64,000 nucleotides of DNA from Dimorphilus gyrociliatus (taxonomy: Eukaryota; Animalia; Annelida). This document shows, piece by piece, positions 1 to 64,000 of the stretch. Where the stretch lies: assembly GCA_904063045.1 (NCBI GenBank), contig CAJFCJ010000001.1:372001-436000 (forward strand), in the 5' to 3' direction. Within the stretch, counting starts at the first letter, position 1. Every line of letters begins with the position of its first letter. The translations under genes and the position numbers were made by a program. Below the pieces are notes generated by a model, which was not told where the DNA came from, did not search any database, and worked only from the letters and a program-made list of their open reading frames with translations.

Positions 1-1583
1 AAGCCGATCTAATTTGGTACAATCAGTTGGAAGAGGGCCTGCTCAAGATCTTGAAGCTTTAATCGGAGAGGTTGAAAGGACTAATGGTGACCTTACGAAA
101 CCTCGACCCATTACCGGCTCGAATGAAAACTATCCGTCCTACGAGGATTATGCTCCGTCGGGTAGGATTCCACTGTTAAACATTAAGTTGAATAAAAATA
201 TTTATTTTGATCTTGTGGATTTTTTACTAGCGGTTCGACAAATGGACAGACAAAGAGTAAATAATTACGAAGATTACCGAACAACTCATGTATGTGTTTG
301 AACGTTCTAGCTATTTGTTTTTAAGCCTTAGTGTAAACCAGATTCGCTTTTGTTCTATGTCTACTTTGTTATTTAACTATAATATTGTTAAGACGTGTAA
401 TCCATTTTTCTTCTTTCTAGGAGGACAAAGAATCCGATGAATATTTGGAGACTATCGAATCGAAATATCCTCATCTTGCCTCTCTTGCCAATTCACTTCA
501 GCAGACAACCAAAGACAAAAGAAATAGAAAATTAACAGAAGAGAATATTGAAATTCATAATAGAGAAACAATAGCTCCGCATGGATTTTTCACACCCGCC
601 CCTACAAATAATGATAGGAATCAACCTGCTGTACCCCACATACACACGACGAATCTTAAACGAGACACAAGGGAGGATATTACTATTCCGTCCACAATAC
701 CATACGATTGCTCAATGGATAGATTGAAAAGATTAGGCGAGAACGCGCCTAGTTTTGAACAAAATTTAACCGTCGATCAAGGAGAAGCTGTCAGAGTTAT
801 CTGCTCAATTGCTGATAAGTATTGGAATGGTGTTAATTCTTTAGAGAAAAATCCAAAGGCTTTAAAAGCTTTAACTTCGTTATTACAACAAATTTCAATG
901 ACCGCACCAGATCGTTCAGTCGTTGGCTCTGAAGTAGAAGACGAAAGTAAAATGAAAAGTGCGTTAGTACGATCTCAAAGAGACGTCGTAAGTAATTCTT
1001 TATTCATTTTGTTTAAAGTTCAGTGACTAATGCATTATTAGTGTAATGCGGTAGGTGGCGCTATTGTAGAATTTCGACGGAAGAAAGTTATATAGTTTTC
1101 AACACATTGATTTATAGTTTTTGTCCATCTGTAGAAAATTCTACGTGAACGACTGCAACAATCGATTCTTGATAGCAAAGGTTTACATGAACAGATTGTG
1201 GCCTTGGAGAAAGAAAAAGCGCTGCCTAATTGCGAAATGGGTTAGGTCAACCGTAACATTTTGTAATTTCTTTTAATAGCATAAAATTATTTCAACATAG
1301 ATAAAATAAGGGAAGAGAACAGACGGTTGAAAGAGGAGGCTAAACGCCTAATCGAACGTAATCGGGAATTGGAAAGTTCCGCTCAGTTGAGCGGCATGTT
1401 GCAACAAAGTCATAAGTATGATACATTTCGCCATCTATTATCATTTTCTTTTGAAAAAATATCTCCTTACGAAACATCTGTCTTTTGATTTATAGGTCGC
1501 TCATGGAAACCAACGATAGATTACTGAAAGAGTTACGGAATAAGGATATTTCGTCTACAAATGGTCAAAGCGAACTTTCATAA
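1..1583 (+). CDS. 3' part of a CEP72/LRRC36-like centrosomal coiled-coil protein (5' end outside the window)
   Basis: Frame-consistent GT-AG exons <1..161, 231..289, 421..987, 1135..1240, 1301..1415, 1496..1583 (TAA). The C-terminus ...LSGMLQQSHKSLMETNDRLLKELR resembles the CEP72 motif MLQESHSSLVSTNEHLLQEL as I recall it. The diagnostic N-terminal LRRs are not in the window. Confidence 0.6.
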
Positions 1584-2117
1584 ATGAACTAACTGTTTGA
1601 ACAAGCAAATCAACACCGTCCATTTTTTTTGCATAATTTCTTTTTTAGTATTCTTTGAAGTTTGGTGCCAAAGCTAATTTTCGTCCTTTTTGTTAACTGA
1701 ACCACGTTATTACTAACTAATTTTCTTTTTAAACAACAAGTTTTGCAATATTTTTACTATTAAAATTATAATAATCATTATAAAGATTACCAAGATTAAT
1801 AATTTTTTTTTACATTTTTTACTTGCCGTGTGGTTTGATAATCTGATACAATATATTGAGAAGAGCGAACAGTAGAATACAGAAAAAGGTATAACCTCTT
1901 TTACATATTGAAGAGCAAGTTTTAGTAGGTGTACAACTGTAAATTAAGGAGCGAGCGAAAAGTTTATTTCCTATTTTACATACGGTCTTTTTTGTTCAGC
2001 TCTACGTTTAAACAGATGCATTGTTAAAAAAGAAAAGAACGGCAGAGTGCACCTGCTCAACAGGCCCTTGTAATGTTGCGTACTGGTTACATAATCGACA
2101 TCATCTTAATTACTGTG

Positions 2118-2131
2118 AGCGCCCTCTGGCG
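2118..2131 (-). promoter_or_regulatory. CTCF-like motif (CGCCAGAGGGCGCT on the minus strand)
   Basis: Matches the CTCF core CCA(G/C)(C/T)AG(A/G)(G/T)GGCGC; at the start of the GC-richer region upstream of the TTF-finger gene. Confidence 0.5.
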
Positions 2132-4215
2132 CTGGCCGTCTTTACCAAGAGTGATTGTGGGGAATTATAGGGGCGTGATGATTATGAACTGAGTCAGACG
2201 CGATTCATAGTTTTTTCCTTGTTGCCACATTTGAAGAAAGAATCATTTAGTTTGCTTATCTGGTGCTGAGTAACCGATCGGGTTTATATCGGGTCTCTTT
2301 TTTATTGCCGCTTCTAGTTCAGCCCTTCTCCCTTACATAAAGCGCGAAAGTTTATTAGAGGCTAAAGTTTCACCGTTTGGTAATTAGACGTCGTAAATGA
2401 ACAAAAAAGTTGTGAAAAGTATAGGCTAAATTAGGTGTTAAACGATGTCGAAAAGTGTCGAAAGAGTATACAGCTAATTTTCTTTCCTTCAATGTTTAAT
2501 CACGTAAAGCGTCGGAAAACCGCTAATAAAATACCAAATGAAACGATTATAATCATTTGATTGTATCCGTATTATATCGATAATAGAGCGAAGGGAAGCA
2601 AGAGGTAGGGAGTACCAAGATTTTCGACCCCCTCCCAACTGACGACGAAAAAAGAAATAAAGTCCCCAATTGTGGGACAAAAGCCTTTGTCTCGTTAGGA
2701 AGGAGGTTAGGCGGAAGGGGGGCATAAGGGAGAAAAAGGAATTAGAAGAAAAGGCTCAATAAAAGGACGCTCAAAAGCCAGCTGTCGTCCTTCGCCATAC
2801 GTAAGCCTATCGAAGTCACGCGGTAAAAGTAGGCCCGAAATAGGAACTGGCGCGTGGCCCTCGGAACTTTTGAAAACTTTTTATAAGCCCCAATTTTTTC
2901 GCCGTCTTTCTTCTGGCCAAGGACCATCTGCTCCCCCCAAACGGCTTTTTCGAAAAAAACTCTCGCGCCTAACGGTTATCCGCGCATATCTGCTTTTGGG
3001 CCTTAGACAAAGAGAGTGTATGCGCAGGGCAGGTGGCTAAGGCGCGTGCGGTGCATGTTTCTTTGTGCGCCAGCACCTGCCAGCTTGCGCCAGGCCGCAT
3101 TCGCGCATTCGACGCCGTAACGTTCGCTTCGCGCTGCTCTGCTTTGTTAGTAGAGAAAGAGGAGAAAGAAAATTTACTATTTAAGAACAATTTAGGAGCG
3201 AAGAAATTTTATATTTTCATCCCTAAATCTATTACCTTCGTAATCGCCTTACATTTCTATTGAAAAGATCGAAGCAGGAAATACAACAGGTTCGTTCACC
3301 TTTTTTTTTTTACTATATAATATATTTACTTTTTTTAAAAAAAAATCATTTGACTAAGTCAAAGCCAAGGCTTTCCAGATTAGTCTTGATGTTATTCGCT
3401 AGAGCGATAATATGCACATTTTGCCAGAGTTGTTTGTAAAAAAAAAGTTCGATTCTGTTTGATTTATGTTCTCCTCAGTCTGGCCCTTAACCTTCTTTAA
3501 CCGGGCAGGGTATCTTTTTTTGTTACTCTAGATATTCTTTAATTATCGCATCTCACAATTAAGAAAACGGAAGGAAATTCACTTCGTTTATCCAATAAAC
3601 GAGCGCCTTCTTTGTTTGTCAAATCCAGTATAGGCCTAGTTGCAGCCGCTTATTCACGTAAACTACAGTAGAGTCAGAAATAGATAGACAGTACAGGTGA
3701 GGAAATTCCTAAAATATAAATATAATTAAGTATTATGTAAAATGGAAATAGGAAGAAATCTCTTTATCATCTGCCCCCCATTTTAATGGTGTAGGAAAAG
3801 AGAGTCGACGCTGGCGAGAGTAACGGTTGCCTATAGGGCTAGAGTAGGGCGACAGATGTAGCGTATGCAGGGCAGACAAAGAGAGGCCCTACAAGGCAAA
3901 AGTATGCTGCGCACACGCGTGTTCAGTCTTTGTCTGTACGTCCAGTCTGCCCACGCGTTTTTTAAGCCAAACAGCAATTGAACGCCTCCCGGTAACGTTT
4001 CCCTGGTAACGCCGCCCCGGCTTGAACGAGGTGAATCAACCGACTCGTCTTTGTTAGCCGGCCCCAGTATAAAGGGCTTTGTTCCCGGGACGCCTCTTTT
4101 TTGTTGTTTATTATTTACTTCTCACTTCTTTTTTTTCACTGGTGGACTATCACCTAAGGGTATCTATTTAACTCTCCACTTAATCCTTTCAATTTTATTT
4201 TCAGCAGAAAGGAGG

Positions 4216-6145
4216 ATGACGACTATTCAAAGTTCTGCTACGGTACCGCCCCATCTCGGGTCTTTTGTAGACCGTCAAATTGAAGCAGCCTTATTAAGAA
4301 GAGCTTCCCCTATCGATGATAAGGGCGCAGATTCCGATTCCTCTGGTGGTTCCAGAACCCCGCAGAGGCGTCTGCTCCAAGATCATTGGTTTGAACAATT
4401 CCCTTGGCTGGAATTAGACCGGGAACAGAATTTATTTTTTTGCCGCTTCTGCGTATCGACGGGAAAGGAAAATGTATTTACCAAGGGTAAGCCATTGGAA
4501 AACCCTAAAAAAGACCACTTTGTCAAACATCAATCGTGCGGCGAGCATTTAAAGGCGGAAATTGACTATGCTCATGCTAAATCAGCTGTCGATTCCCTCC
4601 CGTTGACACCAAATACAAATGACTCTGGATCAGAAAGTCAGACAGAGTAAGTACAATTGTTAATTAAGTCTTTTAATTAGTATTACTAATAAAATTATTT
4701 TTCGTTTTAACAGTAGTCCCGCACCAAAAAGGCGCCGACAAGAAACAAGTCAGACATCCCCAGCCAAGTTGCAACAAAATCAGTTGGCCGCTCAATTATT
4801 CGCAATGCAAACTGACCCTGCTTTCCTTATGCAACAGTATGTGGCCGCTCTCTATGGACTACAATCAGGGCTTTCTTTACCGTCTCCAATGGCAGTAAAA
4901 AAGGAGGAAAAAACTAGAATGAGAGGTTCGTCAAACAAAGATGGAAAGCGACGATTCCAAGAATATTGGTTTGACCAATTCCCATGGTTGAAATTAGATC
5001 CTGGTACTCAACTATTCTTCTGTAAGTACTGCCGTGATACGGGTAGGAACAATTCATTTGCCGAAGGGAAGAAAATAGTCAAGAATCCTAAAAAGCATCA
5101 TTTCGTTCAACATCAAATGACCGCCGATCACCAGGGAGCAGTTGCTGCTTTAGGGCTACCACCGGATAACATTAAGAATATTGTCAAGAAAAGAAACACG
5201 GACAAGTCCTTTACTTCGTTAATTCATCAGAAACCCAGCGTGCTTAATACGCCTACGCCATCTCCTCCTCCCACGCAAGTTCCACTCGATTTGACTAATG
5301 TTCGTCCAAGTTCTGAGGAACTTCTTATTTCTTGGAAGAAAGAATTTTCATGGCTTCAGCCGGTTGCTGGAAGAAACGCTGTAGTTTGCATAATCTGTAA
5401 GCAATTCGCTCCAGCAACTTCCACTTCGGCTTGGTGCAAATTCGTAACTGTGCCTTCTTCAAAAGACAGTTTATATTCGCACGAAAACTCTGAGGAACAT
5501 CAACAAGCCGTTCAAACCGCGAGCTATCCAAGTTTTTTCAAACGTCAATTCAATAGCACTCTTATTTCAGACTGTGGTTCTGATACAGATTCAGTTCAGA
5601 GTAATGATTTTGAAGGGCATAGACAAAGAGCTCATAGTCGTAAAACAATTTCTAAATGGTTAAAAGCATACTCGTGGCTGAGACATAACGCTGAGAAGGA
5701 TCTGTACACGTGCTCTGTATGTAAGGAAGGGGAATGGGCTAAAGGTATCGAAGCTTTCAGAATTGAACGTGAAAACATAGTCAGACACGATGAGGAAGAA
5801 GTTCATCGTAACCAAAAAATCTCCTTGAAAAAGAAAAATTCCATTCTTGACGATTTACTAGCACTGAAATCAGCGTGTCAGTCGTCAGAATCTCTTCCTA
5901 GAGTGGATTGGTTTATGGAATTTAATTGGTTGCAATTATCTCCTGGATCTATCCTTCATTGTCGATTCTGTAAGAATGCTGAAGAGCAAAATGTTGAAGA
6001 TGATCTTTCAGGTACCGGTCTTCCTCTAGACTCTGCCGATCGCATTACATTCGAAATTCATGAACAATCCGATCTCCATAAAACACTTATTGGTCTCAAA
6101 GCCGAATCTAGCTATGAAGATTTGCCTGACAGCGCCATCTGCTGA
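4216..6145 (+). CDS. 620-aa protein with five TTF-type (hAT-transposase-related, ZNF862/ZMYM-like) zinc fingers and no transposase catalytic domain
   Basis: join(4216..4646,4714..6145); 67-nt GT-AG intron; 1863 nt in frame. Five W-x3-(F/Y)-x-W-L...C-x2-C...H-x3-5-H units (WFEQFPWL..FCRFC, WFDQFPWL..FCKYC, WKKEFSWL..VCIIC, WLKAYSWL..TCSVC, WFMEFNWL..HCRFC). NLS-like PAPKRRR just after the exon junction. Confidence 0.8.
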
Positions 6146-7202
6146 ATGTAAAGCAAACTCCCTCCCTTCTCTTTCGTTCTGGTCAGAACTTTTTATTTCG
6201 TATGACTTTTTCCTTTATCCTATTTCTATTATTTGTTTCTTTATTATTGAATTCTTGCCTTTGTTGTCTCATTTTTTGTGCCGCTTAGTTTGTTAGCTAT
6301 TTTAGGCCTAATTTAATATTTATTACGTAAATTGAGACTTTAGTATTTATGTTAAGATTTAGATTTTTTTTTGTAAGACCTTTTAGTTTCGAGTTGTGCT
6401 TGAAAAGAAATTGTTTGTTAAACCAGATTTGTGCTTGAATCTCGTGTTCTTCCAGGGCGAACACTTGATCGACTTATGAAGTCGATAATCGAATACCTGT
6501 CTCTTGTTTTAACTATAGCAGAATATATACATTTATTTATAAGAATATGTTAAGACTGTGTACTAGGTGCTCTATATGCATAGTATCCTATTAAGAATAA
6601 ACATATATCAAGAATTATGTCGGTTAATCGTTTTCAAAGTCCGGATAAAATCTTGTGATTTACTAAGTTATTCACTAACACGTTCCAGAAAAAAGAATAT
6701 TACTGCTCCTTTCAATGAATTTTTTTCAGCTTTTTAGTAAGAATAAAAAAATAAAGAACTTTTTTTACTTTCCAGACAAAAAATAGAATGCTTTATTCTG
6801 GAAAATTAAACAACTACACCTGAACGATATTATGAACATTTTGTTCCTTTTTCTGTTTACGTGTATAGTGTATACACATCACGAATAATCACGACAATTG
6901 TTTCCTAAAGCTAAAAAAAGCAGAGAGAATGACAAAAGAGAATGTAAGCAAAAAATTGACCCTATACCACGCAAAACAATTCTTATGTACCTGAAATGTT
7001 TCTATACACATACATTCATTGCCTAAGCTGAGCCGCTTCGCTCTGCATTCACTTAATTCATATTCAAGTAGACCGAGTAAAACTCTAAAGTTGAAAACCG
7101 GGTTTGTCAAGTGGAGGTGAAACGTGAAAATCTGAGGGTAAGCTAAAGGGAGATGCAGACTTTATTGTATTTCCTCCGTTCTTTTCTTCAAGTTTCAACT
7201 AT

Positions 7203-8297
7203 TTAGAAGTAGTAGATGCGAGACAGCGGCTTAATAAAGTGGTAATCTTCGATAAAACAATGAGGACACTTGGTCGCGCGGGAATAATCGGAGAAAAAGT
7301 GGAGACTATTTCCTTTATCCAGAACTGGTTGCATACAACGATTACAAGATGATCTCTGTTCGCAGCACTGATCAGCTGCGAAAACGTCGAATGTGTACAT
7401 GGTGCCCAATTGAAGGGAGCGGCCATTCCATATTTTTCGGCAATTTTGGCATCTTATGTCACCTTGAAGGCATTCCAAACAGACAGCGCAGAGATGCGAC
7501 TTGCCATTTTTCCAAGTGACTTCGTTGGCGCAAGTTCCATAGCGGTATGGAGTAAGAAAAAGTGTTCCATCGATCAGAGGGTACTGATCGAAAACCGGTA
7601 GCGATTTCGAACACAAAACGCAGCGTAGAGTTGTTACGTTCAATTTGGTTAGAGCGCAGAGAACCAATTTACGAATGCCATCGTTTCCGTGAGGACCTTC
7701 GTCTTCTAGTTTTATGTGGTATGAATTCTGTTGATCCGTAGGCAAGCTTTCAAACGCGTCTAAGCTTGTACGCCGTCGGAAGATATTTCCAGCAGCGGCG
7801 TGCTCCTTATCCAAGAAAAAGTCAAATTTTCCATTGACAGGGGAAGGGGGAGAAGTACTAGCTGACCCACCGCTGGACAGACTTTCTGTTCTTGGTCTAA
7901 TAACCGAAGAGGCTGATTTATGTCGACGTTTTCCGGAAGCAGCTTCGACTTTAGGAGCGTCTAGATCCTTTCGAATATGGCCGCGTCCGCACAAGCACTG
8001 ACACGCCTTGTACACAAGATCATAACCTTTTTTAGTCCAAACATTTTGTTGTTTTTGTTTCTCTGACCAATTCCTTGCCCTTGAACAGCTCCTAAGAATC
8101 GTTAATGCGCGTTGTTCGAATCCGTCAAAACAGTCAGCATGCATCCATCGTCCATACTGACATTGTTCATTACTGCAGACAATTCGGACGGCATTTTTTG
8201 GTTGAAATTCGTCGATCTCTCTGTCAACTTGTGCACATCCCGATGGGAGACAACACTTAAAATGAGTTTGGTGGCCGTTGTGTTGTTTATTAGGCAT
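7203..8297 (-). CDS. HECA: Headcase protein homolog, single coding exon, 364 aa
   Basis: ATG at 8297 (MPNKQH...). N-terminal headcase domain (C..C..WMH.DCF...RARNWSEKQ.QQN.WTKKGYDL.YKAC.C.CGRGHIRKDLD) and C-terminal domain (FDQYPLIDGTLFLTP...LQLGTMYTFDVFAA..CC..R..C..C...CPHC..EDYHFIKP). Confidence 0.93.
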   Translation of the reverse strand: MPNKQHNGHQTHFKCCLPSGCAQVDREIDEFQPKNAVRIVCSNEQCQYGRWMHADCFDGFEQRALTILRSCSRARNWSEKQKQQNVWTKKGYDLVYKACQCLCGRGHIRKDLDAPKVEAASGKRRHKSASSVIRPRTESLSSGGSASTSPPSPVNGKFDFFLDKEHAAAGNIFRRRTSLDAFESLPTDQQNSYHIKLEDEGPHGNDGIRKLVLCALTKLNVTTLRCVLCSKSLPVFDQYPLIDGTLFLTPYRYGTCANEVTWKNGKSHLCAVCLECLQGDIRCQNCRKIWNGRSLQLGTMYTFDVFAADQCCEQRSSCNRCMQPVLDKGNSLHFFSDYSRATKCPHCFIEDYHFIKPLSRIYYF

Positions 8298-8833
8298 TTT
8301 CACAGTTTTCTCAGCTGATTTCTTTCATAGTAGTGCCGTTCGAATGAACACGGCGGTGCCTAGACGTTGTTTACCAAAATCGCGCACCATTCACGACCAA
8401 GCTTACAACAGCACTTTTGTAACGCGCACGCTGATTGGCTACAGATACTCGGCTAATGTATACAAACATATCGATTATACATAGGTCGAATTAGGTCAAG
8501 GTCTATTTCTCTGCAACATGGAGTTCCAGATATAGGATAAATTTTTAATCTTTCGGTTTTTTATCGATACGCGGCGTTCAGACAGTTAATTGTTGTAAAT
8601 GAATTTTTAGAATCGGTTTATTTTATTACTATTTTGTTCTGTAAAAAGCGGACTCATTTTTTAATTACTAATACGCGGACGTGATACAACTACGTGCTGA
8701 CGACGTTTTTTATTCTGAGAATTCTAGACCACTGACCGGATTCGTCCGGAAACAGGGACTATAAACAGCACGGTGCTGCCATCTCAATCAAACAATACAA
8801 AAGTTCAAGTTGACATTTTGATCCATATCCGCT

Positions 8834-10927
8834 TTATTCACCATTCTTTTGAACTATTCGTACTTCGATTGCTTCGTCCCTTTGTTCACCTTCTGCTTCA
8901 TCGTTCTGTTGCCTGATTAGCTCTGTATTATCGTCTTTTTCTGCCACTGATAAAAACAATTAATTCCAATTAATAATGTTCTATTTTTATCGTATTTGCT
9001 CAACACACAAAATACAATATGTATATTGATACGATTAATACACGCGCGAGAGTAATCCGTATGTTGCTATTAATACTTATAATAATAAATATAGAAAAAA
9101 TAATAAATAATGAAATTTCTATTTAACGGACCAGGATTTTCTTTCACGTCTTCATTTCCTTTTTCATCCGAAGTTGCTTCCTCTTGTTTAGTCTCTTCTT
9201 CTGTTTCCTCTTCCGGTTCAACTACAGTTCTCGCTTTGGCACTACTTTGGCGGGTTGAAGGTGCAATATTACTGGGTGTTGGTTGCCTTGGAATCTATGT
9301 GCAAATCATCTTGTTTACTTAAATAGAGTTCAAAAGTGTAAAAAGAATTATGCATTTATTTTAATGATATTGAATTGAACTTACTTTGACGCGCCTTGCA
9401 GATGGGATTCTTTGACTGTGAGAATGAAATAGACAAAGTGACTTGTGTGTACATTGGCACGTACGCCAAAATTCTAAATCTACTAGGACATACTCTAGAC
9501 AAATATCAAGAATATAAACCTAAATATCACGTGATGTATCTACTTTCTAAATCACGTGATGATGTGCAGAAAACTATATAATAAGCTGTGCGTGCTATTT
9601 GCTAATACGGTTAAAGCGCTACATTTAGGAATACTGCTTTATCTCCATTCGATAGCTTCAGATTTAACGGTAGATGGCGCAATGATCAGCGATATTTACA
9701 ATACTTGGCTTGAATAAGTAAAAGAGCGCCTTAGTCGTTGTAGTAATGATTATATATATATATACTAAAATATAAAGAGAATATCTATACCTAAACTGTT
9801 TACTTGCACAAATGGCTCGAAGCTTTTCCAATTCGCTTTCATCAACAGAAAATTTCGTTTTCATTCCCAATTTCATCCCGCACATGACGTATCTATTATC
9901 CACGCGATGAGACTGTATCTAGAACAGTATTCATTCATAATTATTAATGTTACTGTTTAATGAGTGATTTGTAGTTACTAGAAAAGGGGCGGGAATATGA
10001 AAATGTAGCTAAATCTCAATATATCTTAATACGTTAAATAATAAATAGAAATCGTACATATGAAAACTTGCGTACATCAGACGGAAGTAGTTTGTAGTTA
10101 GTATCTACCTGGGCTGATCTCATTAAGGCCCTGGTAACAGCTCTCTGTTTTTGTTCCGTTTCGAACCTGTGAGCTTGGGCTGACTGATTGCAGACTGGAC
10201 TTTCTTTTAACATTAATTGTCCAGAAGTGAACGTTGATGAAGATTTTGCTGAGGCAGTTCTCGATGAAAAACGCCTTGAGGAAGAGACTCTGCTGCTACT
10301 GGGTAAGTGAATTTTCTTTTTAATAATAATGAAAATAATAGTGAAATAAAAACAAATTCTTAAAAGTTGTTTGCGTTAAATGATTAAGTTGGTCGGTTGA
10401 TGGATTAGTTCAGGTTGATTGGCGTTCGATCAAAGCTCGAATTGGATGATTAATAGCAATTAAATACCTTGGGTCCGTTAAACGTGGTGCTGTAAATGGT
10501 CGTACTCTGTCCGAATGTTCTTCCGGATGATCAATGGTTATCTGTAATATTAATTTCTCGTTGAATTCACTGAATAGTCTTGAATCAATTCAATTAAAAT
10601 AATGTTCATAATTTTCTCCTTTCTATGTTTTGGTAAACTTACTGGCACAATCATATCTTTAATATATTTAGGTGCGGCTAATGAACTTTGCATTCCCGTT
10701 GGGATTCTCTTCTCTGAGGGGCTCCTGGGACTCGCAGACAGTGGAAATTGGTGCAATAAACGCATATTATTGGAAGTTTTTAGGTCTATTCTACGGGAAG
10801 AGGCGTTATTTAAAAGTTGATTAGTAGAATATGACGTCCTTGGTTTAAGAAGCGGTGACACGAATTCTGGGCCGCCGGTCCAAACAGATTTTGGCGTGGG
10901 GAAAGGAAATACGTAGCTTTTCTCCAT
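8834..10927 (-). CDS. Hypothetical 344-aa protein (Ser/Arg-rich middle, CxC...C-x-x-H cluster, acidic C-terminus)
   Basis: complement(join(10643..10927,10468..10541,10109..10298,9804..9918,9385..9479,9132..9294,8834..8946)). All six introns are GT-AG with matching phases; 1035 nt. No family recognised, and some splice sites have alternatives. Confidence 0.6.
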
Positions 10928-11655
10928 TCTCTAGCATGTTTCGAACGTTGTCGACAATAATATCGATAGTAACGGTGGCTTATTAATCAATAAACTATTA
11001 GATTATACTTAAGATGGCGTTAGTTACAATTGGTCAAAAAAATAGGACTAAGCAAAATGAAGAATAAACACAATCTCTCACCAGATTGTTTCAACTGTCT
11101 ACACGACCTTGGAACGAGTACTTTACTAATTTAGTAACAAAGTTTTTGTACTTGAAAAACTTTATCGAAGGAGGCAGCGTAATCTAATAGAAATGTGTCA
11201 AAGTTTTATAGATACCGTCTTAATTCTTTTTATTAATACAAGTTTTATTTTATACTCTTTTGATTATTACAAATCATTCAGAGAAATTTATATATACAAC
11301 ACATTCCTTAAATTTGGTTATAAAAATCTCTAATCAATTATAATTGAATATCAATAACGGAGAGATAAATAGCTATTATGAATATGAATTGATAGAAATA
11401 ATAAAGGAAAAATCATGAAGGAAAATTCAATATCGTCTATCTGCTAAATATAGCCAAAAAATAAATAATATATTGGCAATCTTAAGAAGTTAAAAAAAAA
11501 ATGAGGAAATACAATTTGTCTAATATTGAAAATAGACGTTTTGATAAAGAAGAGAAAATGAAAATATTTTCATAAGGAAATACTTAAAAAGCAAAAAAAA
11601 ATGAATTAAGATAAATATTTCTTCTTTATCTTCTTTATTTTTACTGTCATATACA

Positions 11656-11656
<1 letters not shown>

Positions 11657-11690
<34 letters not shown>
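11657..11690. repeat. (TA)n microsatellite
   Basis: Uninterrupted TA run. Confidence 0.9.
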
Positions 11691-11693
<3 letters not shown>

Positions 11694-12089
11694 GTTTATT
11701 TCTTATCTATTTCATAAATCTTTCTTATCTTTCGATTGTACACTGTAAATAGTTTATGTAATAGCTATTGTTACTTTTAATAAAATGTATAAAATAGCAG
11801 TATATTTATTATATTTAGTGAGCATTGTATGAATTTATAATCATATTGTACATTTTCTTTATTTATTGTATGAATAAAATATTTATCTACTCTTTATTAC
11901 TATATTTAGCTACAAAAATTGATAAGTCTTTCAGTTGATTTTTATTCAAAAGGGACCAATGTGTTGCAATAATTAAAGGAATAGCTTATTAATGAGTTAG
12001 CTATGTATTTATATATGATATTTAATAATATAGCTGTACTACATATTAAAATGTTTCTGAATATTATTCTAGCTATATATTTGATCCTT

Positions 12090-13263
12090 TTACCAACGCA
12101 ATATTGGAGGTAGATACTCTTTTATCAAACTTTCGTAATATGGTTTTATTTCTTCAACTTTAGGAACTTCGTCGGACTTTGAGTAGAGGTCAAATTTACT
12201 ATTAAAAATAGCATTGAATTAGTTATGACTATATTTAGAGTAAATTAAAATAATAATTTGGGGTGTACTTGAATTCTTTAACCCATTCTAGGCTATGTTT
12301 GTCAGACTCATCGCACAAATGCATATATTCACCCTCCGTATGCCACGGATAAAATGAGTGAAATCTTATAATTTGCAGTGCTTCATTCGGTAGTTTTGAT
12401 CCATTTTGTAGTAGTACTCGATACAGATATTCTTATTAGTGCAAATGCAAAAAAAAAGAGAAAATTACAAAAATCATATAAATACAAAGTAAAAACGTGT
12501 ACCATCATGCCCCCAAGACATAATTACATTTGATAAGCCACAGTTCTCTTTATAGATTCCTAGTTTTTCCCTGAAAGTAAAAAGTATTGCTTTAAAAGTA
12601 CACCTATTAAAAAAAGTACACCTATTAATCGTTACCTGTAAACTGAATGATTTAAATCCGGATTATCTTTGAAGCTATCGGTCCCGAAGACAATTTTATC
12701 GGAGAAGGCACACCCTAGAGGAAATGTATCTCCGACCACAGAATACTGAATTAACGTATATATTTTTTGAAAATGCTAATTAGATATATAATTAATGGTT
12801 CACTTGAGGTTCTCCCCAGAGGGCTAGTACTTTTCCTACATCGTGTATCAGGCCTATTAGCTGAAACCAAGGTTTGTCCGGATGAACTTCTCTGATTCTT
12901 TCCGCTGTTTGAAAGGCATGAACAGAATTCGGAATGTCAACGTCTGGGTCACTATCGTCAACAAGATTATTTAGCAAATCTAGAGCCTGGAGTATTGGCA
13001 ATTGAGCTTTATTTAGTTTACTCCAAAATTGCAATTTTTCAGTGGCGAATTGGAGCGTTTGGGTTGTATGCATTGAATAATAAACCCTTTTGACTCTATC
13101 GAAGTAACTGTTGTCATTTGTGTAGTCTCGGAATAGACTCTCGTCTTTCTCTGGTCTGAATTTATCAGAAGGGTCAAGGATGTTTAATGGCTAAAATTGA
13201 ATCATATTTTTTAAAATGTAGTAATATACTATATATATACTAAGTACTCACTTGGACTGCCAT
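12090..13263 (-). CDS. MIOX: myo-inositol oxygenase, 282 aa
   Basis: complement(join(13252..13263,12804..13190,12636..12745,12503..12570,12269..12431,12090..12198)); 849 nt. Motifs: [67 protein letters not shown]. Confidence 0.96.
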
Positions 13264-13588
13264 CTTTTGGTAAGAGTAAGATTTGCTTTTCAGCTAATGG
13301 TTTATCCACACAAATACGCAAATAACGTGACGGGCTGCTTATACTGATTGAAGGAAGGAGTTTTTTTATTTTATAAATGGATGATGACTAATTCTGTTTA
13401 CGTTCAACGAATTAGGCTGAAAAATTGAAAAAGCCTAGACATAAACAACTGCGAAATACATATGTTTACTAACTACTAACGCACCCTACAGTTTAAAATT
13501 ACATCCTAGGCAAAATATCGTGCACTAGGACGCAGTGGTAGACGACTATGATCCGACAATATTTTCTATCATTTGCTTCCTATATCAA

Positions 13589-13603
13589 CCAACAGATGGC
13601 GAC
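13589..13603 (+). promoter_or_regulatory. CTCF-like motif CCAACAGATGGCGAC upstream of MIOX
   Basis: Motif match about 330 bp upstream of the MIOX ATG. Confidence 0.5.
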
Positions 13604-14407
13604 ATTACACGCATACATTTATTTAAATTAGAAAAAGTAGTCGAAACAGTTAGCCATGTGGTTAAATTTGTTGGGTTTTTCATTAATTTTGATGTCGCCT
13701 ATCTCTAAACCATTGAAACGTATAAACTGTTTAGTTACGACTCGTCAAATCAAATCTGACTAAAACTACGCACAAAAAACTGTAATCAGATTTTCAAAAT
13801 CAATGGTTCATTATACATTACAGTATTAATGAATGTAGTATTAATCAATGAAGTTTTATGCATAAATAGTATATAAATCAAAATATCATTTTATCAATTA
13901 ATTATTACTATAAAGAAATTCATGTTTGAAAGGTTTTAGCAAAAAAAAATGCAGTAAAAAAAAATAGAAATATGTGAAATATTTCATTCAGTTGATGTAA
14001 TAATTCAATACGAAGAAAAAACACATCTCTAACCGATGGACTTTTATCTTCTATTTTTTTAATTTAAGCTTTAAAACTATTGGTTAAATTTGTAACTAGA
14101 AATCCGCTTATCTTAATCTATAATTACTTCGAATTTGGAAATGAGGTCAAATAACAAAGTATTAAGTCTAAGTTAATTGGAGAGTACTTAAAATATGTTC
14201 AATTCTTTTCTTCTCAAGGCCGTATTCCCTTGTTATTTGAACAGCGCAAAAGGAATTAGTGTGAAGAAACGCGAATTCAATTGGATAGATTCAGTTGTGC
14301 TATTTTCTCTCTCTTTTTAATTATTATTATATAAATAACAAATGTTAATTAAGCAAGAAACAAAAGTGAATAGAAATTATTGATAAGTGTAACGTTGGTC
14401 AGTCACA

Positions 14408-14760
14408 CTACTGTATTGAGCAGGCGTCATTTAAAGTGGCCACCATTGCGGATCCTTTTTTTGATTTTTCCGCTTTTAGAGGTCGATGGATACTTTTGAA
14501 GAAGCTATCCGGTTTTTTCATTCTTGAAGATGTATGTCCACTTTTTATTATAGAAGCCGTTAGACGATCTAATTGAAAGAAAAAGCCACAAGTTAAATGT
14601 GAAAGTTAAAGAAAAGAGGACATTAACCTAACGCTGCTCCAGCTAACATATCACCAAGACCACCCGAACCAAATACTCGTTCACATTTATCGCAATCCCG
14701 GCACCGGGAACAAACACAGTGGCAGTTGATTCTAAAACATCGAGCATTAGTACAGCACAT
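14408..14760 (-). CDS. Small Cys-rich protein, 97 aa, two exons; not in the ORF track
   Basis: complement(join(14628..14760,14408..14568)); canonical 59-nt GT-AG intron in matching phase. Protein: MCCTNARCFRINCHCVCSRCRDCDKCERVFGSGGLGDMLAGAALDRLTASIIKSGHTSSRMKKPDSFFKSIHRPLKAEKSKKGSAMVATLNDACSIQ*. Confidence 0.55.
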
Positions 14761-15045
14761 TCTCCACCTTTTTTACTTTTCCAATGAGTTTCTGTTCTGA
14801 AGTAGTGAAATCTCCATTTTGAAACTATATTCCTTTACAAAACTGTCGGTCGTATTGATCGTAATCTTCAAGATATATTGATTGATCAGTAATAAATATG
14901 TGAAAAATTTTCTTAGTCATTTACCTCCGTGGAAGGCTTGTTGATTACAAACTTTAAATTATCTAATATATTCAGGTTATTTTCCTCCTCTTCTTATCCA
15001 CTTGTTCTGATCTCTCGAAATAAATAAAAAACTTTTTAAGTACAG

Positions 15046-15056
15046 AGCGCCATCTA
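15046..15056 (-). promoter_or_regulatory. CTCF-like motif TAGATGGCGCT between the Cys-rich gene and the nAChR
   Basis: Exact copy of the recurrent 11-mer. Confidence 0.5.
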
Positions 15057-15736
15057 TCGACAAGTTCTAACACCTTATGTCTCTCGAGACCGTTAGAGGT
15101 CATAGATACTGCTTTTGAGCGTCTAATCTGTTATTAATACTCATATATTTAATACAGAACAGTAAACGCTAGGGGATTAAAGATGGTAAAGCTGCACATC
15201 GAGATATATGAACACATTTTTCATTACGTAATATAATCCAGATATCTCTGGGCTTAAAAATACACATATCAATCATGTATTCAAGCCTAAATACTATCAA
15301 AATCAATAGAGTCACAGATTTTTAAAGATAGTAGATTTTTTCCTCGACCCCTCTAAACTGGCATTTTTAAACGATCAATTCGCATCCACAGTGTAATTTT
15401 TATCCTTTATGCAAAAGGTTAGGGGTTATATGAATGTGGATAACTTACAACCCGAAATGTATTTATATATAAATAATAAATAATTGTATAAAATTTATAA
15501 AAGGCATATCAAGAATCAAGGGAAATAGTTAACTATCGTATTAATTCTTTCAAAGGATTAACCAAATTGCTTATAGTATATACCAAAGTTTCCTAATCCG
15601 CCTCGAGCGGATTATGTGCCTCCGATCTAAGTATACTCGATTATTATTCAGTCTGAATAGGGTACGGGGCGGTTGGGATTTTTTTACGACCGAATAATAG
15701 GCGGAGAATTATAGACTACTCTTTCTTGCCTACAAA

Positions 15737-15749
15737 ACGCCCCCTGGTG
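15737..15749 (-). promoter_or_regulatory. Canonical CTCF core CACCAGGGGGCGT in the nAChR promoter/5' region
   Basis: Near-consensus match about 150 bp upstream of the ATG. Confidence 0.55.
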
Positions 15750-15890
15750 TCGGATAATTTCCTTTAACTTCTGCCATTCGACTTCTTCGTTAACTGAGAG
15801 ATGGGCGACGAAGAATGGTATCAATGAAAAAGTGTTAGAAAGAGAATAGAAGAGGAAAAGTTTGCTGGAAGAACATCGTTACGATTTCTA

Positions 15891-18800
15891 ATGTTGCTGC
15901 TGGCGTTAATCGCGACTGCGTTAGGTAAGGTGTTTGCGTTTTTACGTCTATTTCTTTTTCGCCCATTAAATGAGCTGAATACTCCCTCGCTTTCGATTTC
16001 TGAATAGACCCCAGCTGGCGTCGAAAACGCCTGTGATAATATTACAACAAAAGTAACTTAGACTCTTTCCATATTTATCTCTTTCATTTCTTCTTAAAGT
16101 TTCCTTTTAACTGACTGTAAGAAATAGATGATCAGAGAAAGGCAATAAAAGAGAAGGAGAACAAGGCAAATAGAAAAAAAGGGACAACAAATGAGAATCG
16201 GAGCGTTTCGGTTCAGTTTCCTTTCACTCTTGGGGCGTTCCGCTTTACTATTTCTTTTGCTTTTTTATTATTATTATAAATTTTTTCGGTTGCTCAAATT
16301 AATTGTTATAATAATAATAATAATAACGTGTTTATAACTGCTCAGCCGAGAATTTGTTAGTTTACATAACCCCCCGAAGCAGAGAGCAGCAGTCGCCTTT
16401 TATGATTCAAACACCTGTTTGGAGCGATATTTTCGATTTTCGACCAAGTCCTCTTTCTTTTTGTATCTATTTGAGAAAAAAGAACAATTTATTGGGTTTA
16501 TATACTCTTTTTGATATTGAATAGAAGGAAATAAGCGAATTGTAAAATTAAAATGGGATCAATTTCTGCAGAAAATTAGTTTTATCCATTCTTTTTTTTT
16601 TAAATAAAGTTTCTTTTTATGAATAATGGAAAAATTTACACTGTGAATAAGACCGCAATAAGATCAAATTGATTTCTTTATACTTTATAGGCATTCTGTT
16701 CAGAGTACTTAAATTAAAAATTGTCTAAAACGAACGAACATTGCATCCTAGTGTATAATTTTGTAGGAGTACCAGCACATTTTTACATGCTTAATTGCTT
16801 ATTTAAACCTAAACAAACTGGTTCTGTTATTTAAATAAAATACTTAATAATCTCAGTTTTTTAATCGCTGTCACATTGGCCAGAACTCACTATTAAATTG
16901 GTAGCAACATTTTCTTCAATATCCAACCTAAGAGCAATTTTAAACCTATTTTGGTCCTTCTTAGCACATGATGGGTTTGTTCTCCCTGTAATTAATGCAA
17001 TATCTACGAATTCTTTATCTTACTTGAAGAATTTATACGAAGATTGCGACAGTTGCTCGTTCAAGTTATACATGTTTATTCTGTGCATATCTTAGTGTTT
17101 CAACTAAATTCAACTATTGATCGTTTTATGAGGTTAAGAAATCGTTTGAATTCAAACTTGCTTGCCATTGAATATTATCCCCCAGAGGTGTTCGTAATTC
17201 CTTGGGAATAACACTTAATCGCCGGTTACCCTTATTCCTTCTAACATATATATCCTGTTACAAGCTATTTTGGTCTACTGCAGTACAAACATCATACAGC
17301 AAATTTATGCCTATAAAGTAAGCTATTTACCATTTGTTTTTTTATTTTCACAGGTCAAATACTAGGCGGTCATCACGAGGAGCGTCTCATTCGTGATATT
17401 TTCGAAAAGAGAAGGTATAGTGGCTTAGCAAGACCTGTAGAAAATGAAAGCGATCCCTTGGAGGTTGAGTTTGGCTTGTCATTGCAGCAAATTGTCGATG
17501 TCGATGAAAAGAATGAGATGCTACATACAAATATGTGGTTAAAATACGACTGGAAAGACTACAATCTGTCCTGGAACAAATCAGACTATGGAGGCGTCGA
17601 GAGTATACGGCTGCCGTCTAATAAGATATGGACTCCTGATATACTCTTATATAATACAGCTGACGAAGATATAGATAGTAAATATCCGGTCAACGTAGTC
17701 GTTTATAGTTCTGGGGCATGTAATTGGATTCCATTGGGAATATACATCAGTTCTTGTGCCATAGACATTAAATGGTTTCCGTTCGATGATCAATACTGGT
17801 GAGTAGTTTGTGTCATGAATTAGCATCTTCCACTCAATACAGTCTCTTCCCTAATAACAATCAATGTCCCTTTGGCAGCAAAATGAAATTCGGAAGTTGG
17901 ACATACGATGGATCCAAAATCAATCTTACATCCAAAAGCGATACAATAGATATTGAAACCTATCAAAAGAGTGGAGAGTGGATATTATTGGGTGTTCCTG
18001 CCAAAAGGAACATTATTAAATACGAGTGCTGTCCAGAAGAATACATTGACATTACATTCACAATTCATATACGACGAAGAACGCTCTACTATGGATTTAA
18101 TCTTATCATTCCCTGCGCCCTCATTTCCTCCCTAACTCTACTGACGTTCCTTCTTCCGCCCGATGCGGGTGAAAAAATTTCGCTAGGTAAGTCATTTTTC
18201 ATTTTTGTCTTCGTTTAGCTTATTATTTTTTTTACACCAATTATAAGAATTACTGGCTAGTCCATTTCCAGTAATGCGATGCCTCGGTTACTTTTTTCTT
18301 ATTGTAGAACGTATGAAGTAGGCACTTGAGTAAGAAGTTGTATTTATAATCTGATAAGGGAAGAAAGAAATTAATACTTATATACTGTATTTAAAATATA
18401 TTACGTTAGGTTATTTAGTATGTTATACCGGTATATAAAAAAGTCTATTATACTTATTTAATACTCATATCAATAATCGATTTATTACTTAAAAAAATCT
18501 GTCCTTATTTACTACAAAAGATTGTAGCCTTTGATATTTTTTTCAATAACTATACCATTTACTATTAAATTAAGGATTTCTTTTATTATACCAATCCACA
18601 TTGATATAGTTAATTATTATCGTATTAATAATGTCGGAAGCGTTTATTGCCCATTAGTCGTCTTTTAGTTAGATATCCTGTCAGAGAATATATACCCTGC
18701 TTCATATACTGTATACACCTTATATATATATATACAGTATATATGAAAATATATAAATAGAAATATATAGAGGAAAAAGGGAGGGAATATATTTAATAAA

Positions 18801-21609
18801 GTGGAAAAGGGAGAAAACGCCCCACTTGCCTTATTTATTCTAAAAATAAAAAGGTTTGTGCTCAAGCAAAGGGGAAAAAAGGAAAGAGGAAAAGGGGATG
18901 GAAAAATATAAAGAAACATGGTAAAAGAGGAGAAGGGTAATGCGAAATGCCGTCAGACACTCAAAGTGTATATTGACCTAAGAGTCACGTGATGGCAAGA
19001 AATACCTTAATAGATAAACACTATGAAAGCATGCACTTGAAATTTATATAAATCGGGTCAGGAATTACTATAGATTTTACAAAGAATGGAGAAGTGAAAC
19101 GAGATAACCTAAATATACGTCTGAATAGTTTCGTTTATATAAAGGACAAGAAGTTTATTTCTCCCTCGACCATTCCTTACTCCCTTATCCGAGCAGATAA
19201 GAGTAGCGGTTAAACTAATCGGCTGGAAAGAAACTAAGAGAGGAGGAGACTGTTGAAATTTGACTTTCATGTATCACTTTTCTTCTTCTCTTTCTCGAAA
19301 AATCTTTTAGAAAGAGCTTTAAAGAGCAAGTGAGGCGAGAACCTGCGTAAATAATGTCAAGAGTTTTCCTAAACTATTCTCCTTTTGCCTAACTCCTTTA
19401 GTTCGTGGCGAACCTATTCTATAAACAATCAAGTAAAGATGAACAATCAAATTGACTTTGTCCTAAGATCGACTGATGATAATGGACGAACGCAATGTCA
19501 ATTTTAGTTTAGAGAGCTTTTCGTTGCATTCTTAAGGAGAGCCCCATTATATCATTTGTTTAGCTCCCACGTTGCCCCCTCTCCCCCTCTCTCCCCACTT
19601 GATTCATCTCTTACCATTTACTCTGTCTTCTCCCCCCAATTTTCTTCGAAGCGAAATAAGAAACAAATCAACGAGTTGAACTTTTAATGGTCTGATAAAA
19701 TTCTCTTCGGCGGAAAAGGTTAGGGTTCTCTCCCCTTCCTTTCTTACTTTTTTGCGCTAACTTTATGAATCCCATCTTACTCCATCTTTGATCCTAAAGT
19801 AATTATATATACATAGCTGAGAATTTATGGCGTACAAGTGATATCCTCATGGAGTAAAAATAAATCAACTATAGGATTGGGGGAAGGTCGCTAAAGACGA
19901 GGCATCGCCGCATCTTAAGAAACAACACGTTTATTTATTATTAGGAATAGGTCAAGATAGAACATAGGATTTAAGCTATGATTTATTTTTATATATAAAT
20001 TGAATTTGTTTATAAAAATTATAATTATATTCTAGAAAAAGTATTTATAAATATAATAAGTTATGCCGGGGAAGCATTGCCAGGGGGAGGCCAGTCGAGC
20101 TGGACAAAAAAAGATACTAACTGCAAATACTAACAGGCATTACAATTCTCCTGTCGCTCAGTGTTTTCATGCTAATCGTCGCTGAATCGACACCTCAGAC
20201 ATCTATGGCTGTGCCATTGATAGGTAAGAAACGCTGGCTGACCACCCCCTTCTAAAAAATAAAAACAACAGCAACAACGACCTTTTGCATACATGCAGAC
20301 ACTAAACGCATAATATAATTATTTTAACTATTACGAGTTGCTTTTTTCTCTGAACTACCGAAAACAATTTTTATGCAGTGGTTTGGCTTTGATTTCTTTT
20401 TCCACTATATTGTTTTTTTTTTATTTCCGCTCAATCTCTTTTACGTTATCTTATCTATCCAAGAGAGTATGATAATGGTTTAGAGAATGAATGATTACCA
20501 AAGATTGTGAGACAGAGAGAAAGACCGAAAGAGAGAAAGAGCGAAAGGGAGATAGAGAAAGAGAGACCGAGAGAGAGAGGGAGAGAGAGAGAGAGGGAGA
20601 GAGAAAGGGGAAAAGAAAGAGAGGGGAAATATCTAACTGAAACAAAAAAGAAAATATAAAAGTTGCGTGATTGTGTAACGAAAGATGAAAACGAATTGTA
20701 TTTAAAGCTAAGGTTTTGTAATTGTTTGAATAATATATTTGAATTAATCAATTCTTAAAAAAAAGAAGAAAAATGTAATTAATTAATAATAGAATTATGT
20801 AAAGATAAAAAGAAAAAGCTTAAAAAAATATACACAACCTTCTTTCTTTTTTTTCCTTTACTAACAACGAACTCAGGAATAACAATACTCATGTCATTGA
20901 GCGTCCTCTCACTGATCGTGTCTGAATCAGTTCCAACCACCTCCCTGGCAGTGCCGGTTTTAGGTCAGTAGGTGAGGTCGTCTCGTGTACTAATGTGCTC
21001 ATATAATGGCGCCAAATTTGCCTGACAGGTATTACCATCCTCTTATCGCTCAGTATGTTGATGCTAACTGTCGCCAAAATTGTTCCCAGTACGTCACTTG
21101 GCGTGCCGAGAATTGGTTCGTATTTTACAATAATAATAATAATAACAACAAATAATAATAATAATATTAATAATAATATTAATAATAATAATACATGTTA
21201 CACCTTGCAAGTATCCTGTATTATTAATACTTTTTTTGAGAAAAACTTCATTGAAGTATAGAATTTGAAAATAAAAATAAAAATCAAGTTTTATCTTTAA
21301 TAGTGAAAATTATTAACCCCATTTTGAGAACTATATATATATATATATATATATGAATATATATATCAAACTTCAATAAATCTCTATTCAAGGCCAAATT
21401 TTTAGAAATATGTATATACATATATTTTATATATATATACACCTTTTTCATTCGTATATATGAATAAAAGTATATACATATCACTTTACCGGTCAGGCTG
21501 GCGCCCGATACGTTGTTAATTCTTTTTATTTTATCTTTAATGTATCTAATATTTTTCCATACCTTTTTCTTCTTATAAAAAAATAACAACCTACATCTTT
21601 TCATACATG

Positions 21610-21643
<34 letters not shown>

Positions 21644-22989
21644 GAATACTCTGTAACACTTTAAACTAAAATCAATACAATATACATGTTTTCTTCATGA
21701 ATGAAATGATATATATGTATCAACTGTGTTTTTTTATCCTCCCTCCACCGCCCCTTCCATCCCCTTCTCTTCTACTTTTACACAGTCACCTAAAATTGTT
21801 TTTTTTTGAGCATGCTTGTCTTCTTTCCTTCTTTCTTCTTTCCATATTTTTTCTTTTTTTTTTCTTTTTTTACTTTAATGTTTGTTTATGCATCGAAAAG
21901 CACGAATGTAGAAAAAAAAAAAAAAAACAGAAAATGCTTTTTTGTTTTTTTAAAAAAAAAATATTTATATATATATATACAGTAATTTACGTTATAGCTA
22001 CGGTTTCCATCATTTCTGACACGAATAAAGATAAATATGATAATTATTTTTGTTAATGCGAACCTTTTATTACTCTAAAAATCAAAAGTGATGTTAGTTA
22101 CAAGGGAATTCATAGCTATAATATCAACGTCTTTAAACTATATTAACGATATAGTTTAGAGTACGTGAAAAGATGATAAATGGCTTAGTTGTGACCTACT
22201 TTTTCTTTTTTAATTTCTTTTCCTATAAAGCTTATGATAAAGCATAAAACAGCTGTCTTTCAACAGGAATCTATTTTGCCGCCATCATGTTTATGTGTAG
22301 CCTATCGGTAATCATGACCGTGTTAGTATTGAATTTCCACCATCGAAATCCGGACATGTACGATATGCCCAATTGGGTAAGTTGATTTTCTCTTTTCTTT
22401 CTTTTGCCAATTGGCTCAATTTATTTGGGCAAAAAGTTCTCATACGAAAGGGGACATGTAAGTATACGAAGACAAGAGGCCTAAAGAAGAAGTAACTATC
22501 ATTTGATCACGAATTATTTTTGATAACACTTGAAAGAACACTCTACCTGTACAGATTCGAAAAGTTATTTGCGAGTGGTTGGCATGGATTTTACGCATGT
22601 CAAGACCAGGAAAAGATATATCTAGGGAATTTCTTCTTCGAAAAGCAAGAATGAGAGAACTGGAGAGCAGACATCCTCCCAGTTTAAGCTTATTATCGAA
22701 TGTAAAAGATGTCGATAACGCTATACCATTGAACGACTTCCCTCCACTTCGTTCCATTCGAGTAGATGACGGAGGTTTTACATCAGTTCGAAACGAATTG
22801 TTGGCTATACTCAACGAATTGAGATACATTACTCACAAGATTAAAGAGGATTCGGAAGCTTCCGAAGAGATTAACGATTGGAAATTTGCCGCTATGGTTA
22901 TCGACAGGTTGTGCCTGTGGGTATCGGCCCTATATATGGGTATTACGACAGCGGCTATATTCTTTTCAGCACCGCATCTAGTTAGTTAA
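15891..22989 (+). CDS. Nicotinic acetylcholine receptor alpha subunit, alpha7-like (cation-selective), 472 aa, with three alternative M2 exons
   Basis: join(15891..15924,17354..17798,17879..18186,[one 87-nt exon: 20137..20223, 20877..20963 or 21029..21115],22267..22376,22555..22989); 1419 nt. Signal peptide [21 protein letters not shown], Cys-loop [15 protein letters not shown], loop-B GSWTYDG, vicinal cysteines YECCPEEY, M1 [27 protein letters not shown]3 [10 protein letters not shown]4 [13 protein letters not shown]. Confidence 0.95.
20074..20100 (+). other. Candidate upstream intronic RNA docking element (U) of the nAChR M2 exon cluster
   Basis: GC-rich island in an AT-rich intron. Complementary to 20233-20250 (16 bp) and to exon B 20940-20954 (15 bp). 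Confidence 0.6.
20137..20223 (+). CDS. nAChR alternative M2 exon A: (G)[28 protein letters not shown](G)
   Basis: 87 nt, phase 1/1; acceptor tactaacAG, donor GTAAGA. Confidence 0.9.
20511..20625. repeat. Imperfect (GA)n purine tract between nAChR M2 exons A and B
   Basis: Directly visible. Confidence 0.8.
20877..20963 (+). CDS. nAChR alternative M2 exon B: (G)[28 protein letters not shown](G)
   Basis: 87 nt, phase 1/1; long pyrimidine tract, TACTAAC branch point and CAG acceptor; donor GTCAGT. Confidence 0.88.
21029..21115 (+). CDS. nAChR alternative M2 exon C: (G)[28 protein letters not shown](G)
   Basis: 87 nt, phase 1/1; acceptor ctgacAG with TACTAAT at 20988-20994; weaker donor GTTCGT. 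Confidence 0.82.
21129..21193. repeat. (AAT)n microsatellite just after the exon C donor
   Basis: Directly visible. Confidence 0.85.
21488..21505 (+). other. Candidate downstream intronic RNA docking element (D) of the nAChR M2 exon cluster
   Basis: Isolated GC-rich ACCGGTCAGGCTGGCGCC. Complementary to the exon C 3' splice site region 21008-21030 (17 bp) and to 20232-20243 (12 bp). Confidence 0.65.
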
Positions 22990-24448
22990 TTGTTTCTTCT
23001 TATGTTGCTATCGTCCTTTTATACTCGTGTCAAAAGTTGGTTCTTGTATTTGACTGAACGCTCGTAAAAAACATTAGTCATTTTTTCTACGATCTACGAA
23101 GGATTTAGTGTATATTTTGGTCTTTTTTTTATTATTTTCGTATTTAAGACCTATATTTTCGTAATTAAAACGATTAATATTATTATTTTTTAATTATCTT
23201 TCCCTTTAATTAGTAAATGCTTTTATAATAATTTTTAAATAAAAGGAATAAGCCTCTAGTACCACCTGTCTTGATTGGTTAATGATACATACAAATCTTA
23301 TTTGACCTTTATAAAACTTAAAAAAAGCATTTTTCCATCTAATTTTTTCTGCTCTTCTTTACCACTTAATACAAATAATCTTAAATGCTAAGAAGCATAT
23401 AAAAACAAATATAAGAAAATAAATCAATAATAAAATGGAACAGAGGCTAAACTTCTCCCGCCTCTTTCCACTTTTCCATTTGCTCTCAGTTCCTCCCTCA
23501 TACCCCTTGTCTAATAAGAAAGGAGGAAATGTTCATCTAGCTCTCTTCTCTCTTTTGACAAATTCAACAATTTAAGTAATCTCTGTATAAAATGTGGCCA
23601 ATTGTAAGAAAATGATAGGACACTAGACAAAAATGGAGAAGAGGATACATAGGTCAATATCTTAAAAGTATAAATCGAATATCTGAAAATTATTTTCAAA
23701 CAAAAAGAAAGCTTTAATATAAAGCATGAATAGAATATTTTTTCTTTCAATTTATTGCCAATATTGTGAATTAAACTAGTTAAGTATTTACATATTATAG
23801 GAATGTGGTTTTATAAAGAAAAGATATAAAAAATGAGATCGAGAAAAGAGTTTTATGAAGGAAAGAGAGCGAGGGAGAGAGAGAGAGAGAGGGTGGGGTG
23901 AGGGGGGGGGAAGAACATCTGTCGGATTTCTGTATGCTAGGTATAAAGTGTAAACAAGTTTTAGGCGGCCGATTAGAACAGCTTAGTTCTCCTACTCATT
24001 TTTTATTCTGGTTTTCCTATTTCTTAAATATTTTACAATTTTCTTTATTTTTTAAGTGTTAAGGTTTTATAGACCGAAATGATTATGTTAAGTATTTTAA
24101 TAAGTATACTATTGAAAAATAAAAAAATGTATTCAACTCGTGTTTGCTTATGCAATTTTGAGCTTAACGATCTGTTTAGATAAGCTAAAATGCACAGTAA
24201 ACGAGCCTGTGATTCGTCTCATTAACTTTATCAGTCAAATTTGATTTAAGAGTTAATTCAACTGTTGAAATAAGAGAAATATCTAAATTTTAAATATAAT
24301 ATTTTTATAATAAAACAATTGCTCATATTTTTTCTATTTTATGTGTTTTTATTTCTCTATTAACGTCTTTAGTAGCTTCTACAAGTGTTACTTTTTTCCC
24401 TTTTTCTCATAAATTGTATTTCTTTCTTTCTCGCTCTCTCTCTTCTCT

Positions 24449-24459
24449 AGCGCCATCTA
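24449..24459 (-). promoter_or_regulatory. CTCF-like motif TAGATGGCGCT, intergenic
   Basis: Exact copy of the recurrent 11-mer. Confidence 0.45.
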
Positions 24460-25691
24460 CTTTTGATATTCCTTTTCTCTCTTTCTCTGCTCACCGTCGA
24501 AACGTTCTGCTACGTTAACGATTATGATTATCTATTTAGTATGTTATTCTACTTTTAAATAGAAAAGAAATAATTAAAATACCTTAGTTACAACAAGTAT
24601 ATAATATATATATTAAGGTAAAATGGCAGTTTTCTGTAATTTTCCTAGATATACAATATATATATAAATGTATCAATTCCCCCTATATAAGATCGTAAAT
24701 ATTCTAAACACGCCCTGTTCGATTTACAATCGAGGCTTTTTTCCTTAACCCTGATTAATTTTCTTGATAGTACCGTTGAAATACTGTCATATTATTCCTC
24801 AATATCTACAGAAGGGAAAAAGAATTACGTAAATCGAATAAGGTTGGCGAAAAATAAAGCGGGTTGGCATCTGTTCGTCTTCGATTTTATGCCGTTAAAA
24901 TCTCGTCCCTCGATAAAAATTTTCTTCTGAACAAACTGTGATGTATTAGCCGCTTTTTAGTCCAGTATATTATTAGTTGACTGATAAATGTTCCTTTTGG
25001 TCAATTACTCTTATACTTTTATGAATTTCACGAAGAAATATCAACGGTTATATACAGTATTTGTAGTTTTAGATTATTTTTTTATGCAGAATTTTCTCTC
25101 TACCATCCTTTTTTCCTTCTTCCTCTTTTTTCCTACTAATCTTTCTACCGGAAGTGCCACCTCGACTCCGATTCTTAGCTAAAAAAAGTAAAGAGAGGAA
25201 GGAACCCAGCCCAATATATTGAATTAGAGAGCATTTTGCACAGTTGGATTATTGTTCTCGTACTGTAATCGGTCCAGTAGTCTGAAAACGTTTTACACTT
25301 TCGTCCTTTTCGTCATTTGTTTGGTTGAAAAGGAAAAAGCGGTAAAGATCGATTCCCCTTAGTTGTTACTCGAGTAAGCAGATGTGACGTCGACCGTTAA
25401 AACGCTCGAAAAACATTGACGTCTTTACGAAGTGGGGCGAGAGAGTGTTGACTAAAGATTTTTTTTTTAAATTAAATTTCTTTCCAAAAAGAAGAAAAAA
25501 AAAGATAAATCCTTTCTCGTTTTTAGTATTTATAAAGTATTTACTTGATATATAGACGCCATTTGCTGATTGGCTTATTTTCTTTAGAAGAAAAAATAAC
25601 CGATTATTGTTGAAAGTAAACGAGATATATTACGGAGGAAAAACAAATCTTTCGATAGGTGGCAGTTAGTGAAATCTGTCCAGGTAACGAA

Positions 25692-25704
25692 TGCCATCTA
25701 GCGG
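25692..25704 (-). promoter_or_regulatory. CTCF-like motif CCGCTAGATGGCA with a nearby CCAAT box (25568-25573)
   Basis: Strong CTCF-type 13-mer; promoter-like arrangement with no assigned gene. Confidence 0.45.
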
Positions 25705-28700
25705 TTTTGATACAGGATTTCCGTGGGAAGTTAGAGCGAAGAAAAGTTGACGCTTTTATCGAGCGTGTAAATATATGTTGGCAATAAAATGTCTCGGAAA
25801 ACACGCTTTACATTTCCTGCTATAAAAGAAACATTCTCGCTCACAAGTAGGCAAAACTATTTAAGATTCTATGTGAGCTTAAAAGGATCCATCAATCTAT
25901 ATTTGTGGTTTGGAAGCCAAAGTTCATCAATTTTGAAATCGTCTTAATAGGAAGAGAGGAAAGAGAAAGTATACTGGGCAAAAACAATCATTAATTCATA
26001 ACCAGTGCAGTCGCTGATCTGTAAATGTACGAAAAATGTATATAACAATAAATCATTCCTTATATTGTGACAGAGTTAAATTAAAATTAAGCTAATTTAA
26101 ATCATTTGAAGCTTTGTTTGTTAATGAAAGGTAATAAATATAGTCTAAAAGAGCGATTCTTTTATTGCATGTACATATATTAAAGGTATTGAATATAATT
26201 TACATTTGTCAATAATAGTACATAGTTGTTAAGAAGTATATAAGCTAAAGTATAAGTAATTTATAAATTGAAAGTAATGTTTATTCATAAAATGTACTAT
26301 CAAATGAACTATGCCTTAAGTGTAAAAAGGGAATTTTCCGCTTATATTATTAGTTGCTTTTATTTCAATAAATAAGCTGGTTGAAATTTCTTTTCACACG
26401 CATATTTCTCAGAAGTGTTTTGTAAAAACCTAAAAGATCTAATTTATTAAGCTTAAATAAGCCGAACAGTTAAGTCCTAGAAGCTGAGAAATCATACACG
26501 AATAACTGCCTTGGGAAATTGAATTTTGGCTACTTTGTATTTGCTATGCATGAATTTGTTTTCATCGACAAATGCCTGATTTGTTATATATGTACATATT
26601 ATAGTAATACTTTATTATAACAATCCGCTCTTGTTCATTATTGCTGTTAAGGGAAAATTTTGTATTGCTTTTAAAAGATAACATACACAAAAAATTTTAC
26701 CCCTTCCAATTAGTTGCTAAATACTAGATAGGAATGTTTATAGGTAAACTTGTTGGTTTAGTGCACTCTTAACACTTTTTAAGTTTGTTTTTAAACCATA
26801 TTTTGAGCTAATTGTCAACTAATCTATTTATTCGTTTAATTAAAAAATTTACAAAGTATAATCAAAGTGTGTTTACCCACCTATGGATTATCCAATTTCT
26901 CTTTTATCTTTCTACGCCCCAATAAAGGCTAAGGGTAAGGCTAAGCTATGTTTGCACTAATTTTATATACAGTTTTCCTAAATAAAAGGCACGACTTTTA
27001 AGTGGACACCTTAAAAAATAGAAATTCTACTCTTCAATGAATTCTGAACTTGACATGTGGGAAAAAATCGTAAGAAAAATGATGTAGTTAAATATTATGA
27101 TATAATTACTTGGCATCTCATATTTCTGAAGATACTAACGAAATGGTTAATTAAATTAGTGACATTTGCATTAATAAAGCCGTATACTGAATACATATAT
27201 AAATATGATGTAAATTGGAAGTTTATTTCCAGTATTCCTTCTCTTTTATTTATCTAGAATATCTCACGATGGTACAATAAGCTTAAATACAGCTGTACAT
27301 TCTAAATATATAAAATATACAACTAAATATCGTATATGCTTATTTATATTTATGTATTTATAGATATACACCATATATATCAACATTTAAGTTGTATTTC
27401 AAGTTCGTTATTAATTTATGTACTCCATATCTATATATCTATATATAGATATAATACAAAACTCATATATCTATAGCAATATGTATATATAATATAATAC
27501 AATAAATTTTACAACAAGAGGACCCATATGTAGATTGCTAAAAAAGAGGAAAAAATTTCGATCGTTAGTTGAAATGGATCAAAATGACATCTCTCTACTA
27601 TCAGTTTATACAATCTATCCCCCCTTTCATACAATTCCAAAGAAATCTATGCTCTACTATCGTCCGTTAGCCTCTCTGTACGAGCTCTTCCGAACCAAAA
27701 AATACTCTTCCTTTTCTCCATCTTAGCATAGTAACTAAACGAAAAAGAGACAGCTAGCGGCGTTTAGTTATTCGGTTACACGTTCGAACCTTACAGGCCT
27801 ACTTTCCAACCAAGCAGCAAATAATTAAAGATAGAATGAGATTTTTTCCACCCGTTTTCTTTAGGTAAATTCGCACATATACCAATTAGAAGAAAACAAA
27901 TAGAAGTGTAAAGAAATTGCATGAATTTTTTCGCAAAGCTTATCCAATAGGCATTAAGGTAAGCTATTTAATTACATTTCCTATAAATATATTTATGTAT
28001 TTGACTTCGCATTCATGCGAATGCAAACATAATATATTCATGAGTAGACTACTGGAAAAGGATCAATGCAGCTCTTTTTTATCGTCTCTTTTCGAATTGA
28101 CTGTTTTCCGTTTGTTTCACTTTAAGCATAAACACCTTATTTAGCTAAGCGGAATGTTAAATGTTATTAATTATAATAATATAAAGAAGAGATAAGCCAA
28201 CAGTTCAGAGTAGCTCTAATCCGGAGGAAGACGTGAAGGGTGAGGACAAACAGTTAGAAATGTCTTTCATAAGCACTAATATTTTCTGAATATATGAAGT
28301 ATATATATGTGTGTATGTGTGCATATATATATATATATAGTATAGATGTATTTGTTTTTATATTTATATATGGATAAATGTATATGTTGTACACACATAT
28401 ATATATATAGATAGTATATATACTCAAGTTTTCGTTTATCTTTATCAATATATATATATATATATCAATGGAAGAAAGTAATACTCCTATATGATTCCAA
28501 AGATATTCGTATTATTTATAATTATTGATATTTGCAAATTGGTAGTATTAACTTTAACAAAATCTGTATTTCTCCTTTTGACAAGAATATAATGAAATCT
28601 GTAATTTTCCCCCTTTTGTGCTGTGAGGTCATTATTCCTGATAATTGCACACTTTTTTCTATCAATATTAAAATAATGAAATCTGTACCACCTGTAAAAA

Positions 28701-28717
28701 ATAAAGAAAATTATAGG

Positions 28718-28728
28718 TAGATGGCGCT
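28718..28728 (+). promoter_or_regulatory. CTCF-like motif TAGATGGCGCT upstream of TRHR
   Basis: Exact 11-mer about 265 bp upstream of the ATG. Confidence 0.5.
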
Positions 28729-28982
28729 GGAAAAGAGCGCTCACCAGTTTGTCGACAAAGCGTCACCAGCTTCAGTTTGTTGGATAAAACCTTAGCAACT
28801 TTTTTTGTTTTCAGGCTTTTAATTTGAAGATAGACATTGACTTTGTTTCTGCTTTTGCCTGTAAGCGATAAGGAAGAAAGAAGAAAGTATGGCAGAGTTT
28901 AATTAGCCTATAAAACGAGAATTTGCCTATCTCCTATCAGCCGAAATTCGTTGCAGACTTTCTTCTAAACAACTCCGACGTC

Positions 28983-31900
28983 ATGCTGAACAATTCGTCT
29001 GGTAATACCTCGAGCCAGCAAGCTCTCCTATACCAAATTATTGGTCAAAGCGTAGTAGGAGTCATATTTATCGTTGGTATAATAGGAAACATAATGGTTA
29101 TATTAGTTGTAGCAAGAACGAAAAGTATGAGAACACCAACCAATTGTTACCTTCTTTCTCTGGCTGTAGCGGATTGCTTGGCGCTATTAAGCACAACTAT
29201 ACCTATTCAAGTAGACTTTCACATCCAGACAGGAAGATGGGTTTTTGGAGAAGTAGGCTGTCGGATTATCATATTTTGTCAATATACAACAACTACTGCT
29301 TCTGTATTATCAATAACTGCCTTTACTATAGAGCGTTATATTGCAATTTGCCATCCTATGAAGGCCCAGACTGTCTGCACTGTGAGTAGAGCCAAAAGGA
29401 TAATAGGAGGTACCTGGGGATTTTCTCTTGTATATAACTCCCCTTGGTTGTTTTTCGTGAAAATTACTACGAACAATTCAAAAATACCAATATGCGACTT
29501 TTCCTTGGACAGAAAGCATTATATTGTTATCTATATGTGCGATTTAATGCTACTATATGTAAGTCCTCTACTGCTGACTTGCGTCCTCTATGGCCTAATC
29601 GGACGGATGTTATTTAGAAATCTGACACCAGGAGGACACAATGACTCGGCCAAGCGATCTAGCTCTAGAGTACAGGTAATGGCTTTCGTGACGGAATGTA
29701 GAGATAGAATCTATAAAGCTTTCCTTAAAAAATTTTCGCTTTTACTATCGTAATCCTATACCCATAGCTACATGAATGGTTTATATTTATATACCTCGAA
29801 AAATGAATACTTTTCCTATTTCTAAACTAATTAGCTAATGTATATAATCTCTCTCTCTTTCTCACTTCTGTTTCCTACTTTATTTCTATCTCTTGTCCTA
29901 CATTTTCTCTCTCTTCCTCCCCTTTTTCCAATGCTTTCTCTCCTACAATCATCATTCCATTCTAAGTAGATTTGAAAAGTTATATATATATATATATTAT
30001 ATATCAATGCTGGTTTTGAAAGGGAGACTTTCTTAAAGGCAATTAACAAGATGATTTAATATTACATTATGAGAAAATTTTTTTAATTTGTTTTTTTTTT
30101 CAATTAACATGGTAAAATGTGTTTTCTAATGGAATTTAACTTAATCAATGTTTCAAAACAGCTTGGCTTTTCTATTTGAAGGGAGAAAACTGTTTGGCTT
30201 TTTTTGCTACACAGAAATTTTAGGTTGTAATTTATAAGCAGAAAAGCAATGATTGAAAAACGAAAAGTATTTAATGTTATTAAACGAACGATTATGATAT
30301 ATGAAAATAAAAGTAATAAGAGATTGGAAAAGTGCATAAAGAATATTAAATTGGTACGGTACTTTCTTTTCTATTTAAACAACGAAAGACATCTCTTTTC
30401 CAAATAGAGTATACATATATAGATATATTTTGTGATGGATATATACTCTAAATTTAAGTATAGAATTTCTAAAAATGATAGATAATATAAGGAAATGTAT
30501 GAAAAATGCTTCTTGATAGAAATAAGAAATAAGGCAAGTTAATATTAGTTTTAAGAATTCGATATCGATACATGATACGTTTATATTCCCATGTAAGATA
30601 TACTATAATATAAAAATATTAAGCTAATATAATTTAAAGAGTGCATTTACGTCCAAGGTAGTAAGTTCCACTGACCTCTCTTACTATATTAAAATCTAGC
30701 TTATCCAAATTAATAATAGTTTCTATAGAAATAAACCTAGTGGTTTTTCCCTTAAGGCGGTATCAATCAGTGCGTAAGGCGTTTAGAATTGGAAATGATA
30801 TTTCCAGCTCTAATTTAGTGACTCTTCAGTTGTTTCTCTCCTCTTTGAAACCGTTCTTACATATCTATTCAATATAAATTTGTGTAGTTGTTTCTACTTA
30901 GCGTCTTATTTATCTTTAACAAAGAATTTCCCATTGTCTTTTATTATTAAGTAATGAAATAAAGAACCCAATTGAAGGCCAAAACGTCGATAGGATCAAT
31001 GAGAAACGATTTCTCAATCAAGCACGACAATTTAGCTTTGCCACTCCATAAACCAATTAAACAAATTAAAATTGAGAGAGAAAAATGAATCACGTGATTG
31101 AGAGCCGAATAAATCTTCAGATTTCTTTGTGAGGCATTGAATCGTGCGATTATCGATCGTAAATTCGACTCTAAAACCTAGAAAATTAGCTTTGTTTCAT
31201 CGCTTCATCTGCCTGGAATGTAGGTCTATTACTCATAAATATTATTTTTTTTTTGCTGTATATTTTAGGGTTAGCGTATAAAACCGGATATTCTATAGAT
31301 CAATCGTTCATTCCATAGATTAGGTGCTAGCATACGTTTTCTTTAATATAACTGGTTGTACTAAAGATTAACGTTGATATCTCTTGCGGTATGTAATATA
31401 AAGTTTTAGACTTTATACTGCGCATAAAACTTGAAGCATCGCCTAAAAAAATCATTTGGTAACCTTCTTTCGGCCGTCTGTCAGAGAAATTGATAAAAAT
31501 TGTATAAATCTTTGATAACTAGAGTTCGAATTTTATATTGATATATAATTATAATGTATAATATTGTCTTTGATGGAAAAGCATATCTATTATTCAAATT
31601 ATTGTATGTTAGGTGTATAGGTCTTTGTAGGCATAAAGCTGAATTTATATGTAATTACTGTGCGTAAATAGATAATCATACCTATATATATATATATATA
31701 TTAAATTGAACCAAGACTGCGAAAAAATCCGATTACTTACATGATAAAGTCATTTCTAAAACATGAAAAATTTCGTTTCCATCTATATCTTCCTCATTTC
31801 AAGTTTCCCTAATCGATTTCTAATTTCTCTCTAAACTAATTAAATAATATAAAAAAAATAAGATGAAAGATGAAGGGGAAAAACTAAAATTGCCTAATAA

Positions 31901-33021
31901 GAATGCAAAAAGACAAAAGATCTTATATCGTATTAAAGGAAAAGGTTTAGTTCGCGACAGAGGTAAAAGATGGTTGGGAACAATAGAAATTTTTTAAAAA
32001 AGGCAGTGAGAGTAGCCATGATTGATTTTTCTATAGACTAGATTTCTGGAAATTCACCCCATCAAACTCCCAATTGAATTTAGTAATTTGTCAGCGTAAA
32101 AGAGAACTAATTAACCAAAGTCGAATTGAAAACTATCTCACGATAATCTCTTAAAACTTCATAGTCTCATAATTCAATGTATTGTGTTTCAATTGTTTCG
32201 CTATAAAAGAACACGAAACTTCGAAAATGTCTATTGATAATTTAAGATATTAATAAAAAGGCAGACAAAACCTTTAATAGGTTTCTGAAAGAGGTAAAGT
32301 AAACTTTGTAGGATCTATCAAAAAAGAGTTAATAGCCGTTTTCTTCCGCCTCCTATCACGTTCTTACTAACCGGATATGTGGGAAGTATTCGGCCAAAGT
32401 CTATATGGCAAGGATGGCAGTTTGAAAGGTTGAAAGCTAATCAGGTGATATAACGAATGTAGGAATACGGAAATCGTTCGTCGACTCAGTGATGTTGATG
32501 ATAAAGCGTCTAATTTATTTTTTGCCTCCTATCTAAAGGGTCATCGAATATGTAAAATTATCTTTCTAGACTAAAGTAAACGACTAGTTTCCAATCTGCA
32601 ACCAAAATATACGTATCGTTTTTTGTACTTGCATCTAGTGAATGTATAGAAGGACGCTACCCTAATCTAACCTTGTATATGCATTTCATAATTCATTTTG
32701 TAAGAACAACTAAACGTATTACAGGTTATCAAAATGCTTGCTGTAGTCGTCGCCCTGTTCGCTCTACTCTGGATGCCTTATAGGATATGGGTCGTTTATA
32801 ATTCGTTCGCAAAAAATCGCTATTCAAACATCTGGTTCCGCTTGTTCTGCCGAGTTCTCATCTACGCCAACAGCGCCATAAATCCGATCCTCTATAACGC
32901 CATGTCAGCCAAGTTCCGAAGGGCATTTCGAAGCTTACCTTCTTGCGGGAAAAGCGACTATAACGGTAATAAATTTGCGAGTCCAACTCAGTACAGCAGG
33001 GTTGCTGTTGAGATGCGTTGA
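28983..33021 (+). CDS. TRHR: Thyrotropin-releasing hormone receptor-type class A GPCR, 329 aa
   Basis: join(28983..29675,32725..33021); phase-0 intron at SSRVQ|VIKML. TRHR-typical motifs [71 protein letters not shown]-terminal NxS glycosylation sequons. Confidence 0.88.
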
Positions 33022-34091
33022 GTTTTTAGTTTTAATATATTATTCATTATTTCTTTTCTTTAGTTGAGTGTCGTATAAATAAAACTTGATGGGCGTTCAT
33101 CTTTCTAAGTTATGTCCTTTTTTATTCCTAAATATTCGATTAGTTTGGCATTCTTTTAATAAAAATAATATAAATGCAATTAGTAAAATGTTATTAAACA
33201 TTATAGTTTTTTCATATATTTCATTTTCATCCAGTTCAGTTTTATAGTGCTACCATAAACTCATCAATAACATATTTTTAATTCGACGCTTCCACCGGCT
33301 CAGTCGTGACGTCTTCCGTGAAATATGGGTTCCGCCCATATTTTACTCCACCAAACCATTAACTTACGAATTAAGTCCATAGATAAATATAATAAAGTAT
33401 GTGTAACAGGTTCTAAGGACAATATTAAGTTATTTAATCAAATATTTATGTACAATTTCTTTTTGTCAAATCAATTATAATCTTACTACTTTTTCTTTAA
33501 AAAAAATTAATAAATTACATAAATCATCAATTATAAACTGATTATATGAAATTGTATTAAAGAATCTCTTAAGAGTCCTCACAAGAAAAGATAATTAAGC
33601 TACAAAAAAAACCTATTCCTTATATACAAAGATCTATAAATACATCTATTTGCTTAGAATAAATAACAATTTCCCAGATCTATACCATTCTTTTTATATT
33701 TATTTTTTCTACAGATTAATTAAGTGACTATAGCAATAAAATGGTTTCACTTTTTTCAAATTTAATGAATATTTTAACTAAATTGGTCCGATTAGAACTT
33801 TTTTTTTAGTGACATTTTGTATAGATTGAAATAGAATTTTTGGAAATGTATAAAAAATTACTTCAATTTATTTCACTTCCTTAACCTCCGGCAATATTTG
33901 AAGTTGAGTTGGCGTGCTAAAAATTGTCAAAGTCATCTACTTAATTGCTCAACGTTTTAAAAGATATTTCGCCTTTTTCTTCTACGATTTTGTCCATTTC
34001 CCTCTTCCTTTCCATTTTTTTCGCCCACATTTCTCTCTCTGTTTCTGTCCCTCTCCTTCCCCTTTCGCTTCCTCTCCCCTCCCTCGTTTCC

Positions 34092-34235
34092 ACTCTCTCT
34101 CTTTCTCTGTGTATCTCTCTCTGTGTATCTCTCTCTCTCTCTCTTTCTCTCTCTTTCTCTGTATCTCTCTCTCCGTGTATCTCTCTCTTCTCTCTCAGTA
34201 CATCTCTCTATACTATCTTTCTTCCATCTCTATCT
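34092..34235. repeat. Imperfect (TC)n pyrimidine tract
   Basis: Directly visible. Confidence 0.8.
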
Positions 34236-35021
34236 TCTTCCATTAAAAAACACTAATTTTTCATTTGATAAAGAAATTAAAAGAAAAAGCAGAAACAGAT
34301 ACTGGCAGAGAGGAAAATGAGAACATTAAAAAAATTTAGCAGGTTTTTTTAAGATAATTAAGTGAAAACAGACCAAAAAAATTGAAAGGTTTCTCTTACC
34401 TTGTCTGAAAAAAAGGGGAAGAATGGACCAAGTAAGAAATAACCTGTCTGTCCCCATAACATCTCTCTGCTATAATTTTTCAACAGAATTTAATTGACTT
34501 TGTCCTCTTTTTATCATATTTTTTAAGACATCAATTGCTTTCCTCTTATGTTTATTTTTAAGAAAAAATTTGTTTCCAAGTTTCCTAGACATGCAAAAAA
34601 TTCCGGGGTAATTAATAGGCCTAAAATGTAAAGGCTGTGGGAGGGGGAGTTTCTCATTCCATTTCCTCTCTATCTTTCCTTCTATCTTTCTGTTTTCTCT
34701 CTATCTCTCTCTCTCTATATATGTATATGTATACATATACATATTCTCTGGCTCTTCCTCTCATACACTGTTTCGTCTTTTTCTCTTTTTCTTTCCCTTT
34801 CTCTCACTCTTTTCACTCACTCTTTCACCCTTACCCCTTTCTATGGCTCTCACACACTCTTCGACTTTATTTTGTCTATTTGCTAAACTAAACAGTCCCT
34901 TACACCCTGCTTGCAAAATAATTGTGCATATGGAGAGAAATAATGCTTTATTGTTTCCTTTTATAATTTCCAGTCTTTTGCCTTTTAGACTTTTTCACTT
35001 TCAGGGATTAATTTATACTGA

Positions 35022-35055
<34 letters not shown>

Positions 35056-38000
35056 CTATATACTAATATATACCTTAATAAAAGGCTCGTTCCAAATATT
35101 TCATATCTAAAAACAGATATTACACCCGATTTATTTCTTGCTTATAAAAATAAATACACATTTTTGTAGTTGATAAGGGCAACAATTAGGATAAATCGAC
35201 GCTTGAGATCTCTAAATGACGTCAAAGATGAAACTGATATAGTGATTAGCTATACCCCCATCTGGAGTGTAAGACACCGAATTTATACTAAGAAAATGAG
35301 CGAAGGTATCAAATTAACGATAGGCTTATAGAAATTGACTATGATTTCCTATTCCTATTCTTTAAATATATCATACTAAATGGCAAGATTTTTTTTACAT
35401 TAGATTTATTACTGTTCTCAGTAAAAAAGTGGTCTAGATGGCTCTGTATATAGGCAACGATAGTGTCTATTGATAATTAGGAGCTTTGACCACTTAAGGC
35501 ATATGTTGGCTTTAGGCGATATTTATTGCTAGGAATATAGATTAATTAATTGTTGTAAAAAAACGAATCATAATATCATAATGGGTTTTTCCTAGATGTG
35601 CGAGCCTTTAAGGGAATATGAATATCCCTAATGTATATTCAATACAGTAATCTCGACAACTAAGAAGCTAAGACCTTGTTATTTTCAAGTGAATTTAGAT
35701 TCTGATTGAAATCTGGTAACAAAAGGGAAATTGGTATCTTATATTACTTAATATAGATGGCAATCGATGATAATTCTACTACGTAATAACATATATTAAT
35801 ATTAATATCTTGATGATACAGAGTATATTGTATAAGATGAAAAGAACAGGTTATAGAGATATCATGTCTTATGCCAAACCCTTTAAGTTTCAAGTCACGC
35901 TTAGAGCATATCTCTATCATTCCCTTTTCACTTTTCTTACAGTAATCATTGATTGATTACGAAAAAATCTTATCTTTACAATATTCTGGTTTTCGTAGTC
36001 GTTAATAGAAATTGTAAAAGGGAGTTTCTATGGCTTAAAACAGAAAAAGATAGGTAATACGGCAAATTGCAGATAAATCCAAAAAATCAACAACTGTTCC
36101 AAAATAAATACGAGCTGAAATCCTTATTCCATCCGGGTCCTTTTCTCCTAAACCCCCGTCAAAAAATAATACAAATGAAAGTTATTTTTTTGAAATATGG
36201 CTGGATTATTAGCAAGTCATACAGTTTTCATTTATCCTGATTTCGCTATATCTGACTACCAGCCCCTGCAATGCTAGCTATAATAATCATTGTTATTGTT
36301 AAGGCTTTTATGTATGCATCTTTCAGCATAGGTTTTATTTTTAGGCAATGAATAGCCTTTTAAAAACAATATTACAAATCTTACGTACAACTTTATAATC
36401 GCAAAGGATTTGCTTGGATAAAAGACTTAGTAGGGTTTCAATAGAAAAGAGAAAACTAGAAAAAAGAGAGATAATGAAAGACATGCCGACTATGCTGACT
36501 AAAGACGAACAAGTGTCACAAAACCTTTTTACTATTGCGGTGTAACAATAGATGGAGCCACAAGTAGAGCAGTTTACAACCTCCCTCTGGAGTAATAAAT
36601 AGAGACGAGGTCAAAAAAGTTCATATCAGTACGTGTTTCCTAGCGAAATTAGATGCAAGGGGGTGGAACGAACAGATGATCGAGTTTAGGGAAATAGCGA
36701 AAGATAATCGAGCATAATCGACCGTCACTAAGCGTCTGCTAATGAAGTTAATTTAAAAAAACATTCATCAAGGCCATATGTCTCTAGAAGATAAGGAAAG
36801 AAAAGCTACAGTTTTTAATCAATATAATAAAAATTAAGAGATTTTTTTAATTAAAAATTAACAGTCTATTTAAGTAATACAATCAATATTTACTATTTGC
36901 TGTATATACAAAATATACATAAACCTATTTTATATAAACATTGCTCTATACAGTATACTATACGATATATATATTCATTTATTTTCAATGAAAGTCATCC
37001 ACAATTCGTTAAATTCGTTATAAATCGCTAAAATATGTTTCTGCACCATTAAGCAGATGAAGGATCTAGTTATAGTCGAAAAAGATGTATTATGTATTGA
37101 GAAAATAGTAAAAATAGCCTATGCGAAAGGAATGATTAATTACGCAATCTGACTCTCAGTTTTTTTTTCTTTTTAATAAATTGAAAATAATAGATGGACC
37201 TTAGTACATATAAAATATATAAACGCCTCATTTTGAAGGTCTAATGATTTTAAGTGCGTAGTTAAAGGTCGTCTAAGTGAAAAATTACTATATATTAGAT
37301 GAAAAATGTACTATATAAGGCATGTTTTTATCCCTACGTGACGTCAACACGAAATGTAATACAAACATTTATTATTATGACACATTTACAATAAGGTAGT
37401 AAAGCCTATTATATTTTTAACAGATATGTAAGCTCCCTTCAACGTCATATAGGCTTAAAGTGATGTTGCCTGTAAAAATAATACATCTGCAAGTACTACA
37501 TTTTAGACCATTTCGAGTGTAAAATAGTAATTACTCACTATGCTTTTTACCCCCTATGATCATCAAATACTCGATGCGTAAAGTGTGAAAAGATCGACTA
37601 TCTGGATTATTTATACACCCTTATTACTCTTATTACACAATTTGTAATGAATAGTTTTTACTAGATAGAAAAGAGAAAAGAGAGGAATCGTCAAATGTAT
37701 AATAGAAAATTAACAATTATTATACGCCTGTAAAGGGGCAGGAGGAGGCAGGGGAGAGGCAGTGACGAGGAGGAGGGAGGAGGAATAAAGAGGGAAAAGA
37801 AGAAAATAAATAAATAAGAAAGATTGGAAGGTAAGAAAAAGGAGTTATATATTTTCTCTGTGAGTTCTACGTGCCAAAGTTATGTTATTATTAAGCGAAC
37901 GAAATTAGATTAGAAATTAGAGGAAATTTCGTCTGTAAGATGGGGAAAGCCGGAAATAGAAAGACGGTTTTGATGGAACAAATTGAGCAAAGGGCCGTTC

Positions 38001-38233
38001 TTGACATTTGGAAATAGAAAAGTTATAGTGTTAATTATCAATATAAAAGACACTTTTGCTATCTTCAGATAATGGTTTCTTTGAAAAACTAGCGATTACG
38101 TTGCCCTAAAAATGTTGTATCATTATTAAGCATCAAATTGGGAATGTGTTACCGTATGCATCATGCATCATGTGCAGCAATATGCCCTCAGGGTAAATTT
38201 CTTTGTGCCCATATACATCGATTGAATGTATTA

Positions 38234-38244
38234 TAGATGGCGCT
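38234..38244 (+). promoter_or_regulatory. CTCF-like motif TAGATGGCGCT upstream of robo (second partial copy at 38618-38627)
   Basis: Exact 11-mer about 840 bp upstream of the ATG. Confidence 0.5.
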
Positions 38245-39072
38245 GACAATTAAATTAATTTCACCCTGCTAGTTGCTGAATCTGCTTAGCCAACTAGGGG
38301 GGGATTTTTTGATAGAAACATGATAATGCAATTCGTCAACCGAACCGAAATAGGCTAGGATTCCGCAGAAAATAATTATCATGTAAAATTAATGGCGATA
38401 CCCCCAATGAGAGGGTATGATAAACTTTCCCTATCCCTCAACCCAAACACACTTCATGTTACATACTGTTTCCCTTTATTTTGCGCCCAAAAATTCACAC
38501 TGGGATAATAATTTCAAATACAATTTAACAAAACGCCATTATCAGGTGGTCTGATTCATGCCCCTTTAAGGGATATAATTGGTATTATAAGTAGTATTGG
38601 GCGAGTTGATTTTTTCAACGCCATCTAACGGTGGAGCGCCATTCACTATTTAGAAGCAAAGCAGGCAGAGTAGTTAACTCTCTGGAGCAAATTTGACAGG
38701 AGAATTTGATACATTTGATGCGTTTTCCAGCAATTTGGAAGAAAAGAATCGAATTTCAGATTGAAAAAGAATCAAAATACAACAACGATTGCCGCTGAAG
38801 AATGCTTAAGGATTCTTTATTTAGGATAAAAGAAAACGAATTCTGTTTCTAGCCTGACCTAGAAAAGTAGAGGTGTTTGGGAATGTTTTAAGAAGAATTA
38901 TTGGCGCCTAGTATTGAAAGTTGCGCTAGTTTTACGTCGATTTTTTTCGTTCTATTTGCTCTGTTAGGAAAATATGAACGTATGAACTCAGGGATTATCG
39001 ATTAGCTTTTGTGTTTTTTACTACGCTAGTCTTCTCTCCTTTCGCCTATTTCGGATAATTAATGATGAAAGC

Positions 39073-42000
39073 ATGTTTTACCAATTGCTAATTGCTCTAG
39101 CGTTTTATTCGAATATACGTAAGTCTTATTTTACGATTATTAGACCTATTAATCAGCAAGATCTTCTTTTCATAAAATGATCTATTCATCAACCCACTCC
39201 ATTCAATATAGTAGGTGCAGAAGCTGACAACGGTCCGACAATTAGCGAACCCCCCTTCGATACTTATGTAGGAAACGATAAGGCGGCTAACCTACCCTGT
39301 GTTGTGGAAGGGGAGCAGGAATCCACACAAACCAAGTATAACATAACTTGGTATCACAACGGCAAGAAGGTTTGTCATAGCTAATAGAGATAAAAAAAGA
39401 GAAATCAAACACTTCATATTTGATGTAGATTATCCTAATGTAAACAACACGGCTTTTTCCCTTTCTGCAGGTGATATTCGGACCAAACAAGGAGAAAGAA
39501 GGACCTTTTCCGTTGCCAAAAGGTGGCCTATTCTTCATTGTCGTAAAACGAGACGATTTAGGTAAAGGACAACCGGAAATAAACTAAAACCTATGATAAT
39601 AACATTAACTTCTTGCTCTTAAAATAGGCAAATACTATTGCAACGTAACGGATCCAAAGTCAAAGAAGTGGACTGTGTCTAAGGAAATAACACTAGGATT
39701 TGCAGGTAAGAGTACTCGTTTCTTGCGGTTTAGCAATGGTATTTCTTACTGTTGTTATCGTCTATGTTTTATCGGTGTTCGAAAAAGAATTTGTTTGAAC
39801 GTAAGACGACCGCCAGATTTGCGGTTTTCCTTTTTATGACCGATTACGCGTGGGAAGGCCGGCTTTTGTATATAAACTTTATGTGTGAGCAATACGAGAA
39901 CGATTGAAAGTAAAAAAGGGAAAGTATGTGCAAAAAAGGGCCTAGTTTGTCGCGGTTGGCTTTGTTTGTTCTGCTCTTTCAAGTTACGAGCATACTCGGT
40001 GGGCGTCCTATTTAATTTGCGCCACGTTTTTCTCTCTGAAAATTCCTCCTCTAAAGCATTTCTACGTGCTCATCAAACGCTTGTTATTATCAGACGAGAT
40101 AACGTTATCGTCATCGTCAACATACAGAAAGACTGACGGCATTGATTAGTAATCGGGAAGTGAGCGAATAAAACACTAAATATTATTAAAGTGAAAACAC
40201 GAAATCAAATGTATAAAAATCAACCATACACCCATAAAAACAGGAAATTTCATTTGGAAGTTGGCTATTATCCATTTAAATCTGTAATTCACACTTCGGT
40301 TAGACATTACTGACCATCGGCTAGTTGGAACACGTCTAGGCGTTAGTCAATGATTAAAAAGCCATTAGGAAGAGCGATCTTGTTTGCGAATGGTCGCGAT
40401 CTACGTTTATAAAAGAGCGGCGATTTCAATACGGCTCTTTTATTATATCGCACTCATCAAACTCGACTCCATTAGATTGAACTAAAAGATAAGCCGCTTA
40501 ATTAAATTCGAAACGCTTTTAGAGAGAACGACAGCAAGACAGCCAAGTGATTTTCGTTATTGCCGTCGATTATTGATGACATGACTCAGATAGATTGTAA
40601 CGATTAGAGCCCACTGGCCGTCTCAGATAAGACTTTAGAGGGCTTAAAAAAATAAGTGAAAAAAAAAAAAGCGTTTAGGGGGCAAATGCTTGGTAGATTC
40701 TGTTGCCGGGACACGGTAAGAAAGAAGCACATCTGGCATCTAGAAAACTACAGCCTGAACAAACATAACTTTTCCTATTCTATATCCTCAGTCGGTTTTC
40801 TCTTTCTCTCCCACCCACCTCGTTTAAGTAAAAGTCGCTAATTTTTGTTTTTCTGACAATTTTGAATCTGTAGCTTGTATACAATATACACATATATATT
40901 GAGGCAGACGGGTGGTGGTGGAATGGCCGCCCAGTTTACTCTCGGGATATCTGTACGCGCGCGTGCATTGCAGATTTTATTACGGGTCGCGACGATCGAT
41001 TTCGACGCCTATATAAACCCGGACATCTACTCCCCAGTGATGCTTATTACTTTTTCTCTTTGTAAGTCGCAACAAGAGAAAACAGGGTCAACTTTCTTCG
41101 CTTGAGGAGACTGAAAGAAAAGGAAAACCCTTTGTTATGGACGCGCCGATAATAAATCTGACGTTTTGTAGCGTTTCTTTGTCCGGTACAACTGCGACGC
41201 CTGCGCGTTGAGGCGTGTAACGAAGGCGTCTCTTCATGTTAATGATGCAACCGTTTTTGGGAAGCGAGGCCTCATAGCTCTCTCTTATATCGATATATCA
41301 AAATACGGCGACTAGCTGGCGCCTGTGCCGAGCACCTAATGGTCATTCCGTGCCAGCTGCTTGTGTTGGCTGGTCTGCTGCTACCCTGGTAACAACACGA
41401 CTGTCGAATTGACCTTAAAATCACCTTCTCTTTACCAAACTATTTGCTATAAGATTTTCTCTTTCCCGTTGCCCTTTAAAAAAAGTGAGACGGAGGTGGT
41501 GTCGTTCAGTTAGTAAACATTGTCTATTTTCCCAACTACCGATAATGTCAACTAGAGACGGAATCGGTGCTGGGGGCTGTCTTGGCAAGCGAGGGTAGAT
41601 GGAATATGATGAAAGAATTTTATCATTGATTACTTCAATCTCAGTCGAGTCATGTCGGCGGCATTAAACGGTGTTTTTCAATAATGTTTTGCGCAGCAAA
41701 CCAAGTTTCCCGTAAATAATTTTTGTCGGAAGCCGTTGAGCGTTAATAAACGTCGTCTGCTTTGTTCTCACATTGATTTTTTAGTATACATATTTATATA
41801 TATTAACATATTGATTTAATCATCTATAACAAACATATAAGGTATACATAATCTTTAATATGTATATATCATATACGTTAATATATACAAATATAAGGCT
41901 TCGTTTCACTATCGTTCCATCTGCCGACACTCCGGTGACACTTGTTTTACCATTGCTTTGGGATTTTACATTATGAGTTATTCTTCCACTTCGCAAAGAA

Positions 42001-45000
42001 GCTGGTTATTGAATCATTAAATAGATCATTTGCTGAGAATATTGATTAGTAGTTCTGGCAGTCTATATTGTTTGTAAGACGTATCGACTTAGAAGAGTTC
42101 TGACAAACTCTGTCAAATTGCCTCTTCCACAATTAGCCGCATAGCGGGCAATTTCCATTCGTCATTAATGTTATATCTGATAAATAATTTATTCGATGCG
42201 TCCCATATAAACCGTTGTTTTTATTTTCTCACGTAACCAGTCGTCTGCCAACAGTCATTATAGGCCTATTTCAATTTTTTTTATGTAAGACCTTAGATGC
42301 TCTTAAAGTGTAAGATGTTGAGTTTTCGAGACGCTTTGTGGTAAATTGCTGAGTGGAATACTAGAGCGGTTGGTGGCCCTCTATTCGCAATGGTTGGATG
42401 ATGATAACCGAATTAATTTTAGCGAATTAGTTGAGTCACGGTTGGAATGATTCAGAAACGGACTTTCGTTCCCTTTTTTTGTGCTTAATAACCCTCCATG
42501 GAATAATTCGTACCTGATGACCTAAACCCTAGCATAACGAAGCCAGGGAATATACGATATCTGTACATGGTTTGTTTTTATTCAGAAGCTCGCAACCTTT
42601 GACCTTCCGCCTCGTAGGTGGCGGACGCTTGTCGTACTTGTCATCACAGTACTTATTCGTTTTCTCTCATGGTGTCGTTAAGCTCTGAATAATAGATACC
42701 TCACCCCACAACTGTTACATATGATGCATTCTTTATACATTTGATCGTTGAGCGATTGCCGAAAAGACATGATCTTATCATTTATCCTATTCTAATAACG
42801 GATTGAGCTGAGATAATACCGTTTCTCCCAATATCCTTTCTATCAACAAAACATTATTTATTGCAATGTCTTTACCATTTTCTTTTGCCTCTCCGCCACT
42901 ACATCTCTTTCGTAGTTCTCACGCGCTTTAACGATACTGCGATCGATATACGACTGTTTGTGTTGGCAAAGTGATGCGCGAAGTTGTTAGAGTTCTGCAA
43001 AGAGCGTAAGGGAGTGTTTGGAGGATACTGAAGAATGTACACTAGTCCCTTTTTTTAGAAGGTGGATTTTAGCTGTTGTTAAGATCCGACGTTCTTTGCT
43101 AAATCGTTTTTATTGATTTTGGGATTCCAAAGATTTATGAAGGTCCTGGCTAGCTCTTAAAAAGACAAATGGGGATGCAAGCCAAGGGCTAAGGTGAATA
43201 CAGTTCGACAGGGTGATTGGAAGATAGTAGAAATGAGTGTTGAGAAGAATAACCTGCAAACGTTGCTCGTCGATATTTCATTTAACACGCGTTTATTTGT
43301 GTTTGCCTTGAGATGTATTACAGCTGCTTATTGTGCACGCAACACCCCTTCAGATGGGTACGAAAAATCTCTTCGTTATTATTGAATTTCGTCGGTTTCA
43401 CGGCTAACGCAATTCCGTCCATCCACCACGGCTCAAAAACAAATAAGATCCGCCGTCAGCCCTTAACACCTGTTCTATTCTAACGAGCTGTCATATGAAA
43501 TTTCCTAGCATCCTATATGTTATCCCCATCCATCACAATTGCTCTTATTTCCTATTCCCCTATTCTCCGAATTACTCATGATTAACGGTTTCAATTTGAC
43601 GAATGCTTGTATAAATAATTGTGAAAAATTTGGAATGCGCTTTACAGTCAAGCTTTTCCACTATGGTAAACGCGTCAAACGTCGTCATAGAAACGACGAT
43701 GGTGTTGTCTATATTTATATTCGGTGTACATATAGGGAAAAACCGTGCACATCGAAATTTACGTGACCGGATTACTGAAATCGTGGCGCCGAGAGAATTC
43801 GATAAAAACGAATATTAGGCTGAGAAAAATTCGTCATCACGTATTACGTCATAGTCGATTCCTTCACATTTTTTCCATTCATACAAACACACCGTAAATC
43901 ACAACGTCCAATCCAAAGCCGTAGCCATGCCAACAAATGTTTCGGGCGGAAATACGTCCATACGACAGCCGATTCGCGCTGAGAGCTGGCACGCGGGCAA
44001 GTTGATTAGCCGCCTCTAATTATGAGTGTTAGTCCATCATCGTCTTCTTCGGCGACGTATGAGTCACAGCAAATGCTCATTGTTCATCGACTGTCTCATG
44101 CAAAAACGCATCCGTCAAACGAGTGAATCCGCGTATTCATTAAGGGCACAAACTTCAAAGAGACGCCGTCCGATTAATCGGAACGTCGGTCTCGTTTATG
44201 CGCGAGCATATACGCTCGGCCTATAATTGAAGGCTCATAGTATACACTGACATTCTCCCAACGACCGTCATTATTGATGATTACACTAATTTTAGCAAAC
44301 AGGTGTAACGGCTATACTATATTTTACCGTTTGGCTATCGGGTTTTATATAGATCTATGCATCCATGCTCCTCTTATAATAGGGAAAACGCCCCCGCGAT
44401 AAACGCTCGTTACAGAGACAGTCTTTGTTAAAAGGAGTGAAGCGTCAGTTAGAGTGGATGCTAGTGTGTCTATTTAATTACGTGCATCCTGCACATTCTC
44501 TCTTCATTCCATCTTATGTAAATCAGACGGCAAGAGATAAAAAAAGAAGCTAAAAAGACGGAATTGGAAGAAATAACCGTCTAAGCTTTTTTTTTTCTCT
44601 CTTTTTCTATCGCTTCATTCGCACTTTTTTTAATATAATATAAATTATCTTACTATGTACGAGAGGGTGCGTATTTTCGATCGATATAACGTTCGAAAAC
44701 TCTGCAGGTGCTAATGACAAAATGTCAAGAAAATCAGGGAAACGGTTGCAATATAGGCCGAGCTCGTTAGTGCTTATTATCGGACAGAAGTTTCCTGTTT
44801 CGAAATTCTTTTTTACGCATATTTGTTAAAAATGAACAACCAGACTGTCTGGCGTCTGATAGAGGATGAAGCTTACGCACAAGTGTAGATATACGCTAAA
44901 GCGTGTCTGCATGTATGTAATCTTATATAGATATTTGCAGATGTATAAATATAATTATTTAAATGAAAGGGTACATTATATATATATCTTTCTATTTTAT

Positions 45001-48000
45001 ACGAAGTTATCAATTTGTTGAAAAAATCTCCTTTTTGTCCTTTTTCTGTTTTCGTTATTTGTTAATTACTTGAAGCTATATGTGGGAAGCCAATAAAATC
45101 TGATAATTAAAGAAAGAGAGTTTACGATACAAAGGGAAAGAGAAAAGTGTATTAAAACAGAGTGTAGAAGAAACGTGTATATATGTGTATGTAAGCTAGG
45201 GATAACTTACTACTGCCAGTATTATAAGGCATCCACGAAAAAACGCTTGCCTTGGGCTTTACTGTATGTATTTTTAACATCAGAAAGTAAAAAAAGAGTA
45301 AGCAATACGGGGAAAGGAACCAGTATGCAGTGAACCTTAGCTTAGTCTCCAAGTACCATGGTTATGTTCGTCTCTCCACGGGCGTCTATTAATTGCTATT
45401 TGAGAAGCTTTTCAAAGCTGTACGCTCGAATAGACAGAATTGAAGATCTCACGCCTAGGCCCAAGCAGTTAAGGGTCAGTCGAAGGTTGAAGCGGCGCTA
45501 ATGATGTCGACGGGGTGAGAGGGAAAAAGAAGTAAGGTATAGGATGTTTACGTTAGGAATCGGTGATTTGAATCTTTTCTAGATGAATAGAGGTTTTGTA
45601 AAGTTTGTTTAGATTTGTTGGTTGAAGAAAAACAGATTCTGCCGTCTCTATACCGAAATACTACGCAAACGTAATTTCAAGTGTTGACATTAAAAGTAAC
45701 TAGGAGCGTCGAGTGTTTGCTTTACACAACACACCCGTTTGTCACCTGGACGCTGTATTTGTTATTGTACAGAGAAAGGGTCGATCACAGACGCCGTTGA
45801 GCTTCGCGTGACTGTTCCTTAGCATTTTGCAATTAGTCTAACCCGTTACATTTTCGGCTCAGAGTATTAAAGTAGAAATCGGGCTTTTAGTCGAATTACG
45901 ATTTGCTATTCCGGCGGAATCGATTGAAAAAAGGGGCTAAGCATAGGCGTATTTCTACTTACTATGGGAAGTTCCTAGAGAAAAGTGTGAGGCGTTTCCG
46001 GCGTGGACGAGTAGCTTATTGCTCTGCCAATCGATTGGCAGTGAAAAGTTAACGACTGCTACTTTTGTTTTTATATTCAGTACAGTTGGCAATTTTCCTG
46101 TTTGAGCTACATCTCATTTTTTTTTTTGCTAACATGCAAGTCACTCATCTACATGCTAATCAAGTAAATTAAAGGCGGCCGCCAACCGTCCGTTGCTCGT
46201 TTGCTTTAATCCGGCGGTTCGTCGAAAAAAATTGGAAAGCGATAGCTAACAAAGAAGAGCGTAAACAGATCTAGAAGCCGTCTATATGATGTGTTTTGCT
46301 TGTCTGTTTGTCTTTTTCATTGATTGCCTCCGCGTTAGACGTTTTGCCAATAATAGTTTTTTTTGGCTTATTTCCTTCCCCTTCCTTGGAGATCTAAAGA
46401 TTTAGTTTTATAGTCGTTAACTAGAAAAGGTAATAATAGACTAAAAAGTAAATTAGTAGTGGGCGTCATTGGAAAAGGACGTGAATTGGACGGCTTCATT
46501 ATAAGCACGCCTTTCGAGCGGCTTTCTTTGCGATTCATTAATCATATGCAACATAAGTCTGATAATGATGGCGGATTGTTCTATATCGATTAACGCCCTA
46601 GGCAAGAATTACGCATAAATATTTATGTACACATTTTAACGCCGCATAACTAACGTCTTACCGACTTCGGAATATTAGGCCTAGGAAAAAAGAGTACTAA
46701 GATAGAAAAAAAAATCGATTACTTGTTTGTGCGAAAAAAAGAATCGTATTTGGGTGTTGTTAGTTGGAAGACGCCTAACTGGACGCTAGGCAGGAAATTG
46801 CAGTCTGATCAAAAATTTTCGTTTATTTACCAAAACCCAAATAAAAATGGATAGCTCTGTTAGAAACCAGTTTACGTTCGTTCATGCGATTAAACTGAGC
46901 GGCGAAAGGCGCTAGTGCAGTACAAAAACGTGTTCGATTAATAAAATATTCCTCGTCCAGCCGCCAATCCAATAAGAAGGATGTATGTCGCAATACGAGC
47001 CCAGGCATAATTCAATAGACTAAAATCGCTGGCTGCTACTGTATTGCAGAGATGGCAACAAGCAGTATTTGCGGCAGTGGCGCCTCGTTATTGGAAAATA
47101 CTGGCCTGTAGATCACTTAGCACTAGTTTCCACTCTACTATTTTCACTAATATATTTCATCCCCTCTGAACTAAAGGCTCTAGTTTTACACTAGTAATTT
47201 TATTACTCTTTCACTCTAACCACCATTCATCCCCCCAAACGAATAGGCCAAGAACCTAAATTTGTTTATGTGCCCCGATTCGATCGACTTCGTACTGCAT
47301 TCTACCGCAACGTATCTCATTACAGAACAGTGAATGTTGGTCTTTTCCTAAGATAATTATATGGTCTGTGACTACGTGAGAAAGAGCTCTCTTCCCACTT
47401 ATTGTAACTTTCTACAAAGAAAGCTACGCAATGCGCTCGTGAATAGAGTATGATTGAGAGAGTAATGCCGTGACGCGAATGTATATTCCAATTCGTTGAC
47501 ACCCTTGTAAAGCGTTCCAGATTTTCGTACTTAGGCTAATGCATTTTACAGAAGTTTTTGCTTGATCGTGTTCCTTTGTTGTTTTTTTTCTTGTCTTTCA
47601 TTTTTTTTTTGTACTTACATTTTAGTTTTCTTTCTCTTTTACAAAAGTATAAAAAGCTTTTATAAATATATTTTAGTGTTTATATTTTAGTAACATATAT
47701 CACTAAACATAAATTTTCATTCCTTGTCTTTAATTTTACAGTTCTGGATTCTGAGTTTATCAAAAATCCGAGTGCAAAAATTGAAGTTGCAGTTGGTCGT
47801 CCTGCCCTTCTTGAATGTGAACCGCCTAAAGGAAAGCCAAAGCCATCAGTTTCATGGAGAAAAGTACGTGTATTGATTTTTCTTAACCATCTACCTTTCT
47901 ACCTTTCTATTTAGCGATTCATTTCCTAATACTATGATTTTTTTCTGCAGAATGGCAACAAATTAGAGCTGTCCGAGAGGATATTACAACATCCAGGTGG

Positions 48001-51000
48001 AACTTTAGAAATTCGAAGGACAGAAAGAAAAGATACCGGAACTTACCATTGTGAAGCTGAGTCAGCTGGCATTAAACGAAGCTCGTCACCAGCAATTCTC
48101 GATGTTCTGGAACCTCCTAAATTTGTAATGACTCCTAAAAATAAGAAAGTAGAAGAAGAAGGCACTGTAGAATTTAAATGTAGCGCTGTCGGTGAGCCAA
48201 AGCCAACAATATTCTGGTCAAAAAAAGGTAGTAAGATGCCGCCTGAATCAAGGAGGGAATTACTCAGTGATAATAGCTTGAGGATAATAAGGGCTCAGAG
48301 GGAGGATAGTGGACGTTACGCATGTCAGATTAAGAACAGTGTCGGTTCGAAGTTTCATTATGCAACTTTAGAAGTTGAATCCAAACCTTCCTTCCTCACT
48401 ACACCTATGGCAAAGACAGTGCGTGAGAATGACGAAGTTACATTTCAATGCGAAGTGGACGGTTATCCAAAGCCAACTGTGTTCTGGAGTAGAGACAACG
48501 ATCAAAGTCGTCTTATGTTTCCCACAAAGAGATACGGGAGATATTTCGTAGACGTTAGGGGCTCTCTTATAATTCGCAATGTTAAGCCGGAAGACGCAGG
48601 AATACACTCGTGCCAGGCTTACTCATCAGCCGGATCAGCTATAGCAAAAGCAAAATTAACTGTTGTTAGAAACCGTAATGGACATAGGTTACCGCCTACA
48701 ATTACTCAGGGTCCTCAGAATCAGGTTGTACCCGTCGGTCAAACTGCAGAGTTGATTTGCAGGACCGAAAGCACTCCAGCTCCACAGATCAAATGGCTTA
48801 AGAAAAATAAACTTCTAAAAGGTAATAAGAGAATAAAAATCCTTTCTTCCGGCACGCTTCAGATCAACGATATTCGTTTGATTGACTCTGCTAAGTATAC
48901 TTGTGTTGTTTCTAATGAGAATGGTGCATCTACTTGGAACGCTACTATCAAAGTTCACAAAAGATTCTCGTCAAGAACAAATGTTGTTTTTAATAAGACA
49001 CCTGAACCATCAACTTTTCCAGGCACTCCCCATAAGCCTATACCTACACATATTACAGAAACGTCCGTAACGTTAAATTGGAGGGTAAATTCGAGTTTTG
49101 GAGCCAGTCCTATAAATGGCTCAATTATTGACTACTTTTCACCAACTGCCACAGATGGTTGGATAGCTATAGATGTACCAGGAAAAAAGAGTAGTTATGT
49201 GATAACTGATTTAAAGCCTGGTAAAATGTATTACTTTATTGTTCGTTCTAAAAATGCTCATGGAGTGAGTAAGCCTTCGGAAGTTAGCGATCCAATAAAG
49301 ACTCGAGGACGAGATTTAATGAATGAAAAAAATAAGCAGGAAATGGACAGAGTAGTTACAAAATTACTGGCGAAGAAGATAATTAACAAAGTCCGAGCAA
49401 AGGCCACTGGTTCGAATACAATTCGAGTTGAATGGACCGTTAAGGGTAAAGCAAAGCGCTATATAGATGGTTATCATGTTCGCTTTAAAGTCTATTCTCA
49501 GAACTATAATTACGACATATCACAACATGACCACACTCATACAAGTAATGAATTAGATGGAGAAGTAATGGTGAGAAACGGAAAGACCTCTACAGTTCTA
49601 AAGAATCTTGAGGAGGGTACACTGTATAAAGTTTCAGTGCAAGCTTTTCATGGACAAATCCACAGCCAATATTCCGATTCCGTTAGCGCTAAAACTCATT
49701 CTCGTAGACCCTCATCTGGACCAACCAACGTTCGTGCAAGAATGAATAGCAATAATACCATGAATGTATATTGGCAGCCACCACCTCCCCTGCATAGAAA
49801 TGGAGATATAACGGGGTATAAAATCTATATATTTGGGAATGGGTCTGACGATACGCAATCCGTTTTGGTGCCTGGAGATCAAGATAGAACAATAGTTGCT
49901 CGAGTCCAATCCGATAGAATTTACAAATTGCAAATGTCTGCCGAAAACGAAGCAGGGGAGGGAGAAAAAACGAAAGCAATTGAAGTCGGTGAGTTAAAAA
50001 CGACGTATAAAAGAGACCCCTATTGAGTTCTTTCAATAGGCCTGAATATGGTTTTTTCTATTATTTCTACGCCCTTTTTTCCACAATTTATTGTTATTAG
50101 TTTTATTTATTCTATACGCAAAAAAAACAGATAACGAGTGGTACTTATTACAAAATAATGGTAGTGTTAAAGGTATATTCGAACTGAATATTTGCTGTAT
50201 ATTCTGCTGTATACAACTGTATTATGATTGAAAAGAGATTTTTTTGAGCTTGAAGATTAAGTAGACAGAGATTATAAAAATAACATTCGCATTGGATAAA
50301 TACGAGCAATCCCAAATCATAAAAACTAGGGCCTACTATTGACATAATTGTTAAAGCTAAGTCAAAATATGTCATATCATGAAAAAATACGAAAGTCGTA
50401 AATGTGTAACGGCTGGCTACCAAACAATATATAGCTAGTTTATTGCCTCATTTATTTCCTCTCACATTTTTTATTGGAGTATAAGAAAAAGTTGAGAGAA
50501 TGAATGTTTTTACCGACTCCACGTTTCCTATTATTATTAATTCTAATTTGTGTTTTTCCATTCGTGTACCACACCCATCTCACTTCTTTCTCTGTACCCC
50601 TACCTCTCGAATACTGCCCCTCTTCCCCTACCTCATTCTCTTTACAGCCGGCCGTTTTCTCTTCTTCCCCACTGTTTTAACGATTTTTACCGACAATTTC
50701 TCGCTTTCAACTATTGCTTAATAATAAAAAAAATTCGTTTTTTGTGTACAGCTTTGTTTCTATTTATTGTTGGTAAAACGATCTTGATATCTACTATCGA
50801 TATTCCCATTATATATTAACTTACAATCTATTTTTTCTCCCAGGCATTGTACCCAACGTTTATAAAAGCCTATTAAAGGAACCATGGTTTATAGCAACAC
50901 TAATTGGAACTTTGGGAGGTGTTTTGTGGTTGACCTTATGCATATTTAGTATTTGGTTGTATAGAAAGAGGAGAGAGAGAAAGAAAATGGGTAAAAGCGG

Positions 51001-53068
51001 CGTAATGACGAGTAAGCATTTAAATTTGCAAATCATAACTCCCTTAAGGCGATAATATCACTTTAACACCAATTTTTTTTTTTTGCACAATAGTTCCGGT
51101 TCATAAGGTGGACGATGTCAACTGCAGGTAAGATACATATTAAAATAAAATCAGAAACAGTCTTTTAAAATGGAAATAAGATAGAATAATAATAAAATTT
51201 AAACAATTGATTTTTTTTAAAACAAACAGCGATCTAATAGATATTTTTTAAATTATATTAGTATTTGTACTTTATAAAAGAAACAGTGGGAAAATTGAGG
51301 ATAAATGAAAGAATTTAACATTTCTTTCTCCTTTGTTTCTCTTCTTTTTTTTATATATATTTAAACATTAAATATTCTTATCAGAATCGGTTCGTACTTC
51401 GATACGCCGAGTTATAATCTCAAACAAAACGGCGGTGAGTTTGTGCTGATGTCGTTCTTTTTTTCATTGTTGTGACAGATACACGAACCAGAGGGCACCT
51501 GCATCGCCGAATAGTTTCCGAAAGCATCCGATGACGCCGAAACTTGGTCCTCGCATGAATGGTCATTTTGACAAGCCTTGCGGCCACGACTTTCATTGTG
51601 ATTGTTCGATTCCGTTTAATCACTGTACGTTTGTTTATCTTGGCACTTAATTAGAACATGGAAATATTCTATTAAATTAATTATTTCTTTTTCCCAATAT
51701 TGTTTTTAATTTATTAGACTTTTTGTTTGATTTTTTTTACAATCTTTTCAAAAAGTCCTTTATGTGCAGGCACGAATTTTGTTTACTTAAATTTCACGGT
51801 TTGTAGAGCGTTTGTATAATCTATCTTGCATTTTGTTGCAGTTAACCAAATGCCTCCGGATATCACGAATAATACTCTAAACGAAGCGAAGGAAGCGGAA
51901 CAAGAGAATATTTACAGTTGCCCAGCGGAGGCCTATGCTCCTCCACCCATGCCTATGCCCTCATCTCAACACAATACTCCAAGTATGAAAAGCTTCTATA
52001 AGCCACCAGCGCCCCCCAGAGGGGAATCTGTTGTGCCGTACGCTACTTCAATGCTGCATGGCACGCCAAGAACGGATCATATATCGGCTTTCCGCCCTCT
52101 TCCAGGGCAAATGTCAGACCATTCTACTGGGGATGAGATGACGTCATTGCTAGCTCAACCAGGTGGTGGGGATCACGGTATACCAGCACCAATACCAATT
52201 GGACCGATCATGAACATTCAAAATATCATACCCCCGCCTCAGGAACCACCTCCTTCAGAGATGGGAACTCCACCTGAAGGGAGAGGTACACCCATTAGCG
52301 TCCAGTATTCAACTCCTCCATGGATTGGTCAGATGAGCCAACATCCACAAGTTCAGATGGCGCTTACAAGAACTTTATATTCACCCCGTTGTGTGTCAGA
52401 GCCTGAAGGGCCAACGAGCCGTCATAGAACACCTAGATACTATAGCGAGCCGGAAACACCACCTTCGCCTCCTATTCGTAATACAGCTATTCAGTCACCG
52501 CCGAGTCCGGTAAAAGAGATTTACAAACCAGAGAGGCTGGAGGAAGAGCCAGCTTGCGGAGATGATTCTGATTTGGATGTAGCAGCTTCTTCTGTTGCCG
52601 AATGCTCTCCCAGCAGACTGTCAATATCAAGTTCCAGTTCCGGACAAATATCAGGTCAATTGCTCATAATATAACCTTAGCACGACTGCCAAGTTGATTC
52701 TAACTACTATAATAATAATAATATAACGTTATATTTTCTTTTAAACAGATGCTAGTTATTTAACACACGATGCTGAGGCTGATTTCGCACAAGCAGTTGC
52801 TCGAGCAACTGAAATCACACAGGCCCTTCAAAATGGACCTGTAATCGTACCAACACCTCCACCTCCTGCTCCTAAACCATGCTATCACGAAGGTATACCG
52901 TCTCCCGCACCAAAACCTAATCAAAGACCCAGATTGAGGGCACACAGTCCCCCGAGAGGAGACAGTACTGACGATGCTTCCGTAGTTATGACACCAGATG
53001 CTCCTCGACAAAGACGGCCTAAACGTCCAAGGCGACCTCAGAACGGAATTGGTACAGATCATGTTTGA
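39073..53068 (+). CDS. robo: Roundabout (Robo) receptor: signal peptide, 5 Ig, 3 FN3, TM and CC0-CC3-like motifs; 1305 or 1337 aa
   Basis: join(39073..39118,39212..39369,39471..39561,39628..39705,47742..47863,47951..49988,50844..51011,51094..51127,[51385..51434 OR 51479..51624],51842..52654,52749..53068). Ig2 [16 protein letters not shown]; [12 protein letters not shown]...; CC0-like ENIYS; CC1 PYATS; CC2-like IPPPQEPPP; Robo tail motif DFAQAVARA. Confidence 0.92.
51385..51434 (+). CDS. Robo cytoplasmic alternative exon X, 50 nt: (R)[16 protein letters not shown](V)
   Basis: Acceptor ttcttatcAG, consensus donor G|GTGAGT; phase 2 in, phase 1 out. Confidence 0.6.
51479..51624 (+). CDS. Robo cytoplasmic alternative exon Y, 146 nt: (R)[10 protein letters not shown]...[16 protein letters not shown](F)
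   Basis: Acceptor ttttttcattgttgtgacAG, donor T|GTACGT; phase 2 in, phase 1 out; open frame throughout. Confidence 0.65.
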
Positions 53069-53560
53069 AAAATAGGTAATAGAAGAAGAAAGAGAGAAAA
53101 ACTAAATAATCATTCAACCGAAGTAGGACTAGTTGTAAAAGTTGTAAAAATAATAATAAAAAAACGGATAATTAGTAATCGGAAAAAAATATACAACAGG
53201 CGGTTTCTCTCTATTTAAGCAACAAAAAAACAAAATCTCATATTTTTTAATCTGTATTGGTATACTCATTTTTTCTGTTTATTTCGCCAAGAAAAGAAAA
53301 AAAATATCACGCTGGGAAAAAATTAGTCGCGCGTTTTTACGGAATCTATAAATATATATATATATAAAAAAATTATGTATTTAAAAAAAAGAAATGAAGG
53401 AAAGAAACAGAAGGAAAAAACTTTTTTTTTTTCTTTTCTTAATAACTTCGTAATCTCTTTTTTTCTGGTTTGTTTTTTAAAAAAAAAACACGGCTGTATA
53501 TGAACGTTGTATGTACATATGGAATTGAAAACAATTTTTTTTTGGCGTTTGTAAATAGTA

Positions 53561-53563
<3 letters not shown>

Positions 53564-53606
<43 letters not shown>

Positions 53607-53632
53607 ATATGCAGTATATATATATATATATA
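53564..53632. repeat. Compound (TA)n/(TG)n microsatellite downstream of robo
   Basis: Directly visible. Confidence 0.85.
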
Positions 53633-56600
53633 AGGTATATATTTATAATATTAATAAGTCTAAAAGAAATTGTGCGTAGCTTTCATATAACAAAAAAAAA
53701 AAAAGAAGAAAGTCGGATTTATATTGGTGCACCGCTTTTTTTTAGTCAAAAATTTGTCCAATTGTTTCTATTCTAAGTTCTTTTTTTTTGTAAGAAAAAG
53801 TATTGACTAAATGCATATACAGTTTAAATCTCTTAATCTATTTTAAAAAATACTTTCTTATATGATGGAAAAAAATTAAGGCATGCTTAAAAGAAATTTT
53901 ACATTATATTGTATGTTTTACTCTTTCTTTTTTTTGAAAAATATGTTGACGAAATATTATTTTACCTGTTTCAATAATACACTTGTAAAAAATACAAAAA
54001 AATATAAAAATAATAAAATTATCATGGTAAAAATAGAAAATCTTGTATTTTTGGTTCTAATTTGTGTAAATATTTACGGATTTTTTTCAGTTCAATATGG
54101 CGTATTGCAGTAGGTGCATTAATAATATTTTCTTTCGTCTACCAAATGGCTCATTATGCTAAGAGCGACGGTGTACAAACCCTCTTTTCTTTTTCCTGTC
54201 TTTACAATAGTTTCTTTTTTGAGAATGGACATTCGTTTCCAGTACTAATGACTTTGACTATAAGGCTAAAAAGTGCATCCCTTTCTCTTGGCTGCATCTT
54301 TTTTTTCATATCGGTATTGCAGTGTAAAAATTCCATGCATTCCTTACCGTTTCCTTCATTATCCCCAATGTAATCTTTAGGAAAGTTCAGATGGAGAAAT
54401 CTCATGGGACCAAGAAATATTCTTGGGCTGTAGGAATATATGTAACGAACTACCGTTTCAACATCCGTTCAGGACGAAACGCCGCGACCGCCCCTTCCTT
54501 AGTATTCCCTTGTGAATATCTCCGTCTATTGTTTTCGAATTATTTCCAGTCGACGGTTTCCATTATAGGGAATCTGGATAACGCTGGTAGAGACAAAGAG
54601 GCAAGAAATACACGTACGATACATTTGGCCATTCCCACGTTCGAACATGCATTTTGTAGAAGGAATCTTTCAAAAGTAATACAAAACCAGTTTTGTCCGG
54701 GGTATAAATATATTAAGTCTAATAATCTCTTTATTGTCTTGCTTCGAGTAGTCTGTAACCCACTTTTTTATTTCTAATTCAACATTCTCCTCATCCTTTC
54801 CTCTCCACGGAATGACTCTATTTTATCCAATTTCTGTACTAGACAAAATTTTATTTCAGAATTGTAAGGACAACGAGATTCTCTTTCGAAATTGATTGAC
54901 TATACGAAGGAGAGGAAGGGTATTTGACAGAGACGCTTCCGGAGGCGCCTTTACCAACTTTTCTTCGTTTTTATTCAAAATTTCGCTTATAGAAATATTC
55001 GCATCTTCTCTTCAATACACTTACTAAGCGAACAAGAATGCACCAAGAGAATTTAATGTGCTACATTTATAAATTACTCATCGCTATACTTTAATTAAAA
55101 CTCTTTTTTCTTTAATTAAGACAATACCATTTTCTATATCGCTATCTATCTAATCGGTATATCTAAGTAAATTGATTCGAAGGAAGAAACCCCTGCCGAC
55201 TTAGCATTGAAAGATGGATTGCACACACGCACTCTTTCGTTTTTTTTTTAACTTTCTCTTTATCCTTTAGCTCTTTCCCTCTCTCTCACTCAGTGTTTTT
55301 GCTCTTTCTGTACGCTCAATCCATTTAATTAATTGCAATTAAAGAATATAAAATATTTAATGAATTTAAAGGTCGTAAAAGACATCTTTGAGAACTATTA
55401 AGTCTATCTAGTTTTTACAACAAAAGATTGTAATTCTATTAATGTTTGTTTCCCTTTATTAAACCAATCTGCTTTTCGGTTGTTTCCCTTCTTTATTTGT
55501 AAAATAAACTAATGGAAAAATTTACGAAATGATCATTAAATAAAAGGGTTCAGTTCCCATTGTAATTAAAAATCCTACCTGAAAGTTTATTTGTTAGTTC
55601 GGCCTTTTGTTACATATCTTAATATTTATTTATTTTAGATAAATTGAAAATATAGTTACGAATCTGTCGTATAGATGGCACCACAGAGTAGCGTATGTAT
55701 GCTAGTGAGCAAATAAAAAAGAAAAAGAACTCAATAAGCTCGCTAATTTTGATATCGAGTCACCATTTCCGGTGGATATATATTGTATTATAATGAAATA
55801 ATGAAATGAATAAAGAGTTGACTTTTTTTCCTTTTTGATTCGTATAAATTAAAAATCTAGGTAGAGTTTATGAACAATTGGTATATACTGTCTAATAAAT
55901 TGTTTTACGCTGTTTTAGACTTCAAAACGTATATACGAATGAAGACAAAATTGGAGAAATTATTCTTCGATAAATCATTTCTAGGAAGAATTTTCTTTTT
56001 TTAGATAGCACTCAAAGTGATGATGATTCATCTCAGGAACAAAATCCCAACTCGATTTTAGTTCATTTAGCTCGAGGTTCAATTCTAAATATCAGCTATA
56101 ATGAAATATGTTCTAAAAATAGAATGCAAGTCTTGTATTTAATTTATTTCAATTGAGATATAAGTTAATTATTATAGTAAGCTTTTAAAAATTAACAGAC
56201 TTTTCTCTCTGTATCTTTAATAATTAAAACAAGGAGAAAAAGAGAATTTTCCCTAATTACATTGTATTTAGAAATGTAGTATTGAAATTTTATAAGATAC
56301 TTACTACCTGTACAAGTTGCATCTATTGTTACTAGATAATTAAGGTAAAATTGGAAACAATCTTGATCTTTCCTTTGATGTTTCCAACTACGTTATATCC
56401 GTTAAATATGTAATATTTTAAGCTTTAATAATTTTATTAATTATTCTTATCTTTAATATCTACAATCTTGACCTTTCGTAAGCAAATAATATTAATTAAT
56501 AATCATTATTATAATTAATAATAATCTGCGTCTAGATTTCTCTTTTAACATTCATTATATTTTTCACAATTCCAGTTGTTCAATAGTTTGCTCTTTAGTT

Positions 56601-58405
56601 TGAGTATTTACTGTACTCTTATTGATAATAGGGATAGTTTAAGATATATAATTTGACTATTAAACATTAGCTTTTATTCTTAAAAACTTTAATTATTAAC
56701 TAAATATTCCATTGCAATATTAATAGAACTACTAAAACGCTATTAATGACAATTTCAAAATAATTATTACCATAGAGATTGAATCAACTTAGAAATTCAT
56801 CTTCATATCTGTTAGATGCTCTTTCGCCATCTATCGAATATAAACTCGTTCACTCTGTTTTAAAAGACAAATATGAAAATTTCATTTCATTAGGACTGAA
56901 AGATAATGTCAAACTTTTAATTTCTTATAAGCGAGATGTTAATATTTATATCTATGTCTGCTTTGAGGGAAGAAGATTACCTGACAGGAATCCGATATGT
57001 ATTAATCATACACCAGAAAGGAATAGCGCTGCAATAAAATAAAGATGGTGCCACCTGAATGGCTGCTATTTCAACATAATACTTTCATTAGTGAAAAAAA
57101 TCCCGTACAATAGCAGTCTATGCACTTTTATATAGGTTCATATAGTCTAATATGCAATATTCTCAACACTTTACAGTATACCTTAGATAATAGTTGGATA
57201 ATAGTTTTCTGTAGAGATTCAGAATAAAATCTCTTGCTGTATTAGAAATTCGCTATCTTACATAACTCTGGTATTTACTAATAGCTACTTTAATCAAGTA
57301 TTTCTCCTATGTATTCTATTAATATTTCTTAAAATTTACTCATCTATCTCGCCTAATTCAATAGCAAGAACTTGATCTTATACATGATTCTAAATTCGTG
57401 ACAATAATTCAAAAGCATTGAATATAGATTTTCCGCACTAGTTTCCCATTTTTTTTAAAATAAATATTGCTCCAGATGGTTTTTGGCAGTCACGAATAGC
57501 AGAGACAAACTATGCTAAAGAATCAATAACTCCTCGTACAACTTAACATCGAAATTGAGAATCAGAGAAAAAATCCAACGCGCTTTTTTTTTCCCAATCT
57601 ATTATTTGTAGAATATCCTTTCCATATTTAAAAGATGAAAGAAAATCTCCATTACCAAATATAGCAATATCTAGTAAAATGTTTTTTTTGTTTTTTTGTA
57701 TTCATTCACATCTATTCTCGTAATAGTATTATTATACAATGACATTTTATAACCATTCAACTATTTGCAGAGTTGTAAACGATTACAGTTTAATATGAAG
57801 AAAATAGTGGAAAGAATACAGTAATTTGTACCAAATACTCTTCTATTTTAAGATGATAAAACAACTGGAATGTCATATAAACAGACTCGAAATGATGAAT
57901 TAAGACAATATTTTATTTATAACGTTAATTGAAAAAATCGAAAATTAACTTACATAAAAGATTTAGTTTATTTACAAGTCTATTTTCTATTTGTCTGTCT
58001 TTTTTCCTGTATATCTTAAACTCTATTTTCATGTTCTCTTTTAAGAAACAACCTTGAAACACTTTTACACTTTACCTGTAAATAAAGTTATATATTTTAT
58101 TATCTAGGTTACTTAAATACATCAATAATATATATAGGCTGTATAGCAAATAAAGAATATTTTCCAGATTGATATCTGATATTCAAAAAACTGGACCAAA
58201 GAGAAACATCAATTTTTTTCTCAGTTTTTTCAATTGTTTACATTAGTTTTATGTTTAGAGTTCCATTCAATAAAAGATAGTTAAATAAACATTCCGTTTG
58301 GTTGTTTTTTTTTAAAAAAAAATAATAACAATAATAATAACTTTTACATTGTTTAAGCATAATTGTATTTAAAGGGTTAAAGTATTAATTAGTTTGAAAA
58401 CCTAA

Positions 58406-58415
58406 AGATGGCGCT
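58406..58415 (+). promoter_or_regulatory. CTCF/YY1-like motif AAGATGGCGCT, intergenic (robo-PRDM13)
   Basis: 10/11 match to the recurrent motif; also fits the YY1 core AAGATGGCG. Confidence 0.35.
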
Positions 58416-61279
58416 GTTTAGAGAAAGGTGTTAACTCTCATTTTTATGCCGAAGAAAAGAGTTTGTACGCATGACTGAGAAAGCTGTTGAGCGAATTGAA
58501 AATATTGCATATATATAGAAGTTTGCGATATTATACTCAAGATATACTTACGAATAAATAGTCATTGTAGGACAAATTATATCTAAATTAAAGACGTATT
58601 AAATTTATTCAGATATTCATCAGGAAAAGGGTCAGGTTCATACATAAATACTTGAACGGAAAATAGAGATATAAATACCTTTTAATCCCTTAGTAAATAG
58701 GAGAAAGAAGACGGAAAAATAACCAAAACCGAAAGAAAAAAATAAAGCAGCGAAATGATGAAAATTTCTAAATAAAATGTTACTATGGTGTTGTAAATAA
58801 TGATATTAATATGTAAATAGCGTACCAGGAGCATTTTATTTTATATTATTAATCTAAAATATAAAAATTAATGGAATATGAAAAGTTGCGTAATAATCTC
58901 TGATATCTTTCACACCACAATATTAATAACCTTTTATCAAGAACAAAAGTTCTTTTTTTATTAAAATCTAAATTTATTATCATCCCCAGCAACATATTGT
59001 ACATAATAAGCAATCATGTATACATAAACGCCCCCTCTGAAATAATATAAATATAATATATTACTTTGCAGTACAAAGAACAGCTTGCTAAAGTTTGTAA
59101 AAGTGTTTTTTTTTTATATAAAGTATTTAAACATATATTTTATTATTATTTCTATACAAAAGAAAAATACTGTTATCTATACAATTAACTGTAGGTGCTA
59201 AACTGGTATATTAAACGGTTTTAACATCCACTCAAGTGGACAAAAGTTGCTCATCGATAAAAGAAGACCGCCTTTAAAGGAAATTATATTCAACAAATTG
59301 AATATCTCTCTTTCTCTCTCTCTCTCTCTCTTTTACTCTTTCTATTTAAAAGTTTAAAAAGAATGCAAGTAAGTAAGTGTAGTTTTACTGGGAATTTTAT
59401 TGATTATTCTTTACCTACTTTTTTTTTATTTGTATTTATAAAACTATTTCTATAAATATTGAATTTTTTCTCTCTCATCGTTCTGTTTTTATAATGTGTT
59501 TCTTTCCCTCTATTTCTCTCTTTCTCTTTCTCTTTCTCTTTAAAGCGTTCTGTTTTCTCTCTTTCCTATTTTATTTTGTTTAGTAAAAGTTGAAATAAAA
59601 GTAAATTACCAATACGATATTAATTATGGTAATAAAACTTGTGTTTTTTATGGTGTTGAGGGCATCGTTAAATTTTATAATACCGGAACGGCTTCCAATT
59701 TTCAATTAGAAAGTGTTTTCTTTCTTGTACTCCTCAAGTTAGAGAATAAAGGAAAGAAAGTTAAAGAAAATATCGCAATAATGATAAGGTGAAGAAAAAT
59801 ACAAATAGCCTGATATGAAAAATAAATATGGCTCAATTTAATTATTTTCCTTTCTAATAATCTAACGACTTTTTGAACAAGTTCTCATATGAATAGCAAA
59901 GCGTACTCATTGCGTATAAATATAGTCGGAAGAATGGGCCGAAGGCGATAAAAAAGCCGTTAAAAGGAAGAAAATCACCGCATGGGTCTGTCTTAAAAAA
60001 CTCAACCAAAATCAACCAAGAATAGATAATAACGTCGGGCGCTGATTAGAGCGTATTCGTTCGCTCAAATGCCCAAATCGGCCGTTCAAGCATTTCTTGT
60101 TCAAAGAAGCAGAAAGAGATCGCTCCAAGCGCTACGATGCAGGTGTGAATGGTCAAACACGACCATTTAATGGCACGCATGAACATATGTACAGTCACAC
60201 AGTCGACGACAACAATAACAACAATAAAAACGACGTTACATTAATTGTGTCCAACCGTCCTCTCTCGTTAACGACGACCCTTCTTTTTTACGCAAAATTT
60301 GACTATCTAAAATTGATCGAATTGTTAAATGAAGTAGATCAAAAGGGCGGAGGTGTTAGCGAACAAATGGAAGGATGGTAGACTTTCCTTTTTCGGCTTC
60401 TCTATTATTTCCTTCGATTTAGTCCATTTCCTGCTACTGTCGATCCGTGTAAACATGCACGTGCGCAATTAAATTATACATGCATAAACGTAGACAAAAA
60501 AAAAAACAAATGAAAAAAGTCTAAATATCATAGTAGATGAATCTAGTACTTGTAACTTGTGTTCCTCCTTCCAGCTGACGTCAGCCAGCAGGGAAAAAAA
60601 TTATATTCTTCGATACCGCATACGATAATACTTAATTTAAAAGGGAACTACGGGTCGTGAAAGCGTACACAGGTGATGTCACATCAAAGAGGAAACGTTC
60701 TGCTAAAAAGCTGCGTTACAGGTGCGCAAACTAATGCAAAGTCACGTCGAAACTGGAAAATTTGCTGTGTGCGGTTCTTTCAACTGCACAAACAATATCG
60801 ATTTGGGCAGATGACGAACGTCGGCAGTGAAAATGTAAACTTCAATTTTTTTTTCATCATGGGCGGTTTTTATTTTTAGGGAAAAGAAATAATATAAGCT
60901 CAAGGTGTCAGCAATTATAATCAGCGGGGCTTGGTTAAAACACACCTGTACCTGTGTCTACAGCAACACATCAAACGCGGCAGGGATCGTCAAAGCTTTG
61001 TTACCGTCATGCTGCCAAAATATATATACTGACTTCGAAATCAGGTTATTACTTTTACACCGGTCTAGAATTTAAAAACAACAATATTATTCAACATCTT
61101 CCTGCCTCTTGCTACGTTAAATCGTATAAGTAAACAGACCGACACGAGAAGATGATTACGAACGCTAATCGACATATTGTGCTCACGTTTCTCTCAAATA
61201 CACTCGAGCGGTCAACGTTTATTTAGCCATTCTCCCCGTGTACAATACTTTTTTTACGAAATCCTTAAAACTTGAAACT

Positions 61280-61315
61280 CCGCCCCCATGCATCACGTGA
61301 CTTTTTTTGTCCAAT
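61280..61315 (+). promoter_or_regulatory. PRDM13 proximal promoter: GC box, TCACGTGAC E-box and CCAAT box
   Basis: CCGCCCCC 61280-61287, CACGTG 61294-61299 and CCAAT 61311-61315, about 90-120 bp upstream of the ATG. Confidence 0.55.
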
Positions 61316-61401
61316 CAGCGGACGAAGTGGGGGGAGCGAAGTGCCGTTTAGTTTTGCATTAAAATTTTAATGATTTGCACCTGGTCAACGTAGTCGAAGA
61401 T

Positions 61402-63697
61402 ATGAAGGCGAGAGAAGCTAGTCAGAGTTTCCATGCAGAAAGGAAAAAAGGAGTGAGAACTTTGGTACCAATTCCAATCGGCTGTGTTCTTGGACTGATA
61501 ACTGAAGATATAGAAATAGGTCAAAACCTCACAGACGCAAAATTGGTTGAACCAAAACTTAAGGTAAACTTTAAAATACTTAAACTCGTTTTTTTTGTTA
61601 TTTATATATAAAGTAACCTAAGAATCTTGGCACGCAATATTTTTATTGTGTATATTATAAATTAAAGTTACGCCTTGCGTGTTTTCTCTTTCTAATGCAA
61701 TTACAAAATGTGACAACCCGCACGACTCGTAGAGACGAAAAACTGTTTTGCAGACAATAAGTGTCGCTTTTTTTAACAATTATAACTTTATATTATTGAC
61801 ATCATTGAACTACAACAATAGAAAGCAAAAAAAAAGTATCTCTAAAAAAAACAATACGATGATTTTTGCGTTTTGTTTCTTTCCTAAACTTTTCCGAAAG
61901 TCTTTTTCAACAACATTTAACATCTGCTACATTTGACAAGTTGATGACCAGCATCGCCTACATCCCGATCATCCATTGTACAGGTAGATTAATTTGTGTA
62001 TTGCCTAATATCCGTAACGCTCCTGCTACTTTTTTAATACGGGCTATTTCAATTAAATTTAGAAGAGCTTTTGTTAATGAGAAAGGAAAGTGAAAAGGTA
62101 TATATCCCATGATAATCCAGGCTATTGTTAATTGTATGGAAATTTTCTTTCTCTTTTTATACAAATATCCTAAAGACGCATTTAAACAATACGTATACAT
62201 TATAAGTGTGTGTATGTATAGTTAATTTCCGTAGAAGAACGCCGTCGGCCACGTGCGTTATAGCTGGTGTGTCTCGAGTCAACAAAACGCCGTTCGTATT
62301 TATTGGTTTTATTCATTGCCTAATTCTAAAGCGATTTTCCTACATGTTTACCCGGCTATTCGTTGTGGGTGTTCATACAATTTTTACACGCAAACAAATT
62401 TTTATAGACGTACCAAGGACGTACGTGTATGTTTATAATCTGCCGTCTACGCCCCCATCTCATCTTTCATATTAAATTCAAATAAAGATAATTTCGCTAA
62501 ACTATCATTTTCCCTTTATCATAATAGCTAAAGGCTTCGTACGATGGTCAGCTAACTTGTTCGGAAGATGGATGGCTGGAAGAAATTCGACCTGCCAGAA
62601 ATAGGCACGAACAGAATGTTGAAGCAGTGAGAGGGGAAAAGAGAAAGCTAGTATTACGAACCATCAGGTCAATTCATTGCGGACAGGAAATCTTCGTTTG
62701 GTATGGTGAAGAGCTAGGAAGAGAAATGAATATTCCTATTTTATCCCCAGCTAATATCAAAGGTAAGATATTTCTTTCTAATTGTTTCATAGAGAATTTA
62801 GACAAAGTCTATTCCGTTTTAAGATTTTTTTTATTATTATTTAAAAAAAAACATTTACTCTACTTTGTTTAATTAGGCTCAAATGACTATCGATGTTCAT
62901 CTTGCTCAGCCTCTTTTCAACACCCAAATGTCCTGAAGGCTCACATTCGATTTAAGTGTTCCAGCAATCTGGGAAGCTTACTTGGGGGTTCAGACGAACC
63001 TTTGAATTTATCAAAGAGAACCTCTATTCAGCAGCAGCAACATCAACCTATTCAAATATTTAATCATATTCATGCACCCGCCTTTGCTTTACCAGCCGCA
63101 CTGCTCTACCCGACATTGTATCCTACGTCAACTCCATTCTATCCTCAATTTCTTACTTCTGGACCGTCTCCGCCTGCTCCTCAAGTAAAAAATGAGCCAA
63201 ATACCGAAACGCACCTGCCACCCACCTTCCCCTTACCAAGCGAGAAGGATGGCGAACCTATCGACCTTCTACCGCGTTCCCTTTACATGAACAAGTCGAA
63301 TAAGGGTCACCTGTGTATATACTGCGGAAAGTTGTACTCGCGCAAGTACGGACTCAAGATCCACTTGCGCACGCACACCGGATACAAGCCGCTTAAATGT
63401 AAGATTTGCCTTCGACCGTTCGGAGATCCGAGCAATCTCAATAAACACATAAGGCTACACGCTGAGGGCGATACGCCCTACCGTTGTCATTTATGTGGAA
63501 AGGTTCTAGTCCGAAGAAGAGATTTAGATAGGCATATAAGGTCAAGGCATCCAGTAGATTCAACAAAAAATCACTCAGATAGCCTCCCACCAGAAGAAGA
63601 GGAAGAAGAGGAAATGGAAGAATTAGAAGCTATTGAAGGAGAGTTGAGTGACGGAGGTGTTGCTGATGATGAGGAAGAAATCGAAGTTGTTGTTTGA
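61402..63697 (+). CDS. PRDM13: PR-domain zinc finger protein 13, 403 aa
   Basis: join(61402..61563,62534..62762,62877..63697); 1212 nt. PR domain (W.EEIRPARN..EQN.EA...GQEIFVWY), single finger C..C...FQHPNVLKAHIRFKC, and the PRDM13-type triple finger GHLCIYCGKLYSRKYGLKIHLRTHTGYKPLKCK.CLRPFGDPSNLNKHIRLHAEG.TPYRC..CGKVLVRRRDL.RH..SRHP. An alternative in-frame acceptor at 62528 is possible. Confidence 0.95.
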
Positions 63698-63730
63698 GCA
63701 ACAGCTGCAATTACTTTTCAATCTGCCGCC

Positions 63731-63736
63731 AATAAA
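63731..63736 (+). terminator. Candidate polyadenylation signal AATAAA for PRDM13
   Basis: AATAAA about 35 nt after the stop codon; a second copy lies about 17 nt further on. Confidence 0.35.
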
Positions 63737-64000
63737 AAGCGGTCATAATAAAGATGTACGATGACGTATAGCGGTTGTTTTTACCGCTTCTGTCAAAATC
63801 CCCTAACAAGGGACTCTGTCTGTCGATACATGTGGGCGTGGCTAAATAAAAAGAATTTAATCCTCCTATTTATTTACGCCTTTATCAGCGTCCACTTGAC
63901 GGCGTAATGACGTCACTAACCCGGCAGCTGCCCGCCTCTCACGATTAATTCGCCATCGATACGTGATCTCGTTTTATACGTAAATATAGGAAAAAAAGTT

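Follow-up and report, generated by a model that had tools for sequence, protein, structure and literature searches.

Candidate docking/selector RNA pairing at a cluster of alternative M2 exons in an alpha7-like nicotinic acetylcholine receptor gene

We analysed a 64,000-nt stretch of Dimorphilus gyrociliatus DNA (hereafter the window), in which an alpha7-like nicotinic acetylcholine receptor (nAChR) gene carries three tandem exons, A, B and C, for the M2 helix. M2 is the pore-lining helix of the channel, and the choice of exon therefore sets conductance and ion selectivity. A deeply conserved intronic block downstream of exon C, here called D, can base-pair with the exon C acceptor and probably hides that site, and this pairing is best read as the solid core of a docking/selector-type system. 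We put the probability at somewhat better than even (about 0.55) that the M2 cluster is mutually exclusive and controlled by a bidirectional docking/selector architecture, with the duplex between D and the exon C acceptor at its core and a less certain duplex between an upstream element, U, and the end of exon B.

A tandem cluster of alternative M2 exons

The host gene encodes the Pfam domains Neur_chan_LBD and Neur_chan_memb, and the open reading frame (ORF) of its M1 exon contains the vicinal cysteines (YECCPEEY). The best solved relatives of the encoded receptor are human alpha7 (E = 1e-40). By these features the gene is an alpha7-like nAChR subunit gene. Among named homologues, the closest come from annelids and orthonectids, and it lies in a compact, AT-rich genome.

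All of the features described below lie on the + strand. A constitutive exon at 17880–18186 ends in M1 (GEKISL-G), with its donor at 18187, and a constitutive M3 exon of 110 nt occupies 22267–22376. Between them lie exon A (20137–20223), the candidate exon B (20877–20963) and exon C (21029–21115), which are 87 nt each, agree in phase and code for homologous M2 peptides. The vertebrate alpha7 exons 8 and 9 have the same sizes, 87 nt and 110 nt. Exon A is identified by its translation and its RNA junctions, and exon B by an intact frame between AG/GT splice signals, while the translation of exon C shows a VAE motif with Lys for Glu, which swaps the outer-ring Glu for Lys. The donors of the alternative exons (GTAAGA, GTCAGT and GTTCGT) are weaker than the constitutive GTAAGT. 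The intron between exons B and C (20964–21028) is 65 nt long and unusually G+C-rich, and its branch point may be TACTAAT, which lies some 30 nt from the donor, or the CTGAC adjoining the AG.

The RNA contigs contain M1-to-A, A-to-M3, M1-to-C and C-to-M3 junctions: the last 25–27 nt of the M1 exon are fused to either A or C, and the M3 exon receives either one. A single 1778-nt contig spans M1, C, M3 and the last exon. Exons A and C are used alternatively. Among the RNA contigs, which drop rare forms, neither an exon B junction nor an mRNA with two cluster exons was seen. The coding differences that we observed are synonymous, with two in exon A in the read sets X13 and X14, and one in exon B (G20920A), the sole exon B difference seen in the X1 lineage. 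These data support a tandem cluster of alternative pore exons in an alpha7-like nAChR gene.

An earlier reading of the same DNA, made from the sequence only, had argued that nonsense-mediated decay (NMD) does not enforce exclusivity here, and the exon sizes bear this out: since all three exons are 87 nt, NMD cannot police their exclusive use. Double inclusion would stay in frame and escape surveillance, so that some dedicated mechanism must enforce the choice.

The D block and the exon C acceptor

The sequence-only reading had placed five short elements around the M2 exons and described three of them, U, SA and D, as GC-rich islands. The positions and sequences of all five are as it described, and U, SA and D have 70–78% G+C, as compared to 15–30% in the intron windows around them. 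The D block (21486–21525) is a downstream docking-like element. Its 5' half (21487–21505) is complementary to the exon C acceptor element (21008–21031), which consists of CTGAC-AG and the first exon bases.

Within the element boundaries of the sequence-only reading, the duplex between D and the exon C acceptor has 17 bp and an RNAduplex energy of −29.3 kcal/mol. When compared to dinucleotide shuffles of either partner, the pair reached −32.2 kcal/mol against −14.5 ± 2.9 (z = −5.6 to −6.2), and 0 of 1000 shuffles did as well. Across about 21,000 35-nt windows of the 64-kb window, D and the exon C acceptor are reciprocal best partners, although another, unrelated site in it reaches −31.0 with D. 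In the minimum free energy (MFE) structure, 21008–21031 pairs with 21487–21505 in helices of 7, 7 and 4 bp, and in the ensemble fold of 20040–21560 the duplex has a near-unit probability, with about 17 summed pair probabilities. In a same-species run, the depth of the M1-to-C junction contig was similar to that of the constitutive exons, so that a C-hiding duplex was not dominant in that run.

The D block is identical at 40 of 40 positions in the loci L006 and L007, where the flanking intron is unalignable, and in a relative with the identical block the last exon is only about 90% identical. It is one of two exact matches of at least 40 nt in the 1151-nt intron. Neither D nor the exon C acceptor element is changed in any sequence where it is visible, D alone being readable in L006 and L007. 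In the X1 lineage, no more than one difference falls in the B–C intron, as against 7 substitutions and 4 indels over 142 nt in the intron just upstream of exon B. D is a flanking intronic element conserved beyond its surroundings, as expected of a docking site, and with the exon C acceptor as its best complement it behaves like one. The block showed no local fold (z = +0.5), no match in an exact scan of the JGI metagenome contigs and no second copy in the window, and no Rfam family matched anywhere in the window, D included. The possibility that D and the exon C acceptor form the inverted repeat of a transposon was rejected, as the block is unique and its flanks carry no visible target-site duplication.

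The same conservation could have another cause. D, and perhaps U and SA, might be intronic splicing regulators bound by proteins, with hnRNP H/F-like or PCBP-like factors on the G-runs and C-runs and a sequence-specific factor on D, and with a coincidental complementarity to the exon C acceptor. The second conserved block of the intron (21997–22044) is in line with this idea: it is ultraconserved, and no RNA partner above background was found for it, so that pairing cannot be concluded from conservation alone. The duplex covers one half of the D block, and the search for a partner of the other, 3' half (21506–21525) gave nothing above background; an 8-bp match of 21512–21519 to the exon B branch region (20861–20868) is well placed, yet at chance level. 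In addition, G-runs dominate U and a C-run dominates SA, and the region-wide null given below is only about 1 in 28 per top duplex. On the other hand, a coincidence would have to produce reciprocal best partners within 64 kb at z = −6, and to place the partner exactly on the splice signal of an alternative exon. By our estimate, a site would have its best partner in 64 kb within one of the two conserved blocks of the adjacent intron with a chance of about 1/1000. We regard protein binding with coincidental complementarity as unlikely, but as an alternative to be taken seriously.

U, SA and the remaining duplexes

U (20066–20100) is a G-rich intronic element, located 37–71 nt upstream of the exon A acceptor, and is a candidate upstream docking site. 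It is complementary to the coding 3' end of exon B (20938–20958), with 12 contiguous bp between 20943–20954 and 20074–20085. The sequence-only reading had counted 15 bp in this duplex, where we find 14 bp (−28.1 kcal/mol within its boundaries), while its sizes of 17, 16 and 12 bp for the other three duplexes stand. Dinucleotide shuffles matched the U:exon B duplex in 14–19 of 1000 cases (z = −2.3 to −2.6; p ~0.015–0.02). No 35-nt segment of the 64-kb window pairs better with the exon B end than U does, and at −33.5 to −36.5 kcal/mol the two form the strongest duplex in the region once low-complexity pairs are set aside. It coexists in the MFE structure with the duplex between D and the exon C acceptor.

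A second read set, in which X13 and X14 were informative and X15 is a bisulfite library, provided a comparison for this part of the gene. The block from U to SA is identical at 215 of 219 positions in X13/X14, and the neighbouring contig sequence is unlike the window. U is unchanged in these sequences, whose contig departs from the window just upstream of 20032, and SA is conserved as far as the contig alignment reaches. The evidence that U is conserved beyond its surroundings is suggestive. In the X1/X2 lineage, the substitution G20084A in U makes its pairing with exon B about 3 kcal/mol weaker, and the exon B end was not seen to carry a compensating change in that lineage. The codon bias at the exon B end, a possible sign of selection for pairing, showed nothing unusual.

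SA (20232–20250), which is C-rich and lies 9 nt beyond the 3' end of exon A, is a weak candidate selector. Its best partner in 64 kb is U, tied with unrelated sites. The U:SA duplex (16 bp, −25.2 kcal/mol) is no better than its shuffles, of which 202–237 per 1000 were as good (z = −0.7 to −0.8), because a G-run faces a C-run, and it is minor in the ensemble fold of 20040–21560. D:SA (12 bp, −19.2 kcal/mol) is marginal, with z = −1.6 to −2.3 and 16–62 of 1000 shuffles, and has zero probability in the same ensemble. The sequence-only reading had proposed that all four duplexes be compared with shuffled controls; in this comparison, two of them exceed chance, D:exon C acceptor clearly and U:exon B modestly, while D:SA is borderline and U:SA is not above chance.

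A network of functional, competing pairings would combine these four duplexes, in which U alone would lead to exon A, U:SA together with D:exon C acceptor to exon B, D:SA to exon A, and U:exon B to exon C. The four-duplex switch as a whole is partly supported. All four duplexes can be drawn, their overlapping partners make competition geometrically possible, and the layout fits the expanded bidirectional model (PMC4691838). The choice of U as the best partner of SA, and the persistence of both elements in X13/X14, are also consistent with it. Against the network stand the shuffle and ensemble results for U:SA and D:SA, and exon B, the target of two of the four pairings, is in no RNA contig junction seen. 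We consider it improbable that all four duplexes operate.

Complementarity across the region

For the region-wide null, we generated 28 shuffles within 20-nt blocks, which keep the local composition. A best duplex of −36.5 or lower arose in 1 of the 28 shuffles and a second best of −32.2 or lower also in 1 of 28, while both together arose in none. The block-shuffled sequences frequently yielded duplexes of −30 to −35 kcal/mol, as would be expected if the pairings were chance complementarity among G+C-rich islands. Exclusivity would then come from splice-site competition, tissue-specific factors or steric interference in the B–C intron, and the weakness of the alternative donors and the shortness of this intron (65 nt) are compatible with such an origin. 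Against this, D is conserved within an otherwise unalignable intron. The gene also has a constitutive intron of 79 nt, so that a length of 65 nt may be nothing unusual, and steric interference cannot account for the exclusivity of A and B or of A and C. This account appears to us no more probable than the full network, and perhaps slightly less so.

The reading of U as an editing-site complementary sequence, forming an ADAR substrate with the exon B end, draws on the intron–exon duplex and on the editing of insect alpha6 transcripts (PMC1919356), and was rejected, as the duplex has only 12–14 bp, the paired part of exon B contains a single A, at a synonymous third codon position, and A>G differences are absent from the same-species RNA contigs.

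Proposed mechanism

In the docking/selector reading that we prefer, D, about 370 nt downstream of exon C, would pair with 24 nt comprising the branch-like motif, the acceptor AG and the first exon bases. The duplex, which we infer to form in vivo, would loop out exon C and conceal its acceptor, and a transcript committed to exon A (or to exon B, if used) would splice directly to M3 without an in-frame exon C. The same duplex would draw the exon B donor, located 45 nt upstream of the stem, near the downstream intron. The exon C acceptor element is also, by position, the element downstream of exon B, and with the B donor brought there it would double as the exon B selector, as in a downstream-docking design. 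Less certainly, U would pair with the coding 3' end of exon B and loop out exon A and most of exon B, thereby favouring exon C. The exon favoured by each pairing is, in all of these steps, a prediction.

A bolder version would be a bidirectional docking/selector switch that evolved independently in a non-arthropod, in which the splice signals and coding end of neighbouring exons would serve as selectors, and a single 40-nt block would both pick among pore helices with Glu or Lys in the outer charged ring and block the in-frame double inclusion that NMD misses. We think that this version is rather unlikely to hold in full.

Relation to known systems

Docking site/selector pairs are known from arthropod Dscam1 exons 4, 6 and 9, 14-3-3xi and Mhc (Graveley 2005; Yang et al. 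2011, via PMC6071210, PMC11802352). The present cluster shares with them the tandem homologous exons, a conserved flanking intronic element, a complement beside a variable exon and the potential for loop-out. It differs in having only one statistically solid docking:selector pair, and in that its selector is the acceptor of the next exon together with a branch-like signal, rather than a separate intronic element.

A two-sided network is not new in principle, since a bidirectional pairing model has been described for srp exon 4.1/4.2 and Dscam exons 4 and 9 (Yue et al. 2016, PMC4691838). As in the srp model, docking sites would lie upstream and downstream with the selectors between them, the upstream pairing favouring the distal exon and the downstream pairing the proximal ones, and the arrangement of U, D and their partners agrees with that model. 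In srp, disruptive together with compensatory mutations established both stems (PMC4691838), whereas in the present case the partner of U lies inside coding sequence and its support is moderate.

The exon layout resembles that of insect nAChR alpha6, in which exons 8a, 8b and 8c are three mutually exclusive exons for TM2 (PMC1919356; PMC6393475). Both are alpha7-like subunits with three alternative TM2 exons, a likeness of layout. No RNA-pairing mechanism for the insect alpha6 cluster is described in the papers that were searchable. The sequence-only reading had known of no mechanism of this kind for the pore exon of a Cys-loop receptor, and our literature search agrees with it, as it found no paper that ties RNA pairing to an nAChR pore exon or another Cys-loop receptor exon.

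Outside arthropods, a conserved intronic RNA structure controls the choice between exons 5a and 5b of vertebrate SCN-alpha genes, with minigene and antisense evidence and the involvement of Rbfox2 (bioRxiv 10.1101/2025.08.16.670673), and competing RNA structures act in human ATE1, again with minigene and antisense evidence (PMC7797038). These genes have mutually exclusive exons of equal length, for which NMD is not the enforcer, and conserved intronic elements whose pairing promotes skipping of one exon, features that the cluster described here would share. SCN-alpha, like nAChR, is an ion-channel gene, while both SCN-alpha and ATE1 differ from it in gene family and phylum. If the duplex between D and the exon C acceptor is what enforces the exon choice, RNA-pairing control of mutually exclusive splicing would extend to a Cys-loop receptor, and D would offer a single 19-nt target for an antisense blocker.

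Related loci

Orthologues were sought with the last-exon ORF, the M1-exon ORF and a minus-strand ORF across exons B and C, using HMMER and word-indexed searches. The window's own 130-aa ORF had no entry on record. No orthologous three-exon cluster was found among the retrieved loci, of which L011–L014 end too near the last exon to reach the cluster. In the distant loci L002, L003 and L004, no M2-like exon was found. L001 contains three tandem paralogous genes with one M2 exon apiece. As the related loci carry a single M2 exon, the triplication of this exon may be independent of the insect one. Two relatives carry other tandem exons: besides a single M2 exon each, L015 carries three M3 exons and L016 two M1 exons. 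Exon duplication has been proposed to create competing RNA structures (PMC6071210), and with relatives in which M1 or M3, and not M2, is in tandem, this gene family provides a natural test of that idea.

Exon organization of the alpha7-like receptor gene

The cluster lies in a gene, on the plus strand, that encodes an alpha7-like subunit of a nicotinic receptor. The upstream ORFs match Pfam Neur_chan_LBD and the beginning of Neur_chan_memb, whose end falls in the last exon; the nearest solved structures are those of human alpha7 (E 1e-40), and among named homologues the last exon is closest to those of Owenia and Intoshia. The M1 exon, with terminal GEKISL, ends at 18186 and is followed, all on the plus strand, by three 87-nt M2 exons, A (20137-20223), B (20877-20963) and C (21029-21115), the M3 exon (22267-22376) and the last exon, which starts at 22555. 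The B-C intron measures 65 nt and the C-M3 intron 1151 nt. The M2 exons, which have the places and lengths assigned to them in the sequence-only reading, are homologous and of the same phase, each coding for G-I-T-I-L...V-P-x-(I/L)-G. Exon C has VAK (at 21076-21078), as compared to VAE in A and VSE in B, replacing Glu with Lys in the outer pore ring, and the M2-M3 linker has an Arg (VPRIG). The architecture of several acceptors is unusual, with a branch-like YTRAC directly abutting the AG (CTAAC-AG, 20128-20136; CTGAC-AG, 21022-21028; TCAAC-AG, 22260-22266) and a scant polypyrimidine tract.

In its exon arrangement, the cluster resembles the insect alpha6 exon 8a/b/c cluster, which codes for TM2 (PMC1919356). 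Vertebrate SCN-alpha exon 5 comprises same-length, mutually exclusive ion-channel exons, and their control by RNA structure has been shown (bioRxiv 10.1101/2025.08.16.670673).

Predicted duplexes around the M2 exons

The U element (G-rich, upstream of exon A), the SA element (C-rich, downstream of exon A) and the D element (21487-21505, downstream of exon C) had been described as GC-rich islands, and their G+C content is indeed 70-78%, against mostly 15-30% in 100-nt windows of the introns. They were proposed to form four competing duplexes that choose one exon. Over the extents first proposed, RNAduplex gave 16 bp and -25.2 kcal/mol for U:SA, 17 bp and -29.3 kcal/mol for D with the exon C 3' splice site, and 12 bp and -19.2 kcal/mol for D:SA, in agreement with the predicted sizes; U with the exon B end formed 14 bp (-28.1 kcal/mol), not 15.

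When the stretch from the M1 exon to the M3 exon was scored for all pairs of 35-nt windows, the strongest were trivial matches of a GA repeat with CT tracts; with these excluded, the two leading pairs joined U to the 3' end of exon B (-33.5) and the exon C acceptor (21008-21031) to D (-32.2). Both are present at near-unit probability in the ensemble fold of 20040-21560, whose minimum free energy structure contains U:B as 12 contiguous bp and C acceptor:D as 7+7+4 bp.

Three null models were applied. In 1000 dinucleotide shuffles of either partner, the sequence-only reading's own yardstick, no shuffle reached the energy of D with the C acceptor (z -5.6 to -6.2), and 14-19 reached that of U with the exon B end (z -2.3 to -2.6). 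The corresponding counts were 16-62 for D:SA (z -1.6 to -2.3), 202-237 for U:SA (z -0.7 to -0.8) and 351-372 for U:D, which is not significant. By that yardstick the proposed network fails for one duplex, U:SA, and is weak for another, D:SA; moreover, U:SA is minor in the ensemble fold and D:SA is absent from it. Overall, the sequence-only reading is confirmed in part as an observation and supported in part as an interpretation, and the full four-duplex network is improbable.

Each element was also scored against ~21,000 windows of the 64-kb window. D was the best partner of the C acceptor (runner-up -28.6), the C acceptor was the best partner of D (runner-up -31.0), and for the exon B end U ranked first (runner-up -31.8). 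U was also the best partner of SA, but was tied with unrelated sites, and five control sites (A acceptor, B acceptor, C donor, exon A end and D 3' half) had their best partners elsewhere. In the third, family-wise null, shuffling inside 20-nt blocks kept local composition and purine/pyrimidine tracts were filtered out; the observed best (-36.5) and second best (-32.2) were each matched in 1 of 28 shuffles, and together in none of the 28. On thermodynamics alone, the case is persuasive for D:C and moderate for U:B, and support for U:SA is absent.

Farther upstream, 18277-18287 and 19901-19911 form a perfect 11-bp G+C-rich complement, GCGATGCCTCG and CGAGGCATCGC (-29.6 kcal/mol including its extension), with arms 90 nt past the M1 donor and ~170 nt before U. 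Paired, they would place the M1 donor beside the cluster, with 1.6 kb of the upstream intron looped out.

Conservation of the elements

A relative was reached via the last-exon ORF P0154 (98% amino-acid identity; loci L005-L008). Its last exon is ~90% identical in DNA, and most of its intron is unalignable with the window. The C-M3 intron retains two, and only two, non-repetitive exact matches of at least 40 nt, 21486-21525, which holds D, and 21997-22044. The D block is conserved, and half of it lies outside the D:C duplex. The block occurs once in the window, shows no self-fold (z +0.5), and Rfam has no match anywhere in the window. The other block, ~220 nt upstream of the M3 exon, is identical at 48/48 positions in L005-L007. 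No convincing RNA partner was found for it within 17000-24000 (best -18 kcal/mol), so that conservation does not by itself mean pairing. In the same intron, 22133-22162 forms a local 9-bp hairpin, AAACTATAT...ATATAGTTT; two L006 differences turn A-U into G-U pairs, and the pairing is thereby kept.

Near-identical DNA is present in samples labelled coral metagenome. DNA contigs from two coral-labelled metagenomes (X13, X14) differ from 20032-20250 at four positions; the two that are listed are synonymous and fall in exon A. Directly upstream of 20032 these contigs are unlike the window. This lineage therefore keeps U, SA and the region of the A acceptor. In the X1/X2/X6 lineage, ~9% of positions differ in 22077-22294, at most one in the B-C intron, and about five in the 144 nt upstream of exon A, including G20084A inside U. 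With G20084A, U:B loses stability (-28.8 instead of -31.6), as does U:SA (-21.9 instead of -25.5), and in these runs the exon B end showed no change that would compensate. A bisulfite-type library labelled as the same organism (X15) has C>T at 36 listed positions of 20033-20241, CpG included, and the stretch appears unmethylated.

Exon use in RNA

To read exon use, RNA contigs assembled from the same species and from close relatives were aligned to 19000-23400. Both A and C occur joined to the M1 end; the A-to-M3 joint is GT..AG and skips 2043 nt, and a single 1778-nt contig runs from M1 through C and M3 to the last exon. No contig joined two cluster exons, and none from four runs contained an exon B junction, rare forms dropping out of contigs. 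The frame and splice signals of exon B are intact, its sole X1-lineage difference being the synonymous G20920A. Since the M1-to-C junction contig has a depth similar to that of constitutive exons, exon C is probably the major form in the same-species run; given this abundance, a repressive D:C duplex cannot be constitutive. In one contig from run X8 (20135-21056), 27 nt of M1 are fused to A and the sequence then continues through B as far as C, with the A-B and B-C introns both unspliced. Possible explanations are that the upstream intron is excised ahead of the downstream one, or that mRNA was chimerically assembled with pre-mRNA or DNA.

A possible role for D and U in exon choice

The solid core of these observations is a conserved downstream element with the exon C acceptor as its best complement. 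We consider functional pairing of D with the C acceptor, with U:exon B as the likely second arm, slightly favored (probability about 0.55). Pairing takes in the CTGAC motif, the AG and the first bases of the exon, and exon C in its entirety falls within the loop. If the duplex acts as looping-out and splice-site masking do elsewhere (PMC11802352), it should repress exon C, and it would also place the exon B donor, which lies 45 nt 5' of the stem, beside the downstream intron. A downstream docking site works in this way with selectors that follow the variable exons in 14-3-3xi and in exons 4 and 9 of Dscam (PMC6071210). The proposed logic is that of the published bidirectional docking/selector model, and U, which lies upstream of the cluster and has its partner at the 3' end of exon B, matches the upstream docking site of that model (PMC4691838). 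With U paired to B, exon A and most of B would be looped out, and the first acceptor left open would be that of C.

Transcription reaches D ~460 nt past the C acceptor, which makes a timing role plausible: C could be chosen early, and after D appears, C would be locked away, preventing A+C or B+C products, both of which are in frame. A literature search, with subscription journals mostly outside it, found no paper in which RNA pairing is tied to an exon cluster of an nAChR or any other Cys-loop receptor.

Related loci and the surrounding window

Other organisms carry alpha7-like genes with different duplications. L015 (GCA_029979845.1) has three M3 exons (5623-5724, 6544-6645 and 7097-7201) and a single M2 exon, and L016 has two M1 exons (10046-10249 and 10319-10522), also with a single M2 exon. 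L002 has several M3-like copies (587, 2233, 4767, 7951 and 8870), perhaps tandem M3 exons, and no M2 exon was found in it; L001 has three tandem paralogous genes instead of tandem exons. That relatives carry one M2 exon but tandem M1 (L016) or M3 exons (L015, perhaps L002) suggests that transmembrane exons were duplicated repeatedly and independently in the alpha7-like family.

Genes are densely packed in the window and have long single exons. Long ORFs on the plus strand encode a C17orf113-type zinc finger (two ORFs, 4051-6142), a rhodopsin-type GPCR (28923-29750), a 632-aa Ig/FN3 (DSCAM-like) exon (48128-50023) and a C2H2 zinc finger (63002-63694), and a one-exon Headcase homologue lies on the minus strand (7206-8303).
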